A stretch of DNA of 64,000 nucleotides from Anaerolineales bacterium (GTDB lineage Bacteria; Chloroflexota; Anaerolineae; Anaerolineales; UBA4823): the NCBI GenBank assembly GCA_049281855.1, contig JBAPSY010000073.1, forward strand, positions 3,171 through 67,170. The letters run 5' to 3'. Under the pieces are notes generated by a model, which was not told where the DNA came from, searched no databases, and worked only from the letters and a program-made list of their open reading frames with translations. Shown here piece by piece: positions 1-64,000 of the stretch (its first letter is position 1; the number at the start of each line of letters is the position of its first letter). A program made the translations under genes and the position numbers.

Positions 1-50
1 GTTGCTGGTGTAGCACGGGAGTCTTTTCCCGTTTTCAGGAGGTTGGTGAA

Positions 51-938
51 ATGGAAGGACAAACAAATACATATACGGTGAAGAAAGGACTGGCTCAGAT
101 GCTCAAGGGGGGCGTGATCATGGATGTCGTGACCGCTGAGCATGCCAAGATCGCTGAGGATGCTGGCGCAGTGGCCGTGATGGCGCTGGAACGGGTGCCA
201 GCAGATATCCGCGCACAGGGTGGTGTGGCTCGCATGAGTGACCCAGAGTTGATCCTCCAGATCATGGATGCTGTATCCATCCCGGTAATGGCAAAATGCC
301 GCATTGGTCATTTCGTTGAAGCCCAAATTTTGGAGGCCATCGGGGTTGATTACATTGATGAATCAGAGGTTCTTACCCCAGCGGACGATGAAAATCACAT
401 TTATAAACACGACTTCAAAGTCCCATTTGTGTGTGGTTGCCGAAATCTGGGAGAAGCTTTACGACGCATTGGAGAAGGCGCTGCGATGATCCGCACCAAG
501 GGTGAAGCGGGCACTGGCGATGTGGTTGAGGCTGTCAGACACGCGCGCACTGTGATGGGAGAGATTCGTCGTTTGCAAAATCTTCCCGATGAAGAGCTTA
601 TGGCTTTTTCGAAAGAAATTGGCGCACCCTACCACCTGGTTGTGGAGACGCACCAGGAGGGTCGGCTTCCGGTTGTGAATTTTGCAGCGGGCGGGGTGGC
701 AACCCCCGCAGATGCCGCCTTGATGATGCAACTGGGAGTGGATGGGGTATTCGTTGGATCGGGTATCTTCAAATCTAGCGACCCTGCTAAGCGCGCGGTG
801 GCGATTGTCAAAGCAGTCACTCATTACAATGATCCTTATATCCTGGCGGAAGTAAGTCGAAACCTTGGTGAACCCATGGTGGGGCGCAATGTTTCTACAA
901 TGCCCGAGGTGGAGCGGCTAGCTGGGCGCGGTTGGTAA
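51..938 (+). CDS. pdxS: Pyridoxal 5'-phosphate synthase, lyase subunit PdxS
   Basis: 295-aa ORF with near-invariant PdxS/SNZ blocks ([35 protein letters not shown]; [21 protein letters not shown]). The stop is directly abutted by the pdxT start (TAAATG). Confidence 0.95.
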
Positions 939-1517
939 ATGCGCGTTGGTATTTTAGCTTTACAAGGCGATTTTGCCGAACATCGTGTGATGCTCAGGCG
1001 TCTGGGTGTCACGGTAATTGAAGTACGCCTGCCGGAGCAGCTTGAAGGGTTGAGTGGTTTGATCATCCCAGGTGGTGAATCTACTACGATAGCCAAGCTT
1101 GCAGTAAGCTATGGGTTAATGGAGCCCTTATGTGAGTTTGGTCAAGAGAAAGCAATCTGGGGCACTTGTGCAGGGGCGATTTTCATGTCCAAGGATGCCC
1201 ACCGTAACCAACCTTTACTCCAATTGATGGATATTACTGTGGAACGTAACGCTTTCGGTCGGCAAGTTGACAGTTTTGAGCTGGATTTGGATGTCCCAGC
1301 CCTGCTGGAGATTGAGCCCAACGGAGAACCTTTCCATGCGGTTTTTATTCGCGCTCCATTGATCGAGTCAGTTCAGGCTGATGCTTGTATCTTAGCAAAA
1401 CTCCAGGACGGTCGAATTGTAGCTGCTCAGCAAGGTCGTTTACTGGCAACCGCATTCCACCCCGAGCTGACCGAAGATGATCGATTTCACCGCTACTTCT
1501 TGCAGTTGGCAGCATGA
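939..1517 (+). CDS. pdxT: Pyridoxal 5'-phosphate synthase, glutaminase subunit PdxT
   Basis: 192-aa ORF. Has the MRVGILALQGDFAEH N-terminus, the GGESTT and WGTCAG (catalytic Cys) motifs and a FHPE C-terminal motif typical of PdxT/SNO. Adjacent to pdxS. Confidence 0.93.
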   Translation: MRVGILALQGDFAEHRVMLRRLGVTVIEVRLPEQLEGLSGLIIPGGESTTIAKLAVSYGLMEPLCEFGQEKAIWGTCAGAIFMSKDAHRNQPLLQLMDITVERNAFGRQVDSFELDLDVPALLEIEPNGEPFHAVFIRAPLIESVQADACILAKLQDGRIVAAQQGRLLATAFHPELTEDDRFHRYFLQLAA

Positions 1518-2512
1518 ACATTCGCCCGTTTGGATGGCGTGATTTACTCCTCCTAAATAGTTACCGAAATCATGGTCTATTTCTGGATAGTACGCGCATA
1601 TTAATCCATGGACCGATGATGATCCCCATGGGTGCTCTGATAACCTTCCTTGGACCATCAACCCGGGCCTTTACATATCGATATGATAATTCCCCTCAAT
1701 CCGGTAAGCCTCTCATTGGGCAGGTAACCTATGGGATGGGAGCCACATACGCCCGGCTTTCTTTCCTGGCACCCGAAGATGCCATGGAACAATCTGACGT
1801 TTCTGCCTTGTCAGATTACATGGCTATTCAGATAGGAAATCAAGGCGCATTCCATATCCTGGCAGATGTAGACGAGAGCAATCAGATCTTTCAATTATTA
1901 CATCGGGCAGGATTCGCAATTTATGCCCGGCAGCGCATTTGGTGCTTGGATAACCAATCTGTAAGCGATGCAGCAGATGAGGTAACCTGGAGAGCAAGCA
2001 GGTCCAGGGATGCGATTGGTGTCCGCTCATTGTATTGTAACGTAGTTCCTGGGCTAGTTCAGCAGGTGGAACCGCTGCCCAAAAAAGATTTAAAAGGGGT
2101 TGTCTATTACCAGAATGGTGAATTACATGCCTTTGTTGAGTTGAAATATGGGCGGAATGGAATATGGGTACAGCCATTTGTTCATCCAGATGCAGAGGGT
2201 TTCGACCGGCATTTGGTACATTTACTGCATAATTTACCTGGTAGGCGCGAGCGTCCATTGTACATCTGTGTCCGCTCTTACCAATCTTGGTTGGAGTCAG
2301 CCATTGAGGTGATGGGTGCTCAGCCAGGTCCTCAACAAGCTGTGATGGTTCGCCATCTGACCTTATCACGCCGGGTAAATCAAACCTACCCATTGCCTGC
2401 GATTAATGGCACTCGTGCTGAACCAACTGCACCGATTGCCAGAATTGAGGAATCCCGATACTTGGAACCGCCAGAAGTGGAAAAACGACCAAGGGCAGAT
2501 TCAATCCCATAA
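1514..2512 (+). CDS. Hypothetical protein (possibly a tandem GNAT-like fold; family not recognised)
   Basis: 332-aa ORF whose ATG overlaps the pdxT stop (ATGA). Coding potential is supported by length and by spurious antisense ORFs only. The weak GNAT-like segment (AFHILADVDESNQIFQLLHRAGFAIYARQRIW) is suggestive only. Confidence 0.55.
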   Translation: MNIRPFGWRDLLLLNSYRNHGLFLDSTRILIHGPMMIPMGALITFLGPSTRAFTYRYDNSPQSGKPLIGQVTYGMGATYARLSFLAPEDAMEQSDVSALSDYMAIQIGNQGAFHILADVDESNQIFQLLHRAGFAIYARQRIWCLDNQSVSDAADEVTWRASRSRDAIGVRSLYCNVVPGLVQQVEPLPKKDLKGVVYYQNGELHAFVELKYGRNGIWVQPFVHPDAEGFDRHLVHLLHNLPGRRERPLYICVRSYQSWLESAIEVMGAQPGPQQAVMVRHLTLSRRVNQTYPLPAINGTRAEPTAPIARIEESRYLEPPEVEKRPRADSIP

Positions 2513-2533
2513 TTTCAAAAGAAATCCATCAAG

Positions 2534-4177
2534 TTGGATATCTTTAGGATGTATATGACAAGAAAACGAATTACTGATAATTTGGATGTGTTACTCAACG
2601 TGTTACCACCCCAGGTGGCACAGCAATTGACTGTGATTAACCGCTCAGATGATTTGCTGGAAGTGATCCTCGATCTTGGGCGGGTGCCAACGGCACGTTA
2701 TGTCGACCGGGAGGAAACTCTTAGCCAGGTTGAAGTTACCCACACCGATATCGGTTATGTCGTTGAACGGATCAGTGCATTTGATACGGATAATCGCGCC
2801 GGAATGGAACGGACATTACACCGTATTGCTGCCATTCGCAACCGGCGTGGTGATATTGTCGGATTAACTTGCAGAGTAGGCCGAGCGGTTTATGGTACGA
2901 CCGACATTATTCAGGATTTGATCGAAAGTGGCAAGAGCTTATTGTTGCTTGGCCGCCCTGGGATTGGTAAAACGACCATGCTGCGCGAAGCCGCCCGTCT
3001 GTTGGCTGAGAAAAAACGTGTGGTCATTGTCGATACTTCCAATGAAATTGGCGGTGATGGCGATGTTCCACACCCGGCAGTTGGTCGTGCTCGCCGGATG
3101 CAGGTTTCCACACCTTCGCTACAGCATGAAGTAATGATTGAGGCAGTGGAAAACCATAATCCAGAGGTGATTGTGATCGATGAAATCGGTCGCGAATTGG
3201 AGGCTGCTGCTGCGCGTACCATTGCTGAACGAGGTGTGCAGCTGATTGGTACCGCACACGGCAACACCCTGGAAAACCTTCTGCTCAACCCCACCTTATC
3301 AGATTTGGTGGGAGGGATTGAATCGGTCACGCTTTCTGATGAGGAAGCGCGCAGACGTGGTACCCAGAAGACCGTGCTCGAGCGGCGCTCCCCACCTACA
3401 TTCGATATGCTCATCGAGATACAAACCCGCGACCGCCTGGCAGTACACCTCGATGTTGGTAATTCAGTAGATACATTGCTGCGAGGATATCCAACCCCGC
3501 CCGAGTTACGCTATCGTGATGATAGCGGGGAAATCCATATCGAGCATTCCACTCCACCTGCCAAACGTGGTATAGGTGCTCAGGGGTTTAGCCGCCAGCC
3601 AATGGAGTTTGGCAAAGACCGTAGTCTTCCAGCCATCGAAAACCGGGTGCACATGGATGAACTGCCCACTGCTCAGGATGATGAAGCGACTCAGCGGTCA
3701 CTATCCACACTTCAGCCCGTAAAGATTTATCCATATGGTGTGGCGCGTAATCGGTTGATCCAGGCTGCTAAGTACCTGGGTGTTCCGGCAATCGTTGTAA
3801 ATGAGGTGGGGGAAGCGCAGGTCCTGGTCACACTGCGGTCGTATTATCGCAGCCGTCAACAACCGGTAGTCGAAGCAGAAAACCGGGGAATGCCGATTTA
3901 CGTATTGCGGGCGAATACGGTCAACCAGATGCAACACTTTCTGAGTGATTTATATAATCTTTCCACATCGGTACCCGAAGAGCGTGGTATGGAACCAGCC
4001 ATGCAAAATACCCAAGCAGCCATCGATGCTGTGTTGAATGGGGAACGTTATGTTGAATTACCCCCAGCAACGGCTTATATTCGCCGGTTGCAACACCAAA
4101 TGGCACGCCAGGCAAATCTGACTTCACATTCCTATGGGAAAGAACCGTACCGTCGGGTGCGGATTTTCAGGGATTAA
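2534..4177 (+). CDS. AAA/P-loop ATPase of the Ycf45 / SpoIIIAA-like family with a C-terminal nucleic-acid-binding (R3H-like) region
   Basis: 547-aa ORF with Walker A GRPGIGKTTMLRE and Walker B VIVIDEIG, and overall Ycf45-like layout. The TTG at 2534 may be replaced by the ATG at 2549 or 2555. Confidence 0.72.
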   Translation: MDIFRMYMTRKRITDNLDVLLNVLPPQVAQQLTVINRSDDLLEVILDLGRVPTARYVDREETLSQVEVTHTDIGYVVERISAFDTDNRAGMERTLHRIAAIRNRRGDIVGLTCRVGRAVYGTTDIIQDLIESGKSLLLLGRPGIGKTTMLREAARLLAEKKRVVIVDTSNEIGGDGDVPHPAVGRARRMQVSTPSLQHEVMIEAVENHNPEVIVIDEIGRELEAAAARTIAERGVQLIGTAHGNTLENLLLNPTLSDLVGGIESVTLSDEEARRRGTQKTVLERRSPPTFDMLIEIQTRDRLAVHLDVGNSVDTLLRGYPTPPELRYRDDSGEIHIEHSTPPAKRGIGAQGFSRQPMEFGKDRSLPAIENRVHMDELPTAQDDEATQRSLSTLQPVKIYPYGVARNRLIQAAKYLGVPAIVVNEVGEAQVLVTLRSYYRSRQQPVVEAENRGMPIYVLRANTVNQMQHFLSDLYNLSTSVPEERGMEPAMQNTQAAIDAVLNGERYVELPPATAYIRRLQHQMARQANLTSHSYGKEPYRRVRIFRD

Positions 4178-4182
4178 GTTAA

Positions 4183-4803
4183 ATGTTCATCACCCTCGAA
4201 GGCCCTGAAGGCAGTGGTAAGACCTCTCAGCTCCCCAAGCTGGCGGAATATTTGCGCCAACGTGGTTTTGATGTTTTAACCACCCGCGAGCCCGGTGGCA
4301 CATCGATCAGTGAGCAAATACGGACGGTCTTGCATAACCTTGAAAACAAGGAAATGAATCCACGCACCGAGATCCTGCTCTTTCAAGCCTCGCGCGCTCA
4401 ACTTGTGGAGCAAGTCATCCGACCTCACCTGGGCAAAGGCGGGATCGTGCTCAGTGACCGCTATGCTGATTCGACTTTAGCCTATCAAGGCTATGGGCAT
4501 CAAATTGATATCGAAATCCTGAGGGTGCTGGTGACTTTTGCCACAGGAGGGTTGAAGCCCGATCTGACAATATTATTAGACGTGGACGTGGAAACCGGCT
4601 TGCAACGCAAGGAACTGAAAGGTGAATGGAACCGTCTGGATGCCTATGATCTAGATTTCCACAAGCGAGTCCGACGAGGGTATTTTAATCTTGTTCAAGC
4701 CGAACCAGAACGTTGGGAAGTAATCGATGCTTCGCAGTCGCCTGTAAAGGTTCAGGAAGAGTTGCGGCGGGTGGTTGGTGAAAGGTTAAAAATTAGCAAG
4801 TAA
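4183..4803 (+). CDS. tmk: Thymidylate kinase
   Basis: 206-aa ORF. Has MFITLEGPEGSGKTSQ (P-loop), TREPGGT and DRYADSTLAYQG motifs characteristic of Tmk. Confidence 0.93.
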   Translation: MFITLEGPEGSGKTSQLPKLAEYLRQRGFDVLTTREPGGTSISEQIRTVLHNLENKEMNPRTEILLFQASRAQLVEQVIRPHLGKGGIVLSDRYADSTLAYQGYGHQIDIEILRVLVTFATGGLKPDLTILLDVDVETGLQRKELKGEWNRLDAYDLDFHKRVRRGYFNLVQAEPERWEVIDASQSPVKVQEELRRVVGERLKISK

Positions 4804-4817
4804 GGCGGTGCGCCTTA
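4801..4817. terminator. Short hairpin formed by the two convergent stop codons (TAAGGCG-GTG-CGCCTTA)
   Basis: 7-bp perfect inverted repeat with a 3-nt loop. It spans the tmk TAA (4801-4803) and the stop of the minus-strand zinc-ribbon gene (4815-4817). No flanking U-tract. Confidence 0.3.
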
Positions 4818-5207
4818 GAAATCCGCATCGTCTCCCAACCCACTTGCTCCCCGCTCCAAATCAGGAATTGCTTTTTCTATATCTTCGGGGCTTTGCCCAG
4901 CTTCCAACCGGTCTACCACTTCATCAAACTCTGGGCCTACTTCTTCGCCCATTTCATTTCCCATTTTACGCATCATTTGCCCCAGGGCGCGCGGATCATT
5001 TTCAAGACCTTCCAAACCTGAGGGATCGGTGAGGGCATCCAACCGGCTTTCTTCCGATTTGGCGATGCGGATGCGGCCGATCCGTCTTTGAACCTTGTCA
5101 CTCATGCAGTGAGGACAATGGACGCTTTTTTCACCATATTCCTTGTAGGATGAAAAAACTTCAAAGCGTTTTTTGCAATTCAGACACCGATATTGGTAAA
5201 TTGGCAT
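4815..5207 (-). CDS. FmdB-family (CxxC_CxxC_SSSS) zinc-ribbon putative regulatory protein
   Basis: 130-aa ORF starting MPIYQYRCLNCKKRFEVF...HCPHC, the hallmark N-terminus of the FmdB zinc-ribbon family. It has an acidic C-terminal tail. Confidence 0.75.
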   Translation of the reverse strand: MPIYQYRCLNCKKRFEVFSSYKEYGEKSVHCPHCMSDKVQRRIGRIRIAKSEESRLDALTDPSGLEGLENDPRALGQMMRKMGNEMGEEVGPEFDEVVDRLEAGQSPEDIEKAIPDLERGASGLGDDADF

Positions 5208-5295
5208 GATTGATCTCCATTAACAAAGATGCCGGTTAGTTTATGCTCGCAGCCTTAGCAAGGCTGAATTATAATGCTTGTCTGTGGAGATTTCT

Positions 5296-5913
5296 ATGAG
5301 TGAATTCGAATTTAACCTACCTAACATTGAACCACTTCTGATTGTCATCTCCGGTCCTTCAGGGGTGGGTAAAGATACCGTCATCCAAAGGATGAAAGAA
5401 AGGAATCTTCCCCTTCACTTCGTAGTAACAGCTGCAACACGCCCACCGCGACCAAATGAAGTTCATGGAAAGGATTATTTTTTCTATTCACATGATGAGT
5501 TTGCAGAGATGATCGAAAAAGGTGAGCTACTGGAGTATGCGATTGTCTACAACGATTATAAGGGCATTCCCAAGGCACAGGTGAGTGACGCATTGGCGAG
5601 CGGAAAAGATGTGCTCATGCGTCTGGACGTGCAAGGAGCGGCTACGATAAGCAGGCTCTGCCCAGATGCCCTGATGATTTTCCTGACTGCTCAGGAAAAA
5701 GATATGATCAATCGTCTTCAGGAGCGTAAGACAGAGAGCCCTGAAGGGCTCAAGCTGCGTATTGCCACCGCACGGCAGGAATTGACCCAAATGGATACTT
5801 TCGAGTATGTGGTCGTTAACCGTGAGTTCCACCTTGACGAGACGGTTGATACCATCGTTTCAATAATTGTCGCAGAGCATCACCGGGTAAAACAACGGAA
5901 AGTCACTTTATGA
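5296..5913 (+). CDS. gmk: Guanylate kinase
   Basis: P-loop ISGPSGVGKDT and TTRPPRPNEVHGKDYFF motifs. The ATG at 5296 is preceded by GGAG, whereas the track ORF begins at the TTG at 5278. Confidence 0.9.
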   Translation: MSEFEFNLPNIEPLLIVISGPSGVGKDTVIQRMKERNLPLHFVVTAATRPPRPNEVHGKDYFFYSHDEFAEMIEKGELLEYAIVYNDYKGIPKAQVSDALASGKDVLMRLDVQGAATISRLCPDALMIFLTAQEKDMINRLQERKTESPEGLKLRIATARQELTQMDTFEYVVVNREFHLDETVDTIVSIIVAEHHRVKQRKVTL

Positions 5914-6686
5914 ACCAGAATCGTTCTGCCCCTCAAGAAATCCCTCCTTCACCTGCAGTACCCGGAGGACAATCGGTCGTGCGCCCGGTCTACCGCCCGT
6001 ATGTGACTTATGTTTTGATCAGTATCTGTATTTTGGTTTATCTTCTTCAAGTTGGTACCAGCTATTTATTAAAGGTTGACATTCCAGCAGCTTTAGGCGT
6101 CAAAGATAATCAATTGATCATGCAGGGACAGGTCTGGCGGTTAATTACACCCATATTTTTGCACTCAGACCAAACAATCCTACATATCGGTTTTAATATG
6201 TATGCCTTGTTCTATATCGGTCCAACGCTCGAAAGGTTTTATGGTCGCCGGCGCTACCTGGGGCTTTTTATTTTAAGTGGCTTCGCTGGGAATGTGATCT
6301 CATTCATGTTTTCTCAATACCAATCGCTGGGATCGTCCACAGCTATTTTCGGCTTATTGGGTGCAGAAGGTGTGCTTATTTACCAGAATCGGGAAATATT
6401 TGGGAGCATTGCCCGCCGGGCGTTATCTCAGGTGGTCATCGTGGCAGTGGCTAACCTGATTATTGGCCTGACGCCGGGAATAGATAACTGGGGCCATATC
6501 GGCGGTCTGATCGGTGGGACATTGTTTGCCTGGTTTGGTGGTCCCTTATTACAGAAACAGGGACTATACCCTCCCTATACCCTGACGGACGCCCGTGGCC
6601 GTCGGGAGGCAGTTCTGGCAGGCACCGCAGTGGGTGCTTTGTTTTTTTTCCTCACTATTGCGGTGATGTTTATGCGCCGGGGTTAA
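5910..6686 (+). CDS. Rhomboid-family intramembrane serine protease
   Basis: 258-aa polytopic ORF with the WRLITPIFLH motif, catalytic GSSTAIFGL (GxSx) and HIGGLIGG (His) motifs. Its ATG overlaps the gmk stop. Confidence 0.85.
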   Translation: MNQNRSAPQEIPPSPAVPGGQSVVRPVYRPYVTYVLISICILVYLLQVGTSYLLKVDIPAALGVKDNQLIMQGQVWRLITPIFLHSDQTILHIGFNMYALFYIGPTLERFYGRRRYLGLFILSGFAGNVISFMFSQYQSLGSSTAIFGLLGAEGVLIYQNREIFGSIARRALSQVVIVAVANLIIGLTPGIDNWGHIGGLIGGTLFAWFGGPLLQKQGLYPPYTLTDARGRREAVLAGTAVGALFFFLTIAVMFMRRG

Positions 6687-7458
6687 CAGTTTCCCAACTG
6701 GGGGTTCTTTTCTCCACAAATGCTCTGACGCCCTCTTTGTGCTCAGCTCCTAGCCGTGCAATCTCTTGAATATGGGCCTCGTAGTCTAAAACCTGCTCAA
6801 GGTGGGGGTAAATGGCTTTGTTAAAGTCCCGCTTGGCTAAACCCATGGCATGGATCGGTCCCATGGCTAATGCCTTGGCCATTGCGATGGCACTATTGTG
6901 CAGTATGTGAGATGGTACCACGCGGTTAACCATTCCCCAACTCAGCGCTTGCTGTGCGGTTATAGGCTCGTTCGTGAAAGCCGCCTCAGTTGCCCGTCCC
7001 AAACCGATCATCGCTGGCAAGAACAGCGAGACCGCTGAATCGGGCGCCAACCCAATACCGAGAAACCCCACCACAAAACGGGTATCCTCGCTGGCAATGC
7101 GCAGGTCACAAGCCAAAGCCAGACCTAACGCGGCACCAGCCACTGTCCCGTGAATTTCAGCCAGCACTGGCAAGTCCAATCGTCGGATTTGCACCACCAG
7201 CGGATTATAGGTTTCCAGCATATGCTTTCGATACGACTGCCCCTCTGCACCCAGAATTTCATATACATCCTGCCCGGCGCTGAATACTTCTCCTGCCCCT
7301 CTGAGTAGCACAACTCGCGCCAACCTCTGTTGAGCAGCCGCCTTGAAGGCACCCTGGAGAGACTTGACCATCTCCAAGCTCAGCGCATTCGCTTTTGGAC
7401 GATCCAAAGTGATCGTAAAAATTTCATCTTTAAATTCGGTAAGAATTGTTTCTGACAT
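6670..7458 (-). CDS. Enoyl-CoA hydratase/isomerase (crotonase) family protein
   Basis: Crotonase-fold motifs (FSAGQD..., LPVLAEIHGTVAGAALGLALACDLRIA). The ATG at 7458 is preceded by GGGAGGAAG. The 3' end overlaps the rhomboid gene by 17 bp (convergent). Confidence 0.85.
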   Translation of the reverse strand: MSETILTEFKDEIFTITLDRPKANALSLEMVKSLQGAFKAAAQQRLARVVLLRGAGEVFSAGQDVYEILGAEGQSYRKHMLETYNPLVVQIRRLDLPVLAEIHGTVAGAALGLALACDLRIASEDTRFVVGFLGIGLAPDSAVSLFLPAMIGLGRATEAAFTNEPITAQQALSWGMVNRVVPSHILHNSAIAMAKALAMGPIHAMGLAKRDFNKAIYPHLEQVLDYEAHIQEIARLGAEHKEGVRAFVEKRTPSWETVNPGA

Positions 7459-7547
7459 TGGACTTCCTCCCAAGGATATTCTAAGCCATAAAACAAAGAA
7501 CAGGCAGGTTCAATAACCTGCCTGTTCTTAATAATTATAGATAAGAT

Positions 7548-7979
7548 TTAGAGCGGTGGTTCCTGATCATCGTCCTCTTTGTCTAATTGGTCATCGTCTG
7601 CGCCCAATTCCAAGAGTGCTTCCTGCTCAGTCAAGCGCACCCAAAGGAAGATGAGCTGTCCTTCATCCATTTCCAGTGTGCGTGAAGCCACGATCGGCGT
7701 CTTGTGTATCAGCCCATCATTGGCACGGAATTCGAGTTGGATCGTCTGATGTTTACGCCATGCGCGGTAACACCGTTCCACTAATGATGGTCCATTAAAA
7801 GTGCGTAAACGGGTCAAGGCTAGTTTATGCAAGGATGGACTTTCATTCAGACCCAGAGGCCAGCCCTCGTGTACATCCTCAAAATTCGGGGGTGGTCCTT
7901 CAATTATTGTGATCTTGTCATCCATGTACCGGTTCCTCAGGTTTGGAATCATACCACGAATGATTGCTGGAGTAGTCAT
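7548..7979 (-). CDS. Hypothetical protein with an acidic C-terminal tail
   Basis: 143-aa ORF with no recognised family. Its C-terminus, DDDQLDKEDDDQEPPL, is strongly acidic. Confidence 0.45.
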   Translation of the reverse strand: MTTPAIIRGMIPNLRNRYMDDKITIIEGPPPNFEDVHEGWPLGLNESPSLHKLALTRLRTFNGPSLVERCYRAWRKHQTIQLEFRANDGLIHKTPIVASRTLEMDEGQLIFLWVRLTEQEALLELGADDDQLDKEDDDQEPPL

Positions 7980-8023
7980 TTCTAATATTTTTATACCGTT
8001 CGCGCCAAGGGTATAATGGATGG

Positions 8024-8389
8024 ATGCACAAATTGATCATCCTCGTCGAATCGACCACCACCCCAGATTTCCATGTATTCTGGCCACGCTTTCTGCACGC
8101 GGCTGAAAATATCCCTGGATTGCGGCGCGAATCTACGAGTCGTGTCAGCCAGAACCTATACGGTGATATGCAATGTGCGCTGATTCATGAATTGTTTTTT
8201 GATTCCTACCCTGCACTGCAATCTGGATTGGCATCAGAATCCGGAAAGGAAGCTGGCAGGCTCTTGCAGGAAATGACCGGCGGAAGGGTGCGTCTGCTCA
8301 TAGCCGATCACAGCGAAGATGAGATGGAAAATATCAGAAAATACAGGACTTTGGAGCAAGATGCAAACAGCCAAACTGGGCGTGCATGA
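8024..8389 (+). CDS. EthD-like (TIGR02118-type) small protein
   Basis: 121-aa ORF. The pattern MHKLIILVES...PDF..FW..FLH.AENIPGLRRESTSRV resembles EthD-family proteins. A TATAAT box lies 6 nt upstream of the ATG. Confidence 0.5.
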   Translation: MHKLIILVESTTTPDFHVFWPRFLHAAENIPGLRRESTSRVSQNLYGDMQCALIHELFFDSYPALQSGLASESGKEAGRLLQEMTGGRVRLLIADHSEDEMENIRKYRTLEQDANSQTGRA

Positions 8390-8843
8390 ATTAAATGGAT
8401 TTATGCGATCCCATGGCATCCCGGGTGAAATCTTGCACCTGGGTGTGCCCACCCCCACGGTGCAAGCAGCCGCTCAGGCAGTGGGTGCCCAAGAGGATCA
8501 AATTATCAAATCCATTTTGTTTATGGTCGATGGGCAGCCGGTGTTAGCGATCGCCTGCGGATTGTCTACGATCGGGCGGCGTGCCATTGCAGATCTATTT
8601 ATGGTGGGCAAGAAGAGGGTTAAGCTTGCCACGCCCGAGATGGTTCTCGAAATAAGCGGTTATGAAGTGGGAGCGATGCCTCCTTTTGGTCATCGCCAGC
8701 CGTTGACCACATTGATCGACCAAAGAGTACTTGACTTGCCTGAAGCTTATGCCGGGGGTGGAGCTGAAAATGCGATCGTGCGCCTCAATCCGCAGGACAT
8801 CCTTCAGGTGACCGGGGCAAGAGTACTGGATTTACTTGAATAG
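8361..8843 (+). CDS. YbaK/ProX-type aminoacyl-tRNA deacylase domain protein
   Basis: Contains IKSILFMVDGQPVLAIACG...GYEVGAMPPFGH...YAGGG, typical of the YbaK/prolyl-tRNA synthetase-associated editing domain. The ATG at 8361 is preceded by GGAG; the track ORF starts at 8319. Confidence 0.72.
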   Translation: MQTAKLGVHELNGFMRSHGIPGEILHLGVPTPTVQAAAQAVGAQEDQIIKSILFMVDGQPVLAIACGLSTIGRRAIADLFMVGKKRVKLATPEMVLEISGYEVGAMPPFGHRQPLTTLIDQRVLDLPEAYAGGGAENAIVRLNPQDILQVTGARVLDLLE

Positions 8844-9741
8844 CATGATGGTAAAAAAACAGCAAAAAACCACCACCAGCAAATTCGGGTCACCCGGACG
8901 TGCAAGTCACGATTCCGCACCCTTTTATGCAGGTCGTTTGTATCACGACCAGGCTCAGGAGCAGGTAGGTGATTTGGTGGAAAACCCCGTCCCAGTGGAA
9001 TGTCTGAACCGCATTTTTTGCAGCTCTGCCGAGAATATGACTGAGCTGCCTGATAACAGCATCCATTTGATAGTCACCTCCCCACCCTATAATGTTGGCA
9101 AGGATTATGATGCTGATCTGACTTTGCCTGAATATCTGGTATTCCTGGAAAGGGTTTGGGCAGAGGTATTCAGGTTGTTGGTGCCAGGTGGGCGGGCATG
9201 TGTAAATATTGCCAATCTTGGACGCAAGCCTTATATCCCTCTGGATGCATGGATCACACAGAGTATGCTCCGTTTGGGATATTTAATGCGTGGTGAAATC
9301 ATCTGGAATAAAGCTGCCAGCGCTGGCTCTTCAACTGCTTGGGGTAGCTGGAAGTCTGCCACCAACCCTACTTTGCGCGATGTGCATGAATATATCCTGG
9401 TCTTTTCGAAGGGTACTTTCAAACGTCAAAATGTGCAGCCAAGGGAAAGTACAATCTCAAAAGAGGAGTTCCTCGAATTCACTAAAAGTGTGTGGACCTT
9501 TCCAGCGGAGCCAGCCTCCAAGATAGGTCATCCGGCTCCATTCCCCGTTGAACTGCCTTATCGCCTGGTCCAGTTATATTCATTCAAGGATGAGGTTGTT
9601 CTGGACCCATTCATGGGCAGCGGGCAGACCGCCCTCGCAGCGCTTAAAACCGGCAGACATTATGTTGGTTATGAAATCAATCCGCAATATGCTGCCCTGG
9701 CTGAAGCGCGGATACAAGGATGCGGGGCCCAGACGAACTGA
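8836..9741 (+). CDS. DNA methyltransferase, beta-class N4/N6 type (motif IV SPPY precedes motif I)
   Basis: 301-aa ORF with IHLIVTSPPYNVGKDY (motif IV) near the N-terminus and VLDPFMGSGQTALAALKTGRHYVGYEI (AdoMet motif I) near the C-terminus. The start is uncertain (TTG at 8836, or ATG at 8845 or 8848). Confidence 0.85.
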   Translation: MNSMMVKKQQKTTTSKFGSPGRASHDSAPFYAGRLYHDQAQEQVGDLVENPVPVECLNRIFCSSAENMTELPDNSIHLIVTSPPYNVGKDYDADLTLPEYLVFLERVWAEVFRLLVPGGRACVNIANLGRKPYIPLDAWITQSMLRLGYLMRGEIIWNKAASAGSSTAWGSWKSATNPTLRDVHEYILVFSKGTFKRQNVQPRESTISKEEFLEFTKSVWTFPAEPASKIGHPAPFPVELPYRLVQLYSFKDEVVLDPFMGSGQTALAALKTGRHYVGYEINPQYAALAEARIQGCGAQTN

Positions 9742-9776
9742 TACCCAGCCCGATCCGTCATCTCGCACTCTCAGTT

Positions 9777-10358
9777 TCAGCTTGTTTTAAATTCGCTTTT
9801 CAACAAGCCGTAGATCAAAGACCCACTATACGTCCCATCCGGGTTACGTTTGTTTTCGCGCAGGTGCCCCTCCCGGATCATGTCACAGCGTTCTGCCACT
9901 CGTAAACTGCGCACATTCGTCTCGTCACATTCCAGACGCACCCGATGGGCATTTAGATCATTAAAAATGACCCCCAATGTAGCCCTGACTGCTTCGGTTA
10001 TGTACCCTTGTCCCTCATGGTCCACATCTGCAAAGTAGCCGATTTGAAATTCTGGCAGCTTCCAATCAACTGGTCCGACGTAGATTTGAGCTACGAACTC
10101 CCCCGTCATTTTATCGAAGGCGCCGATGAAGAAATAGTTACGCTCCATCCATGCGGTAGCTAGCTCACACACCAATTCCTCGGCCGCCTCTTCGCTGGCT
10201 ATGGTTGCGGCGATGTTATCTGATTCGTACCGTATGAGGTGCTCCCGGTTCCTCAAGCTCATGGCATAATACCATTTTCCATCCCCAGGGTGGTAACTTT
10301 GCATGGATAAACGTTCGCTCTCGAACGGAATGGGAAAATCAAAAAGCATTTTATTCAT
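9777..10358 (-). CDS. GNAT-family N-acetyltransferase (RimJ/RimL-like)
   Basis: 193-aa ORF. The pattern FEIGYFADVDHEGQGYITEAVRATLGVIFNDLNAHRVRLECDETNVRS matches the Acetyltransf_3/RimJ-like core. Confidence 0.8.
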   Translation of the reverse strand: MNKMLFDFPIPFESERLSMQSYHPGDGKWYYAMSLRNREHLIRYESDNIAATIASEEAAEELVCELATAWMERNYFFIGAFDKMTGEFVAQIYVGPVDWKLPEFQIGYFADVDHEGQGYITEAVRATLGVIFNDLNAHRVRLECDETNVRSLRVAERCDMIREGHLRENKRNPDGTYSGSLIYGLLKSEFKTS

Positions 10359-10575
10359 AGGGTATCCTTATAAATCGGCAGACGGTTTTCACGCTCACTG
10401 ATCGGAGCCTGGCCCGGAAGCACAAGGCAACAGAATATGGGTATTATATATACTTTATAATTCCCAGGAACCTAATTCATGAAGTAGGATTTCTTGCGTA
10501 TTATATGGTGATATCCTGAGATAGCGTCGGTTACTGGCCATATTTAACAGTGATGAGATACAATTCTTTTGGTCC

Positions 10576-11313
10576 ATGATGATAAAAAGGGAACAGTCGG
10601 TTTTGTGGCGATGGATTTTAGCACTGGTTATGGTGTTTATCCTTGTTGGAGCTTATTTTGCTTATCCATGGCTGCGTACGCGGGCGGGGCGAATGAGGCA
10701 GCTGCGCGAATGGCTATATAATCCATCCGCGCATACAGAATGGGCAATCCAGGCTGGCGAGCGTTGTGGGGATGTGCCATTTATCTTTCCTACCAGCGGT
10801 TATGTTGGTTTCATCTGGGGGGATTCGTTCCGCCCAGGAAACCAGCATCAAGGGATCGATATCTTCGGTGGAGCCGAGCCTGGTAAAACGCCGGTGCTGG
10901 CGGCATATGGAGGATATCTCTCCCGGTTACCGGGATGGAAATCGACGATCATCATCCGCATTCCCGCGGATCCGCTCAACCCCAGCCGCCAAATTTGGAC
11001 TTATTACACGCACATGGCAGATGAAAACGGTACCTCATACGTTTCACCAGAATTCCCGCCCGGTACAAGCGAAGTATTCGTAAAGACAGCCACATTCCTG
11101 GGGTATCAGGGGGATTTTTCTGGTGACCCGAATAACCCGGTGGGGGTTCATTTACACTTTTCGATTGTCCTGGATGATGGTCAGGGAAGCTTCCGCAACG
11201 AGCTGAAGATCGAGAACACGCTGGACCCGACACCCTACCTGGGTCTCTCGTTAAACGCTGACCAAATTCCGAACGGGGTTGTAACCTGTGTGTCTCAAGA
11301 TTCTACTCAATAA
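10576..11313 (+). CDS. M23-family metallopeptidase, membrane-anchored
   Basis: N-terminal TM helix plus HQGIDIF (HxxxD) and GVHLHFSI (HxH) zinc-ligand motifs. Confidence 0.8.
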   Translation: MMIKREQSVLWRWILALVMVFILVGAYFAYPWLRTRAGRMRQLREWLYNPSAHTEWAIQAGERCGDVPFIFPTSGYVGFIWGDSFRPGNQHQGIDIFGGAEPGKTPVLAAYGGYLSRLPGWKSTIIIRIPADPLNPSRQIWTYYTHMADENGTSYVSPEFPPGTSEVFVKTATFLGYQGDFSGDPNNPVGVHLHFSIVLDDGQGSFRNELKIENTLDPTPYLGLSLNADQIPNGVVTCVSQDSTQ

Positions 11314-11370
11314 CCATGGATAGATAATCTGCGTGATGAATGATCAAATCTGGAGTTTGGGAAATAGGCT

Positions 11371-12117
11371 ATGGATGAATTTGTTGACAAAGTGGCATTA
11401 ATCACCGGGGCTGGTCGAGGTGTAGGGCGAGAGATTGCCTTGGCATTTTCCTCCCTGGGTGCGGTTGTGGCTGTCAATGATATTAACCCCATTAATTTGG
11501 ATAATACTGTCAGTGAAATCCTCGAAACAGGTGGAAATGCCAGAGCATATGTATTCGATATCGCCAAGCGCATGCCGATTGAAGCCATGGTGGCGCAGGT
11601 GTTGGAGCATTTCGGGCGCATTGATTTTCTGGTTAATCATGCCTCGGTGAAGCCTGATGCATACCTCTTGAAGATGGATGAGTGGGAATTTCATCGCACA
11701 TTGGATGTAAACCTGGGTGGTCCATTTTTCGCCATGCAGCAGGTTGGGCGCTTTATGCAGCAGCAGGGCGGTGGTGCAATCGTCAATCTTATCTCTAGTG
11801 TCGGGCAGGGACATATTCAGAAGGGTCATGCTGCTCTTTTGGCCAGTCAGGCTGGTCTGATTGGATTAACCTATGCGGCCGCGCAAGAGTTCTCACCATA
11901 CAATATTCGCGTCAATTCCGTCTGCCATGGCTCGTTTGAAATGGATCAGTTGGTATCGCGGAGCTGGGATGTAGTGAAACTTCATCGTTGGCTGGAATCA
12001 TTTCCTCAGGTACGGTTAGGTGACCATCCAGACCTGGTCAGCCTGGTGCTGTTCTTGTGCTCACAAGCCGCTTCCTCCCTGACTGGGCAGGTCATGTCTG
12101 TCGACACCGAAGTATAA
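11371..12117 (+). CDS. Short-chain dehydrogenase/reductase (FabG-like)
   Basis: TGAGRGVGREIA (Rossmann TGxxxGxG), NHAS, and the overall 248-aa SDR layout. Confidence 0.88.
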   Translation: MDEFVDKVALITGAGRGVGREIALAFSSLGAVVAVNDINPINLDNTVSEILETGGNARAYVFDIAKRMPIEAMVAQVLEHFGRIDFLVNHASVKPDAYLLKMDEWEFHRTLDVNLGGPFFAMQQVGRFMQQQGGGAIVNLISSVGQGHIQKGHAALLASQAGLIGLTYAAAQEFSPYNIRVNSVCHGSFEMDQLVSRSWDVVKLHRWLESFPQVRLGDHPDLVSLVLFLCSQAASSLTGQVMSVDTEV

Positions 12118-12147
12118 CGATCAATGATCGGGGAGAGGTAGTGACCT

Positions 12148-12624
12148 ATGGAAGAAGTAGATGCTTATCGTCAGGGTTTGTTATCCGCTTTGGAGGGTGT
12201 GGTGAATGAGCTATCTGAAACAGTAGCCGCCATACCCTCCAGCAAATGGCATCTGACATTCGGGTTGGATTCACACACCCCCCATTACACCTTGGCTCAC
12301 CTGCGCGAGCTTGAAGCCCAGGTATTCACGATCCAATTGCGACGTATCCTGGATGAAGACATTCCAATGCTGCCTGTTTTCGATGGTGAAGCCTGGATGG
12401 AAAGGCATTACAAGCCAGAAGAGCCAGTTTTGTGTATCGTGCAAGATTTCACGACCTTGCGCAAGCAGGAGCTTAATTGGTTGGGCGATTTACCCCCTGC
12501 GGACTGGAGCTGTACTGCCAGACATCCATCGCGGGGGATGCACACGCTGCAATGGTGGGTAGAGCTGCAGCTGGATTATTCTTATCAACATCTGAGCGAG
12601 TTATCATCCTTACTTGACACGTGA
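12148..12624 (+). CDS. DinB-superfamily protein
   Basis: 158-aa helical ORF with DinB-like features (HTPHYTLAHLRELE...YQHLSEL). The assignment is moderate. Confidence 0.55.
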   Translation: MEEVDAYRQGLLSALEGVVNELSETVAAIPSSKWHLTFGLDSHTPHYTLAHLRELEAQVFTIQLRRILDEDIPMLPVFDGEAWMERHYKPEEPVLCIVQDFTTLRKQELNWLGDLPPADWSCTARHPSRGMHTLQWWVELQLDYSYQHLSELSSLLDT

Positions 12625-12703
12625 CTCTCCATATTGACGTATAATTTTAATAATCTGGAATCAATCACAATTTCCATCCCATCCTCTTGACCTGCGAGGG
12701 GCT

Positions 12704-13483
12704 ATGTCCACTACTTATGAAACCATTCTGATCGAAACCCGTGAACGCGTTGGGCTTGTGCGTATCAACCGACCCAAGATGCGGAATGCGCTCAACAGCA
12801 CCGTTCTGCATGAGTTAGCCGAAGCATTGGAAACCTTTGATAATGACCCAGGAGTAGGCGCGATAGTCGTCACCGGTGATGACCAGGCATTTGCCGCGGG
12901 TGCGGATATTAAAGAAATGGCAGATGCAACCGCTGTGCATATGCTTACCCGTAGTCATATCCCCCAATTTGATCGTTTGCGAGGCATTCATAAACCGATC
13001 ATCGCAGCGGTATCGGGTTGGTGCCTAGGGGGAGGTAACGAGCTGGCGATGGCTTGTGACATGATCGTTGCCTCAGAAACCGCGCGCTTTGGACAACCAG
13101 AGATCAACATTGGAGTAATCCCCGGTGCAGGGGGCACACAGCGCCTGACCCGTGCGGTTGGAAAAGCCCTGGCCATGGAAATGGTGCTCAACAACCGTAC
13201 ATTGACCGCTGAAGAAGCGAGGAATTTTGGCCTGGTCAACCGGGTTGTGCCAATCGAGCGCTACCTGGATGAGGCTCTGCAGCTGGCTGATGAGATTGCA
13301 GCCCGCGCCCCATTGGCTGTGCGTCTTGGTAAAGAAGCTGTCAACCATGCTTTCGAATCCTTTTTAAGTGATGGACTGGCAGATGAGCGCAGGGCTTTCT
13401 ATTTGCTTTTTGCCTCACAAGACCAGAAAGAAGGAATGAAAGCATTTGTGGAAAAGCGCAAGCCAGCCTGGAAGGGAGAATAA
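12704..13483 (+). CDS. Enoyl-CoA hydratase (short-chain crotonase)
   Basis: 259-aa ORF with canonical crotonase blocks (NRPKMRNALN, FAAGADIKEM, GGGNELAMACDMIVASETARFGQPEINIGVIPGAGGTQRL, EGMKAFVEKRKP). Confidence 0.9.
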   Translation: MSTTYETILIETRERVGLVRINRPKMRNALNSTVLHELAEALETFDNDPGVGAIVVTGDDQAFAAGADIKEMADATAVHMLTRSHIPQFDRLRGIHKPIIAAVSGWCLGGGNELAMACDMIVASETARFGQPEINIGVIPGAGGTQRLTRAVGKALAMEMVLNNRTLTAEEARNFGLVNRVVPIERYLDEALQLADEIAARAPLAVRLGKEAVNHAFESFLSDGLADERRAFYLLFASQDQKEGMKAFVEKRKPAWKGE

Positions 13484-13489
13484 CCAATC

Positions 13490-14287
13490 GTGTTGACATT
13501 TCGCGATTTCATTACCGGGTTTCGAAAGCTGGATATTGACCACGTCCGACCAGTGATTGTGCATGCTTCACTCTCAGCGTTTGGAGAAATCCATGGTGGT
13601 GCTGAAACTGTGTTGGGTGCACTCAGCTCATCCTTCGATACCCTCATCATGCCAGTCTTCACGTATAAAACGATGATTACCCCAGAAGTGGGCGTTCCTG
13701 ACAATGCCATAACATATGGTAGTGGGAAAGATTCCAACCGGATGGCTGAAATTTTCCGTCCTGAAATGCCGGCAGATACGATGATGGGGGTGCTGGCTGA
13801 GTCATTACGTGCCCATCCCAAAGCGCTTCGCTCGACACACCCGATCCTTTCCTTTTCGGGCATCAATGCAAAACAAATCCTGGATTCCCAAAACATCAAA
13901 GAACCACTCCTCCCCATTCAAACACTCATTGATCATGAAGGATGGGTACTGCTCATGGGTGTGGATCAGACCGTCAATACTAGCATCCATTACGGCGAAC
14001 AGATTGCGGGGCGAAAACAGTTCATCCGCTGGGCAATGACTCCAAAAGGGGTCATCCCTTGCCAGAAGTTTCCTGGTTGTTCAGATGGCTTCGAAGATAT
14101 TAGCCCCCAACTGGAGGAAATTATCCACAGTGTCAGGTTGGGAGAGGCGGTAATTCAGGCGATCCCTGTGGTTAATTTGGTGGATACCGTTAGTGGATTG
14201 CTAAAAGAAAATCCTTTAGCCTTATTATGTGGACGTGAGGATTGCGAACGCTGTAACGCTGTCAGGAATTCTGTAGTTCAGCAATAA
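13490..14287 (+). CDS. AAC(3)-family (aminoglycoside 3-N-acetyltransferase-like) protein
   Basis: 265-aa ORF. The pattern VIVHASLSAFG...TH..LSF...H..E is reminiscent of the Antibiotic_NAT/AAC(3) fold. GTG start. Confidence 0.65.
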   Translation: MLTFRDFITGFRKLDIDHVRPVIVHASLSAFGEIHGGAETVLGALSSSFDTLIMPVFTYKTMITPEVGVPDNAITYGSGKDSNRMAEIFRPEMPADTMMGVLAESLRAHPKALRSTHPILSFSGINAKQILDSQNIKEPLLPIQTLIDHEGWVLLMGVDQTVNTSIHYGEQIAGRKQFIRWAMTPKGVIPCQKFPGCSDGFEDISPQLEEIIHSVRLGEAVIQAIPVVNLVDTVSGLLKENPLALLCGREDCERCNAVRNSVVQQ

Positions 14288-14336
14288 ATGCTCAGCCTAA
14301 ATTGATGGGTTATTGCAGTTAATTTTCATCTCTACC

Positions 14337-15269
14337 CTATGCAGCAACAGAACCAATAGCCCAAAAGGCATAGATGACCGCGTTCTGGCAAAAGTGGATG
14401 AACCAGGGTACAACGATTCCCTTTGACCCAAGCATGCACTTGGCAAATAACGCTCCCAGCAATCCTGCAATCAAAACTCCAGGTATTCCGGCGGGAGCGC
14501 CTCCAAAATAATGCGCAAACCCAAAAAAGGTCGCAGTTAACCAAATGGCTTGATCTGGTCCTATGGCTTTTTGGAGATCTCCCAACAGTGAAGCTCTGAA
14601 CTGCACCTCTTCGGCGAAGGCATTGGTAGCTGCAAAAAGGAGTGCTGCCGGAAAATATGGCAGTGCCTTGATTAAGATATTGGATGTTGGCAAGTCTCCT
14701 ATTCCAAAAAAGAGCAGCGTGAGAGGCATAATGCATAGCCCCAGGATCAGTCCTGAGGTTCCCCATGAAATGGAACGCTTACTGGGGTTTCCCTCAGGCT
14801 TCATAGGTCTGATGGGTGCATTGAGATGACCCCGTGTAAGGAAGAAATCCTTCCATCGCCTTCCAATCAACAGCAAAACCACGATCATAATAAGTACAAC
14901 TGCCAACTTTAACAGTTGATAGCCCGCCATGGCAATTACCCAATTGACGTTATTTTCCCACTGGCTATAAGCGCTAGTCCCTCGCAGCCAGTTCGTGCCC
15001 CATAGCGCCAGCATCAGCACAAGCAGCAGGAAGAAATACGGACATACAATCTTGATCGGCTTCCAGACCACGCTGATCAAGATCAGAACCCCCAAAAAAC
15101 CAATCTTCACCCAGAAAAGCCAGGCCGGTGGTTCGCCGAGTATTGCCTGCCAGATGGCATTGGGCAGGTCGGAGACCAGCAGGACCACTGCCCAGGTGAA
15201 GAGACTCAACCATAAGGTCTTGGATTTGAGAGCAGCATGTGGGGTATCCATTTGTTCATTCTCCATCAA
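14337..15269 (-). CDS. CPBP-family (CAAX) intramembrane glutamic endopeptidase
   Basis: 310-aa polytopic ORF with the EEVQFR and FGFAHY motifs of the CPBP/Abi family. Confidence 0.8.
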   Translation of the reverse strand: MMENEQMDTPHAALKSKTLWLSLFTWAVVLLVSDLPNAIWQAILGEPPAWLFWVKIGFLGVLILISVVWKPIKIVCPYFFLLLVLMLALWGTNWLRGTSAYSQWENNVNWVIAMAGYQLLKLAVVLIMIVVLLLIGRRWKDFFLTRGHLNAPIRPMKPEGNPSKRSISWGTSGLILGLCIMPLTLLFFGIGDLPTSNILIKALPYFPAALLFAATNAFAEEVQFRASLLGDLQKAIGPDQAIWLTATFFGFAHYFGGAPAGIPGVLIAGLLGALFAKCMLGSKGIVVPWFIHFCQNAVIYAFWAIGSVAA

Positions 15270-15397
15270 TGTGTTTTAGGCTAATTCTTGTAGAAGAGGG
15301 CGAGATTAAAATTATATAATGGTTCGTTTGCAAGTGTTATTTTTTGGTTATCTATTAAGGCTAATACATCCATCAATGTTGTTTTTCACAGATGTGA

Positions 15398-15426
15398 TTG
15401 ACTGTCATCCGTTCCCTTGTTATACT
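15398..15426 (+). promoter_or_regulatory. Sigma-70-type promoter (TTGACT-17 nt-TATACT) upstream of the patatin gene
   Basis: Read directly from the sequence. The -35 box is at 15398-15403, the -10 box is at 15421-15426, and the spacer is 17 nt. Confidence 0.5.
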
Positions 15427-15498
15427 GTCATGGGGATTATAACCATCCTGGGATTGAAATTACCCTATTAAGATTAAAGCAAGTGATTATTGGGCGTT

Positions 15499-16365
15499 AT
15501 GGATAAAAAACTGGCATTTGCTCTAAGTGGTGGTGGCTCGCGCGGGGCTTTGCAGGTGGGGGCTTTATATGCATTGTTGGAGCGCGGGCTCCAACCCGAC
15601 CTTCTCTTGGGCGCATCCATCGGAGCCGTGAATGCTGCCTTTCTGGCCTTGAATGGATTCTCAAAGAACAGTCTGGATCGGCTTGCGGCTGCCTGGCGAA
15701 AGGCTGATACCTCCGATCTACTCCCGGCAAATTACTTATGGCTGACAGTACGCGCCATGTTTGGTCGTTCATCCAGAGATCCGTCCCGTCGCCTGAAGGA
15801 TTATTTTATTGCTAGTGGCTTAACCCCTGAATTGTGTTTTGCGGATATTGAGCACACACAGCTCATCATTGTCTCCTCAGATTTGAACACAGGGAAACCG
15901 ATTTTACATGGGATGCTGCCAGATGACAAAGTCTTGGATGCATTATTACTTTCCACCGCATTGCCACCCTGGTTCATGCCAGTGCGTAGACAAGAGCGGT
16001 ATCTTATGGATGGAGCGGTGGTGAGTAATTTGCCAGTTGAGCCAGCGTTGAAGTTAGGTGCGACTGAAGTAGTAGCGCTCGATTTGACCAACTCGCGTGA
16101 GATGCTTGGCGAAGGAGATGGATTCAGGGGATTTCTGGACCGCTTGATCTTTTCTGTAGGGAAACGCCAATTGGATCTCGAACTAGAACTGGCAGAAGCG
16201 CGCGGAATACCGATCCTCTACCTGGATCTAACGGGGAAATCAGCCATCCCGATATGGGATTTTCAGCATACCGATGATTTAATCACCCAGGGGTATGAAA
16301 TTGCCCAGCAAGTGATTGAAAGTCAGCGGCTTACCCATCCCATACTCGCAATTCGGGACAAATGA
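15499..16365 (+). CDS. Patatin-like phospholipase
   Basis: GGGSRGALQVG (oxyanion hole), GASIGA (GxSxG nucleophile) and DGAVVSNLP (catalytic Asp). ATG at 15499; the track ORF starts at the TTG at 15490. Confidence 0.85.
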   Translation: MDKKLAFALSGGGSRGALQVGALYALLERGLQPDLLLGASIGAVNAAFLALNGFSKNSLDRLAAAWRKADTSDLLPANYLWLTVRAMFGRSSRDPSRRLKDYFIASGLTPELCFADIEHTQLIIVSSDLNTGKPILHGMLPDDKVLDALLLSTALPPWFMPVRRQERYLMDGAVVSNLPVEPALKLGATEVVALDLTNSREMLGEGDGFRGFLDRLIFSVGKRQLDLELELAEARGIPILYLDLTGKSAIPIWDFQHTDDLITQGYEIAQQVIESQRLTHPILAIRDK

Positions 16366-16518
16366 TTGCTAGTGCATCTGTTGGTGGAATAAATTTAAAA
16401 TTTCCTTCAGCTATTAATAAGTGTGCCTTGAGCAGGTTCCGTTATATAATACCGAAATACCAACCACCATATCCGTTTCCCAAGTGAGAAATTCTTTTTA
16501 TCAAAGGAGGCTTTCCTA

Positions 16519-17817
16519 ATGCCTAGTCCTCGTTTGAAGTCTTTTAATTACGCCATTGGCATGTTTGGCACATCCATCCCGATCAATATGCTTAAAACAT
16601 ACGCGGCTATTTACTACGTGGACAGTTTGGGGATGACGACTATACAGTTTTCTCTCATGCTGTTGATCTATACCTTCATCGATGCCCTGGATAATCCCGT
16701 GTATGGCTTTCTCTCTGATCGGACGCGCTCGCGTTGGGGGCGCAGACGCCCCTGGCTGGTGATTGGTACCCCATTATTGGTTCTGGGTTTCATTGCCTTT
16801 TATAGTCCACCTGCTTTACTATCGGGCAATTCCCTGGTTGTCTACTGTATGCTCTTTTATATGCTCACTGGAACACTGGATTCGGTCATCAATGCTAATT
16901 ACGCTGCCCTTTTCCCAGAGCTTTTCCGTGATGACACGAAACGGGCGAATGTAAACGCTCTTCGGCAAGCCTTTCAGCTGGTCGCCATGATCATCAGCAT
17001 AGCCCTGACGCCCATGGTAACCAAAGCCCTTGGGTACAGTCTTACCTCGCTCCTGTACGGTCTGCTTGGTGGTGGGGTTATCCTGTACATGACCTTTACC
17101 AGTAAGGAAACGAAGGTCCAAACAGATGAAGAGAAACCCCAACTCTGGGACAGCATCAAGAGTCTGATCACCAACCAGAAGTTCTGGGTGGCTGGATTTG
17201 CCAATGCCTTTTATAGTGCTGCCATGGCTCTCGTCCTCGCCTCCATGCCCTTCTTTGTCAAGTATGCCTTGAAACTCTCAGAAAGTCAGACAACATTCCT
17301 TTTTGCAGCGGTCTTGTTCATCGCCATCGGTTGTGTCGCGGTTTGGGCGAGTTGGGTCAGGAAGTACTCGTTGATGCCGGTGTGGAGAGTCGCGTTGATC
17401 ACGCTGGCAGTGGCCTTTATTCCCCTCTATTTTGCTAATTCACTGATCAGCGGCATCATTTGTAGCGCTTTGGTTGGTTTTGGCTTTGCCGGAGTGATCA
17501 CAACCATGGATTTGATCGGTGCGAAGATCATGGACGAGGACACCCAAAAGCACAACTTGCGACGGGAAGGGATCATCTCGAATGCGCTGGGATTCATGAA
17601 CCGTCTGAGTGGTTTATTCACCAGCTTGGGTTTTTATCTGGTTTTCATTCTATATAAATATGAGAGTGGTTCAAACCCTGGGCCTCAACCCGATCAAGCA
17701 GCCCGGTTCTTGCTGACCATATTTCCCCCTATTTTAATGGTCATCAGCTTCGCCTTCTCATTTTTTATCAACTTCGAAAAGACCGAATATACCCCAGCTG
17801 TAGCCGAAATTGAATAG
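16519..17817 (+). CDS. GPH-family (glycoside-pentoside-hexuronide:cation) MFS symporter
   Basis: 432-aa 12-TM ORF with the GPH signature FLSDRTRSRWGRRRPW. Confidence 0.85.
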   Translation: MPSPRLKSFNYAIGMFGTSIPINMLKTYAAIYYVDSLGMTTIQFSLMLLIYTFIDALDNPVYGFLSDRTRSRWGRRRPWLVIGTPLLVLGFIAFYSPPALLSGNSLVVYCMLFYMLTGTLDSVINANYAALFPELFRDDTKRANVNALRQAFQLVAMIISIALTPMVTKALGYSLTSLLYGLLGGGVILYMTFTSKETKVQTDEEKPQLWDSIKSLITNQKFWVAGFANAFYSAAMALVLASMPFFVKYALKLSESQTTFLFAAVLFIAIGCVAVWASWVRKYSLMPVWRVALITLAVAFIPLYFANSLISGIICSALVGFGFAGVITTMDLIGAKIMDEDTQKHNLRREGIISNALGFMNRLSGLFTSLGFYLVFILYKYESGSNPGPQPDQAARFLLTIFPPILMVISFAFSFFINFEKTEYTPAVAEIE

Positions 17818-17832
17818 GCAGGAAAGGTCATC

Positions 17833-18600
17833 ATGGCACTATTACGGATCGATCATGTACCCGAGACTGTAAAAGTCAATCTGCCTCTGAATATCATCCT
17901 TCCCGACCCAGGGAAAATGGGAGGAGTAGCCGTTGCCAGGCGCAAAGTACTCTACCTTCTGCATGGGCTTAGCGACGATGCCAGTGCCTGGCAGCGTTAC
18001 ACAGCCATAGAATCAATTGCTGCACTATATGGTTTGGTGGTCATCATGCCATCGGCAGGTCGCAGCTTTTATACTGACCAACCTAATGGGCAGAATTATT
18101 TTTCCTACTTGACGGAAGAGCTACCGCGTTATCTCAAGCAGGTCTTTGGACTTTCTCCTTGCCGCGCAGATACACTCATCGCCGGCAATTCCATGGGAGG
18201 GTATGGTGCTTTCAAGGCAGCTTTCCTGCACCCTGAATTATATTCAGCTGCTGCCAGCTTTTCGGGAGTGCTATCTCTTGCATTCATCACGGCTTATCCC
18301 AATGATCCGCGCCGGGGTGAATTTGAATATCTGTTTGGAGACCTGGACAAAATGGCAGGTAGTCAGCATGACCCGGCTGTCTGGCTGAAGCGTTCAGCCC
18401 AAAATCCATCCAGCTTGCCCAATCTATTCATGGCTTGCGGGCGCCAGGACGACCTTTACCCACTAAACAACCAATTTTATGCAGCCTGCGAATCACTGGG
18501 AATTCATGTTGATTATTATGAGGAGGATGGATTCCATGATTGGTTCTTTTGGAATGCGCAAATTCAACGCTTCCTGGCAGCCAATTTGAGGCCAATATAA
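17833..18600 (+). CDS. Alpha/beta-hydrolase esterase (esterase D / putative-esterase family)
   Basis: LHGLSDDASAW and GNSMGGYGA (GxSxG). 255 aa, starting 15 nt after the transporter gene. Confidence 0.8.
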   Translation: MALLRIDHVPETVKVNLPLNIILPDPGKMGGVAVARRKVLYLLHGLSDDASAWQRYTAIESIAALYGLVVIMPSAGRSFYTDQPNGQNYFSYLTEELPRYLKQVFGLSPCRADTLIAGNSMGGYGAFKAAFLHPELYSAAASFSGVLSLAFITAYPNDPRRGEFEYLFGDLDKMAGSQHDPAVWLKRSAQNPSSLPNLFMACGRQDDLYPLNNQFYAACESLGIHVDYYEEDGFHDWFFWNAQIQRFLAANLRPI

Positions 18601-18606
18601 ACTACT

Positions 18607-19944
18607 ATGGACAAAAAACCTAACGAAACACGAATGCAGATTCCTTTACTCATCGAACATGGCAAGCAGGGAACTTACTTCACCATTCCGTTCATCATGC
18701 CTGCTGATACCGAGATTTTTTCTCTCACTTATCGCTATAAAAGGCATCATGTAAGCGAAACCCAGGTTGAATATGGAAGTTTTACCTCTCGCAAAGAGCG
18801 GAGTATCATCGATCTGGGTCTGATTGCCCCCGATGGAACGCAGGTGGGGGCTTCTGGTTCTGATAAACTAAGCATTTCAATTAGTGAGACCTTTAGTACT
18901 CCGGGATACCATCCCTGCACTCTGGTACCTGGTGAATGGCAGATCATTGTTGGGGCGTATAAGGTAGCTGAGGAAGGTGTGGAAGTCCTATATGAGCTAT
19001 CATTCACCTCGAAATACCTGCGTTTGTATAAGGGGGATTTGCACACCCACACCCTGGCTTCGGACGGCGTCCTTCGGGTTGAAGAGTTGGCTCAGCACTC
19101 ATTGCAAAATGGGTTGGATTTCCTTGCCATCACAGACCACAACCAGATGGTTTCAGCAGATACATTGGGTCAAAACTCCGGCCTTACGCTGATACCCGGT
19201 CTCGAATGGACGCATTACCAGGGACATGCCAACTTCCTGGGAGTGGATAAGCCATATGATGAGCCTTTTCTAACCAACACAATTGAGGAAGTAAGAGCAC
19301 GTTTCACCTCGGCCCGCTCACGCGGGGCGTTTATCAGCATCAATCATCCATGTGATGTCGTTTGCCCGTTCCTGTTTGATATGAATTCACTTCCTTTCGA
19401 CTGCCTTGAGATCTGGAACGGACCAATGCGAGGGTCCAACTTGCAGGCAATCGGCTTGTGGCAAAACATGCTCCTGGCAGGTAAAAAAGTGCCCATTTGC
19501 GGCGGGAGCGATTATCATCGAGATTCTCTGCTTTTATTCCCTGGCGGACCGACCACCTGCGTTTATGCCATGTCAGCCAGCACGGCTGATATCCTTTCTG
19601 CATTGAGGCTGGGGCACTCTTTCATCACTTTTAGTGCCAATGGTCCGATGCTGGAGATGACCGCCGGAGATGCTATGATGGGTGATAGCGTGGAGTTCTC
19701 CAAAGTAAAGCTGCTGGAATTTAAGGTCAGTAGGTTGCTTGGTGGTGACGTCGTACAGGTGGTGACCGCACGTGGGAATATTCCTCTTCTCAAAGCTGAA
19801 GCGAATGGAGCGATGCGAGGAATATACACCATGGAAGCTGCCGGGTTTGCTAGGATTGAAGTCTTGAGGAGCTTCCTACCTGGTTTGCCCTTGCTGCCCG
19901 CATTGATCTCTAATCCAATCTATTTTGATGCAGAGAAGGTTTGA
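18607..19944 (+). CDS. PHP-domain metallohydrolase (CehA/McbA-like)
   Basis: GDLHTHTLASDG...FLAITDHN PHP metal-binding motifs, with an N-terminal beta-rich domain. Confidence 0.72.
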   Translation: MDKKPNETRMQIPLLIEHGKQGTYFTIPFIMPADTEIFSLTYRYKRHHVSETQVEYGSFTSRKERSIIDLGLIAPDGTQVGASGSDKLSISISETFSTPGYHPCTLVPGEWQIIVGAYKVAEEGVEVLYELSFTSKYLRLYKGDLHTHTLASDGVLRVEELAQHSLQNGLDFLAITDHNQMVSADTLGQNSGLTLIPGLEWTHYQGHANFLGVDKPYDEPFLTNTIEEVRARFTSARSRGAFISINHPCDVVCPFLFDMNSLPFDCLEIWNGPMRGSNLQAIGLWQNMLLAGKKVPICGGSDYHRDSLLLFPGGPTTCVYAMSASTADILSALRLGHSFITFSANGPMLEMTAGDAMMGDSVEFSKVKLLEFKVSRLLGGDVVQVVTARGNIPLLKAEANGAMRGIYTMEAAGFARIEVLRSFLPGLPLLPALISNPIYFDAEKV

Positions 19945-20164
19945 GGGATCGTCCCGGTCGAAGAAAAATTCCCTTGTGACAAACATTAATTATCACACGG
20001 AATACGTGACATGTGTGTGATTGGGTGATAAGGCTGTGGTATCCGGAGGGTCAAGCCTGAATTCTATGATCGCCCACGCATATGCGCGATTACTGTAGGG
20101 TTAACACTTGTGTTAAAATTAACATAGACTCATCAGCTACCCGGTATATTACCAGCCAGGTCGG

Positions 20165-22336
20165 GTGTCAGATATGCACCACCTATTGAACGGCATTCGC
20201 CAACGCTATCAAAAGATGAACCTGTCACAGCGGCTCATCCTGAACCTCGTGTTGGTAGTGGTTGCCATCATTGTTTTCATCGGTTTACCGACCAATCTTG
20301 CCATGTGGCGGGCACTTGAGAGCCAGGTGTGGTTACGCGTTCAGGATGCGCAATCTGCCACTCAGGGGCTCTATAATGCAGAAATCATCCGTCTGAAGAA
20401 GCTTGCCGGGCTGATTGCCGGGCGACCGACCCTTTACAGTCTGATTCAACAAGGTGATATTGTGGGGATGGGACCGTACTTAAACTCGCTCAAAGAGGAA
20501 AGTGGAAACCTGGATATCGTTCAGGTGATCACGCCTGACCTGCAGGCCGGTGATAAGTTGGTAGGTCTGCCTTCCCCACAGGCATTCCTGGTTGGAAACG
20601 AACCCTATTTTGCTGATTTCGTCATTGTCGGAGATCCAGGCAGGCTCTTTATCCTGGGGATCAGTCAAATTCAGTCAACGGAGGCAAATAATCCCGTCCT
20701 GGGATGGGTGTTAGTAGCGCGTGAGCTTAAGGCAGACTACATGGTCACTCTTGAAAGTGAGACTGGTTTGGCACAAAGCTTGACCATCAACGGTCGACGG
20801 GTTGCCACCAGCCTGCCAGCCGCTCCTGATTGGTCACTTGATCCCCAATCAGCCTTGCGAGTTGAAAAGACCGGCCAGGCCTGCTGCACCATGGGTGCTG
20901 CTCTGGATCAAACCTATTATGTTGGATTAATGCCACTTCGTGATTCTCATGATAATTTAGTGGCAATAAGTGAGGTTGCTCTTCCAGGCAACTCTATCCG
21001 TCAGGGGATGATCAATACAATCATTGTCTCGGCTGGTTTTAGCCTGCTGGTGATGCTGGTTGGCTCGTTCTTGGTGGCGCGTCAGGCCCGTTCCATTACC
21101 CTCCCATTATTACAATTGAGTAAAGCCGCCGATCAGATCAGTCAGGGCAATCTAGAAGTTTCTACCCCTCTTGAAACCGGCATACCTGAGATTAATCAAC
21201 TTTCCCGCCATTTCGAGCTGGCTCGCCGCCAACTCCGCTATGCTCTTTCGGTAACTCAGCGGGAGATGAAACACGCTGAACGATTATTATCACTGGTTCC
21301 CAAGGGGGTAATTGCTCTAGATGAAAACGACCGCATCACCTTCTTTAATCCAGATGCAGAAGAAATCCTGGGTTACAGTAGCCGGAATGTAGAACGCCTT
21401 CATTACACGCATATTTTTCCACCTGCTCCTGGAGAGACAGCAACGGTTGGGGAGATGTTGCACAAGCCATCTGATGGGCCAGTGGCGCAGCGCTTGAATG
21501 TGCTCGATGCACAGGGGAAACAACTACTTTTATATGTTACTATCTCTCCATTAGATAATAACCCTCTCAGTGGTTATGGCTCTGAACGCGTCGTGGTCAT
21601 CAGGGATGTGACCGAAGAAGAGGCAGTTAACCGGTTGCGTTATAACTTTCTGGCCAATGTTGCCCACGAATTTCGTACCCCACTGGCTGGGATTGCTGCC
21701 ACCACCGAGCTGCTGGTGGAAGAAGGCGATGATCTGACCCCGGATGAGTTGCACGAATTGGTGGAAACCATTCGCTTGAGCACCTTGCACTTGCAGACCT
21801 TGGTGGGGAATCTATTGGAAAGCACTACCATTGAAGCAGGATGCTTCCAGGTTCACCGCCGTCCAATCAATCTTCAGGATGTCGTCCAGGATGCCGCCAA
21901 TTTAATGTCCCCCCTGTTAAAGCGCCGGAGTCAGAGCCTGGATTTGACTGTACCAAATGAGATACCCACCTTGTGGGCAGACGCCAATCGCCTGACTCAG
22001 GTGCTGGTAAATTTGTTGTCGAATGCCAGCAAGTTTAGCCCGATGGGCGGGAAGATCGAGTTGAACATCACCCAGGACCCCGAATGGGTGACGATCGCAG
22101 TGCTCGATGACGGTCCCGGGCTTCCCACTGATCGCTTCGTTGATGTGTTCAAACGCTTTGTTACCGCCAACCAGTCACATGATACCCAGTATGGAGTTGG
22201 TCTGGGACTCTCGGTGGTTAAGTCAATCGTCGAAATGCATGGCGGGCAGGTTGGTGCAGAGAACCTCCCCAAGGGAGGTGCCAAAGTCTGGTTTACCATC
22301 CCCATCCATCCCCCAGAGGAGAAAGAGAACCTATGA
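20165..22336 (+). CDS. Sensor histidine kinase (extracytoplasmic sensor, HAMP, PAS, HisKA, HATPase)
   Basis: 723-aa ORF with two TM segments flanking a roughly 250-aa sensor domain. Has the H-box HEFRTPL, the N-box LLSNASKF and the G-boxes DDGPGL and GVGLGLSVV. Confidence 0.9.
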   Translation: MSDMHHLLNGIRQRYQKMNLSQRLILNLVLVVVAIIVFIGLPTNLAMWRALESQVWLRVQDAQSATQGLYNAEIIRLKKLAGLIAGRPTLYSLIQQGDIVGMGPYLNSLKEESGNLDIVQVITPDLQAGDKLVGLPSPQAFLVGNEPYFADFVIVGDPGRLFILGISQIQSTEANNPVLGWVLVARELKADYMVTLESETGLAQSLTINGRRVATSLPAAPDWSLDPQSALRVEKTGQACCTMGAALDQTYYVGLMPLRDSHDNLVAISEVALPGNSIRQGMINTIIVSAGFSLLVMLVGSFLVARQARSITLPLLQLSKAADQISQGNLEVSTPLETGIPEINQLSRHFELARRQLRYALSVTQREMKHAERLLSLVPKGVIALDENDRITFFNPDAEEILGYSSRNVERLHYTHIFPPAPGETATVGEMLHKPSDGPVAQRLNVLDAQGKQLLLYVTISPLDNNPLSGYGSERVVVIRDVTEEEAVNRLRYNFLANVAHEFRTPLAGIAATTELLVEEGDDLTPDELHELVETIRLSTLHLQTLVGNLLESTTIEAGCFQVHRRPINLQDVVQDAANLMSPLLKRRSQSLDLTVPNEIPTLWADANRLTQVLVNLLSNASKFSPMGGKIELNITQDPEWVTIAVLDDGPGLPTDRFVDVFKRFVTANQSHDTQYGVGLGLSVVKSIVEMHGGQVGAENLPKGGAKVWFTIPIHPPEEKENL

Positions 22337-23019
22337 CCAAGATACTTGTAGTTGATGATGATCTGGCTCTATCGGACGTGTTGGCTTTTGCCATCCGTCG
22401 GGCAGGTTTTGAGGTAGTCAATGCCCATGATGGGCTGAGTGCACTTGAGCAGTTCTCCAAGGAAAGCCCCGACTTGATCGTGCTGGATTGGGGTTTACCA
22501 CGCATGGATGGTCTGGAGGTTTGCACGCGCATTCGAAATGACTCGGATGTACCTATCATCATGCTCACAGTACGTGATACGGATGACAACGTAATTGCAG
22601 CTCTTGAAGCCGGGGCTGATGAGTACATCATCAAACCCTTTAGTCCGCGCCAGCTGATTGCACGCATTCGGGCATTGCTTCGCCGGGCGGTGAGGGAACC
22701 TCAAGAAGTTCTACAGGCAGGTCAGCTTTCTTTCGATGAGGAGAGGAGGGAGGTTCGCTTCGGTGATGCTATCCCAATCCGCCTGACGCACTTGGAGACG
22801 CGCTTGCTGCGTGCCTTGATGCAGAATCCCGACCGGGTGCTCAATAATGACAGCCTGATCCTGCGTGTCTGGGGTCCGGAGGGTGCCACTAACGAGATGC
22901 TCAAGCAGCTGGTGTATCGCTTGCGTAACAAACTGGAAACAGAAGCCGGTACCCCTTCCCTGATAGAAACTATCCCCAATGCTGGCTATGTGCTGAACAC
23001 TCAAAAGAACCTATCTTAG
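22333..23019 (+). CDS. OmpR/PhoB-family response regulator
   Basis: Receiver domain (DDD...DLIVLDWGLPRMDG...KPF) plus a winged-helix output domain (LTHLETRLL...GYVL). Its ATG overlaps the kinase stop (ATGA). Confidence 0.92.
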   Translation: MTKILVVDDDLALSDVLAFAIRRAGFEVVNAHDGLSALEQFSKESPDLIVLDWGLPRMDGLEVCTRIRNDSDVPIIMLTVRDTDDNVIAALEAGADEYIIKPFSPRQLIARIRALLRRAVREPQEVLQAGQLSFDEERREVRFGDAIPIRLTHLETRLLRALMQNPDRVLNNDSLILRVWGPEGATNEMLKQLVYRLRNKLETEAGTPSLIETIPNAGYVLNTQKNLS

Positions 23020-23056
23020 CAAGTAACTGGAAGATAACAAAAAATATGGGGGAAAA

Positions 23057-23099
23057 ATTGTAACCACATTGTAACCTGTGGGTGCTTGCGGTTGTGACC
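23057..23099 (+). promoter_or_regulatory. 11-bp-phased direct repeats (ATTGTAACC x2, then TTGTGACC), a candidate OmpR-type regulator binding site
   Basis: Identical 9-mers at 23057-23065 and 23068-23076, and a degenerate copy at 23092-23099 that could double as a -35 box (TTGTGA-18 nt-TATATA at 23116-23121). Confidence 0.45.
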
Positions 23100-23214
23100 C
23101 TAGTCCGGTATAAATTATATAGTGAATTATTACGCAATCAATTAAGGTTGGCCTCTAGATAGTATCTGGATGCCACCGATAAGAAGAAACACTATAAATC
23201 GGAGGGAAGGAACC

Positions 23215-23832
23215 ATGCCAGCATCAATTCAAACAAGCGCTACACTGATTTGCCGTTATCCAATTGCCAGCAGCGATATGTACTATAACGAAGTCGGTCA
23301 AAGAGATGTGTTTGTACGGGACGATCTCTTGCAAGGCTTTCAGATTTGGGGGGAGTTAACCGGTGCAGGAGAAGAAACTGCTATTCCACTTTGTGAGATT
23401 TTCCTGGAATATGCCTTGGTCTGTCAGACAGGGTACGAAGAGAACCAGGCTTATGCCCTCATGGAGAGCTTTGGTAGTGGGTTGGGACAGGCAGCAGCTG
23501 TATATATGTTAGATCACATATTTATGGATGGGTTCCCCAATCCCGGTGTGTGTGCCTTGGAATGCGTGCTTGAAACGTTGAAGGTGAATTTCACCGTCCA
23601 CCAGATTGGACCTGAGCTGCGCTTTATCATCTGCGACTGCCCCTTTGATAAGACCGCCGGGCGGACCGGTCTGCCCCAATCAGAACTGGCGCACGTCGGG
23701 CTCAACGCCATGTGCCAGGGATTGCTGAAAGTCATCCAACCCGAGCTGCCCATCGATTCGCCGGTAGATGAGCGTTATGATCATATTTTCGCTATTGATA
23801 CAGAAATCACTGCCATAGCAAGAGGTGACTAA
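23215..23832 (+). CDS. Hypothetical cytoplasmic protein (Cys-containing, family not recognised)
   Basis: The ATG at 23215 is preceded by GGAGGGAAGG. The 205-aa product contains an ICDCPFDK motif. The stop overlaps the start of the FNT channel gene. Confidence 0.6.
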   Translation: MPASIQTSATLICRYPIASSDMYYNEVGQRDVFVRDDLLQGFQIWGELTGAGEETAIPLCEIFLEYALVCQTGYEENQAYALMESFGSGLGQAAAVYMLDHIFMDGFPNPGVCALECVLETLKVNFTVHQIGPELRFIICDCPFDKTAGRTGLPQSELAHVGLNAMCQGLLKVIQPELPIDSPVDERYDHIFAIDTEITAIARGD

Positions 23833-24901
23833 CGTGTTTACAACATCTACACATACACCTAAAGACGGTAAACAGCCAGTGAAGGAAGTTTCATTCGATG
23901 CCCTGCTGCCCGCTGAGATGGCAGCCAAAGCTGCTGAGACGGGGGTCAAGAAAACCGGGTTGGATATTATGCGCATGTTCCTGCTCGCCATCCTGGCGGG
24001 AGCTTTCATTGCCATGGGTGCCGTCTTCGCCACCACGGTTAGCGCGGGAGGTTCAGCGCTGCCATATGGCATCACTCGCCTGTTGGCAGGTCTGACGTTC
24101 ACCCTAGGCCTGATCCTGGTGGTTGTATCTGGCTCAGAGCTATTCACTGGCAATAGCCTGATCATCATCGCCTTTGCCAACCGGCGGATCACACTGGGTG
24201 CCCTGCTGCGTAACTGGGGGGTCGTCTATCTGGGCAATTTTATTGGTGCATTGCTCACCGCTTACCTGATGTTCACAGCACGCCAGTATACCTTCGGGAG
24301 TGGTTCGATCGGTTTGGCAGCTCTGAGTACAGGTGAAGCGAAGACAAGTCTGGGTTTTGCCCAAGCAGTGGTACTCGGGATATTTTGTAATGCTCTGGTT
24401 TGTATGGCCGTCTGGATGTGTTATAGTGCCCGCACCACGATTGATAAGATCCTGGCAATCATTCCACCCATCTCAGCCTTTGTTGCTGCAGGTTTCGAGC
24501 ACAGTATCGCTAACATGTACTTTATCCCGATTGCCCTGTTCATCAAGCAGATGGGAACGCCGGCATTCTTCGAAGCGATCAAGAAAACCCCGGCTGACTT
24601 TCCACATCTCACTTGGAGTAATTTCTTTCTCGTGAACCTGGTGCCAGTGACGATTGGGAATATCATCGGTGGTGTGGTGATGGTGGGCTTGATGTATTGG
24701 TTTATCTACCTGAGTAAAGCTGGGAAGGTTACTGCCACCACAGAGACTGCGGTGCGGATAGCTGCAGCCACAGCCCGACCTGAAGTGCCAGCACCAATTT
24801 TCTTCGTCAGCCGAGAGCCGCCTACACGCGCGATTGAGCCACAAATGCAACCCATGAGTGGAAAGATAAAAGAGGGGGAATCAACAAGTCGGCGGTTGTA
24901 A
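23825..24901 (+). CDS. Formate/nitrite transporter (FNT) family channel with a C-terminal extension
   Basis: FNT signatures (GSELFTGN, FEHSIANMY). At 358 aa it is longer than the usual FNT proteins. Start is the GTG at 23825 or 23834. Confidence 0.88.
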   Translation: MTNVFTTSTHTPKDGKQPVKEVSFDALLPAEMAAKAAETGVKKTGLDIMRMFLLAILAGAFIAMGAVFATTVSAGGSALPYGITRLLAGLTFTLGLILVVVSGSELFTGNSLIIIAFANRRITLGALLRNWGVVYLGNFIGALLTAYLMFTARQYTFGSGSIGLAALSTGEAKTSLGFAQAVVLGIFCNALVCMAVWMCYSARTTIDKILAIIPPISAFVAAGFEHSIANMYFIPIALFIKQMGTPAFFEAIKKTPADFPHLTWSNFFLVNLVPVTIGNIIGGVVMVGLMYWFIYLSKAGKVTATTETAVRIAAATARPEVPAPIFFVSREPPTRAIEPQMQPMSGKIKEGESTSRRL

Positions 24902-24938
24902 GCACGGTATAGAATATTATTCAATGAGTGATATAAAA

Positions 24939-24979
24939 GGGAGAAGGCTATTAATCTTCGGAAGCCTTCTCCCTTTTTT
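24939..24979 (+). terminator. Rho-independent terminator after the FNT gene
   Basis: GGGAGAAGGCT (24939-24949) pairs perfectly with AGCCTTCTCCC (24963-24973) and is followed by TTTTTT. Confidence 0.8.
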
Positions 24980-25360
24980 ACAGTTGTCCCATCATCGATG
25001 GCAACAAAAATATCACCATGGGTCTTTGTCGGTGCCCCCAAGGGGATGTTGTATATAAAGATAATATATAAGTGAGAGGGTTGTATTTATAAATCAGAGG
25101 TGACAGTCTGGGTATGCCAGAAAACGCTATGATAATGGTCGAACTTTTCAGGGTTTTCCAAATATGTTATGTTACTTCTTCTCAAATAGATGCTTCCCGC
25201 TTGTTCAACTCTCGTACATTGCTATACCTTACTGATGTGGAGTTTAGATTTCCTGGTTGCAGCCCTAGAATTCCCTCCGTTTAAACAAATCAAAGCTGCC
25301 CGGTGCGTTGTTCAAACATGGTGGCTTCTTTCACGCTCAGCCTGATGACTAAATATAGTG

Positions 25361-25433
25361 TGCCCCCAACGAGGTTCGAACTCGTGTTTCGGCCTTGAGA
25401 GGGCCGCGTCCTGGGCCACTAGACAATGGGGGC
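25361..25433 (-). tRNA. tRNA-Glu (anticodon CUC)
   Basis: Folded by hand: acceptor GCCCCCA/TGGGGGC, D-arm GTCT..GGAC, anticodon stem CGGCC/GGCCG with loop CU-CUC-AA, T-arm ACGAG-TTCGAAC-CTCGT, discriminator A. CCA is not encoded. Confidence 0.92.
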
Positions 25434-25446
25434 GAAAAGCGTCGGA

Positions 25447-25475
25447 ATTTTACCATCTCCCTAATGCTTCGTCAA
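25447..25475 (-). promoter_or_regulatory. Near-consensus promoter for the tRNA-Glu gene (TTGACG-17 nt-TAAAAT)
   Basis: Read on the minus strand. The -35 box is at 25475-25470 and the -10 box at 25452-25447, ending 13 nt before the mature tRNA 5' end. Confidence 0.6.
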
Positions 25476-25548
25476 TCGTAAGTCTTCCAACCTGATAATA
25501 TCCACGAAAGGGAGCAAGTTCATACCCTCCATGCTTGTTTTGGCTAAT

Positions 25549-26790
25549 TTATTCCATTGCCCGTAATGCGGGCTGACGCCAAATCACCCACAAAGCAAAT
25601 ACCATTAAGATTATGGCGCTGATGATCACCGTGAGGGGCTCTCCGATGATCTCAGCTGCCCAACCAGAGATCAATGAGCCAAGGGGAATGGCTCCGAAAA
25701 AGAAAAATGCGTAGATACCCATCACCCGACCGCGCATTTCATCTGGTATCCGGGTTTGCACCATCGCATTGGAGAGATTGACGATCATCATGAAAGTAAA
25801 CCCCATTGCAGCCATTGCCAATAACGACGGTATTAGCCAATGCATATAGGCAAACACGACCATCATGATGGGCATGATGATGCTGTTAATCGTCCATACT
25901 TTTCCCCGGAATCGAATGCGCCCTAGGGCGGCTATAATTAAAGCTCCAATCAATGATCCAAAGCCACGTGCAGCCAACAAAAAGCCATTCGTGGTTGCAT
26001 CACCTCCTAAAACCACCACTGCCCAGGCTGGGATAAGCGCAGCGATGCCCAAGCCAAATACGGTGGTGATAAACAGGTTGGAAATCATCATTCTCAAGGC
26101 GGGGTTGTTGATTACGTAATTCAGACCCTCCCTGACGTCACTCCAGGTGCTGCCATTACTTCTGATTGGGACAAAGGGCTTTAACTTCATCATGAGCAAG
26201 GCAATGATCACCGCAATAAATGAAATACCATTGATGGTAAAACACCATCCTGGCCCTACCCAGGCATAAATTAAGCCTCCAAATGCGGGTCCTAAAACAA
26301 CAGCTGAGTTGAACATGGTGGAATTTAAGGCAATGGCATTGGTCATATCCTCTCGGTCCACCATTTCCAGCACGAAAGCCTGCCTGGCAGGGGCATCGAA
26401 CGCATTACTTATTCCCAGTAGAAATGTCAGGATGAGGATATGCCACCATTGCACGGTATTGGTAAAAGCCAATATCGCTAGGATGAAAGCCAGGATGAGC
26501 ATGGAGCTCTGGGTGATGATCATGAGCGTCCGTCTTGGAACCCGGTCTGCAATCGCCCCGGCATATAGGGTGAAGAACCAGGATGGAAGGCCATTGGCAA
26601 AGCTTGCGTAACCCAGATAAGCCGGTGATTTGGTTAATTGGTATATTAAATAGCCCTGGGCAGTGGCTTGCGTCCAGGTGCCCACCAACGAGACCAGCTG
26701 CCCGATGAACCAGAGGCGATAATTGGGATACTTTAGCGAGGCAAAAGTATCCCGCACGCTTAATTGGCCTAATAAGCCAGCTTCACGCAA
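25549..26790 (-). CDS. MFS transporter (MFS_3 / 'transmembrane secretion effector'-like)
   Basis: 413-aa 12-TM ORF. The N-terminal LKYPNYRLWFIGQLVSLVGTW is typical of this MFS subgroup. Confidence 0.82.
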   Translation of the reverse strand: MREAGLLGQLSVRDTFASLKYPNYRLWFIGQLVSLVGTWTQATAQGYLIYQLTKSPAYLGYASFANGLPSWFFTLYAGAIADRVPRRTLMIITQSSMLILAFILAILAFTNTVQWWHILILTFLLGISNAFDAPARQAFVLEMVDREDMTNAIALNSTMFNSAVVLGPAFGGLIYAWVGPGWCFTINGISFIAVIIALLMMKLKPFVPIRSNGSTWSDVREGLNYVINNPALRMMISNLFITTVFGLGIAALIPAWAVVVLGGDATTNGFLLAARGFGSLIGALIIAALGRIRFRGKVWTINSIIMPIMMVVFAYMHWLIPSLLAMAAMGFTFMMIVNLSNAMVQTRIPDEMRGRVMGIYAFFFFGAIPLGSLISGWAAEIIGEPLTVIISAIILMVFALWVIWRQPALRAME

Positions 26791-26794
26791 CGAA

Positions 26795-27871
26795 CTATTC
26801 CTCCTCGTCAGAGATAGCCAGCCATTGCGTGATGGGGGGCAGGTTGAGCAACATCAGGGCGGTAATGATCGCTGCCGATGACAGGCACCAGATACAGACG
26901 GCATGGATGACGAACAGCTCAAGATAGGTCAGGTAGATGGAGAAAAGCGTTCCGAAGAGAGCCATTCCATACATGGCCGGGCCCGCTATTTTTGAGAGGG
27001 AATCTGTGCGGAAACGCCGCCATAACCAGGTTACCAGGATGGCAGTATAACCGAATGCCCCCACCAACCCAATCGGCAATACGCCAAACAGCTTGGCATA
27101 CGGGCTGCTTTGGACCGCATTACAGTCACCCACTGGACCGCACAACGCGCGTGTTTGGGTGACTTCAACATAGGTAAGGTAAATGGAGGCTCCCAGACCG
27201 ATAATGGCAAGTATCGGGATAGCGATATCCAACCAACCCTTTAATTCACGCAGAGGTTTACCTTGAAATGCCCGCAGGATCATCACAATGGCTAAAATCA
27301 ATGCGATCCCCATGATGATCATGATTCCCCAAGCCAGAGTCATGCCTGCCTTGTTCGTTTCTGCTGCCTGTTGTGGAATAAAATTCAGGTAGGGGTCGGA
27401 CGATGTGAATGCGACCCCTTTTAGGAGCATCTCACCTAATAGAGGAATATTGGGATACTCTGACCCGCCAGAGGTCAGATATTTTTCAATCAAGCCAGCT
27501 AATTTGGTATTGATTACGTCTTTACCAATCAGCACGGTTTGATCGATGAGCAGAAATGGCACAGCAATTTGCTCTTTGGAAAGGCCAAGAGATGCGCCCA
27601 GAGTATACAGGTTGTCGATGTCTTTTGAAGTTACCAGCTCAATAAGCAGAATGCTCAATTGAGAATCATATTTATCCTGCAATCCTGGTAGGACATTGGT
27701 CAATACCATGGAGCAATATGGACAACCGTTCGACCAGAACAAAATAGCATGAACCACGGGTTGTGCAATTTGGCTGGGTGCAGCTTTTGCGCTGGTTGGT
27801 AAACTCGTAATCAACAATACTGTGAAAAGGAGCATCAACGCTTTTCGCATATTATTTTCCCGATTCAGCAA
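26795..27871 (-). CDS. Vitamin K epoxide reductase (VKOR) domain fused to an N-terminal thioredoxin-like domain
   Basis: Signal/anchor sequence, a Trx-like CxxC (WSNGCPYCS), then a VKOR core with the loop cysteines CGPVGDC and active-site CIWC. The likely true start is the ATG at 27850 (MRKALMLLF). Confidence 0.8.
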   Translation of the reverse strand: MLNRENNMRKALMLLFTVLLITSLPTSAKAAPSQIAQPVVHAILFWSNGCPYCSMVLTNVLPGLQDKYDSQLSILLIELVTSKDIDNLYTLGASLGLSKEQIAVPFLLIDQTVLIGKDVINTKLAGLIEKYLTSGGSEYPNIPLLGEMLLKGVAFTSSDPYLNFIPQQAAETNKAGMTLAWGIMIIMGIALILAIVMILRAFQGKPLRELKGWLDIAIPILAIIGLGASIYLTYVEVTQTRALCGPVGDCNAVQSSPYAKLFGVLPIGLVGAFGYTAILVTWLWRRFRTDSLSKIAGPAMYGMALFGTLFSIYLTYLELFVIHAVCIWCLSSAAIITALMLLNLPPITQWLAISDEEE

Positions 27872-27982
27872 ATATTACCCCTCGGGCAAATAGAAAGCGA
27901 TACCGAGGGGCACGTAATTAAAATTATAATGCTTTTAAATGCTTGCTGAATAAAAATATATTAATCTTTGTTCTTTCCTCAG

Positions 27983-28603
27983 CTATGGTGTGCCAGAATC
28001 CACGGATATCTGAATAATAACCGGATCACCGAAGGGCTTTCCCTGAGGGTCGTAAGCCTGCCAGTCACTTTCATAGATACCTGGCCCGGAGGGGGCTGTG
28101 AACAGGATCCGGATACTGGCTTTGGTTCCACTGCGAGCAGGGAAAAGCGCCTGTTCAACCGGTGCATTTAATTCCGAGCCAGAAACGAGTCTTAGACGAT
28201 AGCGATCATCCCAATTGCAGCTACCGCTGTTCATGACTAGCCAGCGTTTATCTAAACCATCTCCTGGGTGGGCAACCGTCCCATCCAGGATGGATATATC
28301 TTCCAAGAATGTCAGGTTATCCGTACAAGATGGGGTGGCAATGGCGAGGGGTGTTTCGATTGGCAGTGATGTAAAGGTAGGCGCCACACTCGCCAGGGGC
28401 GATGGGGTGGGATGGAAAGTTATGGTAGGTGGCCGGTAAGGGGTTGGGCTTTCCCCGCAACCGGTTAAACCTAAGGAAGCCAGAACCAAAAACACGACGA
28501 CTAAACCAACGGTGGATAATAGACGATACGCAATACAAATGTCGTATTGCGTATCCTTATGATCATTTGTGTTAACACCTCTAAACCGGTGACAGCTACT
28601 CAC
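27983..28603 (-). CDS. Lipoprotein with an NBR1-type Ig-like domain
   Basis: Lipobox LASLGLTGC, a Pro/Thr-rich linker, and a C-terminal domain ([16 protein letters not shown]...[14 protein letters not shown]) resembling the NBR1 Ig-like family. The start is uncertain: the GTG at 28603 overlaps the recA stop and a hairpin lies inside the predicted 5' end. Confidence 0.6.
28525..28555 (-). terminator. Perfect 12-bp-stem hairpin downstream of recA
   Basis: GATACGCAATAC (28525-28536) and GTATTGCGTATC (28544-28555) flank a 7-nt loop, 45-75 nt after the recA stop. Only a weak U-tract follows on the minus strand. Confidence 0.35.
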
Positions 28604-29682
28604 AAATCTCCATCGTCCGTGCTGCTTTCTTCAGGCACATTTCCAAAGCCAATGGCAGTCTCACCGCTGGCAGCACGCTCACGCACCGCCATTTCGATCT
28701 CTGATGCCAGTTCTTTATGGGCGCGCAAGTAATCCTTGGCGTTTTCACGCCCCTGACCAAGGCGAAGCTCGCCGTAATTGAAGAACGAGCCTCGTTTTGT
28801 GATGATTTCCATAGCAGTTGCCAGGTCGAGCAGATCCCCAACTTTGGAGATGCCTTCGTTATACATGATGTCAAATTCTGCAGTACGGAATGGTGGTGCG
28901 ACCTTGTTTTTTACCACTCTCACCCGGGTGCGGTTGCCGATGATCTCAGCCCCAAGCTTGATGGATTGAATTCGGCGGACGTCCAGGCGTACCGAAGCAT
29001 AGAACTTGAGAGCCATACCCCCCGAGGTTGTCTCAGGATTGCCAAACATGACCCCAATTTTCTGGCGCAGCTGGTTGGTGAAAACCACTGAGGTGTTGGT
29101 TTGCTTAATCGCACCCGAAAGCTTACGTAATGCCTGCGACATCAAGCGCGCCTGCATACCCATGGTGGCATCCCCCATGTCACCTTCGATTTCAGCCCTT
29201 GGGACGAGCGCAGCTACCGAATCGATCACGATGACATCGATCGCCCCTGAGCGCACCAGTGTTTCGGTGATTTCCAAGGCCTGCTCGCCCATATCTGGCT
29301 GCGAAATGAGCAGGTTTTCCACATCCACCCCGCACCTGGCGGCGTAAGTGGGATCCAGGGCATGCTCCATGTCGATATAGGCAGCTGTTCCGCCTAATTT
29401 TTGGGCCTCGGCGACGATGTGCTGGCTGATGGTTGTCTTGCCGGATGATTCGGGACCATAAATCTCAGTGATGCGCCCGCGTGGTATCCCCCCAACACCC
29501 AAAGCAATATCCAATGAAAGTGAGCCGGTAGGAATGGCTTCAACGCGCAACTGGTGAGCTTCGCCCAAGCGCATGATGGAGCCATCACCATAACGCTTGG
29601 TGATATCGCCCAGTGCTTTGTCCAGTGCTGCCTGTCGAGCTTCATCCATTTCAGGTTGTGGAGATGCAGACTTTTTAGCCAT
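28600..29682 (-). CDS. recA: Recombinase RecA
   Basis: Canonical RecA sequence ([16 protein letters not shown] Walker A, the IVIDSVAAL region, the L1/L2 regions). The ATG at 29682 lies 8 nt downstream of AGGAG. Confidence 0.97.
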
Positions 29683-29739
29683 GAAGTTCACTCCTAGTAT
29701 ATAAATTGTGATTATAGTTTAGCACATATGTTCGATATG

Positions 29740-30966
29740 TCAAGGGATTGGTGTTTCAAGAGGTGAGGGGGTGAAATTTGCACCGGGTGCAGGTGGTGAT
29801 TCAATTGTAAAACCATAATAGCCACGGAAGGTAAAATAATTGACCATCCCAGGAGAAACCTCGATTGGGGCGCTGAAGTTTACACCCGCAAAAGCTGCTC
29901 GGAGAACGTAATTACCTGCTGGTAGATCACCAACGACCATATTCTCCTGATAATATTTATCACTATTTACTGAGGTCTTACCATACGACCAGGCGAACAA
30001 GTTTTGCTCGCTTTTTGGATCGGTTATGATGATCTGTTGGTTATTGATCAGTTGACCATTTGTATCCATTACTCGACCAGCGATTATGCCCCATCCGATG
30101 GGTGGCACCAGCCATAGCTCTGGGTTACGCGTGGTGAAAAAACTGTTTTCACCAATGCGCACCTCAAAGTGCAGGTGTGGTCCGGTTACGGTACCTGTCT
30201 CCCCCACCAGTCCAAGGATGTCTCCAGTTTCCACATGTTGACCCTCGACCACATCAATCTCATCCATATGCCCGTAGATGGTATAAAGGATCTGATTCTG
30301 GTATCCAAAGTCATGCTGGATGGAGACCGCTAAACCATAAGGATCAGCGGGGTCGAAACCACCCTGGTAGACCCCAAAACCTGCCCAAACAACTGTTCCT
30401 GGTCCCGCTGCCAGGATCGGAGTTCTTTTTGGGGCGGGAATATCCACACCGGTGTGCACCACATCCTGGAAAAACACACCACCGTAGCGATAATCTTGCA
30501 CAGGTATATTCACCTCATTCGCAGCGATGGGGCTGGCGAAGTAAAAATGATCATATAGGGTGGGTGCCCAGGGGGTAGGGTATAGAGGTGGCCTCCAATC
30601 AGAGACGTGATCTTGTGCTTGAGTTGGGCTAACCAACTGCATGGGGTCAGGTGCAATGGTCGCGAGCGATGCTGGAGATACCACAGGTGAAGGAGAGACC
30701 TGTGTGATCAAGGCGCTGACTGTATTGGGAGTGACAGACTCGGTTGCAGTTGCTGAAATCAGTGGCGTGATGGTATAGGTTGGAAAAAACGGCAGAGCGG
30801 GCGGAGTGACCTGTGAAGGCTGGCAGGCGGTAAGTAAAACCACCACGCTAACAATACGCAGCAGACTCTTCGATTGGTTCAACAACCTTGAAACCTTATG
30901 GATATGTTTTCCGGAAGCATGCATAAGAATGTGAAATATGCGGGGTTTGTTATCCGAGTCAGCCAT
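29740..30966 (-). CDS. M23-family metallopeptidase lipoprotein
   Basis: HTGVDIPAP (HxxxD) and GPHLHFEVRI (HxH), with a lipobox-like VVLLTAC. The start is probably the ATG at 30966 or 30924; the longer track ORF (to 31086) overlaps the upstream gene and is unlikely. Confidence 0.8.
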   Translation of the reverse strand: MADSDNKPRIFHILMHASGKHIHKVSRLLNQSKSLLRIVSVVVLLTACQPSQVTPPALPFFPTYTITPLISATATESVTPNTVSALITQVSPSPVVSPASLATIAPDPMQLVSPTQAQDHVSDWRPPLYPTPWAPTLYDHFYFASPIAANEVNIPVQDYRYGGVFFQDVVHTGVDIPAPKRTPILAAGPGTVVWAGFGVYQGGFDPADPYGLAVSIQHDFGYQNQILYTIYGHMDEIDVVEGQHVETGDILGLVGETGTVTGPHLHFEVRIGENSFFTTRNPELWLVPPIGWGIIAGRVMDTNGQLINNQQIIITDPKSEQNLFAWSYGKTSVNSDKYYQENMVVGDLPAGNYVLRAAFAGVNFSAPIEVSPGMVNYFTFRGYYGFTIESPPAPGANFTPSPLETPIP

Positions 30967-33055
30967 CAGGGGTTGGGCTGGTAGTTGGGTAGAGGTTGGG
31001 AGATATAGGTGGGTTTGTAGGCGTCTCCAGGCTAGGTGTAAAGGTTGGGCGGGGTGATGGTATGGTTGTGGGTGTGGGGGAAACATACCAGCGCAGCGTA
31101 GGTGTCGGGGTGCGTGTGGGTGGTATGACGGCCGTGGGTGTGATCATTGCCTCTGGCGGATAAAGTTCAAGCATGGCTGATTGCCAGTCCATACCACCAG
31201 TAAAGGCAAATTCGTTGAACCGCGCAGCTGGGTAGGAAGCTCTCCAGGTGGTCAATGCAGGGATGCGTTCCCATCCATAAGCCTGAGCCCGCTCGGTAAA
31301 ATCGATCCAATAGCCTGGTGGGATTGAGGCTTGCTGTGCTCCACCTAGCTCGTAGGTTAAGGTGTCTCCATTGTTGCGGGAAGTAAAATTCCAAGGTTTG
31401 TCATGTAAAGGAGTGCCCGCTGAGCCATCCTGATATAAAGCCCGGATGTATACCCTCCAATAGGTTTCAGCGCCAAAGTCTTCCCGTATCGCCATCAACC
31501 AACCCGCATCCATGGGCAGAGTGTTAATCGCGAAAGCTCGCCCGGTATAAAGCCAATCATTGCCCATGCCGGGATCCAATGGAGCAGTGAGGGGAACATA
31601 AGCATTTTCAAGTGTGGAAAGGAAATCCCAACCCGCCTCGGTTGTAATCCGGGAGCGTAGAGCTTGGAAGCTCTCATCGATCGAATCGTGTAGATAGGAC
31701 TGTGGAGCTTCGACACCGTTTAATGGAATAAGTTGATACCGCCCACCATTATCGTTGGGTAGGAATGTCAGGGCGGGGAGGTACAAGGGAGTGGGTGTAA
31801 GCAAGGCTGCTTGCTGATAAACTGTTTGAAGTGATGGGGTCAGTGAGATATTTCCCCAACATAAACCATACACAGACCCAGGCAGCTCAATCGTTGGGAG
31901 TGCAAGACCGGGGTAGTGAGCCGGGTATGCAGTCAGATAAATGTGGTTGGGTGCCTTTAAAATTGTCAGGATCGTCTCCCCATCTGCGCTCCAGGTGGGC
32001 CAATCACCACTTCCCAAGTTTTGCCGGTTCAGTGTAGTTGGTGGGTTGTTTGCATCTCCAATTAATGGCAGCTCCTGGAGGAACAGGCTGCGCATACCAT
32101 CCTGCTCACCAACCCAGACAAGGGACGCACCATCCGGTGACCATGCTGGGTGGGTATCTATGCTATTCGGGTTTTGGCTAATATTTTGAAAGCGTTCCTC
32201 TTCGTTTTTATCCAGGTCCGCCAGCCAAATTTCGTCATCCCCACTCTGGTCGGAGACAAAAACAATTTGCCTGCCCTCAGGTGACCAAACCGGGTTGAAA
32301 TCAGCTGCCGGGCTGTTCGTCAGCTGGATGGTTTCGCCAGGCGTAACCACAGATTGAATTATGATCTCCAGGTTGTCACTGATATATGCTTCATAGACCA
32401 CCCATTTGTTATCTGGTGACCAGGCAGGTGACGCCTCGTAGGCTAATGTATCGGTTAGGCGTGTAATACCCCCGCTACCCAGGTCAAGCATATAGATGTC
32501 CCAATAACCACTGCGGTTGGAAGCAAAAGCTACGGTCTGCCCGTCTGGACTTATGGCGGGATTAATATCATCCCACGGTCCATAGGTCAACCGGGTAATC
32601 GGTAGGGGTTGCCCTGCCCCGCTTTCTTCAGGCTGGTAGGCGAATAGATGGGTATTCCCGCCTTCATCCAATGCCAGGATGATCAAACCCTGGTTGAGGG
32701 TCAGGGTGCTGATAGGTTGAGGGCTGGCTGTTGCAGGTTCAGGTGTGGATGTATCTATAGGTTGTGGAGTTGGAGAATCTGTTGGTTGACTCGTGGGAGT
32801 AACCGTGATTGAGATACTGGGAATTGGTGTATCTACAATTGAGGTATCCGTTGGTATGAAATTATTTGTCTGCCAGGGAAGATTGGGTAGCTGCATGATC
32901 CAACTTATTCCAAATGCCAGCCCGCCCAGAATGACCAGGTTGATCACCGCCAGTAGCAATACACCCGATGGGGTAACGCGGATTGTCCATCCAACCCGTG
33001 GACGTCGTGAGCGTGATGGGCGGGGTGAGCCGGATGTTTCTAATTGCCTGGTCAT
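30959..33055 (-). CDS. Membrane-anchored TolB-like (PD40/WD40-like beta-propeller) protein with an unassigned C-terminal domain
   Basis: N-terminal TM helix and a Pro/Thr-rich linker, then repeated PD40-type units (PAISPDGQTVAF, PAWSPDNKWVVY, PVWSPEGRQIVF, PAWSPDGASLVW, PTWSADGETIL). These are followed by a roughly 250-aa unrecognised domain and a PT-rich tail. Confidence 0.75.
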   Translation of the reverse strand: MTRQLETSGSPRPSRSRRPRVGWTIRVTPSGVLLLAVINLVILGGLAFGISWIMQLPNLPWQTNNFIPTDTSIVDTPIPSISITVTPTSQPTDSPTPQPIDTSTPEPATASPQPISTLTLNQGLIILALDEGGNTHLFAYQPEESGAGQPLPITRLTYGPWDDINPAISPDGQTVAFASNRSGYWDIYMLDLGSGGITRLTDTLAYEASPAWSPDNKWVVYEAYISDNLEIIIQSVVTPGETIQLTNSPAADFNPVWSPEGRQIVFVSDQSGDDEIWLADLDKNEEERFQNISQNPNSIDTHPAWSPDGASLVWVGEQDGMRSLFLQELPLIGDANNPPTTLNRQNLGSGDWPTWSADGETILTILKAPNHIYLTAYPAHYPGLALPTIELPGSVYGLCWGNISLTPSLQTVYQQAALLTPTPLYLPALTFLPNDNGGRYQLIPLNGVEAPQSYLHDSIDESFQALRSRITTEAGWDFLSTLENAYVPLTAPLDPGMGNDWLYTGRAFAINTLPMDAGWLMAIREDFGAETYWRVYIRALYQDGSAGTPLHDKPWNFTSRNNGDTLTYELGGAQQASIPPGYWIDFTERAQAYGWERIPALTTWRASYPAARFNEFAFTGGMDWQSAMLELYPPEAMITPTAVIPPTRTPTPTLRWYVSPTPTTIPSPRPTFTPSLETPTNPPISPNLYPTTSPTPDG

Positions 33056-33130
33056 AATAGATGTCTATGTCTATTTTACCCGATGCAAGAAATGTGCACA
33101 GGTGCGACTCTTTTTACTCCTCAAACCCTG

Positions 33131-33352
33131 TTACGTAAATATCGAATAGCGTGCCCCAATCTCCAACAGGAGCAGGGCAGCGTTAATCAAAAAACTCACC
33201 TGCGACTGTTTCAATCCTATATCGATCACCTGCCGGATGACTTCCGGAATGATCAAACTCAGCCCGGTAAGTGTCAGGAGCAGGATAATGGAGATCGAAA
33301 CCAGGAGCCTGTCCGGGCGAAGATAGACGCGTAAACGTAAACGGTGTTGCAT
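33131..33352 (-). pseudogene. 5' remnant of an ABC-exporter (MsbA-type transmembrane domain) gene
   Basis: The 73-aa ORF (RLRVYLRPDRLLVSISIILLLTLTGLSLIIPEVIRQVIDIGL...) looks like the first TM helix region of a fused ABC exporter. It ends abruptly, with no downstream ABC-like coding sequence. Confidence 0.45.
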
Positions 33353-33449
33353 AATGTCGTTAAATATGGAGTGAATAAATTAAGGTTGCATGGAGATTAA
33401 CGCTAATCGTATGTACCAATAGTTTATTAGTGGAATGGGGATTCAGCCT

Positions 33450-33848
33450 TCAGGTTTCCAATGCTGGGAGGATAAACGTTGCCTTATGGCGGTCTACAAT
33501 CATCGGTTCCGGGAGAGGAATATCCATCGGGATGGTGCTTGGCTCTGGCATCCTTTGGTAATATACTGTGGTCTCAACGCTGTATTCGTTGCCTGGTTCA
33601 GGTTCTCGCAAGTGCATAGTAAATTCCAGTTTTGGCAGCATGGTTTCCAAAATGGTGGTATGGGCTGCTTCCTTACCCGAGACGGCAGTGATGGTCACTT
33701 CGACATTCGGTCTTTTCATGAAAGGGGTCAACTCAATATAGATTTTCACCTGCCTGCCATTTGGTTGGGGAGTGACTTGCACCTTGTTCAGACGCACTTC
33801 CTCAGGAGCCAGCCGAATTTCATTGGGATCATGAAAGAAAATATCCAT
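33450..33848 (-). CDS. Hypothetical protein
   Basis: 132-aa ORF with no recognised family, flanked by AT-rich intergenic DNA. Confidence 0.45.
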   Translation of the reverse strand: MDIFFHDPNEIRLAPEEVRLNKVQVTPQPNGRQVKIYIELTPFMKRPNVEVTITAVSGKEAAHTTILETMLPKLEFTMHLREPEPGNEYSVETTVYYQRMPEPSTIPMDIPLPEPMIVDRHKATFILPALET

Positions 33849-33970
33849 TGATAATAAGCACTAACCTTGTTAGATAATTATCTTATTTACTCTATGCCTA
33901 TTGCAAAATTATAGCAATCAAAAAACCAGACGGAGTACTCCGCTTGGTTAGAGAGTCAATAAAGAATACT

Positions 33971-35287
33971 TCAGGCTATTTTCCGGCATTCCATATAAAA
34001 TCGCTTCTCAAAGGCCTCTCCCATGGAAAATGTCTTGCGTGGCAAGGCACCATCCAGGATGACAGTCTTGAACAGGTCGCTTTTATCCATACCGGGCAGG
34101 TAGAAAGCAATATTGCCAGGCAACTGTCCCAATTTAAATACGACATCTTCGCCATGAATATAGTCGATCTTTTCGGCTCCCCCACCCTTGAGGAAGTCGT
34201 CTAGGAATGATTGTAACGTGCCCACCGGTAGGTTGGAGGATGGATCGGCAATTTCCACAACCCCGAATCCTTGGGGTGAGATCATCCCGATGATTTGAGG
34301 ATCACCGTTTGATTGGTGAACTCTGACGACCATCTCTGATTGGTCCCTACACGGGGAGAAAGAAAATCCCGATTGATAGAATTCCTTCATGGCGTTGAAG
34401 ATATCCTGTTTGAGATCAAAGATTACGCGGTGGATGGGTGCAAATTCCAGCCCTTCGTCATGCACATTCTCAATTTCAACCAATGCATATCGCGATGGAT
34501 GATCCATCCCAACCTGTGTTTTATTCTTTTCCCAGATTGCCTTGGCGGTGGCAAGCGAGTGATTACCGTCACCCATGGCGAAAAGCAGCACAGGTTGGTC
34601 CTTACCGACGCCATACTTAGCGCCGAAAGTCTGCGGGTCTGCCAGTTGTTCCAGAGCTCTAACTACGCCTGCTTCGATGGACGGGTCATTCAATAGGTAT
34701 CCATTCAAGTGACCAGAACCCGCCATCAGCTCAAAATTATATAACTCCTTTAGATGAGCTTTGGATTTCCCCACCTCTTCGATGACAGTACGTTCCGGGT
34801 CATCGATCAGTACCAGGATGTGCGGCACTTCCAGACTGGCTCCTTCCCGGATGCGCATCCGCGGCGGCAAGCGCTCAATGATCGTCCCTTCCGTGGCGCG
34901 GATGAGTGAGCGTGAGCCTTTGTTGTAATCATAATGTTCCAAATCCAACGCCAGTACCAGCCCTTTTCGTAATTTGCCACCCACTTGTCGTTCTACATAT
35001 ACCATGCCGACATGTGGTGTGAGCAACCCACTCGATAGATAATCCCGCATGGTTTGCTGGATGTGGTGGATACGCCCCTCTGCACCCGGCTTATCAAGAT
35101 ACACCTCGGGGAATATCAGATTAAACGTGGAAGGCGCATTTCCTACGATCTCCTCCACTTTATGCCAGTACTCCGGTTGGGACGTATATTGATCACAAGC
35201 GATGACAGCCCATTTATTCAGGTCTACACCTGAGTGGGGTAAATAAATATCAGGAACCTGGATCGCGATGTTGGGATATGTCTTCAT
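33971..35287 (-). CDS. DUF1015-like protein
   Basis: About 438 aa from the ATG at 35287 (AGGAGG 4 nt upstream). The overall layout and blocks (RKGLVLALDLEHY...IRATEGT...RMRIREGASLEVPHILVLIDD) resemble DUF1015/COG4198. Confidence 0.6.
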   Translation of the reverse strand: MKTYPNIAIQVPDIYLPHSGVDLNKWAVIACDQYTSQPEYWHKVEEIVGNAPSTFNLIFPEVYLDKPGAEGRIHHIQQTMRDYLSSGLLTPHVGMVYVERQVGGKLRKGLVLALDLEHYDYNKGSRSLIRATEGTIIERLPPRMRIREGASLEVPHILVLIDDPERTVIEEVGKSKAHLKELYNFELMAGSGHLNGYLLNDPSIEAGVVRALEQLADPQTFGAKYGVGKDQPVLLFAMGDGNHSLATAKAIWEKNKTQVGMDHPSRYALVEIENVHDEGLEFAPIHRVIFDLKQDIFNAMKEFYQSGFSFSPCRDQSEMVVRVHQSNGDPQIIGMISPQGFGVVEIADPSSNLPVGTLQSFLDDFLKGGGAEKIDYIHGEDVVFKLGQLPGNIAFYLPGMDKSDLFKTVILDGALPRKTFSMGEAFEKRFYMECRKIA

Positions 35288-35450
35288 GGCACCTCCTGGT
35301 TGTAGATGGATTATTGGTAATTGTACCAGCAGCATTGATCGATCTATCCAATTTGGGAAGCTGTAATGGTTTGTTCTTGAATCTGATTCTTCCTTTTAAA
35401 AAAAATAAGGACCGCAGATGTTCTCGCGGTCCAGGTATCCAAATATATAA

Positions 35451-36302
35451 TTACATACCGGCCATATAGACCAGTCCGACGACTCCCGGGCCAGCATTTG
35501 CTCCAATCACTGGGCTGACCTCTGAAAAGTAAGTTTCAATCGGATTAAGTTTTTCAGATGCTTCCTTAAGCACAATTTGTGCGTCTTCAGGTGAGTTGGC
35601 GTGCAGGGATGCCAGGCGAACAGGTGTACGCCCGTTAATTTGTTTCACGACAAGTTCGACGATCCGGCTGAGCGACTTCTTGCGTGTACGCACCTGCTCG
35701 GCTGCCTCCACCCTGCCATCGCGCAGCTCAAGGATGGGTTTGATATTCAAAGCTGTCCCCAGGAAACGTTTCGCACCACCAATCCGTCCACCTCGGTGTA
35801 AAAACTCCAGCGTATCCACGGCAAAAAAGACACCAGTTTGCAGTAAGGCTTTCTGAGCCAGTTCAACACATTCAGGCAGGGTAGCTCCCTGTTTGATGGC
35901 GCGGGCAACGGTCAACAGATGGAAACCCATCGCCATAGCAGTTGAATTGGAATCGATGATCTCGATAGGTGCCTCAGCGGGAAGCATTGACTTTGCCTGA
36001 ATAGCTGAGTTGACCGTACCCGACAGCTTGGACGAGATGAGGATGGTCAGTATTTGGTGATCCTGATCGAGCAGGCGTTGATAGATTTCGAGGAATTTGG
36101 ATACCGTCACTTGTGACGTGGATGGCATGACTGATGCATTAGCGAGACGCTTATAAAACTCACTGGGCGTGATGTCCACCCCATCTTCGAACGACTCTTT
36201 ACCCCAGATTAATATCTGTGGGGCGACGGTTATCTCATATTTTTCGACCAGATCCTTTGGAATGGAACACGTGCTATCAGTGACCAGGGCTATTTTTGAC
36301 AT
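35451..36302 (-). CDS. DegV-family fatty-acid-binding protein
   Basis: MSKIALVTDSTCSIP N-terminus plus STSQV and LHRGGRIG motifs. The ATG at 36302 is preceded by AAGGAG. Confidence 0.88.
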   Translation of the reverse strand: MSKIALVTDSTCSIPKDLVEKYEITVAPQILIWGKESFEDGVDITPSEFYKRLANASVMPSTSQVTVSKFLEIYQRLLDQDHQILTILISSKLSGTVNSAIQAKSMLPAEAPIEIIDSNSTAMAMGFHLLTVARAIKQGATLPECVELAQKALLQTGVFFAVDTLEFLHRGGRIGGAKRFLGTALNIKPILELRDGRVEAAEQVRTRKKSLSRIVELVVKQINGRTPVRLASLHANSPEDAQIVLKEASEKLNPIETYFSEVSPVIGANAGPGVVGLVYMAGM

Positions 36303-36487
36303 CTGCACAACTCCTTGGCGAGAGTAAAATATCATTTTAGATTAAATGGTTAAACCTTGATAAGGTTATTCTTATCTGACAATGGTATAACCCATGATAA
36401 GGTTAATAGTTGCGTTTATTGACTGCCGGCTAATGAATGCTTTACGATCCTGGTGTTCAATGGCTGGACTCTCTTCATTATCTACTC

Positions 36488-36516
36488 TTGACCATTCCAA
36501 ACTTACACGCTAAAAT
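36488..36516 (+). promoter_or_regulatory. Promoter-like element TTGACC-17 nt-TAAAAT immediately upstream of ffh
   Basis: -35 box at 36488-36493 and -10 box at 36511-36516. Only 8 nt separate the -10 box from the GTG start, and no Shine-Dalgarno sequence is present. Confidence 0.45.
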
Positions 36517-36524
36517 GCACTCCT

Positions 36525-37847
36525 GTGTTTGAGAACCTGACCGAACGTCTGAATAACGTATTCACGCAATTACGCCGCCGGGGAAAACTCTCGGCGGCTG
36601 ATGTTGATACTGCCATGCGTGAGGTGCGCCTGGCTTTACTTGAAGCAGACGTCAATTATGGCGTGGTGAAGGATTTTATCGCCCGCGTGCGCGAGCGCTC
36701 TGTGGGAGCTGAAGTTTCCAAAGCCCTCAACCCGGCACAACAGGTCATCAAAATTGTTCACGAGGAATTGATCAATACCCTCGGCACTCCCGAGCGGCTC
36801 ACCCTGAGTGGTTCCCACCCCTATGTTATCATGCTGGTTGGCCTTCAGGGATCAGGCAAGACCACCGCTGCCGGAAAGCTGGCGCGACAGCTACGCGCTC
36901 AGGGAGAGCGGGTAATGCTGGTGGCTGCTGACCCTTATCGTCCAGCGGCGGTTAAACAGCTTGAAACGTTGGGCGAGAAGCTTGGTGTGCCCGTATATTT
37001 TGAGGCCGGGGATAAGCCACCTGACCTGGCGGTACATGCCTTGGAAAAAGCCCAACGAGGTGGAAACACGGTCCTCATCCTGGATACTGCCGGACGTTCG
37101 CAGCTTGATAATGCATTGATGGATGAGCTCACCGCTATCGATAAAAAAGTCCATCCCGTTGAGACGTTATTGGTGGTTGACTCAATGATTGGTCAGGAAG
37201 CCGTAAATATTGCCAAGGGCTTCCGCGAGGCCATTGCTCTGACTGGTTTGATCCTGACCAAGATGGACGGAGACGCCCGCGGAGGTGCAGCAATTTCCAT
37301 CCGCTCAGTCACGGGTGTGCCGATCAAATTCATCGGTACGGGTGAAGCCTTGGATGCCCTTGAAATCTACGACCCCGGTCGATTGGCTTCGCGCATCCTG
37401 GGGATGGGCGATGTGTTGGGTTTGATTGAAAAAGCTGAAGCGGCCTTTGACCAACAGCAATCCCAAAAAGATGCTGAGAGGTTGCTGGCCGGCGAGTTCT
37501 CCTTGGAAGATTTCGCCAACCAGCTCCGGCAGGTGCGAAAAATGGGTCCAATTGCCCAGGTGTTGGAGATGTTACCTGGTGGAATGGGTCAGCTGGCTCG
37601 CCAGATAGACCCAAAGGATGCAGAAAATCAGCTCAAGATGACTGAGGCAATCATCAGCTCGATGACGCCTCATGAACGACGCCGACCGGATGTGCTGAAT
37701 GCCAGCCGCCGCAGGCGGATTGCCAAAGGCTCTGGGACTGAGGTCCAGGATGTTAATCGCCTGGTTAAACAATACCATGAAGCCCAGCGACTGTTCAAGA
37801 ACATTAAGAAATCTGGCATGCGTGGGTTACCACGCTTGTTTGGATGA
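36525..37847 (+). CDS. ffh: Signal recognition particle protein Ffh
   Basis: MFENLTERL N-terminus, GLQGSGKTT, DTAGR and TKMDGDARGG in the NG domain, and a Met-rich M domain. Confidence 0.95.
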   Translation: MFENLTERLNNVFTQLRRRGKLSAADVDTAMREVRLALLEADVNYGVVKDFIARVRERSVGAEVSKALNPAQQVIKIVHEELINTLGTPERLTLSGSHPYVIMLVGLQGSGKTTAAGKLARQLRAQGERVMLVAADPYRPAAVKQLETLGEKLGVPVYFEAGDKPPDLAVHALEKAQRGGNTVLILDTAGRSQLDNALMDELTAIDKKVHPVETLLVVDSMIGQEAVNIAKGFREAIALTGLILTKMDGDARGGAAISIRSVTGVPIKFIGTGEALDALEIYDPGRLASRILGMGDVLGLIEKAEAAFDQQQSQKDAERLLAGEFSLEDFANQLRQVRKMGPIAQVLEMLPGGMGQLARQIDPKDAENQLKMTEAIISSMTPHERRRPDVLNASRRRRIAKGSGTEVQDVNRLVKQYHEAQRLFKNIKKSGMRGLPRLFG

Positions 37848-37994
37848 CGGTATGGGAGATCCCTTATCGTCTGGGAAATAATGGTGGTGGTGCACGGTGG
37901 TTCGCGTCCCTTCCGCGCACCCTTCTTTTTCACTGGGCATGTGACCCAGGAAGACTGACCAAAGACTATAGTTCAGAAGGAGATTAGTTTAAAA

Positions 37995-38339
37995 ATGGTA
38001 CGTATTCGTTTACGCCGTGTAGGAGCAAAGAAACAACCCAGTTATCGTGTTGTGGCTGCCGATATCGAACATCCCCGCGATGGACGGTTCCTGGAAATTT
38101 TGGGATTTTATAATCCCCGCACATCGCCTGGGACGATCGAGCTGCATGAGGATCGAATTTACGATTGGATCAGCAAAGGTGCCCAGCCCAGCGAATCAGT
38201 TGCGAAGCTGTTCAAGACCATTGGATTGCTGGAGCGTTTTGAGCGCTTCAAAGCTGGTGAGGCACTTGAGACGCTAATGGCTGAAGCCAAATCAGCCCAG
38301 GAATCACGCCAATTAAGTCGTCAAACCAGCCAGCGCTAG
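37995..38339 (+). CDS. rpsP: 30S ribosomal protein S16
   Basis: The MVRIRLRRVGAKKQPSYRVVAAD N-terminus is canonical bS16. AGGAG lies upstream. Confidence 0.93.
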   Translation: MVRIRLRRVGAKKQPSYRVVAADIEHPRDGRFLEILGFYNPRTSPGTIELHEDRIYDWISKGAQPSESVAKLFKTIGLLERFERFKAGEALETLMAEAKSAQESRQLSRQTSQR

Positions 38340-38458
38340 GATTGGTATAGGCATAAATCACTGGCAGGTCCTTGGTCGGATGAGAATCCTTTCCGTGAAC
38401 AGGCTGGTTCTGTAAACATAAGGTAACACTCACAAGCACCAGGAACAAGGAGTGAGCT

Positions 38459-38695
38459 ATGAAAGAACTCATTGAGTTCATTGCCGCCTCATTGGTGGAT
38501 GACCCAACGCAAGTACGGGTCTCACAAGAGCAACGAGGCGGAAAAGTATACCTGAAACTGAAAGTTGCCAAAGAGGATATGGGGCGGGTGATTGGTCGGC
38601 AGGGGAGGGTCGCCAATGCCATGCGCATGCTCCTGAATGTATCTGCTGCCCGCAATGGCAAGCAGGCTTACCTGGATGTTGAAGATCCACGATGA
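38459..38695 (+). CDS. KH-domain RNA-binding protein (UPF0109/YlqC type)
   Basis: 78-aa ORF with GRVIGRQGRVANAMRMLL (KH GxxG), in the conserved position between rpsP and rimM. Confidence 0.82.
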   Translation: MKELIEFIAASLVDDPTQVRVSQEQRGGKVYLKLKVAKEDMGRVIGRQGRVANAMRMLLNVSAARNGKQAYLDVEDPR

Positions 38696-39264
38696 GGCAG
38701 AAACGTTCATACTCAACACCAATGAACGCTGCAGGCTCGCCTCTGCCCGGCGAGCCTGCATTCTTAGCCGTGGGCAAGCTGCGGCATGCCCATGGCGTGC
38801 ATGGTGAGATCCTCATGGAAGTAATTACCGACTTTCCCGAGCGATTCCTGCCTGGTGCAATTTTGTATCTGAGCTCGGAAGATGATCAGTTACGGTTGAC
38901 AAAATGCAGACCGCACCGGGAAGGGTTATTGATGACCTTTGAGGGATATTCCACCCCAGAGGAGATTAGCCAGTTCCGTAATCAGATATTGTATGTGAAA
39001 GCTGATGACCGCCCACCTTTAGCAGACGGCGAATATTATCACCACCAGTTGATCAGTTTGCACGTAACTACGGATGCGGGAGTGTCCATCGGAACAGTTA
39101 CCGAGATCTTGGAAACCGGTGCCAGCGATGTGCTTGTGGTCCGCCCAGAAATCGGTCCCGAGGTCCTTATCCCAATCGCTGACCCATTCGTCCAGAATAT
39201 TGACCTTAAAAATCGTGAGATAAGGGTGCATATCATCCCAGGGATGCTTGCGGAGGAGTCTTAA
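38692..39264 (+). CDS. rimM: 16S rRNA processing protein RimM
   Basis: VGKLRHAHGVHGEILMEVITDFPERF plus a PRC-barrel C-terminus. ATGA overlap with the KH gene. Confidence 0.88.
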   Translation: MRQKRSYSTPMNAAGSPLPGEPAFLAVGKLRHAHGVHGEILMEVITDFPERFLPGAILYLSSEDDQLRLTKCRPHREGLLMTFEGYSTPEEISQFRNQILYVKADDRPPLADGEYYHHQLISLHVTTDAGVSIGTVTEILETGASDVLVVRPEIGPEVLIPIADPFVQNIDLKNREIRVHIIPGMLAEES

Positions 39265-39266
39265 CC

Positions 39267-40376
39267 TTGGTTGACCCCAGGATGTATTGGGTTGGCTTTA
39301 ATCTGGTTAAAGGGATTGGAGCGGTCCGCTTCAAGGCTTTGTTGGATGCATTCGGGAATGCAGAAGCTGCTTGGAACGCCTCACCTGAAGCCTTGGTGGA
39401 AGTTGGACTAAGCCGGAAGATCATTGAGTCCTTCCAGCGCGTGCGTAAGGGAGTGTCGCTGGAACAAATCTGGGGGCGTATCCAGTCTCTGGGGGTCGAT
39501 GTGCTTACCTGGGATGACGAAGGATACCCCCGCCATTTGAAGGAAATTGACCAGCCACCACCGGTCTTGTATATACGTGGTTCCTTGATGCCGGAGGACG
39601 AATGGGCGGTTGCCATCGTGGGCACCCGGCGAGTGACCTCCTATGGACGTCAGGTGGCCGAGGAAGTCGCCACCACCTTAGCACAAAGTGGCGTAACCAT
39701 CATCAGCGGATTAGCACGTGGTGTAGATTCGATCGCTCAACAGGCTGCATTAAATGCCGGTGGTCGAACTTTGGCTGTGCTGGGTAATGGAGTCGATCTC
39801 GTCTATCCCCCTGAGAACAAGCGTTTAGCATCAGAGATAATTGAGCATGGTGCCTTGGTCAGTGATTACGCACTTGGCACCCCGCCAGATGGGATAAACT
39901 TCCCACCACGTAACCGTATCATATCAGGTCTGGCTATGTCTGTGATTATTGTAGAGGCAGGGCTGACCAGTGGAGCACTGATCACAGCTACATTTGCAGT
40001 TGAACAAGGACGTGACGTATTTGCTGTACCAGGGAATATTAATGCCCCTCAAAGCCTGGGTACCAACCGCCTGATTCGGGACGGTGCTCAACCACTCCTC
40101 AGTCCGCAGGATGTGCTCGAGGCATTAAACCTGACCATGGTCACTGAACATCGAGTGGTTCGGGTGGCTCTGCCCACCGACCCGGTTGAATCACGCTTAT
40201 ACAAATTACTCTCACGCGAACCAATGCATGTGGATGAAATCCGCGCCCAAGCAAATATGCCCATTGAAACTGTCTCAGCCACCCTGGCAATGATGGAATT
40301 GAAAGGGATGGTGCGTCAGATGGGTGGAATGAATTACGTAGCAGTGCGGGAACAACCCGAAATCTATGAGGCGTAG
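39267..40376 (+). CDS. dprA: DNA processing protein DprA (Smf)
   Basis: Rossmann-like DprA core (VAIVGTRRVTSYG, GLARGVDSIAQQAAL, LVYPPENK, GTNRLIRDGA) and a C-terminal winged helix. The start may be the ATG at 39282. Confidence 0.9.
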   Translation: MVDPRMYWVGFNLVKGIGAVRFKALLDAFGNAEAAWNASPEALVEVGLSRKIIESFQRVRKGVSLEQIWGRIQSLGVDVLTWDDEGYPRHLKEIDQPPPVLYIRGSLMPEDEWAVAIVGTRRVTSYGRQVAEEVATTLAQSGVTIISGLARGVDSIAQQAALNAGGRTLAVLGNGVDLVYPPENKRLASEIIEHGALVSDYALGTPPDGINFPPRNRIISGLAMSVIIVEAGLTSGALITATFAVEQGRDVFAVPGNINAPQSLGTNRLIRDGAQPLLSPQDVLEALNLTMVTEHRVVRVALPTDPVESRLYKLLSREPMHVDEIRAQANMPIETVSATLAMMELKGMVRQMGGMNYVAVREQPEIYEA

Positions 40377-40450
40377 GCTCATTTCCAAATCTATTTTGTA
40401 CGAGTAGATAAAATTTGGTATTTGTAAGTTAAAGAACCAGGAGGTTTACT

Positions 40451-42760
40451 TTGGAAGCATATTGTGTTAAATGTCGGACGAAACGGGAAATAACAGACCC
40501 AAAGCCGGTCTATACGAATAATGGTACACCGGCTACACGTGGTACTTGCCCGGTTTGTGGGACTACTCTCTTTCGCATGGGGAAAACCCCTGCTCACGAG
40601 GGGATGATCGCCCCAAAGAAAGGTGACAATCGTAAGGGGAAACTGGTCATCGTCGAATCACCCGCAAAGGCACGGACGGTGGGTCGCTTTTTAGGCAAAG
40701 GATTCACCGTAAAAGCCTCCGTTGGCCATGTACGAGACTTGTTACATTCACAACTTTCGGTGGATGTTGAGCATGATTTTGCTCCCAAGTATCGTGTCCC
40801 CAATGAAAAACGTCCGGTGGTCAAAGAAATACAAGCATTAGCAAAGTCGCATGCTGAGATCTATTTGGCAACTGACCCTGACCGCGAAGGTGAGGCCATA
40901 GCCTGGCACCTGCTTGAATCAGCCAAGATTGAGCACAAGCGCACTCAACGGGTGGTTTTTCATGAGATTACCGAGCCAGCCATCAATGAAGCTTTCGCCC
41001 ACCCGCGTGAGATCGATATGGACCTGGTGGATGCTCAACAGGCGCGTCGAATTTTGGACCGTTTGGTAGGATACAACCTCAGCCCGCTCTTGTGGCGTAA
41101 GGTGCGCAGCCGATTATCTGCGGGTCGGGTCCAATCGGTTGCCCTTCGCCTGGTGGTTGAGCGTGAGCGCGAAATCGATGCATTCAATCCGGTCGAATAT
41201 TGGTCGATTGCCGCTGAACTGCGCCCTGAGAAGATCAAAGAAACCTTCATCGCCAAATTGGCAAAAATGGACGACCAAGACCCAGTTTTGGGAAAGCAAG
41301 CTGAGGTCCAGCCAATTCTGGAGGATATGGAAAGCTCAGCGTATGTGATCTCGAAGATCAAGCGTGGTGAACGCCGGCGAAAACCCTCTGCGCCGTTTAC
41401 GACCAGTACCATGCAGCAAGAAGCTTCCCGCCGTCTGGGTTATACCGCCCGGCGCACAATGGCATTGGCACAACAACTTTATGAAGGTATCGACCTGGGC
41501 GAAGGTGCGGTGGGTTTGATCACCTATATGCGTACCGACTCGACCAACGTTGCTGAGACCGCACAAGCTGAAGCACGCGAGTTTATTGGTGCACGTTATG
41601 GCGAGAAGTTCCTGCCTCCCGAGCCTCCCAAATACCAGACCAAAGCCAAAGGTGCACAGGAAGCTCATGAAGCCGTTCGGCCCACCTCGGTGATGCGTCA
41701 ACCCGAGGCCATCAAGGAATTTCTCAATCGTGACCAGTTCCGTATGTATCAGCTGGTTTGGCAACGCTTTGTAGCTTCTCAGATGGAATCTGCAGTATTT
41801 GACACGCTTTCGGTGGAAGTCACTGCAAAATCTGCACAGCACGAATACTTATTGCGCGCTTCCGGCTCAACGGTCAAGTTCATCGGCTTCCTTGTGGTGT
41901 ATGAAGAAGCGAAGGATGAAGACCAGGTTACCGAAGAGGAAGAGGAGAATGCCCGCATCCCTGCGGGGATTCTCGAAGGGCAAAACCAGAAACTGATACG
42001 ATTACTCCCCGAGCAGCACTTCACCCAGCCCCCACCACGTTTCACTGAGGCCACATTAGTGCGTACATTGGAGGAGTACGGCATTGGCAGACCATCCACC
42101 TATGCACCCATCCTGAGTACAATTCAACAGCGTGGTTACGTCTTGCGGGAAGGGAAACGCCTCACCCCCACTGAAACCGGTATCCTGGTCAGCGACCTGA
42201 TTACAGAGCATTTCCCCGAAGTGGTTGACGTAGGTTTTACCGCCAAAATGGAAGAAGATCTGGATCTGATCGCGGAGGGAAAGAGGAAGTGGGTCGATTC
42301 GATCCGTGAGTTCTACGGACCATTTGCAGAACAAGTTGCCCAGGCAGAGCTGAAGATGCCTGAACTGAATATGGGACCAGAACCGATCGGGCGCATCTGC
42401 CCTGAATGTGGGCATGAGCTCGTCATCCGCTGGGGGCGCTACGGCAAGTTCATCAGCTGCAGCGGTTTCCCCGATTGCCGTCATACAGAAGCCTGGCTGG
42501 AAAAGATCGGTGTGCTTTGCCCGAAAGACCAGGGAGACATTGTAGAGCGAAAGACCCGCAAGGGACGCACTTTCTACGGTTGTGCCAATTACCCAAATTG
42601 TGATTTCACATCCTGGAAATTGCCATTAGCCAGACCCTGCCCCGATTGCGGTGGTTTGCTGGTTGTAGCCAATAAAAATCAAGCGCAATGTCTGCAATGT
42701 GAGACTATGTTTCCTCTCGATCTGGTAACTGCTGAAGAGGCGGTAGAAGTCGAAAAATAG
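40451..42760 (+). CDS. topA: DNA topoisomerase I with an additional N-terminal zinc ribbon
   Basis: Toprim domain KLVIVESPAKARTVGRFLG, catalytic region ITYMRTDS and three C-terminal Cys4 ribbons. The TTG start at 40451 lies 7 nt after AGGAGG. An extra roughly 45-aa N-terminal CxxC...CxxC module is present. Confidence 0.95.
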   Translation: MEAYCVKCRTKREITDPKPVYTNNGTPATRGTCPVCGTTLFRMGKTPAHEGMIAPKKGDNRKGKLVIVESPAKARTVGRFLGKGFTVKASVGHVRDLLHSQLSVDVEHDFAPKYRVPNEKRPVVKEIQALAKSHAEIYLATDPDREGEAIAWHLLESAKIEHKRTQRVVFHEITEPAINEAFAHPREIDMDLVDAQQARRILDRLVGYNLSPLLWRKVRSRLSAGRVQSVALRLVVEREREIDAFNPVEYWSIAAELRPEKIKETFIAKLAKMDDQDPVLGKQAEVQPILEDMESSAYVISKIKRGERRRKPSAPFTTSTMQQEASRRLGYTARRTMALAQQLYEGIDLGEGAVGLITYMRTDSTNVAETAQAEAREFIGARYGEKFLPPEPPKYQTKAKGAQEAHEAVRPTSVMRQPEAIKEFLNRDQFRMYQLVWQRFVASQMESAVFDTLSVEVTAKSAQHEYLLRASGSTVKFIGFLVVYEEAKDEDQVTEEEEENARIPAGILEGQNQKLIRLLPEQHFTQPPPRFTEATLVRTLEEYGIGRPSTYAPILSTIQQRGYVLREGKRLTPTETGILVSDLITEHFPEVVDVGFTAKMEEDLDLIAEGKRKWVDSIREFYGPFAEQVAQAELKMPELNMGPEPIGRICPECGHELVIRWGRYGKFISCSGFPDCRHTEAWLEKIGVLCPKDQGDIVERKTRKGRTFYGCANYPNCDFTSWKLPLARPCPDCGGLLVVANKNQAQCLQCETMFPLDLVTAEEAVEVEK

Positions 42761-42762
42761 CG

Positions 42763-42794
42763 AATATGAGCTTGCTTGTTCCGGCTCATATTTT
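42763..42794 (+). terminator. Possible terminator hairpin after topA
   Basis: AATATGAGC (42763-42771) pairs with GCTCATATT (42784-42792) around a 12-nt loop. The trailing T-run is short. Confidence 0.35.
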
Positions 42795-42960
42795 ACGGGC
42801 TTATATTGGCATTACTCTTGCAACACGTGTATTCAATGGTCAAAGATAGTTGCACTTTTAATCACTATGGTCTAAAATTGGAACCACATAGTGTACAGCC
42901 ATACCTTGGTGCACTTTCCAAATCTTTCATCATTAGAATCTCAGTCTCGGAGTTTAAAAG

Positions 42961-43977
42961 ATGAACCAAATCCGTGAATATCTCAAACGACCGCTCGTAA
43001 TTGGAATTCTTGGTGTTGTGGTGGGGTTGATCATCGGCTTGGTCGTTGGTTGGGGGTTGTGGCCAGTCCAATGGACCGATGCAGCACCCACAAACCTTCA
43101 TCCGGGCTGGCAGGATATGTGGCTGAAAATGGCGGTCATATCCTATGGTGCCACTGGTGATGCTGCTACCGCGAAAGTTGAATTCGATGCACTGGGCGAC
43201 ACTGGTACTGATGCTTTGACACGATTAATGGCTAACCCGGGAAATATCGACCCAAACTATATAACTCAATTTGAAGCTGCGGTCTCAACCATTCCTCAAG
43301 TCCAACCAGGGACGGTTGCACCCGGGGTCACTCCAACCGCCTCCACAGCCAAAGGTGGAAGGTCAAACCTGACTACCTTGTTGCTTGTTATGTGTGTTGT
43401 CACACTGTTGGTGGGAGCAGCAATTGTGGCATATTTCTTTCTTCAAGGTCGAAAAAGAGCTGGTGGGATTGACCCCAGTGCACAAACACCAGCCACCGCA
43501 GTGGAAACACCGGCTGAGTGGACGAATTACCCTGCACCGAGTGAGCAAGCTCCGATGGCCCAATTTATGGCCTCTTATAAAGCTGGTGATGACTTGTTTG
43601 ATGACTCCTTCAGTATAGATTCACCCTCAGGTGAATTTCTAGGTGAGTGTGGTGTCGGTATCTCCGAAACCATTGGCATAGGCGTACCTAAAAAGGTGAC
43701 TGCCTTTGAAGTCTGGTTATTCGATAAGAACGACATTCAAACGGTAACGAAAGTGCTGATGAGCGCACATGCCTTCAATGACCCCACCATCCGGGGAAAG
43801 CTGGAAGCCAAGGGAGAACCGTTCCAGGCAAACTCAGGTGGACAGACCGTGCTCGAAACTGCCACCCTGCGGCTGGTTGCACGTGTGGTTGACATGGCTT
43901 ATGGGCAAGGAGCATTACCCGAGAGCAGTTACTTCGATTCGCTGGTGCTCGAGCTGGCCATCTGGCAGAAGCAATAA
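42961..43977 (+). CDS. Hypothetical two-TM membrane protein
   Basis: 338-aa ORF with TM helices near residues 12-33 and 135-158. The C-terminal soluble domain is unrecognised. Confidence 0.55.
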   Translation: MNQIREYLKRPLVIGILGVVVGLIIGLVVGWGLWPVQWTDAAPTNLHPGWQDMWLKMAVISYGATGDAATAKVEFDALGDTGTDALTRLMANPGNIDPNYITQFEAAVSTIPQVQPGTVAPGVTPTASTAKGGRSNLTTLLLVMCVVTLLVGAAIVAYFFLQGRKRAGGIDPSAQTPATAVETPAEWTNYPAPSEQAPMAQFMASYKAGDDLFDDSFSIDSPSGEFLGECGVGISETIGIGVPKKVTAFEVWLFDKNDIQTVTKVLMSAHAFNDPTIRGKLEAKGEPFQANSGGQTVLETATLRLVARVVDMAYGQGALPESSYFDSLVLELAIWQKQ

Positions 43978-43995
43978 ACCGTTATCCATATAAAG

Positions 43996-44031
43996 AAAAG
44001 AGTGGATTGGCACCGACCAATCCACTCTTTT
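43996..44031. terminator. Bidirectional rho-independent terminator between convergent genes
   Basis: Perfect 15-bp stem (AAAAGAGTGGATTGG / CCAATCCACTCTTTT) with a 6-nt loop. An A-run lies upstream and a T-run downstream, so it can serve both strands. Confidence 0.8.
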
Positions 44032-44039
44032 CTTTTTAC

Positions 44040-44507
44040 TCATTCTATTTTGAGAATTTTTAGTTTTATATCCCCGCCGGGCGTGCTGGCGGTCACTTCA
44101 CCACCAACATGACCACCCAATAATACTCGCCCAATGGGGGATTCATTTGAGATTTTTCCATTACGCGGATCCGCTTCTTTAGCACCCACTAGAAAATATA
44201 TCTCAGGGGGGAAGTCCCCTTCCTGAACAGTGACGTGTGACCCCACTTGAATGGTATCGGTTGGAACCTCGCTAACATCAATGATTTTGGCATTCTTTAA
44301 AAGATATTCCAGCTCCTGGATTTTCCCCTCCATGAATCCCTGGTCCTCTTTTGCCTTGTGGTAATCTGCGTTCTCAGAGAGGTCGCCCATCTGTATGGCG
44401 GAGCGCAATCGTTTAGCCATTTCATCCCGCTTTGGGCCTTTCAGTTCTTCGAGCTCAGCTTCTAGCTTTTTCGCTCCTTCTGATGTTAGGTATATTTCCT
44501 GTTCCAT
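44040..44507 (-). CDS. greA: Transcription elongation factor GreA
   Basis: 155-aa ORF with the coiled-coil N-terminus (LEAELEELKG..R.E...L..A...GDLSENADYHAAKE-like) and the GreA C-terminal domain. Confidence 0.93.
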   Translation of the reverse strand: MEQEIYLTSEGAKKLEAELEELKGPKRDEMAKRLRSAIQMGDLSENADYHKAKEDQGFMEGKIQELEYLLKNAKIIDVSEVPTDTIQVGSHVTVQEGDFPPEIYFLVGAKEADPRNGKISNESPIGRVLLGGHVGGEVTASTPGGDIKLKILKIE

Positions 44508-44517
44508 GACCTTACCT

Positions 44518-45669
44518 TTAAGGCTTCATTACCGGATCAAAAAGCTTTTGATATTCTTCCACAGCAAACCGGTCAGTCATTCCAGCAATATAATCACAGA
44601 TATTGCGCTCCAGGCCACGTTCCCTCGTTAGCTCCTGGACATGATTCGGGAGTATGGCTGGCTCTCGTAAATAGGCCCGGAAAAGATCGCTGATTATCCG
44701 TTCGGCTTTTACAGCCATACGGACAACCCGATGGTGGCGGTAAAGGTTGGCGTATAGAAAATCTTTCAACTGTCGGTTCCGGCGGTTCATCTCTTCACTG
44801 AAGCTTACCACATTATAAGGTAGGCTTTGCAATTCAAGAACTGAGCGTACGCCACTCTCCCGCAGGTGTTGGTCAGTGGTATGAATTAGGTCAGTAACTT
44901 CCATATCAATCAAGTTTCGGATCATCCGGTGGCGTGACAGATCATCCAATTCTTGCCCACGCCAGCCAATGCTTTCCACCAATATTTCCCAAAGCGTAAT
45001 TCCTTCCAGCATTGGGATACTGATCATTCCTGAGCGTAACCCATCATCCAGATCATGGGCAGTGTAAGAGAGCTCATCTGCGGCATTTGTAATTTGAGCT
45101 TCCAAATGACCACGCAGTTCAGGGTCGTAAGCTTGCGCATCAGAGATATCATATTCAGATTCGTGCTTTACAATCCCCTCGCGCAATTCCCACGTAAGGT
45201 TGAGACCCGGAAAATCCAGGTAACGCTGCTCAAGCTTGGTCACGATCCGTAAGGATTGCCGGTTGTGGTCGAACCCGCCGTGATCTTTCATCAGGTGCGC
45301 CAGAGTAGTCTCCCCATTATGCCCAAAGGGTGGGTGTCCCAGATCATGTGCCAGGCATATACCTTCGGTCAGGTCAGGATTTGCACCCAAGGCGCGCGCA
45401 ATCGTGCGCCCGATTTGGGATACCTCAAGCGTGTGCGTCAGTCGTGTTCGATAATAGTCACCCTCATAGTTAATGAAAACCTGTGTTTTGTACTCCAGAC
45501 GACGAAAAGCTGTGGTATGCAGGATGCGGTCACGATCACGTTGGTAAGTGGTGCGGTACTCCGGTTCATCCTCAGGGTAACACCGCCCCTTGGAAATTTT
45601 GCTGCGCACTCCATAGGGTGCCAGGCTTTGATCTTCAATAGTTTCGAGTTCTTTGCGTGTATAAAACAT
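44518..45669 (-). CDS. dGTP triphosphohydrolase-like HD-domain protein
   Basis: RDRDRILH, RTRLTHTLEVSQIGR and HDLGHPPFGH motifs of the Dgt family. Confidence 0.9.
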   Translation of the reverse strand: MFYTRKELETIEDQSLAPYGVRSKISKGRCYPEDEPEYRTTYQRDRDRILHTTAFRRLEYKTQVFINYEGDYYRTRLTHTLEVSQIGRTIARALGANPDLTEGICLAHDLGHPPFGHNGETTLAHLMKDHGGFDHNRQSLRIVTKLEQRYLDFPGLNLTWELREGIVKHESEYDISDAQAYDPELRGHLEAQITNAADELSYTAHDLDDGLRSGMISIPMLEGITLWEILVESIGWRGQELDDLSRHRMIRNLIDMEVTDLIHTTDQHLRESGVRSVLELQSLPYNVVSFSEEMNRRNRQLKDFLYANLYRHHRVVRMAVKAERIISDLFRAYLREPAILPNHVQELTRERGLERNICDYIAGMTDRFAVEEYQKLFDPVMKP

Positions 45670-45751
45670 CGTGTTGTTCTGTGAACGGACTTTTTAGGTT
45701 AGATTTATCCGAACCATATTATAACTCTTCTCATCGAGTAAGAATCCCATT

Positions 45752-46555
45752 CTATAGCCTGTGAATCACTGTTCCTACTTCTTCTCCAAGGAGAGAACCG
45801 CAAACATTACCAGGTGTCTCTCCCGAAAAGATTGACGCCCTTAATTCGGGATTCACGTTAATCAGGGATATGATTTGGCGTACCTTGTCAACCATGCCAC
45901 CGGTCACATCAGTGGCAGCTGACCCCTTTAGTCCAGCTTCTATCTCCGGGAAGCTTTTGGGAGTGATCTCTGGTAGCGCTCTTGTGTTATCAGGAAAATC
46001 CCCCCAAACAAGGGGTTGGAGCCCTGCAAATAGGAGCTGGGTGGCTAGTAAGCGAGGCGCCAGATGTACAAAGAGGTCTTCAGTGGAAAGAATGGTTCCA
46101 CCAAGGATGGTGTCGAAGACCACATCACCATAGATCACCGGGATCATTCCCCGCTCGAGTGCAGTGCGGATGGGATCCAGGTCCCAGGTGGCAACTTTCC
46201 CTTCCCGGGCAATGATCATGGCTGATGGAGGAAATGAGATTGCAGGTAGATTGGCTTTACCTAAAGCCAGCATCACTAGATGATTTAATTTTGCTGCCTG
46301 TCGCCAGACTTCGATGAACCCTATCCAATCTTTCGCTGATTTCACCCCCATACGAGTTTTATATTTACTCGCCGGGACGTGACCAAAGGAGCCAGATCCG
46401 TGCCCAAGTAAAATATTTAGATTCTGGTTTTGAGCTCGAGCCCCCGCGATTTCTTGTGCCAGCCGTTCCAGCACATCCAACCGGGGAGTATGAGGCTGGT
46501 TTTTAACCGTGATTAACGAGCCACCCAATTTGAGGAAAACCAGTCGTGCGCTCAT
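45752..46555 (-). CDS. Isopentenyl phosphate kinase (amino-acid-kinase fold)
   Basis: From the ATG at 46555 (ATGA overlap with the mevalonate kinase stop): FLKLGGSLIT, GHGSGSFGH and VIYGDVVFD motifs typical of IPK. Confidence 0.78.
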   Translation of the reverse strand: MSARLVFLKLGGSLITVKNQPHTPRLDVLERLAQEIAGARAQNQNLNILLGHGSGSFGHVPASKYKTRMGVKSAKDWIGFIEVWRQAAKLNHLVMLALGKANLPAISFPPSAMIIAREGKVATWDLDPIRTALERGMIPVIYGDVVFDTILGGTILSTEDLFVHLAPRLLATQLLFAGLQPLVWGDFPDNTRALPEITPKSFPEIEAGLKGSAATDVTGGMVDKVRQIISLINVNPELRASIFSGETPGNVCGSLLGEEVGTVIHRL

Positions 46556-47499
46556 GCCTTGCGGATCTCCGTCACGATGGTGCGCACAGCGCCGGCTTGT
46601 TCCATCGCTTTGGCTACTCTGTTCGCTGCCTCGGGTGTGACGAGTGCAATCATATTTCCCCCACACCCCGCCCCCGAAAGCTTGGCACCGAGTGCACCTG
46701 ATGAACGCGCTGCCTCGATGAGCTTATCCAATTCAGGAGACGAAACCCCCATCTCGCGAAGCTGTGCCTGATTTTCATCCATCAATGATCCAAGTGCATC
46801 GACCGAACCAGCCTCAATCGATTTGCGAGCAGCGACTGCAATTGCCCCTGCTGCATCGAACAATCCCTCAAATCGGGCTTGATCAGATTCCCAGGCTTTG
46901 TGAACATCACTCACCACGCGTGAGGTGGAGCTTTGGACCCCTGTGTCACCAATCACGATGGTGAATGGTTGTTTCACCTGCAGGGTTTCAATTGGCTTTC
47001 CAATCACAAAGTACACCGGTTTTACGTATGTAATGACGGCATTGTCTATTCCGGAGGGGGTACCATGATGGATTACTTCCACCTCATAAGCCAGCTCACA
47101 TACCTGTTCATCCCTTAAGGGGTGACCCAATGAGGCTGAGAAAGCTCGCAGGATTGCTACCGAAATTGCTGCCCCTGAGCCCATCCCTCCTGCGACTGGG
47201 ATGTTGGACGTGACCCGGATGTTGCAGGCTGGGATATGGCTTAGCTTCATTACAGACGCAGCCTTCAGCAACACTGCCGCCAGGGGGTGATTTTCTGGTA
47301 AGTCAGCCAAAGTGGTTTCCAGCCCGATGTCTGGCGCTTGCACTTTCACCAGTCCGGGAGTGCTTCGTGGATCCATGTTTACAATTGCCTTTGCTCGCAC
47401 TTGCATGACGGGAACAGCAATTGCCGGACGACCATAAACCACGGCATGTTCGCCGAACAGGATGACTTTGCCTGGAGCAGTTGCAGAATATGCGGGCAT
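46552..47499 (-). CDS. mvk: Mevalonate kinase (GHMP kinase)
   Basis: From the ATG at 47499: APGKVILFGEHAVVYG, GHMP motif PVAGGMGSGAA, and SGAGCGG near the C-terminus. Confidence 0.88.
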   Translation of the reverse strand: MPAYSATAPGKVILFGEHAVVYGRPAIAVPVMQVRAKAIVNMDPRSTPGLVKVQAPDIGLETTLADLPENHPLAAVLLKAASVMKLSHIPACNIRVTSNIPVAGGMGSGAAISVAILRAFSASLGHPLRDEQVCELAYEVEVIHHGTPSGIDNAVITYVKPVYFVIGKPIETLQVKQPFTIVIGDTGVQSSTSRVVSDVHKAWESDQARFEGLFDAAGAIAVAARKSIEAGSVDALGSLMDENQAQLREMGVSSPELDKLIEAARSSGALGAKLSGAGCGGNMIALVTPEAANRVAKAMEQAGAVRTIVTEIRKA

Positions 47500-47525
47500 C
47501 GCTAATATCCTAACCAGAGGATCGC

Positions 47526-48413
47526 TTAAACTGGGAACAGGTAGAAAATGATCACAATGGCAAGTGCCCACAGGATGATCGTCACCTGAAGGGGTCGATC
47601 CGTTAAGAGTACCTCTTCTGGTTCACCACCTCGATGTTTTACCTGAACAAGGTAGAGGTAGCGGAAGATGCCATAGATCACGAAAGGGATGGTCAGCATC
47701 ATCGTGTGGTTCACCGGCAGGTTGGGAGCCGAAAATGTATACAGGCTATATGTAATGATGGCGCTACTGCAGACGATCAGGATGAGCTGGTCGAGCAATG
47801 GCAGGGTATATCCTTCCAGTGATTTGCGATGCGAATTTGCCTCTTCAGCCAGCAGGTTCAGCTCTGCGCGCCGCTTGCCAATCCCCAGGTAAAGTGCCAG
47901 GAAGGTGGTAAAGACATACAGCCATGGGGAGAAGCGGTGGACTACAATCAGTGACACACCTGCTCCCACGCGCAGTACATAAAAGCTGGCGAGCATCATT
48001 ACATCCAGGATTGGTGCATGTTTGAGCCAAGCAGAATATGCCAGGTTGAGCACCAGATAGGCTAATCCAATCAGTGCGAATTCGAGGGATAGTAAGGACG
48101 CCGGGATGAATACAATCAGCGTGAGCACGATGCCTGCTGCTCGTGCACTAGAGACTTTCAGCAATCCGGATGGTAATGGGCGCATGCGTTTTTGGGGGTG
48201 GTTTTGGTCAGCTTCCAGGTCCACCAGGTCATTGATGATGTAAATGATGCTGGATAATAGACAAAACAATACGAAACCCGCAACGATGCGTGCAAGCGCC
48301 GGCCAGTTGGTCAGCTGCTTGTCAAAGATCAAGGGAATGAACAACAGCCCGTTTTTTACCCACTGGCGGGGACGCATGGTCTTGAGAAGTGGTTGCAACC
48401 AGACGGTGGACAT
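47526..48413 (-). CDS. UbiA-superfamily prenyltransferase, decaprenyl-phosphate phosphoribosyltransferase-like
   Basis: 295-aa polytopic ORF. The N-terminal MRPRQWVKNGLLF and the Asp-rich NDLVDLEADQNHPQKRMRPLPSG match the DPPR-synthase-like branch of UbiA enzymes. Confidence 0.75.
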   Translation of the reverse strand: MSTVWLQPLLKTMRPRQWVKNGLLFIPLIFDKQLTNWPALARIVAGFVLFCLLSSIIYIINDLVDLEADQNHPQKRMRPLPSGLLKVSSARAAGIVLTLIVFIPASLLSLEFALIGLAYLVLNLAYSAWLKHAPILDVMMLASFYVLRVGAGVSLIVVHRFSPWLYVFTTFLALYLGIGKRRAELNLLAEEANSHRKSLEGYTLPLLDQLILIVCSSAIITYSLYTFSAPNLPVNHTMMLTIPFVIYGIFRYLYLVQVKHRGGEPEEVLLTDRPLQVTIILWALAIVIIFYLFPV

Positions 48414-48497
48414 GATCTAATCATAGTAGTTTACCTGAGAATCGTCAATTCAGGAAACGGGAATCTGCGTCCTCGAAACCAGAATCTCGGTTAAGAT

Positions 48498-49349
48498 ATG
48501 CACATGAGAAAAATCCGTTTGGATCTACTGCTGGTAGAACGCGGCTTAGCCGAGAGCCGTTCGCTGGCGCAACGCTTGGTGATGGCAGGACAGGTTCGCA
48601 TTAATGGTGAGGTGGAGCTGCGGGCGGCAACCAATGTGTTCCCTGATGTACACCTGGAAGTCGAACAGGGACCGCGTTTCGTCTCTCGTGGTGGTGAGAA
48701 ACTTGAAGCCGCTTTGCAGGCTTTTGAAGTGGATATTAGAGGCCATATCTGCGCAGATGTCGGTGCCTCTACGGGGGGCTTCACGGATTGTCTCCTTCAG
48801 CATGGTGCAGTTAAAATCTATGCAATCGATGTCGGACAAGGTATCCTGGATTGGAAGATGCGCCAGGATAAACGTGTGGTGGTCATGGAGAAAACCAATG
48901 CTCGCTACCTTAAGTGCTTACCCGAGGCTGTGGAGATTATTACCATAGATGTATCTTTTATTTCTCTAAAAGTCTTATTACCTGTAGTAAAGAATTGGTT
49001 TTTCACGGATATAAATACCGGGCAGAGCTCAAAGGGATCGACGATTGCCCTGATCAAACCCCAATTTGAGGCGGGTCGTCAACAAGTGGGGCGAAGTAAG
49101 GGTGTGATTCGCGATCCCGTCGTCCATCGCCAGGTGTTGATGGATATATTGGGTTTTGCTCGTCAGCAAGGATACATTGTATACGGGTTGATCCGCTCAC
49201 CGCTTACCGGACCAAAGGGGAATGTTGAATTCCTTACATGGTTGGAATGTTCTGGAGAGCAAATCGCCTCGATCGAGGAATTGGTGGATTCGGTATTGTC
49301 AGGTGCCATTGGAGGCAGCAAACCAACCAGCCTATATTCCCATAGTTAA
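48498..49349 (+). CDS. tlyA: TlyA-family rRNA 2'-O-methyltransferase (S4 plus FtsJ domains)
   Basis: RLDLLLVERGLAESRSLAQRLVMAG (S4 domain), SRGGEKL and DVGASTGGFTDCLLQHGA (SAM motif). Confidence 0.88.
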   Translation: MHMRKIRLDLLLVERGLAESRSLAQRLVMAGQVRINGEVELRAATNVFPDVHLEVEQGPRFVSRGGEKLEAALQAFEVDIRGHICADVGASTGGFTDCLLQHGAVKIYAIDVGQGILDWKMRQDKRVVVMEKTNARYLKCLPEAVEIITIDVSFISLKVLLPVVKNWFFTDINTGQSSKGSTIALIKPQFEAGRQQVGRSKGVIRDPVVHRQVLMDILGFARQQGYIVYGLIRSPLTGPKGNVEFLTWLECSGEQIASIEELVDSVLSGAIGGSKPTSLYSHS

Positions 49350-49373
49350 AATCGGTTATACTAATCCCCGTCA

Positions 49374-51176
49374 ATGACCTCGGAACATATTCGCAATTTT
49401 TGTATCATCGCCCATATCGACCACGGTAAGTCTACTTTGGCAGACCGTTTGCTTCATCTCACCGGTACGGTCTCGGATCGTGACACCACCGAGCAGATTC
49501 TGGATAGCATGGAGCTTGAACGTGAAAAGGGGGTCACGATCAAGGCTTCGGCGGTCCGGATGAACTATACTGCCAAAGATGGGGAAAAATACGAATTAAA
49601 CCTGATCGATACACCCGGACATGTGGATTTTGGGTATGAAGTCAGTCGGGCATTGGAAGCTTGCGAAGGTGCATTGCTCGTAGTGGATGCCAGTCAGGGA
49701 ATTGAAGCTCAAACTCTGGCTAATCTTTACAGTGCATTGGAAGCCGACCTGGAAATCATAGCAATTATAAATAAAATCGATTTGCCCTCAGCTCGACCCG
49801 ATGAAGTGGCACAGGATATCAGCAGCCTGTTGGGAACACCTCCCGGTGAGATTATCCGCATTTCTGCCAAGGAAGGGATCAACATCGATGCTGTGTTGGA
49901 AGTCATCGTCAAAGAAGTCCCTCCACCCAAAGGGGACGAAACTGCCCCCCTGCGGGCACTTATCTTTGACTCGCACTATGATTCCTATAAAGGTGTCGTG
50001 GCATATGTGCGTTTGATCGATGGAAGGATCGATCACACCGATACCCTGCATCTGATGGCGACCGGTTTTGATGTCAGGCCGGTTGAGATTGGTATTTTCG
50101 CTCCAGATTTACGTCCTGTTTCGTCTTTAGAAGCAGGCGAGGTGGGTTATATCGCCACAGGGTTGAAGACAGTGCACGAGTGCCGGGTGGGTGATACCAT
50201 CACCAACACTGCGCGACCTGCTGATGCCCCGCTGCCAGGTTATCGCAAGGTTAAGCCGATGGTTTACGCAGGGATATATCCGGTGGAGGGCGAGGATTAT
50301 GCAAACCTGAAGGATGCACTGGATAAATTGCAGCTGAATGACGCTTCGCTTATTTTCGAGCCTGAAACTTCCCAGGCACTTAACTTCGGCTTCCGGTGCG
50401 GATTCCTGGGCTTATTCCACATGGAGATTATCCAGGAACGCCTGGAGCGTGAGTATAACCTGGATATCCTCGTCACCTCACCCTCGGTGGAGTACGAAGT
50501 GGTGCTTCATACCGGTGAAACTATCCTGATTGACTCGCCAGCTGACCTGCCGGACGAGATGCTGATTGAGCAAATCCGTGAGCCGTGGATGAACATTGAG
50601 GTTTTCAGCCCCACGGAGTTTTATGGGACGATCATGGAGCTGACCAAGAAAAAGCGGGGAGTATTTGTCTCGCAGGATTATCCTGCTCCCCTTCGGGTAC
50701 AGCTCAATTTCCGAATCCCACTCTCTGAACTGATCGTTGACTTCTTTGATCTGTTGAAATCACGCACGCGTGGTTATGCCTCGCTCGATTATCAATTTGC
50801 AGAATATCGCCCGGATGACCTGGTCAAGCTTGAAATCCTGGTCAATGAAGAGCCAGTGGATGCCCTTGCTACCATTGTTCACCGAAATGCTGCTTATCAT
50901 AAGGGGCAAGCGGTCATCACCAAACTTAAAGAATTGATCCCCCGCCAGCTATTCCTGGTGCCCATTCAGGCCTATGCAGCCGGGCGCGTCATCTCGCGTG
51001 CAAATATTAAACCCATGCGCAAGGATGTGCTTGCCAAATGCTACGGGGGTGACATTAGCCGTAAGAAGAAGCTGTTGGAGAAGCAAAAGCGTGGCAAGAA
51101 GCGCATGAAGATGGTTGGTAATGTGGAAATCCCCCAGGAGGCTTTTCTGGCAGTGTTACGCATCGGGGAGGAGTAA
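49374..51176 (+). CDS. lepA: Translation elongation factor 4 (LepA)
   Basis: [33 protein letters not shown] and the LepA-specific C-terminus. 600 aa. Confidence 0.96.
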
Positions 51177-52188
51177 AATCGCTATCTCTTCATCAAAGAA
51201 TAATTGGAAGCGCATCCTGCCTGGCCTGATCGTCAGCGTGGCAGCCTTGGCTGTCGTTTTTTCCATGCTGGATCTTCGCAAATTTGTGCAGGCCATACAG
51301 CAAGCGGATCTTCGCTTCTTTTTCGCAGGTATTTTGTTCGAGCTGCTATGGCTGATCGTTCGAGGATTCGTTTGGCGTACATTGTTACAAAACAAGGCAT
51401 CTTATCATGATGTGTTTATTACGATCAATGAGGGCTACCTGCTCAATAATATCCTTCCATTTCGACTGGGAGAGATAGGACGGGCTTTCCTGATCGGGCG
51501 GAAAGCCCACCTGGATTTCTGGCAGGTGCTTCCCTCCATCCTCATTGAACGATCCCTTGACCTGGCAATCGCCGTCGGCTTGTTCTTGACCACACTTCCC
51601 TTTGTGATCGGGATTAGCTGGGCAAAACAGGCTGCCATTGGTACGGGGATTATTGTCCTCACTGGTTTGGCAACGATTTATCTTCTGGCTCGAAATCGGC
51701 ACCGAGTGCTTGGCTGGATAGACCAGGCAGGTCAGCGTTGGGCCCTTGTGAAAAAGCTGGCAGGGCGGCGCGTGATTGCCTTCTTTGACGGTCTCGAAAT
51801 AATCACAGATGGAAGGCTCTTTCTGCGTGCCTTGGGTTGGGAAGGTCTTGATTGGTTGGTCAGCGTTCTTCAATATTATTTATTCCTGCGGGCATTTTTC
51901 GAAGCACCAAGCTTGCTCTGGGTGCTTTTTGCCTTAGGCGTAGGTGCGCTGGGGATAGCTGCACCCTCCTCACCAGGCGCGATTGGGGTGTTTGAAGCCG
52001 TTTTGGTGGGAGCATTGGTAGTTTTTGGGTTGGATGCTTCTCCTGCAACCGCCTTCGCTTTATCCGTCCATTTCACCAGCTATATCATCACGAGTCTGAT
52101 GGGTGGTTATGGCTTGTATAAAGATGGCGAATCCCTATCCAGCCTATATACACGTCTGGGAAAGATGAAATCTGAAGGAGAAACATAG
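51115..52188 (+). CDS. Flippase-like / UPF0104 (lysyl-PG-synthase TM-region type) membrane protein
   Basis: Polytopic ORF with the family motif [16 protein letters not shown]. The annotated ATG overlaps lepA by 62 nt, so the true start is uncertain. Confidence 0.72.
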
Positions 52189-52239
52189 AGCCAGGATGGG
52201 CGAAACTATTACCTGGTTTTGTTCGTCGTTGATATTGCC

Positions 52240-53406
52240 ATGCGTATATTAGCCACCCTCACCTATTATCGCCCTCATTATTCCGGGCTAACCATTTATG
52301 CTGAAAGGCTGGCTTGCGCCTTGGTGGAACGCGGTCATCAAGTGACTGTATTGACTTCGCGCTATAGCCCCAACCTGCCAACCCGGGAAGACCGTGATGG
52401 CGTGCAGGTTATCCGTCCGCGTGTGTTGATGCATATCAGCAAGGGTGTGCTCATGCCGACGATGTTCTTTTGGGCCTGGGTAAACATTCGGCGTGCAGAT
52501 ATCGTCCACCTGCACTTGCCTCAACTGGATGCTGCCTATATTGCTCTTATCTGCCGGCTGATGAATAAGCCAGTTGTACTCACTTACCATTGTGACTTGC
52601 TCCTGCCAAAAGGATTCATCCATTCTATTGCCAATCAAGTCTCTCACCTGACCAATAAAATTTCATTGGGGTTAGCCCATCAGGTGGTGGTGAATACGTT
52701 GGATTATGCCGAAGAATCTGCTTTCCTGCGTCGTTACCTTCCAAAAATCCGTGCTATCCCCACCCCGGTCGAGCTGGCAACTCCCACCCAGGCGGACGTG
52801 GAGGCATTAAAGCGTAAAGCTAGACTGGAACCTGGGCAGCGTATCATCGGGATGGTAGCCCGCCTGGCAGCCGAGAAAGGTGTGGAATATCTGGTTGCTG
52901 CAATGCCAGAAATATTAAAGAATCACCCCTCTGTACGTGTATTACATGTCGGGCAGTACCAGGACGTCTTAGGCGAGGAAGAGTATGCGAATAAGCTAAA
53001 GCCGATGATCCAGGCTTTGGGTGAGCACTGGACTTTCCTGGGGATCTTGCCACCCGCTGAACTTTCCACGTTTTACCAGCATTGTGAGGTGACAGTCCTA
53101 CCGAGCACCAACAGCACCGAGTCGTTTGGCATCGTGCAAGTTGAATCGATGGCTTGTGGCACGCCAGTTGTCGCCTCCAACATACCCGGTGTGCGTCAGC
53201 CTGTAAAGATCACCGGTATGGGGCGCTTGGTACCTCCCGCGGACGCTCATGCTTTAGCTGAAGGGATCAGTGAGGTTCTTGATCACCCCGAACGATATCA
53301 TGGTGATGTCAATGACGTGATAAGGCGCTTTTCATCACAACACATTGCTGAAGAGTATGAGGGAGCTTTTCAGGAGCTGATCAAAGGCAGAAAAATCATT
53401 AAGTAA
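52240..53406 (+). CDS. GT4-family (GT-B fold) glycosyltransferase
   Basis: MRILATLTYYRPHYSGLTIY N-terminus and a C-terminal EsFGivqvEsMAcGtPVVAS (E-x7-E) signature. Confidence 0.88.
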   Translation: MRILATLTYYRPHYSGLTIYAERLACALVERGHQVTVLTSRYSPNLPTREDRDGVQVIRPRVLMHISKGVLMPTMFFWAWVNIRRADIVHLHLPQLDAAYIALICRLMNKPVVLTYHCDLLLPKGFIHSIANQVSHLTNKISLGLAHQVVVNTLDYAEESAFLRRYLPKIRAIPTPVELATPTQADVEALKRKARLEPGQRIIGMVARLAAEKGVEYLVAAMPEILKNHPSVRVLHVGQYQDVLGEEEYANKLKPMIQALGEHWTFLGILPPAELSTFYQHCEVTVLPSTNSTESFGIVQVESMACGTPVVASNIPGVRQPVKITGMGRLVPPADAHALAEGISEVLDHPERYHGDVNDVIRRFSSQHIAEEYEGAFQELIKGRKIIK

Positions 53407-53482
53407 GAGGTAAGGAAATATTTTCCTTATTCCTTAGTACCTATTTACCTGATTACTAAATTGCCTAAGTGCCTTTAATATT

Positions 53483-54268
53483 ATGAAAGATAAAGACTTT
53501 TTGTGGTTGAACCTGCGCGAATTACCTTATTTTCGCGCCATGCTTCGGGCAGTGGAAGCGCAGTTTTATCAGGAGTTCGAGTTGCCCGCTCCCACCATCG
53601 ACCTTGGTTGTGGGGATGGGCATTTTGCCACTGTCACCTTTGACCGTAAGTTGGATGTAGGATTGGACCCATGGGCGGGTCCCATCCACCAGGCCGCTAG
53701 AGGTGGCGGTTATCGTTCACTGGTGCAGGCTGATGGGGGGAGGATGCCCTTCCCAGATGAGCACTTCGCCAGCGCGATTAGCAATTCAGTCCTTGAGCAC
53801 ATCAAACAAGTCGAACCAGTCTTGGCAGAGACACGGCGTGTACTGAAGCCTGGAGCACCTTTTCTATTCTGTGTGCCCAACCCACGCTACCTGACCGAGC
53901 TTTCCATTCCACTCATACTAAAGCGGTTTGGTTTGGCAAGTATTGGGCGTGTATATACTGAATGGTTCCGGCAAATGTCACGTACCCATCATGCAGTAGA
54001 TCCCAATAATTGGCAAAGCTGGCTTGAAGGTGCGGGCTTCCGGCTGGAAAAGTGGTGGCATTATTTTTCACCCCAGGCAATGCGTGTGTTGGAATGGGGT
54101 CACTATTTTGGCGCCCCCACTCTTCTTACCCATGCCATCAGCAAACATTGGATCATTGCCCCTTGGCGTTGGAATTTATTCCTGACGGAACGGCTTGTCA
54201 GGCAGCATGCGATTGCCCAGTCGAATCCTCAGGGCACCTATACCTTCTACGTGGCTAGAAGTATTTGA
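53483..54268 (+). CDS. Class I SAM-dependent methyltransferase
   Basis: Motif I IDLGCGDGHF, FASAISNSVLEHI and LKPGAPFLFCVPN. 261 aa. Confidence 0.85.
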   Translation: MKDKDFLWLNLRELPYFRAMLRAVEAQFYQEFELPAPTIDLGCGDGHFATVTFDRKLDVGLDPWAGPIHQAARGGGYRSLVQADGGRMPFPDEHFASAISNSVLEHIKQVEPVLAETRRVLKPGAPFLFCVPNPRYLTELSIPLILKRFGLASIGRVYTEWFRQMSRTHHAVDPNNWQSWLEGAGFRLEKWWHYFSPQAMRVLEWGHYFGAPTLLTHAISKHWIIAPWRWNLFLTERLVRQHAIAQSNPQGTYTFYVARSI

Positions 54269-55013
54269 ATCGTCATAGGCCAGACAGAATCTAGGAATCA
54301 CCCTTTTACCGAGGATTACTTCTCTAAAGGTCCTTACGCACAGGTATACTTTGCCCGCTATAGCCAGTATTGGTGGTCGAATCGCTATTATGCCAAGTTA
54401 GCTCTTCGTCATCGGCCACCTCAAGGTAGATTGTTGGAACTTAGCTGCGGGAAGGGTCATCTGCTCACCTGGCTGACAGACCGCTACCATGTTTTTGGCT
54501 GTGACATCAATCCATGGGCATTATCTCAGGCTCGGCAGAATGTGCCTCAGGGACAGTTTGTGCTGCTTTCTGGGGATGAGCCTTAACTTTCCCGGAAGCA
54601 GTTTATCATATTCTGATTGCCAAACATGTGGTCGAGCATTTGAGTCAACCGGAGCAGGCCATTGCTGAGAAGAGCCGCGTGCTGAAAGTCGGCGGCTTGC
54701 TAATCCTGGTTATACCTAATCTAAGTAAGCCTATGCGCAAGAAAAAAAGGCCAATTGGATCGGTTATAAGGATTCCACCCATATCAGCCTGAAGCCTCCA
54801 GAAGAGTGGCTGGCATCCTTGCGTCTCCATGGGTTGCAACCTCGCCGGGTTTTCTCGGATGGCTTTTGGGATACCCCTTATATACCGATTATACCCACCC
54901 CCCTGCAAAAGCTGTTCTTCGGGGCGCTCGGGGGCTTGCAAGCTATTCTTGGATGGAGTATTATTACTCTTCATATGGGTGAAAGCCTGATCATTCTGGT
55001 GGATAAAACATGA
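54269..55013 (+). pseudogene. Second class I SAM-dependent methyltransferase, disrupted (no start codon, two single-base frameshifts)
   Basis: My own three-frame translation gives three segments. Frame 2 (54269-54583) reads ...RLLELSCGKGHLLTWL..GCDINPWAL... Frame 1 (54580-~54748) reads FPEAVYHILIAKHVVEHL..VLKVGGLLILVIPN. Frame 0 (to 55013) reads KKANWIGYKDSTHISLKPPEEWL... The second shift sits in an A7 run (54742-54748). Confidence 0.7.
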
Positions 55014-57205
55014 ATCGGGAGCCAACGGTTCTGGATTATGTTAAGTCCCTCTTTAAGGGGAAGCCATTAGCGATCCCATCTGCTAAGGAAGTACCTCAAG
55101 TACCTCAACCAGTAGATGAACATCTTCTAGTGCAGCCCATAATGGTCGATCAACAGGTTGTCCCGGCTCAAGAACCGAGTCGTCGATCTCCTGGTGTTGT
55201 TTTTCCATGGCGCTCGCTGCTGGCGCTTGGGTTTGCCCTGGTGGCTCAGATTTCATTGATGCCACGCCCAAACCGGGCCTGGATTCCCGGCGTCATCTTA
55301 TATGTGTGCGCTGCAGGCTGGCTGGCGTGGGCTGCCTGGAACGGGGAATGGGTCCCAGCTGCCCTGCCCGAGGTTGAAGCGCACCTGGAGGATTACCGGG
55401 TTCGTGCCCGGTGGTTGTATATCAGCCTGCCTCTGGCTTTGGCTGCCTTCCTCACCCTGGGGGGTAATCAGTTCAACACGCTCAATGTCACGTTGTGGGT
55501 TCTGGCAATCATATTCACCACCCTGGCGTTCTGGCAGGGAGCATACCCATTCAGGGGTTGGTGGCGGTGGATAAAAGTACACCTGCACCTTCCCTTAAAA
55601 CTATCCATATCCGCCTGGACGTTGCTCGTCTTGGCTTCCGTCATCCTGGTGGTTTTCTTCCGTGCCTATCGTATTGACCAGGTGCCGCCAGAAATGGTCA
55701 GCGACCATGCTGAGAAGCTTTTAGATGTATGGGACGTATTGCATGGGCAGACGAGCATCTTCTTCCCGCGTAATACAGGTCGCGAAGCCATCCAGATGTA
55801 CCTGACAGCAGGTATCATCCAGCTTTTCAACACCGGTTACACATTTTTAAGCCTGAAGATTGGCGCGATCCTGGTAGGGTTATTGACTCTGCCGTTCCTC
55901 TATTTGCTCGGTGAAGAATTTGGCAACCGGCGTGTTGGATTATTTGCCATGTTGTTTGCCGGCATGGCTTTTTGGCCAAACGTCATCTCGCGCGTGGGGC
56001 TGCGTTTCCCACTCTATCCATTGTTCGTTGCACCCACGCTGTATTACCTGATCCGAGGTTTGCGCACCTCCAACCGCAATGATTTTATCCTGGCAGGTCT
56101 GGCTCTGGGGATTGGTTTGCACGGATACACTCCCATTCGCATCCTACCGATCGTCGTCCTGGTAGCCGTAGGTTTATATTTGTTACATCCCCAAGCCAGG
56201 GGTAAGCGCTTGCAGACGGTATCGGGATTGTTGGTGTTGGTCCTGGTATCCCTGATTCTCTTCTTACCCTTACTTCGTTTTTCGCTGGAATACCCCACGC
56301 TATTCTACCTGCGGGCTTTCTCCCGTCTGGGCACCACCGAGCGCCCTCTGCCTGGACCTGCTTTGGTGATATTTCTTAAAAACTTATGGAATGCCTCGAT
56401 TATGTACTTCTGGTCGGATGGGCAGATTTGGGTCCATTCGGTCACCAACAGCCCTACCCTGGATATTATTTCAGCTGCTCTGTACTACCTGGGTGTGGTC
56501 TTGTTGTTAATTCGCTATATCAGGCGGCGTACGTGGCAGGATCTGTTTCTGCTCCTTTCGGTTCCGCTGCTTATGCTTCCTTCCATCCTCTCATTGGCTT
56601 TTCCGGATGAGAATCCGGCATTAAATCGAGCAGCTGGTGCCATTATTCCCGTCTTTTTAATCGTCGCCGTCGCTTTGGACGGACTGATGTCTGCCATGGA
56701 GAAGCGGACACCATCCAAAGCGGGGTCAACTCTAGCTTGGGGAATGGCGGTTATCCTTATTTTCTTTGCTGCGCTGGGTAATTATGATTTGGTGTTTAAC
56801 CAGTACCAGCGTGCCTACGAACTGTCTGCCTGGAATACTTCCGAGATGGGCAAAGTCGTACATGATTTTGGTGACATGTATGGCAGCACAGATACTGCCT
56901 ATGTGGTTCCCTACCCATATTGGGTGGATACCCGCCTGGTGGGGATGAATGCAGGTGACCCGACCCGCGATTATGCCATTCCACCGGATCAGATATCGAC
57001 TACACTGAGTGATTCACGCCCCAAGATGTTCCTGGTTTATCCTGAAGATCAGACCGACTTGGACTTGTTACGTCAGCTCTTCCCTCAGGGCAATGTTTCG
57101 ACTTTTGAATCGCAGGTCGGAAAGAATTTTTATGTTTATTTGGTTCCGCCAGCTTCTACGAATTCCGGTGTAATTCCCTCAATAGGTGGGATATCGTCAC
57201 CATAA
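55010..57205 (+). CDS. GT-C-fold, ArnT/PMT (GT39)-like polytopic glycosyltransferase
   Basis: 731-aa ORF with at least 12 predicted TM helices. It has an acidic first-loop motif (VSDHAEKLLD) and a C-terminal soluble domain. Its ATG overlaps the pseudogene stop (ATGA). Confidence 0.7.
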   Translation: MNREPTVLDYVKSLFKGKPLAIPSAKEVPQVPQPVDEHLLVQPIMVDQQVVPAQEPSRRSPGVVFPWRSLLALGFALVAQISLMPRPNRAWIPGVILYVCAAGWLAWAAWNGEWVPAALPEVEAHLEDYRVRARWLYISLPLALAAFLTLGGNQFNTLNVTLWVLAIIFTTLAFWQGAYPFRGWWRWIKVHLHLPLKLSISAWTLLVLASVILVVFFRAYRIDQVPPEMVSDHAEKLLDVWDVLHGQTSIFFPRNTGREAIQMYLTAGIIQLFNTGYTFLSLKIGAILVGLLTLPFLYLLGEEFGNRRVGLFAMLFAGMAFWPNVISRVGLRFPLYPLFVAPTLYYLIRGLRTSNRNDFILAGLALGIGLHGYTPIRILPIVVLVAVGLYLLHPQARGKRLQTVSGLLVLVLVSLILFLPLLRFSLEYPTLFYLRAFSRLGTTERPLPGPALVIFLKNLWNASIMYFWSDGQIWVHSVTNSPTLDIISAALYYLGVVLLLIRYIRRRTWQDLFLLLSVPLLMLPSILSLAFPDENPALNRAAGAIIPVFLIVAVALDGLMSAMEKRTPSKAGSTLAWGMAVILIFFAALGNYDLVFNQYQRAYELSAWNTSEMGKVVHDFGDMYGSTDTAYVVPYPYWVDTRLVGMNAGDPTRDYAIPPDQISTTLSDSRPKMFLVYPEDQTDLDLLRQLFPQGNVSTFESQVGKNFYVYLVPPASTNSGVIPSIGGISSP

Positions 57206-57256
57206 GGCAAATCCTGATGAAGGAATTATTGCTCTCAGTAGTGATTTCAACCATCT

Positions 57257-60200
57257 ATGTCAACTGATAGTATGAATGATGTGATGCCTAACACCCCTCC
57301 CCAACCTGCCCCGAAGAAAAAGCGGCAGTTAGTGACACCTGTGATATATGATGTCCTGTTAGTGTATATCCTAATATTTGGTGCATTTTTTCGCTTCGTT
57401 GGCATTCAATGGGGTGATTTCCAGTACCTCCATCCGGACGAGCGTTTCCTGGTCTGGGTTGGAACGGATATCCAGCCGATAGGGACATCCCCTGAGGCAC
57501 TAGGGCCGCCACCAAATATCACCAATAACCCGTGGAGGGCAAATTTTAGCAACGCCTACCCCGATTGCCATAGCTGGGGCGGCTATTTTGACGCTTCCTG
57601 CTCGCCGCTCAACCCTAATAACCGCGGTCATTCATTTTATGTTTACGGCACGCTGCCCATGTTTCTGACCCGCTATATTGTGCAGGGGATTTATGGTCAT
57701 TCTGGTTTCAATGAAATGACCATTGTTGGGAGAGTGCTTTCAGCCCTGGTGGATTTATTATCGGTGATTCTGGTTTATGCCATCGGGTCGCGGGTATTCA
57801 GAAAACCGGTGGGCTTGCTGGCAGCTGCCTTTTCAGCCTTCACTGTGTTGAATATTCAGCAGTCCCACTTCTTTACCATGGATACGTTCTCCAGCTTCTT
57901 TACATTGCTGGCGATTTATTATGCCGTCAGGGTGAGCCTGGTGGAGGGTGAATCCAAAGCCGTTCAGTCGACTGGCGTGCATAGCTCAACCTCCCTCTCG
58001 CCTGAGGATGATGATGGAGGGCAATCCCAAACGCTTCTCTCCCGTCTCACGGTAATCGCTAAGCATCCATATTTTGGTCTCTCCATCGCCTTCGGAATTG
58101 CCTTGGGCTGCGCCGTGTCATCCAAGCTAAATTCTGCTCCGGTAGCGTTCGTGCTGCCGGTCGCGTTTGGGGTAATCATCTGGGGGAAACCCACCCAGGA
58201 GCGCACACGCTGGCTGATAAATGCCGTAATTTACCTGGGCATCGCCGCTTTTGTGAGCATTCTGGTCTTTCGAGTTTTCCAGCCTTATGCTTTCTCTGGG
58301 CCTGGCTTCTTCGGTTTGCGACCTAATCCGCAATGGGTGGCGAATATCAAAGACCAGCGCATTCAAGCCGCCGGTGATAATGATTTTCCTCCCTCCTTAC
58401 AGTGGGCAAGCCGCCCGGTGTGGTTCTCCGCCAAAAATATGGTCGAGTGGGGTCTGGGGATTCCATTAGGAATCCTGGCGGCATTGGGTTTCTTGTGGGC
58501 AGGCTGGCGCATGCTTAAGGGAGACTGGCCGCGGCATCTCTTGTTGTGGCTTTGGGGAGGTTTCTACTTCATCTGGCAGTCATTACAATTTAACCCAACC
58601 ATGCGTTATCAGATGCCCACCTACCCCATATTGGCAATCTATGCCGGTTGGGTAGTGGTGGAACTTTGGAATTTTCGGAAACTTAAGAAAGAAGACGGAA
58701 ACATCCATGAAAGCGAACCAGGAACATCCAGGTTTAGATGGGTGCGCCCGGTATCCGCCCTACTTGGCAGCTTCGTCATCCTTGCCACTTTCGCCTGGGC
58801 TCTGGCCTTTAGTCTGATCTATGCTCGCCCCATCACCCGCGTGGCAGCTTCCGAGTGGATTTACCAGAATATCCCTGCACCCATCAACTTGCACATCCAG
58901 ACTCAGGTTGGATCTTTCAGCCAGCCACTCTCGCTTCCCTACGGCAGCACCATCCAACCCAGCTTGCCGTATCAAATGAGCTTCACTGCCAATGCGAGCG
59001 GTACCCTCAACGACGTCTATCTGGCGCATGTCGCAAATACCCAGGCATTTCAACCTACCGTCTTGAATATATCCCTCTCAACTTCTTCCAATGGCGGTCT
59101 GCCCCTGATGGCAGAAGTGATGACCGTTTCTCCTGCCGTGGCAGGTGCCTCAACGTCAGACGGATACCTGCTGAAATTTGAATCACCTATTAACCTGGAT
59201 GCGGGTCAGGTGTATACCCTGACGTTGGCTCTCGTTCAGGGAGAGCGGGTCCTGGATGCGTGTGGACCATTAGGCGTCACCGTGCAGACTTCCACGGAGC
59301 TGATTGCTCAGACGGTGACTGGACCCGATCAATGTGTAATTCAACCTGGGGAACCCTATATTGTTGCCTTCACTCCTCAAGAAAATGGGCTGATGGAGGC
59401 GGTCACTCTAGGCCAGCTGGTTGACCAGACCCCTGCACCCGGGCAAGAAACACTGGTGCTCACCATTGGACCTACCGGAGATAGCCAGGTAGTGGCTACT
59501 GCCAGCCTTACTGCTGACCTCACTCTTGGAGCAAATGATCTTGGAGCAGGATATTCAATGACCTTGGATCGCCCTATGACCGTGGAAAAGGGCAAAAATT
59601 ACAGCCTCTCCCTGGCGCTGGAAGCTAGCACAGGTGTCGTCAGCATTCAAGGTTCAGCCGTTGCTAACGAAGGGGATTGGGATGATGGTCTACCCCTGAG
59701 GGTGAATGGCTATGATGCCTTTGGGGGCGTCTATACCGCCGGATTGAACTTCAATATGTATACGGATGATAACCCCGAGAAGCTGGAGCATTTCATCAAT
59801 GTATATGACCAAACCGAGTACATCCTGATCAGCTCCAACCGCCAATGGGGTTCGCTGCCACGCCTGCCGGAGCGGTTCCCAATGACCACCCTGCATTACC
59901 GCCATCTGTTGGGCTGCCCGGATGACCGTACCCTCCAATGGTGCTATAGTGTTGCCCAACCCGGCATGTTCCACGGAGATTTGGGTTTCGAGTTGGTGGC
60001 AGTTTTCCAATCTAACCCATCGATTGGCTCATTCTGGATTAATGACCAGTTCGCTGAAGAAGCTTTCACGGTTTATGACCACCCAAAGGTGCTTGTCTTT
60101 CGCAAAACCGAGGCCTATAACTCTGCACAGGCCCGCCAAATCCTGAGCCAGGCAAATTTCTCTGAGATGGTGCGGATTACCCCCAAAAAAGCCGCCTACC

Positions 60201-62851
60201 ATCCCGCTAATTTAAAGTTGCCTGAGGAACGTCTGGCTGTCCAGACTGCTGACGGCACCTGGTCGGAGCTATTTGACCCAGAGGCTGTGCAGAATCGCAT
60301 CCAGGTCCTGGGGGTCATCGTCTGGTATTTGAGTGTCGGAGTACTTGGGCTGCTGGTTTATCCCCTATTGCGAATTACCCTGCCAGGCTTGCCCGACCAT
60401 GGGTATCCCCTTGCCCGCACAGCGGGGATGCTGATCCTGGCATACCTCACTTGGCTGGCTGGCTCGGTTAACATCCCCTCCAGCCGCCTGACAATCAGCC
60501 TGGTGATCCTTATAATGGCAGTCGTCGGCGCATACCTGGCTTATCGCCAACGGGATGAGCTTCGTCAGGAGTGGCGTTCCCGGCGTAATTATTTCCTGAT
60601 CATCGAAGGTTTGGTGCTAGCCTTCTTCCTATTCTTCCTATTCATCCGGCTTGGCAACCCGGATCTGTGGCATCCGTGGAAGGGTGGAGAAAAGCCGATG
60701 GATTTTTCCTACTTCAACGCAGTATTGAAGAGCACCACCTTCCCGCCTTATGACCCCTGGTACGCGGGTGGGTACATGAATTACTACTACTGGGGCTTTG
60801 TGTTCGTGGGTGTGCTGGTCAAGTGGCTGGGCATCGTCCCGTCATTTGCTTATAACCTCATTATCCCCACCTTGTTCAGCATGGTTACCATGGGTGCCTT
60901 CTCCATTGGTTATAACCTGAGCCTCTCACGGGGCAAAAATGGTGAGGTGCTGAAGGATCAGGTTCTACCGGATGGCGGTCCACCACTGCCAACATCCACT
61001 CGACGTCCCTATCTGATTGGTCTGGCTTCTGCTTTGGGGATGGCGGTGCTGGGAAACCTGGGCACGCTACGCATGATCGCGAAAGGATGGGAACAGCTGG
61101 GTGTCCCAGGTGGGTTAACCGACAGCACCAGTTTCTTATCTCGTATGATTGGTTTGCCAGTTGGCCTTTGGAATGTCCTGGTTCATGGGGCCCAAATGCC
61201 CTACGCCTTGGGTGATTGGTACTGGTTACCCAGCCGGGCTATCCCTGCCCCAGGTGACGTGGAACCCATCACTGAATTCCCCATCTTCACCTTTCTCTAT
61301 GCCGATCTACACGCCCATATGATTGCCATGGCGATCGCCATGCTTGCCCTCGCCTGGGCTGTGGCTGTGCTGTTGGGTAAAGCGCACTGGCAGAGCTACG
61401 GAGCGGGAGTTCTGAGCATTATTTTGGGTGGAATGGCGATTGGAGCGCTCTACCCCACCAATCTTTCTGATATTTATACCTACCTGCCCATTGGAATGGT
61501 GGTTTTGGGGTATGCCCTCTTTCGCTATGCAGATGCCGGGCATCTTTCATGGTTGCCTCACCTCGCGCCCATAATTAAACGCCTGATCCTGGCAGGATTG
61601 GGGATGCTTTTGCTGGCAGTAGTCTCATATGGGTTGTATCTCCCTTATCGTTTGTGGTATGCCCAAGGCTACACCTCAGTCATCCCCTGGTTTGGCACCC
61701 ACACGCCATTTTGGTCTTACTTTACACATTGGGGTCTGTTCCTATTTGTGATTGTCTCGTGGATGGTGTGGGAAACGCGCGAGTGGATGGCAAGCACTCC
61801 TCTCGCCTCGTTACGTAAGCTTGAGAAATATAGCAGTCTGATTATCCTGGTTGTGGTCATTCTCTTCTTAACCTGCCTGCTCTTGAGCATCAAAATACCC
61901 GGGATTGAGAATATGAGCTTACTTGCCAAATTGCCCTTGGGAAGAGGGGCTGCTATGGCCTGGGTTATCCTTCCTCTGGCAGCTTGGGCTGGGGTTTTGC
62001 TCTTGCGCCCAGGGATGCCGGATGCCAAGCGTCTGGTCCTCTTCTGGGTGGGCACTGGATTGTTTATCACGCTGGTGGTCGAGCTGGTTGTGGTGCGCGG
62101 CGATATCGGGCGCATGAATACCGTCTTTAAGTTCTATCTTCAGGTGTGGGCACTGTTTGCACTCAGCGCAGCTGCTGCCCTGAGTTGGTTGCTTGTGCCT
62201 GTGCGCCGGTGGCTGCCAGGTTGGCGTATACCCTGGCGGTTAGCGTTTGGTTTTTTGGTATTTTCTGCTGCCTTGTTCACCCTGTATGGCAGCATGGCTA
62301 AAATAAAGGACCGCTGGGTACCGACTGCGCCTCACACACTGGATGGCATGGCTTATATGCCATTTGCCACCTATTTTGAAGATTACCCCACTGTGAGTGC
62401 GAACACACCCGTTGCCCAAAGTGGTGTCACCATGGATTTAAGCCAGGATTACCGCGCCATCCGTTGGATGCAGGCTAACATCCAGGGCTCACCGGTCATT
62501 GTAGAAGCGAATTCGCGCAATTTATATCGTTGGTATTCTCGTTTTACCATCTACACGGGTCTACCCGGGGTTGTCGGCTGGGAGTGGCATGAACAACAGC
62601 AACGCGCCCTCAACCCAACCGATTGGGTGACCAAACGGATCACTGATATCGACCAGTTCTACACCACGGTGGATACCGACAGCACCAAACAATTCATAAA
62701 TTTGTATGGTGTACGATACATTGTGGTCGGGCAGCTGGAACAAGTCACCTATCCCGGACCTGGGTTGGATAAATTCCCGGCATTCAATGGGATTCTGTGG
62801 AACGAAGTTTACCGGGATGAGAATACGGTCATCTACGAGGTGATTAAATGA
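57257..62851 (+). CDS. Giant (1864 aa) membrane protein: GT39/PMT_2-like module, repeated beta-rich module and YYY (DUF2298) domain
   Basis: The N-terminal module (YLHPDERFLVWVG, FYVYGTLPMF...) resembles phospholipid-carrier-dependent GT-C enzymes. The central roughly 490 aa lack TM helices. The C-terminal roughly 850 aa carry GGEKPMDFSYFNAVLKS, YMNYYYWGF and EFPIFTFLYADLHAHM, as in YYY/DUF2298 proteins. Confidence 0.8.
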   Translation: MSTDSMNDVMPNTPPQPAPKKKRQLVTPVIYDVLLVYILIFGAFFRFVGIQWGDFQYLHPDERFLVWVGTDIQPIGTSPEALGPPPNITNNPWRANFSNAYPDCHSWGGYFDASCSPLNPNNRGHSFYVYGTLPMFLTRYIVQGIYGHSGFNEMTIVGRVLSALVDLLSVILVYAIGSRVFRKPVGLLAAAFSAFTVLNIQQSHFFTMDTFSSFFTLLAIYYAVRVSLVEGESKAVQSTGVHSSTSLSPEDDDGGQSQTLLSRLTVIAKHPYFGLSIAFGIALGCAVSSKLNSAPVAFVLPVAFGVIIWGKPTQERTRWLINAVIYLGIAAFVSILVFRVFQPYAFSGPGFFGLRPNPQWVANIKDQRIQAAGDNDFPPSLQWASRPVWFSAKNMVEWGLGIPLGILAALGFLWAGWRMLKGDWPRHLLLWLWGGFYFIWQSLQFNPTMRYQMPTYPILAIYAGWVVVELWNFRKLKKEDGNIHESEPGTSRFRWVRPVSALLGSFVILATFAWALAFSLIYARPITRVAASEWIYQNIPAPINLHIQTQVGSFSQPLSLPYGSTIQPSLPYQMSFTANASGTLNDVYLAHVANTQAFQPTVLNISLSTSSNGGLPLMAEVMTVSPAVAGASTSDGYLLKFESPINLDAGQVYTLTLALVQGERVLDACGPLGVTVQTSTELIAQTVTGPDQCVIQPGEPYIVAFTPQENGLMEAVTLGQLVDQTPAPGQETLVLTIGPTGDSQVVATASLTADLTLGANDLGAGYSMTLDRPMTVEKGKNYSLSLALEASTGVVSIQGSAVANEGDWDDGLPLRVNGYDAFGGVYTAGLNFNMYTDDNPEKLEHFINVYDQTEYILISSNRQWGSLPRLPERFPMTTLHYRHLLGCPDDRTLQWCYSVAQPGMFHGDLGFELVAVFQSNPSIGSFWINDQFAEEAFTVYDHPKVLVFRKTEAYNSAQARQILSQANFSEMVRITPKKAAYHPANLKLPEERLAVQTADGTWSELFDPEAVQNRIQVLGVIVWYLSVGVLGLLVYPLLRITLPGLPDHGYPLARTAGMLILAYLTWLAGSVNIPSSRLTISLVILIMAVVGAYLAYRQRDELRQEWRSRRNYFLIIEGLVLAFFLFFLFIRLGNPDLWHPWKGGEKPMDFSYFNAVLKSTTFPPYDPWYAGGYMNYYYWGFVFVGVLVKWLGIVPSFAYNLIIPTLFSMVTMGAFSIGYNLSLSRGKNGEVLKDQVLPDGGPPLPTSTRRPYLIGLASALGMAVLGNLGTLRMIAKGWEQLGVPGGLTDSTSFLSRMIGLPVGLWNVLVHGAQMPYALGDWYWLPSRAIPAPGDVEPITEFPIFTFLYADLHAHMIAMAIAMLALAWAVAVLLGKAHWQSYGAGVLSIILGGMAIGALYPTNLSDIYTYLPIGMVVLGYALFRYADAGHLSWLPHLAPIIKRLILAGLGMLLLAVVSYGLYLPYRLWYAQGYTSVIPWFGTHTPFWSYFTHWGLFLFVIVSWMVWETREWMASTPLASLRKLEKYSSLIILVVVILFLTCLLLSIKIPGIENMSLLAKLPLGRGAAMAWVILPLAAWAGVLLLRPGMPDAKRLVLFWVGTGLFITLVVELVVVRGDIGRMNTVFKFYLQVWALFALSAAAALSWLLVPVRRWLPGWRIPWRLAFGFLVFSAALFTLYGSMAKIKDRWVPTAPHTLDGMAYMPFATYFEDYPTVSANTPVAQSGVTMDLSQDYRAIRWMQANIQGSPVIVEANSRNLYRWYSRFTIYTGLPGVVGWEWHEQQQRALNPTDWVTKRITDIDQFYTTVDTDSTKQFINLYGVRYIVVGQLEQVTYPGPGLDKFPAFNGILWNEVYRDENTVIYEVIK

Positions 62852-64000
62852 TCCAAATCCTGGTTTGGTGGCTGCTTATACAGGTTCTGGGTTGGCTGGC
62901 TTTACCCACCGCCATGCGAATTTTCCGCTGGCTGCCGGATCGTGGCTACTCATTTTCCAAAGCCTTTGGCTTGTTGATGATCAGTTTCTTTTTGTGGTTT
63001 GGTGCAAGCACGGGTTTGTTGACCAACGACCTGGGCGGCATCCTGTTCTCTGCTCTGCTTGTGGCTGCCATTTCTGCCTGGTTCTACTTTCAGCATAAGG
63101 CGACCGTTATCCCGGAGATTCGCTCCTTCCTGCGTGAAAAATGGAAGCTGGTTTTCACCGTGGAAGTGCTCTTTACCTTGGCTTTGGTCGGATGGGCTGT
63201 GTTGCGAGCCTATGCTCCCTATAAGATCGAACCATCGGGTGGTGAAAAGTTCATGGAAACTGCCTTCCAGAACGCCATCTTGCGCAGCGAACACTTCCCT
63301 CCGCTTGACCCCTGGCTTTCTGGTTTTGGGATTTCTTACTATTATTTTGGCTATGTGATGATGGCTTTGCTCACTCGGTTATCCGGAGCGGTTTCGGGAG
63401 TGGCTTTTGACCTGTATGATTCCTTGCTTTTCGCCCTTACCTTGATTGGCTCATTTGGTGTGGTCTATAACTTGGTGGCGTTCACCCATAAGGCTCGCCA
63501 TAAGGATGGTGAAGCTGCTCCACCCGCAGGCCCTCCATTAGCAGCTGGGGTGTTGGGTGGGCTGCTGGTAACGGTGATGGGTAACCTGGAAGGTGTGCTG
63601 GAGGCTATTCACGCCAAGGGGGTGTTGCCCGATAACTTCTGGGCTTGGCTCGATATCCCCGGTTTGGCCGGGTCACCAGTGGTTAAATCCTGGTATCCTG
63701 GGGATGTATTCCTGTGGTGGTGGCGGGCCTCGCGCGTTCTGGCCGACAAGAATTTCCTCGGACAGAATATGCGCGTCCAGCCTATTGACGAGTTTCCGTT
63801 TTTCAGCTTTTTGCTTGGCGACAACCACCCGCATGTTTTAGCGCTCCCGTTTGTCCTCCTCGCAATTGGCCTGGCACTCAACCTGCTCCTGCGTCAGGTG
63901 AGCGAGGCGCGTAATTTGCAACGAAGCATCGCCAGCGTTCTGTCTGAGCGAGGCAAGGAACGAGACACCGCAATCGAAGAATCTGGTTCTGAGCCCACAT
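62848..64000 (+). CDS. YYY-domain (DUF2298) membrane protein, 5' part (runs off the window)
   Basis: Absent from the ORF track because no stop occurs in the window. My translation from the ATG at 62848 (ATGA overlap with the upstream stop) reads MIQILVWWLLIQVLGWLALP...GGEKFMETAFQNAILRS...GISYYYFGYVMM...IDEFPFFSFLLGDNHPHV and stays open to 64000. Confidence 0.8.
   Translation, partial: MIQILVWWLLIQVLGWLALPTAMRIFRWLPDRGYSFSKAFGLLMISFFLWFGASTGLLTNDLGGILFSALLVAAISAWFYFQHKATVIPEIRSFLREKWKLVFTVEVLFTLALVGWAVLRAYAPYKIEPSGGEKFMETAFQNAILRSEHFPPLDPWLSGFGISYYYFGYVMMALLTRLSGAVSGVAFDLYDSLLFALTLIGSFGVVYNLVAFTHKARHKDGEAAPPAGPPLAAGVLGGLLVTVMGNLEGVLEAIHAKGVLPDNFWAWLDIPGLAGSPVVKSWYPGDVFLWWWRASRVLADKNFLGQNMRVQPIDEFPFFSFLLGDNHPHVLALPFVLLAIGLALNLLLRQVSEARNLQRSIASVLSERGKERDTAIEESGSEPT

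Follow-up and report, generated by a model that had tools for sequence, protein, structure and literature searches.

What connects isoprenoid supply to the making of a lipid-linked sugar in Anaerolineales, and does the product serve glycosyltransferases encoded nearby? The question is raised by three tightly packed minus-strand genes (48413-45752) in a 64-kb stretch of DNA from an uncultured Anaerolineales bacterium, hereafter called the window. In order, the genes encode a UbiA-like protein, a mevalonate kinase (MVK) and an isopentenyl phosphate kinase (IPK). A first-pass annotation proposed that they produce a donor for the GT-C/YYY transferases encoded at 55-64 kb. The best explanation for our data is that the locus is probably a class-conserved operon, which joins carrier loading by an Rv3806c-type enzyme to isoprenoid supply by MVK and IPK.

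Organisation of the operon

The first gene (47526..48413, minus strand) has an ATG start and encodes the UbiA protein of 295 aa, a predicted polyprenyl-phosphate 5-phosphoribosyltransferase of the Rv3806c/DPPR-synthase type. The 26 nt spacer that follows (47500..47525, minus strand) was read directly, and has an AGGA motif 9 nt 5' of the MVK ATG. In related loci the median UbiA-MVK spacing is 16 nt. The most likely start of the MVK gene (46552..47499, minus strand, 315 aa) is the ATG at 47499 (MPAYSATAPGK...), exactly 26 nt (47525..47500) past the UbiA stop codon. The IPK gene (45752..46555, minus strand, 267 aa) begins at the ATG at 46555 with MSARLVFLKLGG..., and the sequence ATGA (46555-46552) overlaps the IPK start with the MVK stop by 4 nt. 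The coordinates thus bear out the layout first described, a 26-nt gap followed by an ATGA overlap. Gene calls on contigs from the same species (loci L002-L004) also give products of 295, 315 and 267 aa.

A consensus scan detected a σ70-like promoter match, TTGACG-17-TATGAT (48420..48448, minus strand), which is a match to the pattern only, at 10 of 12 positions. The match ends 7 nt before the UbiA ATG, inside an 84-nt region common to the divergent tlyA gene. Promoter-like sites in this region number 3, compared to 5.3 expected in shuffles. The position of the putative promoter suggests a transcript that would be leaderless or have a very short leader.

In a site scan of the locus, no terminator-like site was found between the operon genes or on the minus strand 3' of IPK. 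An HD-domain dGTPase-like phosphohydrolase gene (44518..45669, minus strand; Pfam HD and HD_assoc) lies 82 nt downstream of IPK. It is possibly in one transcription unit with IPK, and comes after IPK in 17 related loci. The co-directional run is closed by greA (44040..44507, minus strand; Pfam GreA_GreB_N and GreA_GreB), 10 nt after the dGTPase-like gene and kept in 16 related loci. The locus is a real, conserved operon built from known kinds of enzyme.

Identity of the three enzymes

The UbiA protein is a member of the PF01040 superfamily and has no extra domain. Two motifs named in the first-pass annotation, RPxQWVKN and NDxxDxxxD, are present as MRPRQWVKN (residues 13-21) and NDLVDLEAD (residues 61-69). 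PGAP names the protein decaprenyl-phosphate phosphoribosyltransferase, and the JGI annotation is 4-hydroxybenzoate polyprenyltransferase. The JGI label and the PF01040 membership would fit a conventional prenyltransferase (quinone, ether-lipid, chlorophyll or haem) that uses mevalonate-derived prenyl diphosphate. Such an enzyme would also explain the operon, as mevalonate genes would suit a consumer of prenyl diphosphate. However, no prenyltransferase subfamily model gave more than 51 bits, with cut-offs ranging from 180 to 420. The best scores with canonical UbiA prenyltransferase models were 50.6 (cut-off 269), 41.0 (180.8), 29.7 (210), 28.5 (296) and 23.1 (313). Conversely, the DPPR-synthase equivalog models NF008977 and NF008978 gave 238.2 bits (cut-off 234) and 216.6 bits (207), respectively. 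These two cut-offs were cleared by small margins only.

In a phmmer search of the PDB, the sole match was Rv3806c (8j8j; E=1.6e-40, residues 9-285). Applied to solved enzymes, the family profile gave 248.8 bits over the full length of Rv3806c. The scores for AfUbiA (53), DGGGP synthase (43), chlorophyll synthase (26) and ApUbiA (26) came from matches spanning the N-terminal half only.

Previously, the Rv3806c residues that bind Mg2+, the PRPP pyrophosphate (a K/R cluster), ribose, the 5-phosphate and the acceptor phosphate were named (PMC10994848). Of 13 such substrate- or Mg-binding residues, 12 are identical in the UbiA protein. Thus, R22, K28, Y70, N73, D77 and K87 of Rv3806c are R14, K20, Y58, N61, D65 and K75 here; R90, Y138, K143, Y157, K191 and K208 are R78, Y126, K131, Y145, K180 and K197. 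The sole change is from Q135 to N123. Among 46 diverse homologues, most ligand residues are invariant or near-invariant. The phosphoribose-binding residues and the Rv3806c-specific K/R cluster, including the GKRxAEL segment, are kept. This also speaks against a conventional prenyltransferase, which was already disfavoured and is highly improbable. NCBIfam scores, the PDB match and the family profile agree in placing the protein with DPPR synthase, as first proposed, and not with quinone, chlorophyll, haem or ether-lipid prenyltransferases. Its predicted activity, judged from sequence, is that of an Rv3806c-type polyprenyl-phosphate 5-phosphoribosyltransferase.

MVK scored 256.2 bits with TIGR00549 (cut-off 163), and mevalonate kinases are also its top matches in the PDB (E=3.7e-44). 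The GHMP motifs are PGKVILFGEHAVVYG, GMGSGAA and KLSGAGCGG. IPK scored 160.8 bits with NF040647 (IPPK_Arch; cut-off 120), compared to 29 bits for FomA, and matches the PDB IPKs 3ll9 and 3k4o at E=1e-36 to 1e-35. In an alignment to 3ll9, the IPK segment HGSGSFGH aligns to the histidine signature HGxGSFGH, described previously (PMC3857490). Hence, all three gene identities in the first-pass annotation stand, with each protein above its curated NCBIfam cut-off.

Could the kinases instead act outside the mevalonate pathway? If one were a GHMP sugar kinase and the other a phosphate kinase of the amino-acid-kinase fold, the pair might supply the UbiA enzyme with a sugar-1-diphosphate donor. Sugar-1-kinases occur among GHMP kinases, and locus L005 has a second GHMP kinase in its glycan cluster. 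Furthermore, IPK-fold enzymes turn a phosphate monoester into a diphosphate and the chemistry is, by inference, conceivable. However, the MVK and IPK equivalog cut-offs were passed by wide margins, sugar-kinase models were far below cut-off and the best-matching solved proteins are MVKs and IPKs. In relatives, an MVD-like decarboxylase is clustered with both kinases. Chloroflexi are also reported to depend on the isopentenyl-phosphate mevalonate route (PMC3857490). There is very little chance that a sugar-1-diphosphate is the product.

Assignment of both kinases to the mevalonate pathway agrees with published work, as MVK with IPK is a route established in Chloroflexi (PMC3857490, PMC9254496). 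MPD and IPK have been characterised in Roseiflexus (PMC3857490), and an Anaerolinea thermophila PMD structure is cited (PMC9254496). Like the haloarchaea-type mevalonate pathway of Chloroflexi described in these papers, the locus has clear MVK and IPK members and, in relatives, a clustered MVD-like decarboxylase. Unlike the pathway as published, the operon here is led by a phosphoribosyltransferase gene. A UbiA-family gene in the mevalonate cluster is mentioned in neither PMC3857490, from which the words 'UbiA' and 'prenyltransferase' are absent, nor PMC9254496. We found no description in the literature of a phosphoribosyltransferase-mevalonate kinase gene pairing. Among ORFs of at least 150 aa in the 64-kb window, a Pfam scan gave no match to HMG-CoA synthase, HMG-CoA reductase, an MVD-like decarboxylase or IDI, in agreement with the first-pass annotation, which likewise reported them absent from the window.

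Conservation of the UbiA-MVK pair in Anaerolineae

We sampled 80 loci across species in the class Anaerolineae, with 76 informative for the UbiA-MVK pair. MVK was directly downstream of UbiA in 56 of the 76, in other Anaerolineae species with 50-65% UbiA identity. IPK was present in about half of the loci (31/53). Hence, the claim that the operon is conserved in relatives is right for UbiA-MVK but holds for IPK only in part, and for nearby GT-C genes in 16 of 48 loci. The core that is kept consists of UbiA and MVK and does not extend to IPK. The enzymes are ordinary; the pairing is conserved across the class.

At the other 20 of the 76 loci UbiA had no adjoining MVK and, by sequence reading, was often beside ribosomal-protein and rpoA genes. 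Coupling of UbiA to MVK is thus not obligatory. These 20 loci would fit an alternative with no special coupling. UbiA, mvk and ipk would then be essential housekeeping genes in a slowly rearranging core region, co-transcribed without regulatory meaning, and the nearness of GT-C genes would be inherited gene order. The presence of tlyA, lepA, the dGTPase-like gene, greA and topA in the same collinear block is consistent with this, as is the lineage-dependence of GT-C proximity described below. However, the UbiA-MVK adjacency outlasts every other. Compared to 56/76 for this pair, tlyA is retained, divergent and within 600 nt of UbiA, in 45/73 loci and lepA in 22/48. The pair also persists while its flanks change, with at least 3 flank types and variable genes downstream of MVK. 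Moreover, an MVD-like (phosphomevalonate decarboxylase) homologue is divergently upstream of UbiA in 4 deep-branching loci (L073, L080, L085 and L086). A third mevalonate gene beside UbiA in deep branches argues for thematic clustering rather than random retention, and we consider an absence of coupling unlikely. Because the core is UbiA-MVK, with the decarboxylase attached in some lineages, the coupling that we favour is primarily to the mevalonate cluster and not to the GT-C locus.

Clusters of the uppS-cdsA-dxr-rseP type occur in MEP-pathway bacteria. Like these, the loci described here place an isoprenoid-precursor gene with lipid-carrier or envelope genes; an RseP-like M50 protease adjoins the MVD-like gene in L085 and L086. 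Unlike these, the pathway is mevalonate rather than MEP, and the partner is a carrier-consuming phosphoribosyltransferase rather than a carrier synthase.

The GT-C locus and the lipid-linked sugar

The GT-C locus is 6.6 kb from the UbiA operon. The housekeeping genes tlyA (48498-49349, plus strand; Pfam S4 and FtsJ), divergent from the operon, and lepA (49374-51176, plus strand) separate the operon from the glycan locus. The 600-aa lepA product is the GTP_EFTU/LepA_C protein called on a same-species contig. An MprF-type 'flippase-like domain' membrane protein (LPG_synthase_TM) is encoded at 51115..52188 on the plus strand (PF03706, E=1.9e-39; TIGR00374, 68.8 bits, cut-off 43.2). The maximal ORF overlaps the end of lepA, and the gene is upstream of UbiA in 20 related loci. 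We infer that its product is a candidate flippase for a lipid-linked sugar. Genes for a GT4 Leloir glycosyltransferase (52219-53406, plus strand; Pfam Glycos_transf_1/Glyco_transf_4) and a class I methyltransferase (53483-54268, plus strand; Pfam Methyltransf_11) follow. Conserved with the GT-C genes are the GT4 gene in 15 loci and a cluster presumed to be the methyltransferase in 8.

The first GT-C fold membrane glycosyltransferase (55010..57205, plus strand; 731 aa) is of the PMT_2 type (PF13231, E=7.9e-11) and has no NCBIfam match, and no PDB match by sequence. It is possible that this protein uses a lipid-linked pentose. The second gene (57257..62851, plus strand) encodes a protein of 1864 aa in which an N-terminal PMT/PMT_2 GT-C module (PF13231, PF02366) is fused to a C-terminal DUF2298/Chlor_Arch_YYY region (PF10060, E=4.9e-109; TIGR03662, 471 bits, cut-off 300). 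The third (62848..64000, plus strand; PF10060, E=1.9e-70) overlaps the preceding stop codon by ATGA and runs off the window; its translation is DUF2298-type and GT-C-like, with an ISYYYFGY motif.

GT-C homologues were within 10 kb of UbiA at 16 of 48 loci; the other 32 had none, even by jackhmmer. GT-C genes were nearby in 14 of 22 loci with IPK but only 2 of 26 without (Fisher p = 5e-5), mainly where the long collinear block is kept. Proximity inside a block bearing housekeeping genes is weak evidence of shared function. Two clades far apart in the UbiA tree show GT-C adjacency, and in Desulfobacterales a UbiA homologue sits with flanking PAP2 phosphatases and a PMT_2 gene. It is plausible but unproven that the operon product feeds the neighbouring GT-C/YYY genes. 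The 16 loci support that part of the first-pass annotation; against it, the proximity tracks lineage.

For GT-C enzymes of the PMT_2 type, polyprenyl-P-hexose or aminoarabinose donors are common. It is quite possible that the phosphoribosyltransferase is rightly named but that its product serves other acceptors, such as a different glycoconjugate or GT-C enzymes from another part of the genome. The GT-C enzymes at 55-64 kb would then use a different lipid-linked sugar. Besides the usual donors of PMT_2-type enzymes, this is consistent with the 32 loci lacking nearby GT-C genes. Furthermore, the GT-C proteins matched no family of known donor specificity, including arabinosyl- and ribosyltransferase models. 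However, Pfam and NCBIfam scans found no GT2-type polyprenyl-P-sugar synthase in or near the glycan locus, leaving the UbiA enzyme without a nearby rival as lipid-sugar synthase. The operon and the GT-C genes have a flippase-like gene between them, and the recurrence of the arrangement in two distant clades also argues for local use.

Which sugar would be carried? Among ORFs of at least 150 aa in the 64-kb window, there was no PAP2 or HAD 5-phosphatase by Pfam scan, no DprE1-like (FAD_binding_4 and ALO) protein and no DprE1/DprE2 pair. The only SDR in the window (11371-12117) is 35 kb off, among fatty-acid-type genes. The window also has no MATE or GtrA flippase. A partner 5-phosphatase gene could be elsewhere in the genome. 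With neither 5-phosphatase nor DprE1/DprE2-type epimerase in the window, the predicted donor is polyprenyl-P-ribose and not demonstrably arabinose; ribofuranose is the default prediction for the sugar. Hence, the analogy to the mycobacterial arabinose donor is not borne out by the genes in the window.

Mycobacteria use the MEP pathway for isoprenoids. Like the M. tuberculosis decaprenyl-phospho-arabinose pathway (Rv3806c, Rv3807c phosphatase, DprE1/DprE2 and Emb/Aft), the locus encodes GT-C enzymes near a first enzyme with full-length homology (E=1.6e-40) and 12 of 13 ligand residues identical. Unlike that pathway, the window has no PAP2 phosphatase or DprE1/DprE2 pair, the GT-C proteins are of PMT_2/DUF2298 types that do not match Emb/Aft models, and the synthase gene is in an operon with mevalonate-pathway kinases. 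The UbiA domain also matches NF006088, a longer fused UbiA family that we take to be the HAD-fused type (183.7 bits, positions 191-477 of 482). In Citrobacter youngae, the ORF15 PRP-PPPRS, a MATE flippase and a GT136 GT-C form a three-component pentofuranose side-chain system (Kelly et al., 2024; PMC11127046). The logic of polyprenyl-phosphoribose synthase, flippase and GT-C is shared. However, the synthase described here has no fused HAD phosphatase domain, there is no MATE protein and the only flippase-like candidate is MprF-type. The genes are also not in one compact cluster; tlyA and lepA come between the synthase gene and the three GT-C genes, with adjacency at 16 of 48 loci. Finally, the host is a member of the Chloroflexota.

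Three things are shown: gene identities, by curated models and ligand residues; the layout of the operon; and its conservation. From these, the following scheme can be proposed. MVK would convert mevalonate to mevalonate-5-P, the first step of the lower route via isopentenyl phosphate. A decarboxylase encoded elsewhere in the genome would form isopentenyl-P, from which IPK would make IPP in the last step. Elongation of IPP would yield the polyprenyl phosphate carrier, to which the UbiA-type enzyme, acting at the cytoplasmic face, would transfer 5-phosphoribose from PRPP, giving polyprenyl-P-ribose-5-P. Removal of the 5-phosphate would then give lipid-linked ribofuranose, which, once flipped, would serve GT-C transferases outside the membrane. 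Epimerisation may precede flipping if epimerases are encoded elsewhere in the genome. Co-transcription would tie carrier synthesis to carrier consumption.

We suggest, tentatively, that the PMT_2/YYY GT-C proteins at 55-64 kb may be the users, with the MprF-like protein at 51.1-52.2 kb as flippase. A wider proposal is rather doubtful. Here, Anaerolineae as a class would use a polyprenyl-phosphate-linked pentofuranose to make an envelope polymer or to decorate glycoproteins, with uncharacterised DUF2298/Chlor_Arch_YYY proteins as pentofuranosyltransferases, the MprF-type protein as flippase and the synthase tied transcriptionally to the mevalonate pathway. If the pentofuranose reading were true, a mycobacterium-like strategy would exist in a distant phylum, and carrier supply and use would rise together.

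The UbiA–MVK–IPK operon

Three ORFs were read on the same minus strand, spanning positions 48413–45752. The first encodes a UbiA-like protein (48413–47526; 295 aa) and is followed by mvk (MVK; 315 aa) and ipk (IPK; 267 aa). The maximal MVK ORF begins at 47571. The ATG at 47499 was chosen as the start because it agrees with homologous proteins and with how the gene was called on other contigs of the species. The resulting UbiA–MVK spacer is 26 nt and carries AGGA 9 nt before the MVK ATG. The IPK start, at 46555, overlaps the MVK stop as ATGA. Products of identical size (295, 315 and 267 aa) are called on independent same-species contigs (L002–L004). Re-reading the sequence upheld the coordinates, gene order and spacing of the first-pass annotation. 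The motifs that it described are also present in the UbiA protein, as MRPRQWVKN and NDLVDLEAD. On another same-species contig (L001; 146 kb, from ENA), MVK and IPK are broken into several short ORFs (L001:5944-7592). Both genes are intact on three other contigs, and the splits are most likely assembly indel errors.

Pattern matching identified a sigma-70-like sequence, TTGACG-17-TATGAT, at 48420–48448 on the minus strand, ending 7 nt before the UbiA ATG. A −10 element so close to the ATG would mean a leaderless or near-leaderless mRNA. The match lies in an 84-nt region shared with the divergent tlyA gene. A pattern scan detected no terminator-like sites between the three genes, or between IPK and the HD-phosphohydrolase and greA genes downstream of it. 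UbiA, MVK and IPK thus likely form an operon.

We compared the UbiA protein with subfamily models. Two NCBIfam models for decaprenyl-phosphate phosphoribosyltransferase, NF008977 (238.2 bits, cut-off 234) and NF008978 (216.6 bits, cut-off 207), were matched by narrow margins. Conversely, models for EboC, haem O synthase, GGGP-type, 4-hydroxybenzoate, chlorophyll synthase and MenA-like enzymes scored at most 51 bits against cut-offs of 180–420. The only PDB match of the single sequence was Rv3806c, the M. tuberculosis homologue (8j8j; E=1.6e-40, residues 9–285). A profile of 46 diverse homologues scored 248.8 bits over the full length of Rv3806c. For AfUbiA, DGGGP synthase, chlorophyll synthase and ApUbiA, the scores with the same profile were 53, 43, 26 and 26 bits, respectively, and all four matches were confined to the N-terminal half. 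By model and profile scores, then, the protein groups apart from the quinone, chlorophyll, haem and ether-lipid prenyltransferases, in line with its first-pass description as DPPR-synthase-like. JGI labels the clade 4-hydroxybenzoate polyprenyltransferase; the subfamily scores argue against this and show that the label is wrong for this clade. A 100% identical protein in an Anaerolineales MAG has the PGAP name decaprenyl-phosphate phosphoribosyltransferase. The wider family comprises 2287 clusters (50% identity) at E<1e-30.

Enzymes of the Rv3806c type load polyprenyl phosphate with 5-phosphoribose taken from PRPP (PMC10994848, PMC11127046). In the cryo-EM structure of Rv3806c, N73 and D77 bind Mg2+, a K/R cluster (R22, K87, R90, K143) with Y138 and K208 contacts pyrophosphate, and Q135 contacts ribose. 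The 5-phosphate is contacted by K28, Y70 and Y157, and the acceptor phosphate by K28, Y157 and K191 (PMC10994848). This phosphoribose site is not conserved among UbiA prenyltransferases (PMC10994848). In a HMMER alignment, the window protein shares 12 of the 13 named residues (R14, K20, Y58, N61, D65, K75, R78, Y126, K131, Y145, K180 and K197). The single substitution replaces Q135 with N123. Most ligand positions are invariant or nearly so in the 46 homologues, which are 38–89% identical. Taken together, the shared ligand residues and their conservation support the assignment well. Hence, the sequence strongly predicts a polyprenyl-phosphate 5-phosphoribosyltransferase.

The two kinases were similarly clear. 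MVK scored 256.2 bits on TIGR00549 (cut-off 163) and IPK 160.8 bits on NF040647 (cut-off 120; both NCBIfam). The closest solved structures are mevalonate kinases for MVK (E=3.7e-44) and isopentenyl phosphate kinases for IPK (E=3.6e-36), and IPK contains the histidine motif HGSGSFGH. The Chloroflexi route to IPP uses MVK, phosphomevalonate decarboxylase and IPK (PMC3857490, PMC9254496). As first reported, HMG-CoA synthase, HMG-CoA reductase, an MVD-like decarboxylase and IDI are absent from the window (Pfam, ORFs of at least 150 aa). All three operon enzymes are of known kinds and their PGAP names are already correct.

Conservation of UbiA and MVK in Anaerolineae

Genomes, one per GTDB species, were scanned with a 10-sequence UbiA alignment; the 46-sequence alignment gave no usable conserved stretch. 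The best 80 of 590 loci were analysed, and the window's own species is absent from these 80. All are from class Anaerolineae, with UbiA identities of 49–65%, and include Anaerolineales, Thermoflexales, Ardenticatenaceae, Caldilineaceae, Ca. Amarolinea and Ca. Leptofilum. Neighbours were counted using tblastn with the window proteins and all-against-all clustering of flanking ORFs.

Among the best 80 of 590 loci, the operon is kept in relatives. MVK lies directly 3′ of UbiA in 56 of the 76 informative loci, with a median spacing of 16 nt. IPK is present in 31 of the 53 loci that have adjacent MVK and enough downstream sequence, and in 24 the gap is below 200 nt. In this same set, tlyA is divergent within 600 nt of UbiA in 45/73 informative loci, and lepA is upstream in 22 of the 48 loci having at least 9 kb of upstream sequence. 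Where these best 80 of 590 lack IPK, the genes 3′ of MVK vary. In the 20 without adjacent MVK, UbiA is often beside apparent rplM, truA, rplQ and rpoA genes, as judged by reading the sequence. In two Anaerolineales MAGs (L071:5419-7160, L081:3888-5629), UbiA–MVK gives way to tandem copies of a UbiA-type phosphoribosyltransferase gene; the copies are 50% and 44–45% identical to the window protein.

An MVD-like gene is divergent from UbiA–MVK–IPK in two more distant loci, L085 (49% UbiA identity) and L086 (43%). Divergent MVD-like genes also occur in L073 and L080. L085 LepA is 70% identical to window LepA, and L086 matches L085 in gene order; hence, both are probably from Chloroflexota. In each, an RseP-like M50/PDZ protease gene adjoins the MVD-like gene (L085:6659-9174, L086:5469-7955). 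These neighbours echo the adjacency of dxr and rseP in MEP-pathway bacteria.

In a neighbour-joining UbiA tree rooted on Rv3806c, the UbiA–MVK–IPK state occupies the deepest branches and states without IPK or MVK form derived groups; as a single-protein tree, this is indicative only. We conclude that UbiA–MVK is a conserved core, probably derived from an ancestral (MVD-like)|UbiA–MVK–IPK cluster, and that the phosphoribosyltransferase gene is part of the Anaerolineae mevalonate gene cluster.

Outside the class, the arrangement is different. A DUF362 gene lies 3′ of the UbiA homologue in Ignavibacteria and Desulfobacterales MAGs (L087:8001-9948, L088, L089:7196-10042). The Ignavibacteria order is UbiA–DUF362. 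In the Desulfobacterales MAG, PAP2–UbiA–DUF362 lies within an lpx/lpt cluster, and a PMT_2 gene is close by. Here, PAP2 phosphatases flank the UbiA homologue inside the lpxD-lpxB-lptFG-lpxK cluster, which suggests pentose modification of lipid A or LPS.

The divergent genes and the GT-C locus

Reading away from the operon, the plus-strand order is tlyA, lepA, an MprF-type protein, GT4, a methyltransferase, PMT_2, a PMT_2+DUF2298 fusion and a third DUF2298 gene. The MprF-type protein has a 'flippase-like domain' (PF03706, TIGR00374). Its maximal ORF shares 62 nt with the end of lepA (51115–51176, plus strand). The start is uncertain, 355-aa and 307-aa products being called on other contigs, and the gene appears to be co-transcribed with lepA whichever is used. 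The PMT_2 GT-C protein is 731 aa and the PMT_2+DUF2298/Chlor_Arch_YYY fusion 1864 aa, both on the plus strand. The stop of the 1864-aa gene has an ATGA overlap with the third gene (62848–64000, plus strand), which encodes a DUF2298/YYY-motif (ISYYYFGY) membrane protein. This gene runs off the window; hence, the GT-C locus contains at least three genes and extends past 64 kb.

At 54431–54792 (plus strand), with the intact methyltransferase gene on one side and the first GT-C gene on the other, there are fragments of another class I SAM methyltransferase (LELSCGKGH..., VLKVGGLLILV...) in more than one reading frame. The fragments represent either a pseudogene disrupted by frameshifts or a mistake in the assembly. 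A GtrA-type flippase at 54268–55010 was rejected, since only methyltransferase fragments in differing frames are found there. Elsewhere, the gene at 42961–43977 (plus strand) encodes a protein of 338 aa that has a TM segment at its N terminus and no Pfam or NCBIfam hit. This gene is at the same place, convergent after greA, in 15 related loci of the best 80 of 590. An Rfam scan of the window matched tRNA-Glu only.

The first-pass annotation proposed that the operon could supply a lipid-linked sugar donor to the GT-C locus. Two points favour this. The GT-C locus has no GT2-type polyprenyl-P-sugar synthase, and UbiA is the sole lipid-sugar synthase nearby. Furthermore, the logic of synthase, flippase and GT-C enzyme is like that of the pentofuranose systems of Kelly et al. 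(PMC11127046). Conversely, only 16 of 48 loci (best 80 of 590) have a GT-C homologue no more than 10 kb from UbiA. A jackhmmer search that used both GT-C modules plus the YYY domain as queries, over all ORFs of the best 80 of 590 loci, found no loci beyond those from tblastn. Presence of GT-C genes also tracks lineage (14/22 loci with IPK against 2/26 without; Fisher p = 5e-5; best 80 of 590). Where they are kept, the entire 13-gene block is collinear, including lepA, tlyA, the dGTPase-like gene, greA and topA. The adjacency is nevertheless seen in two widely separated clades, that of the window and that of L064, L068, L076 and L083 (51–53% UbiA identity), and L032 and L037 keep it without the intervening lepA. 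Hence, the operon is conserved beside GT-C genes in some relatives, in a pattern that follows lineage, covers 16/48 loci of the best 80 of 590 and is weak support for the link. The GT-C proteins matched no family with a known donor among family models and PDB entries; there were no meaningful matches to solved structures, which puts donor specificity out of reach by sequence. Use of the donor by the PMT_2/YYY enzymes, with flipping of the lipid-linked pentose by the MprF-like protein, is a tentative proposal that we consider somewhat doubtful.

A candidate lipid-linked pentose pathway

In the proposed scheme, co-transcription would tie synthesis of the carrier to its loading. Some phosphatase would take off the 5-phosphate of the lipid-linked phosphoribose, the MprF-like protein would flip the resulting pentose and the PMT_2/YYY enzymes would consume it. 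Pfam searches of all window ORFs of at least 150 aa revealed no PAP2 or HAD phosphatase, no DprE1-like FAD protein and no MATE or GtrA flippase. The dGTPase-like HD phosphohydrolase, considered as the missing 5-phosphatase, has only its position in favour and is not claimed. Without epimerases such as the DprE1-like protein absent from these window ORFs, the predicted product after dephosphorylation is expected to be polyprenyl-P-ribofuranose. The arabinofuranose of mycobacteria, in contrast, is unsupported by anything within the window.

An NAD-dependent epimerase/dehydratase (PF01370/PF16363), absent from the window, occurs in 12 related loci of the best 80 of 590 (L007, L011, L012, L022, L027, L028, L031, L034, L037, L039, L049 and L072; e.g. 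L027:5256-6284). In several of these it lies between GT4 and flippase-like genes, and it could diversify the sugar of the same glycan pathway. In L005, a related locus, the glycan cluster includes a second GHMP-family kinase (L005:2614-3420), 25% identical to window MVK, with the methyltransferase and GT4 genes on either side. It is possibly a sugar kinase.

Both the isopentenyl-phosphate mevalonate route in Chloroflexi and lipid-linked pentofuranose systems in several phyla are already known. In those systems, PAP2/HAD, MATE/GtrA and Emb/Aft/GT136 proteins take the places that would be filled here by candidate MprF-type and DUF2298 GT-C proteins. We found no description of a phosphoribosyltransferase leading a mevalonate operon across Anaerolineae, which is not proof of novelty, or of a UbiA synthase paired with MprF-type flippase-like and DUF2298 GT-C proteins. 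Literature searches on DPPR synthase or DprE1 in Chloroflexi, on DUF2298 glycosyltransferases and on UbiA within the mevalonate clusters of Chloroflexi returned nothing relevant, an absence that is likewise no proof of novelty. It seems unlikely that the whole class has a mycobacterium-like pentofuranose pathway for its envelope, which would give DUF2298 proteins a function.

The UbiA–mvk pair marks the mevalonate gene cluster in Anaerolineae. The UbiA phosphoribosyltransferase is found in all 80 retrieved species loci (best 80 of 590), usually in predicted co-transcription with MVK, which suggests that a lipid-linked pentose pathway has a housekeeping role in the class. Anaerolineae are filamentous and abundant in sludge, sediments and the subsurface, yet their cell envelope is almost unstudied. 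In mycobacteria, arabinan synthesis begins with an enzyme of this type. If the DUF2298/YYY neighbours do use the donor, a large uncharacterised membrane-protein family would gain a function.
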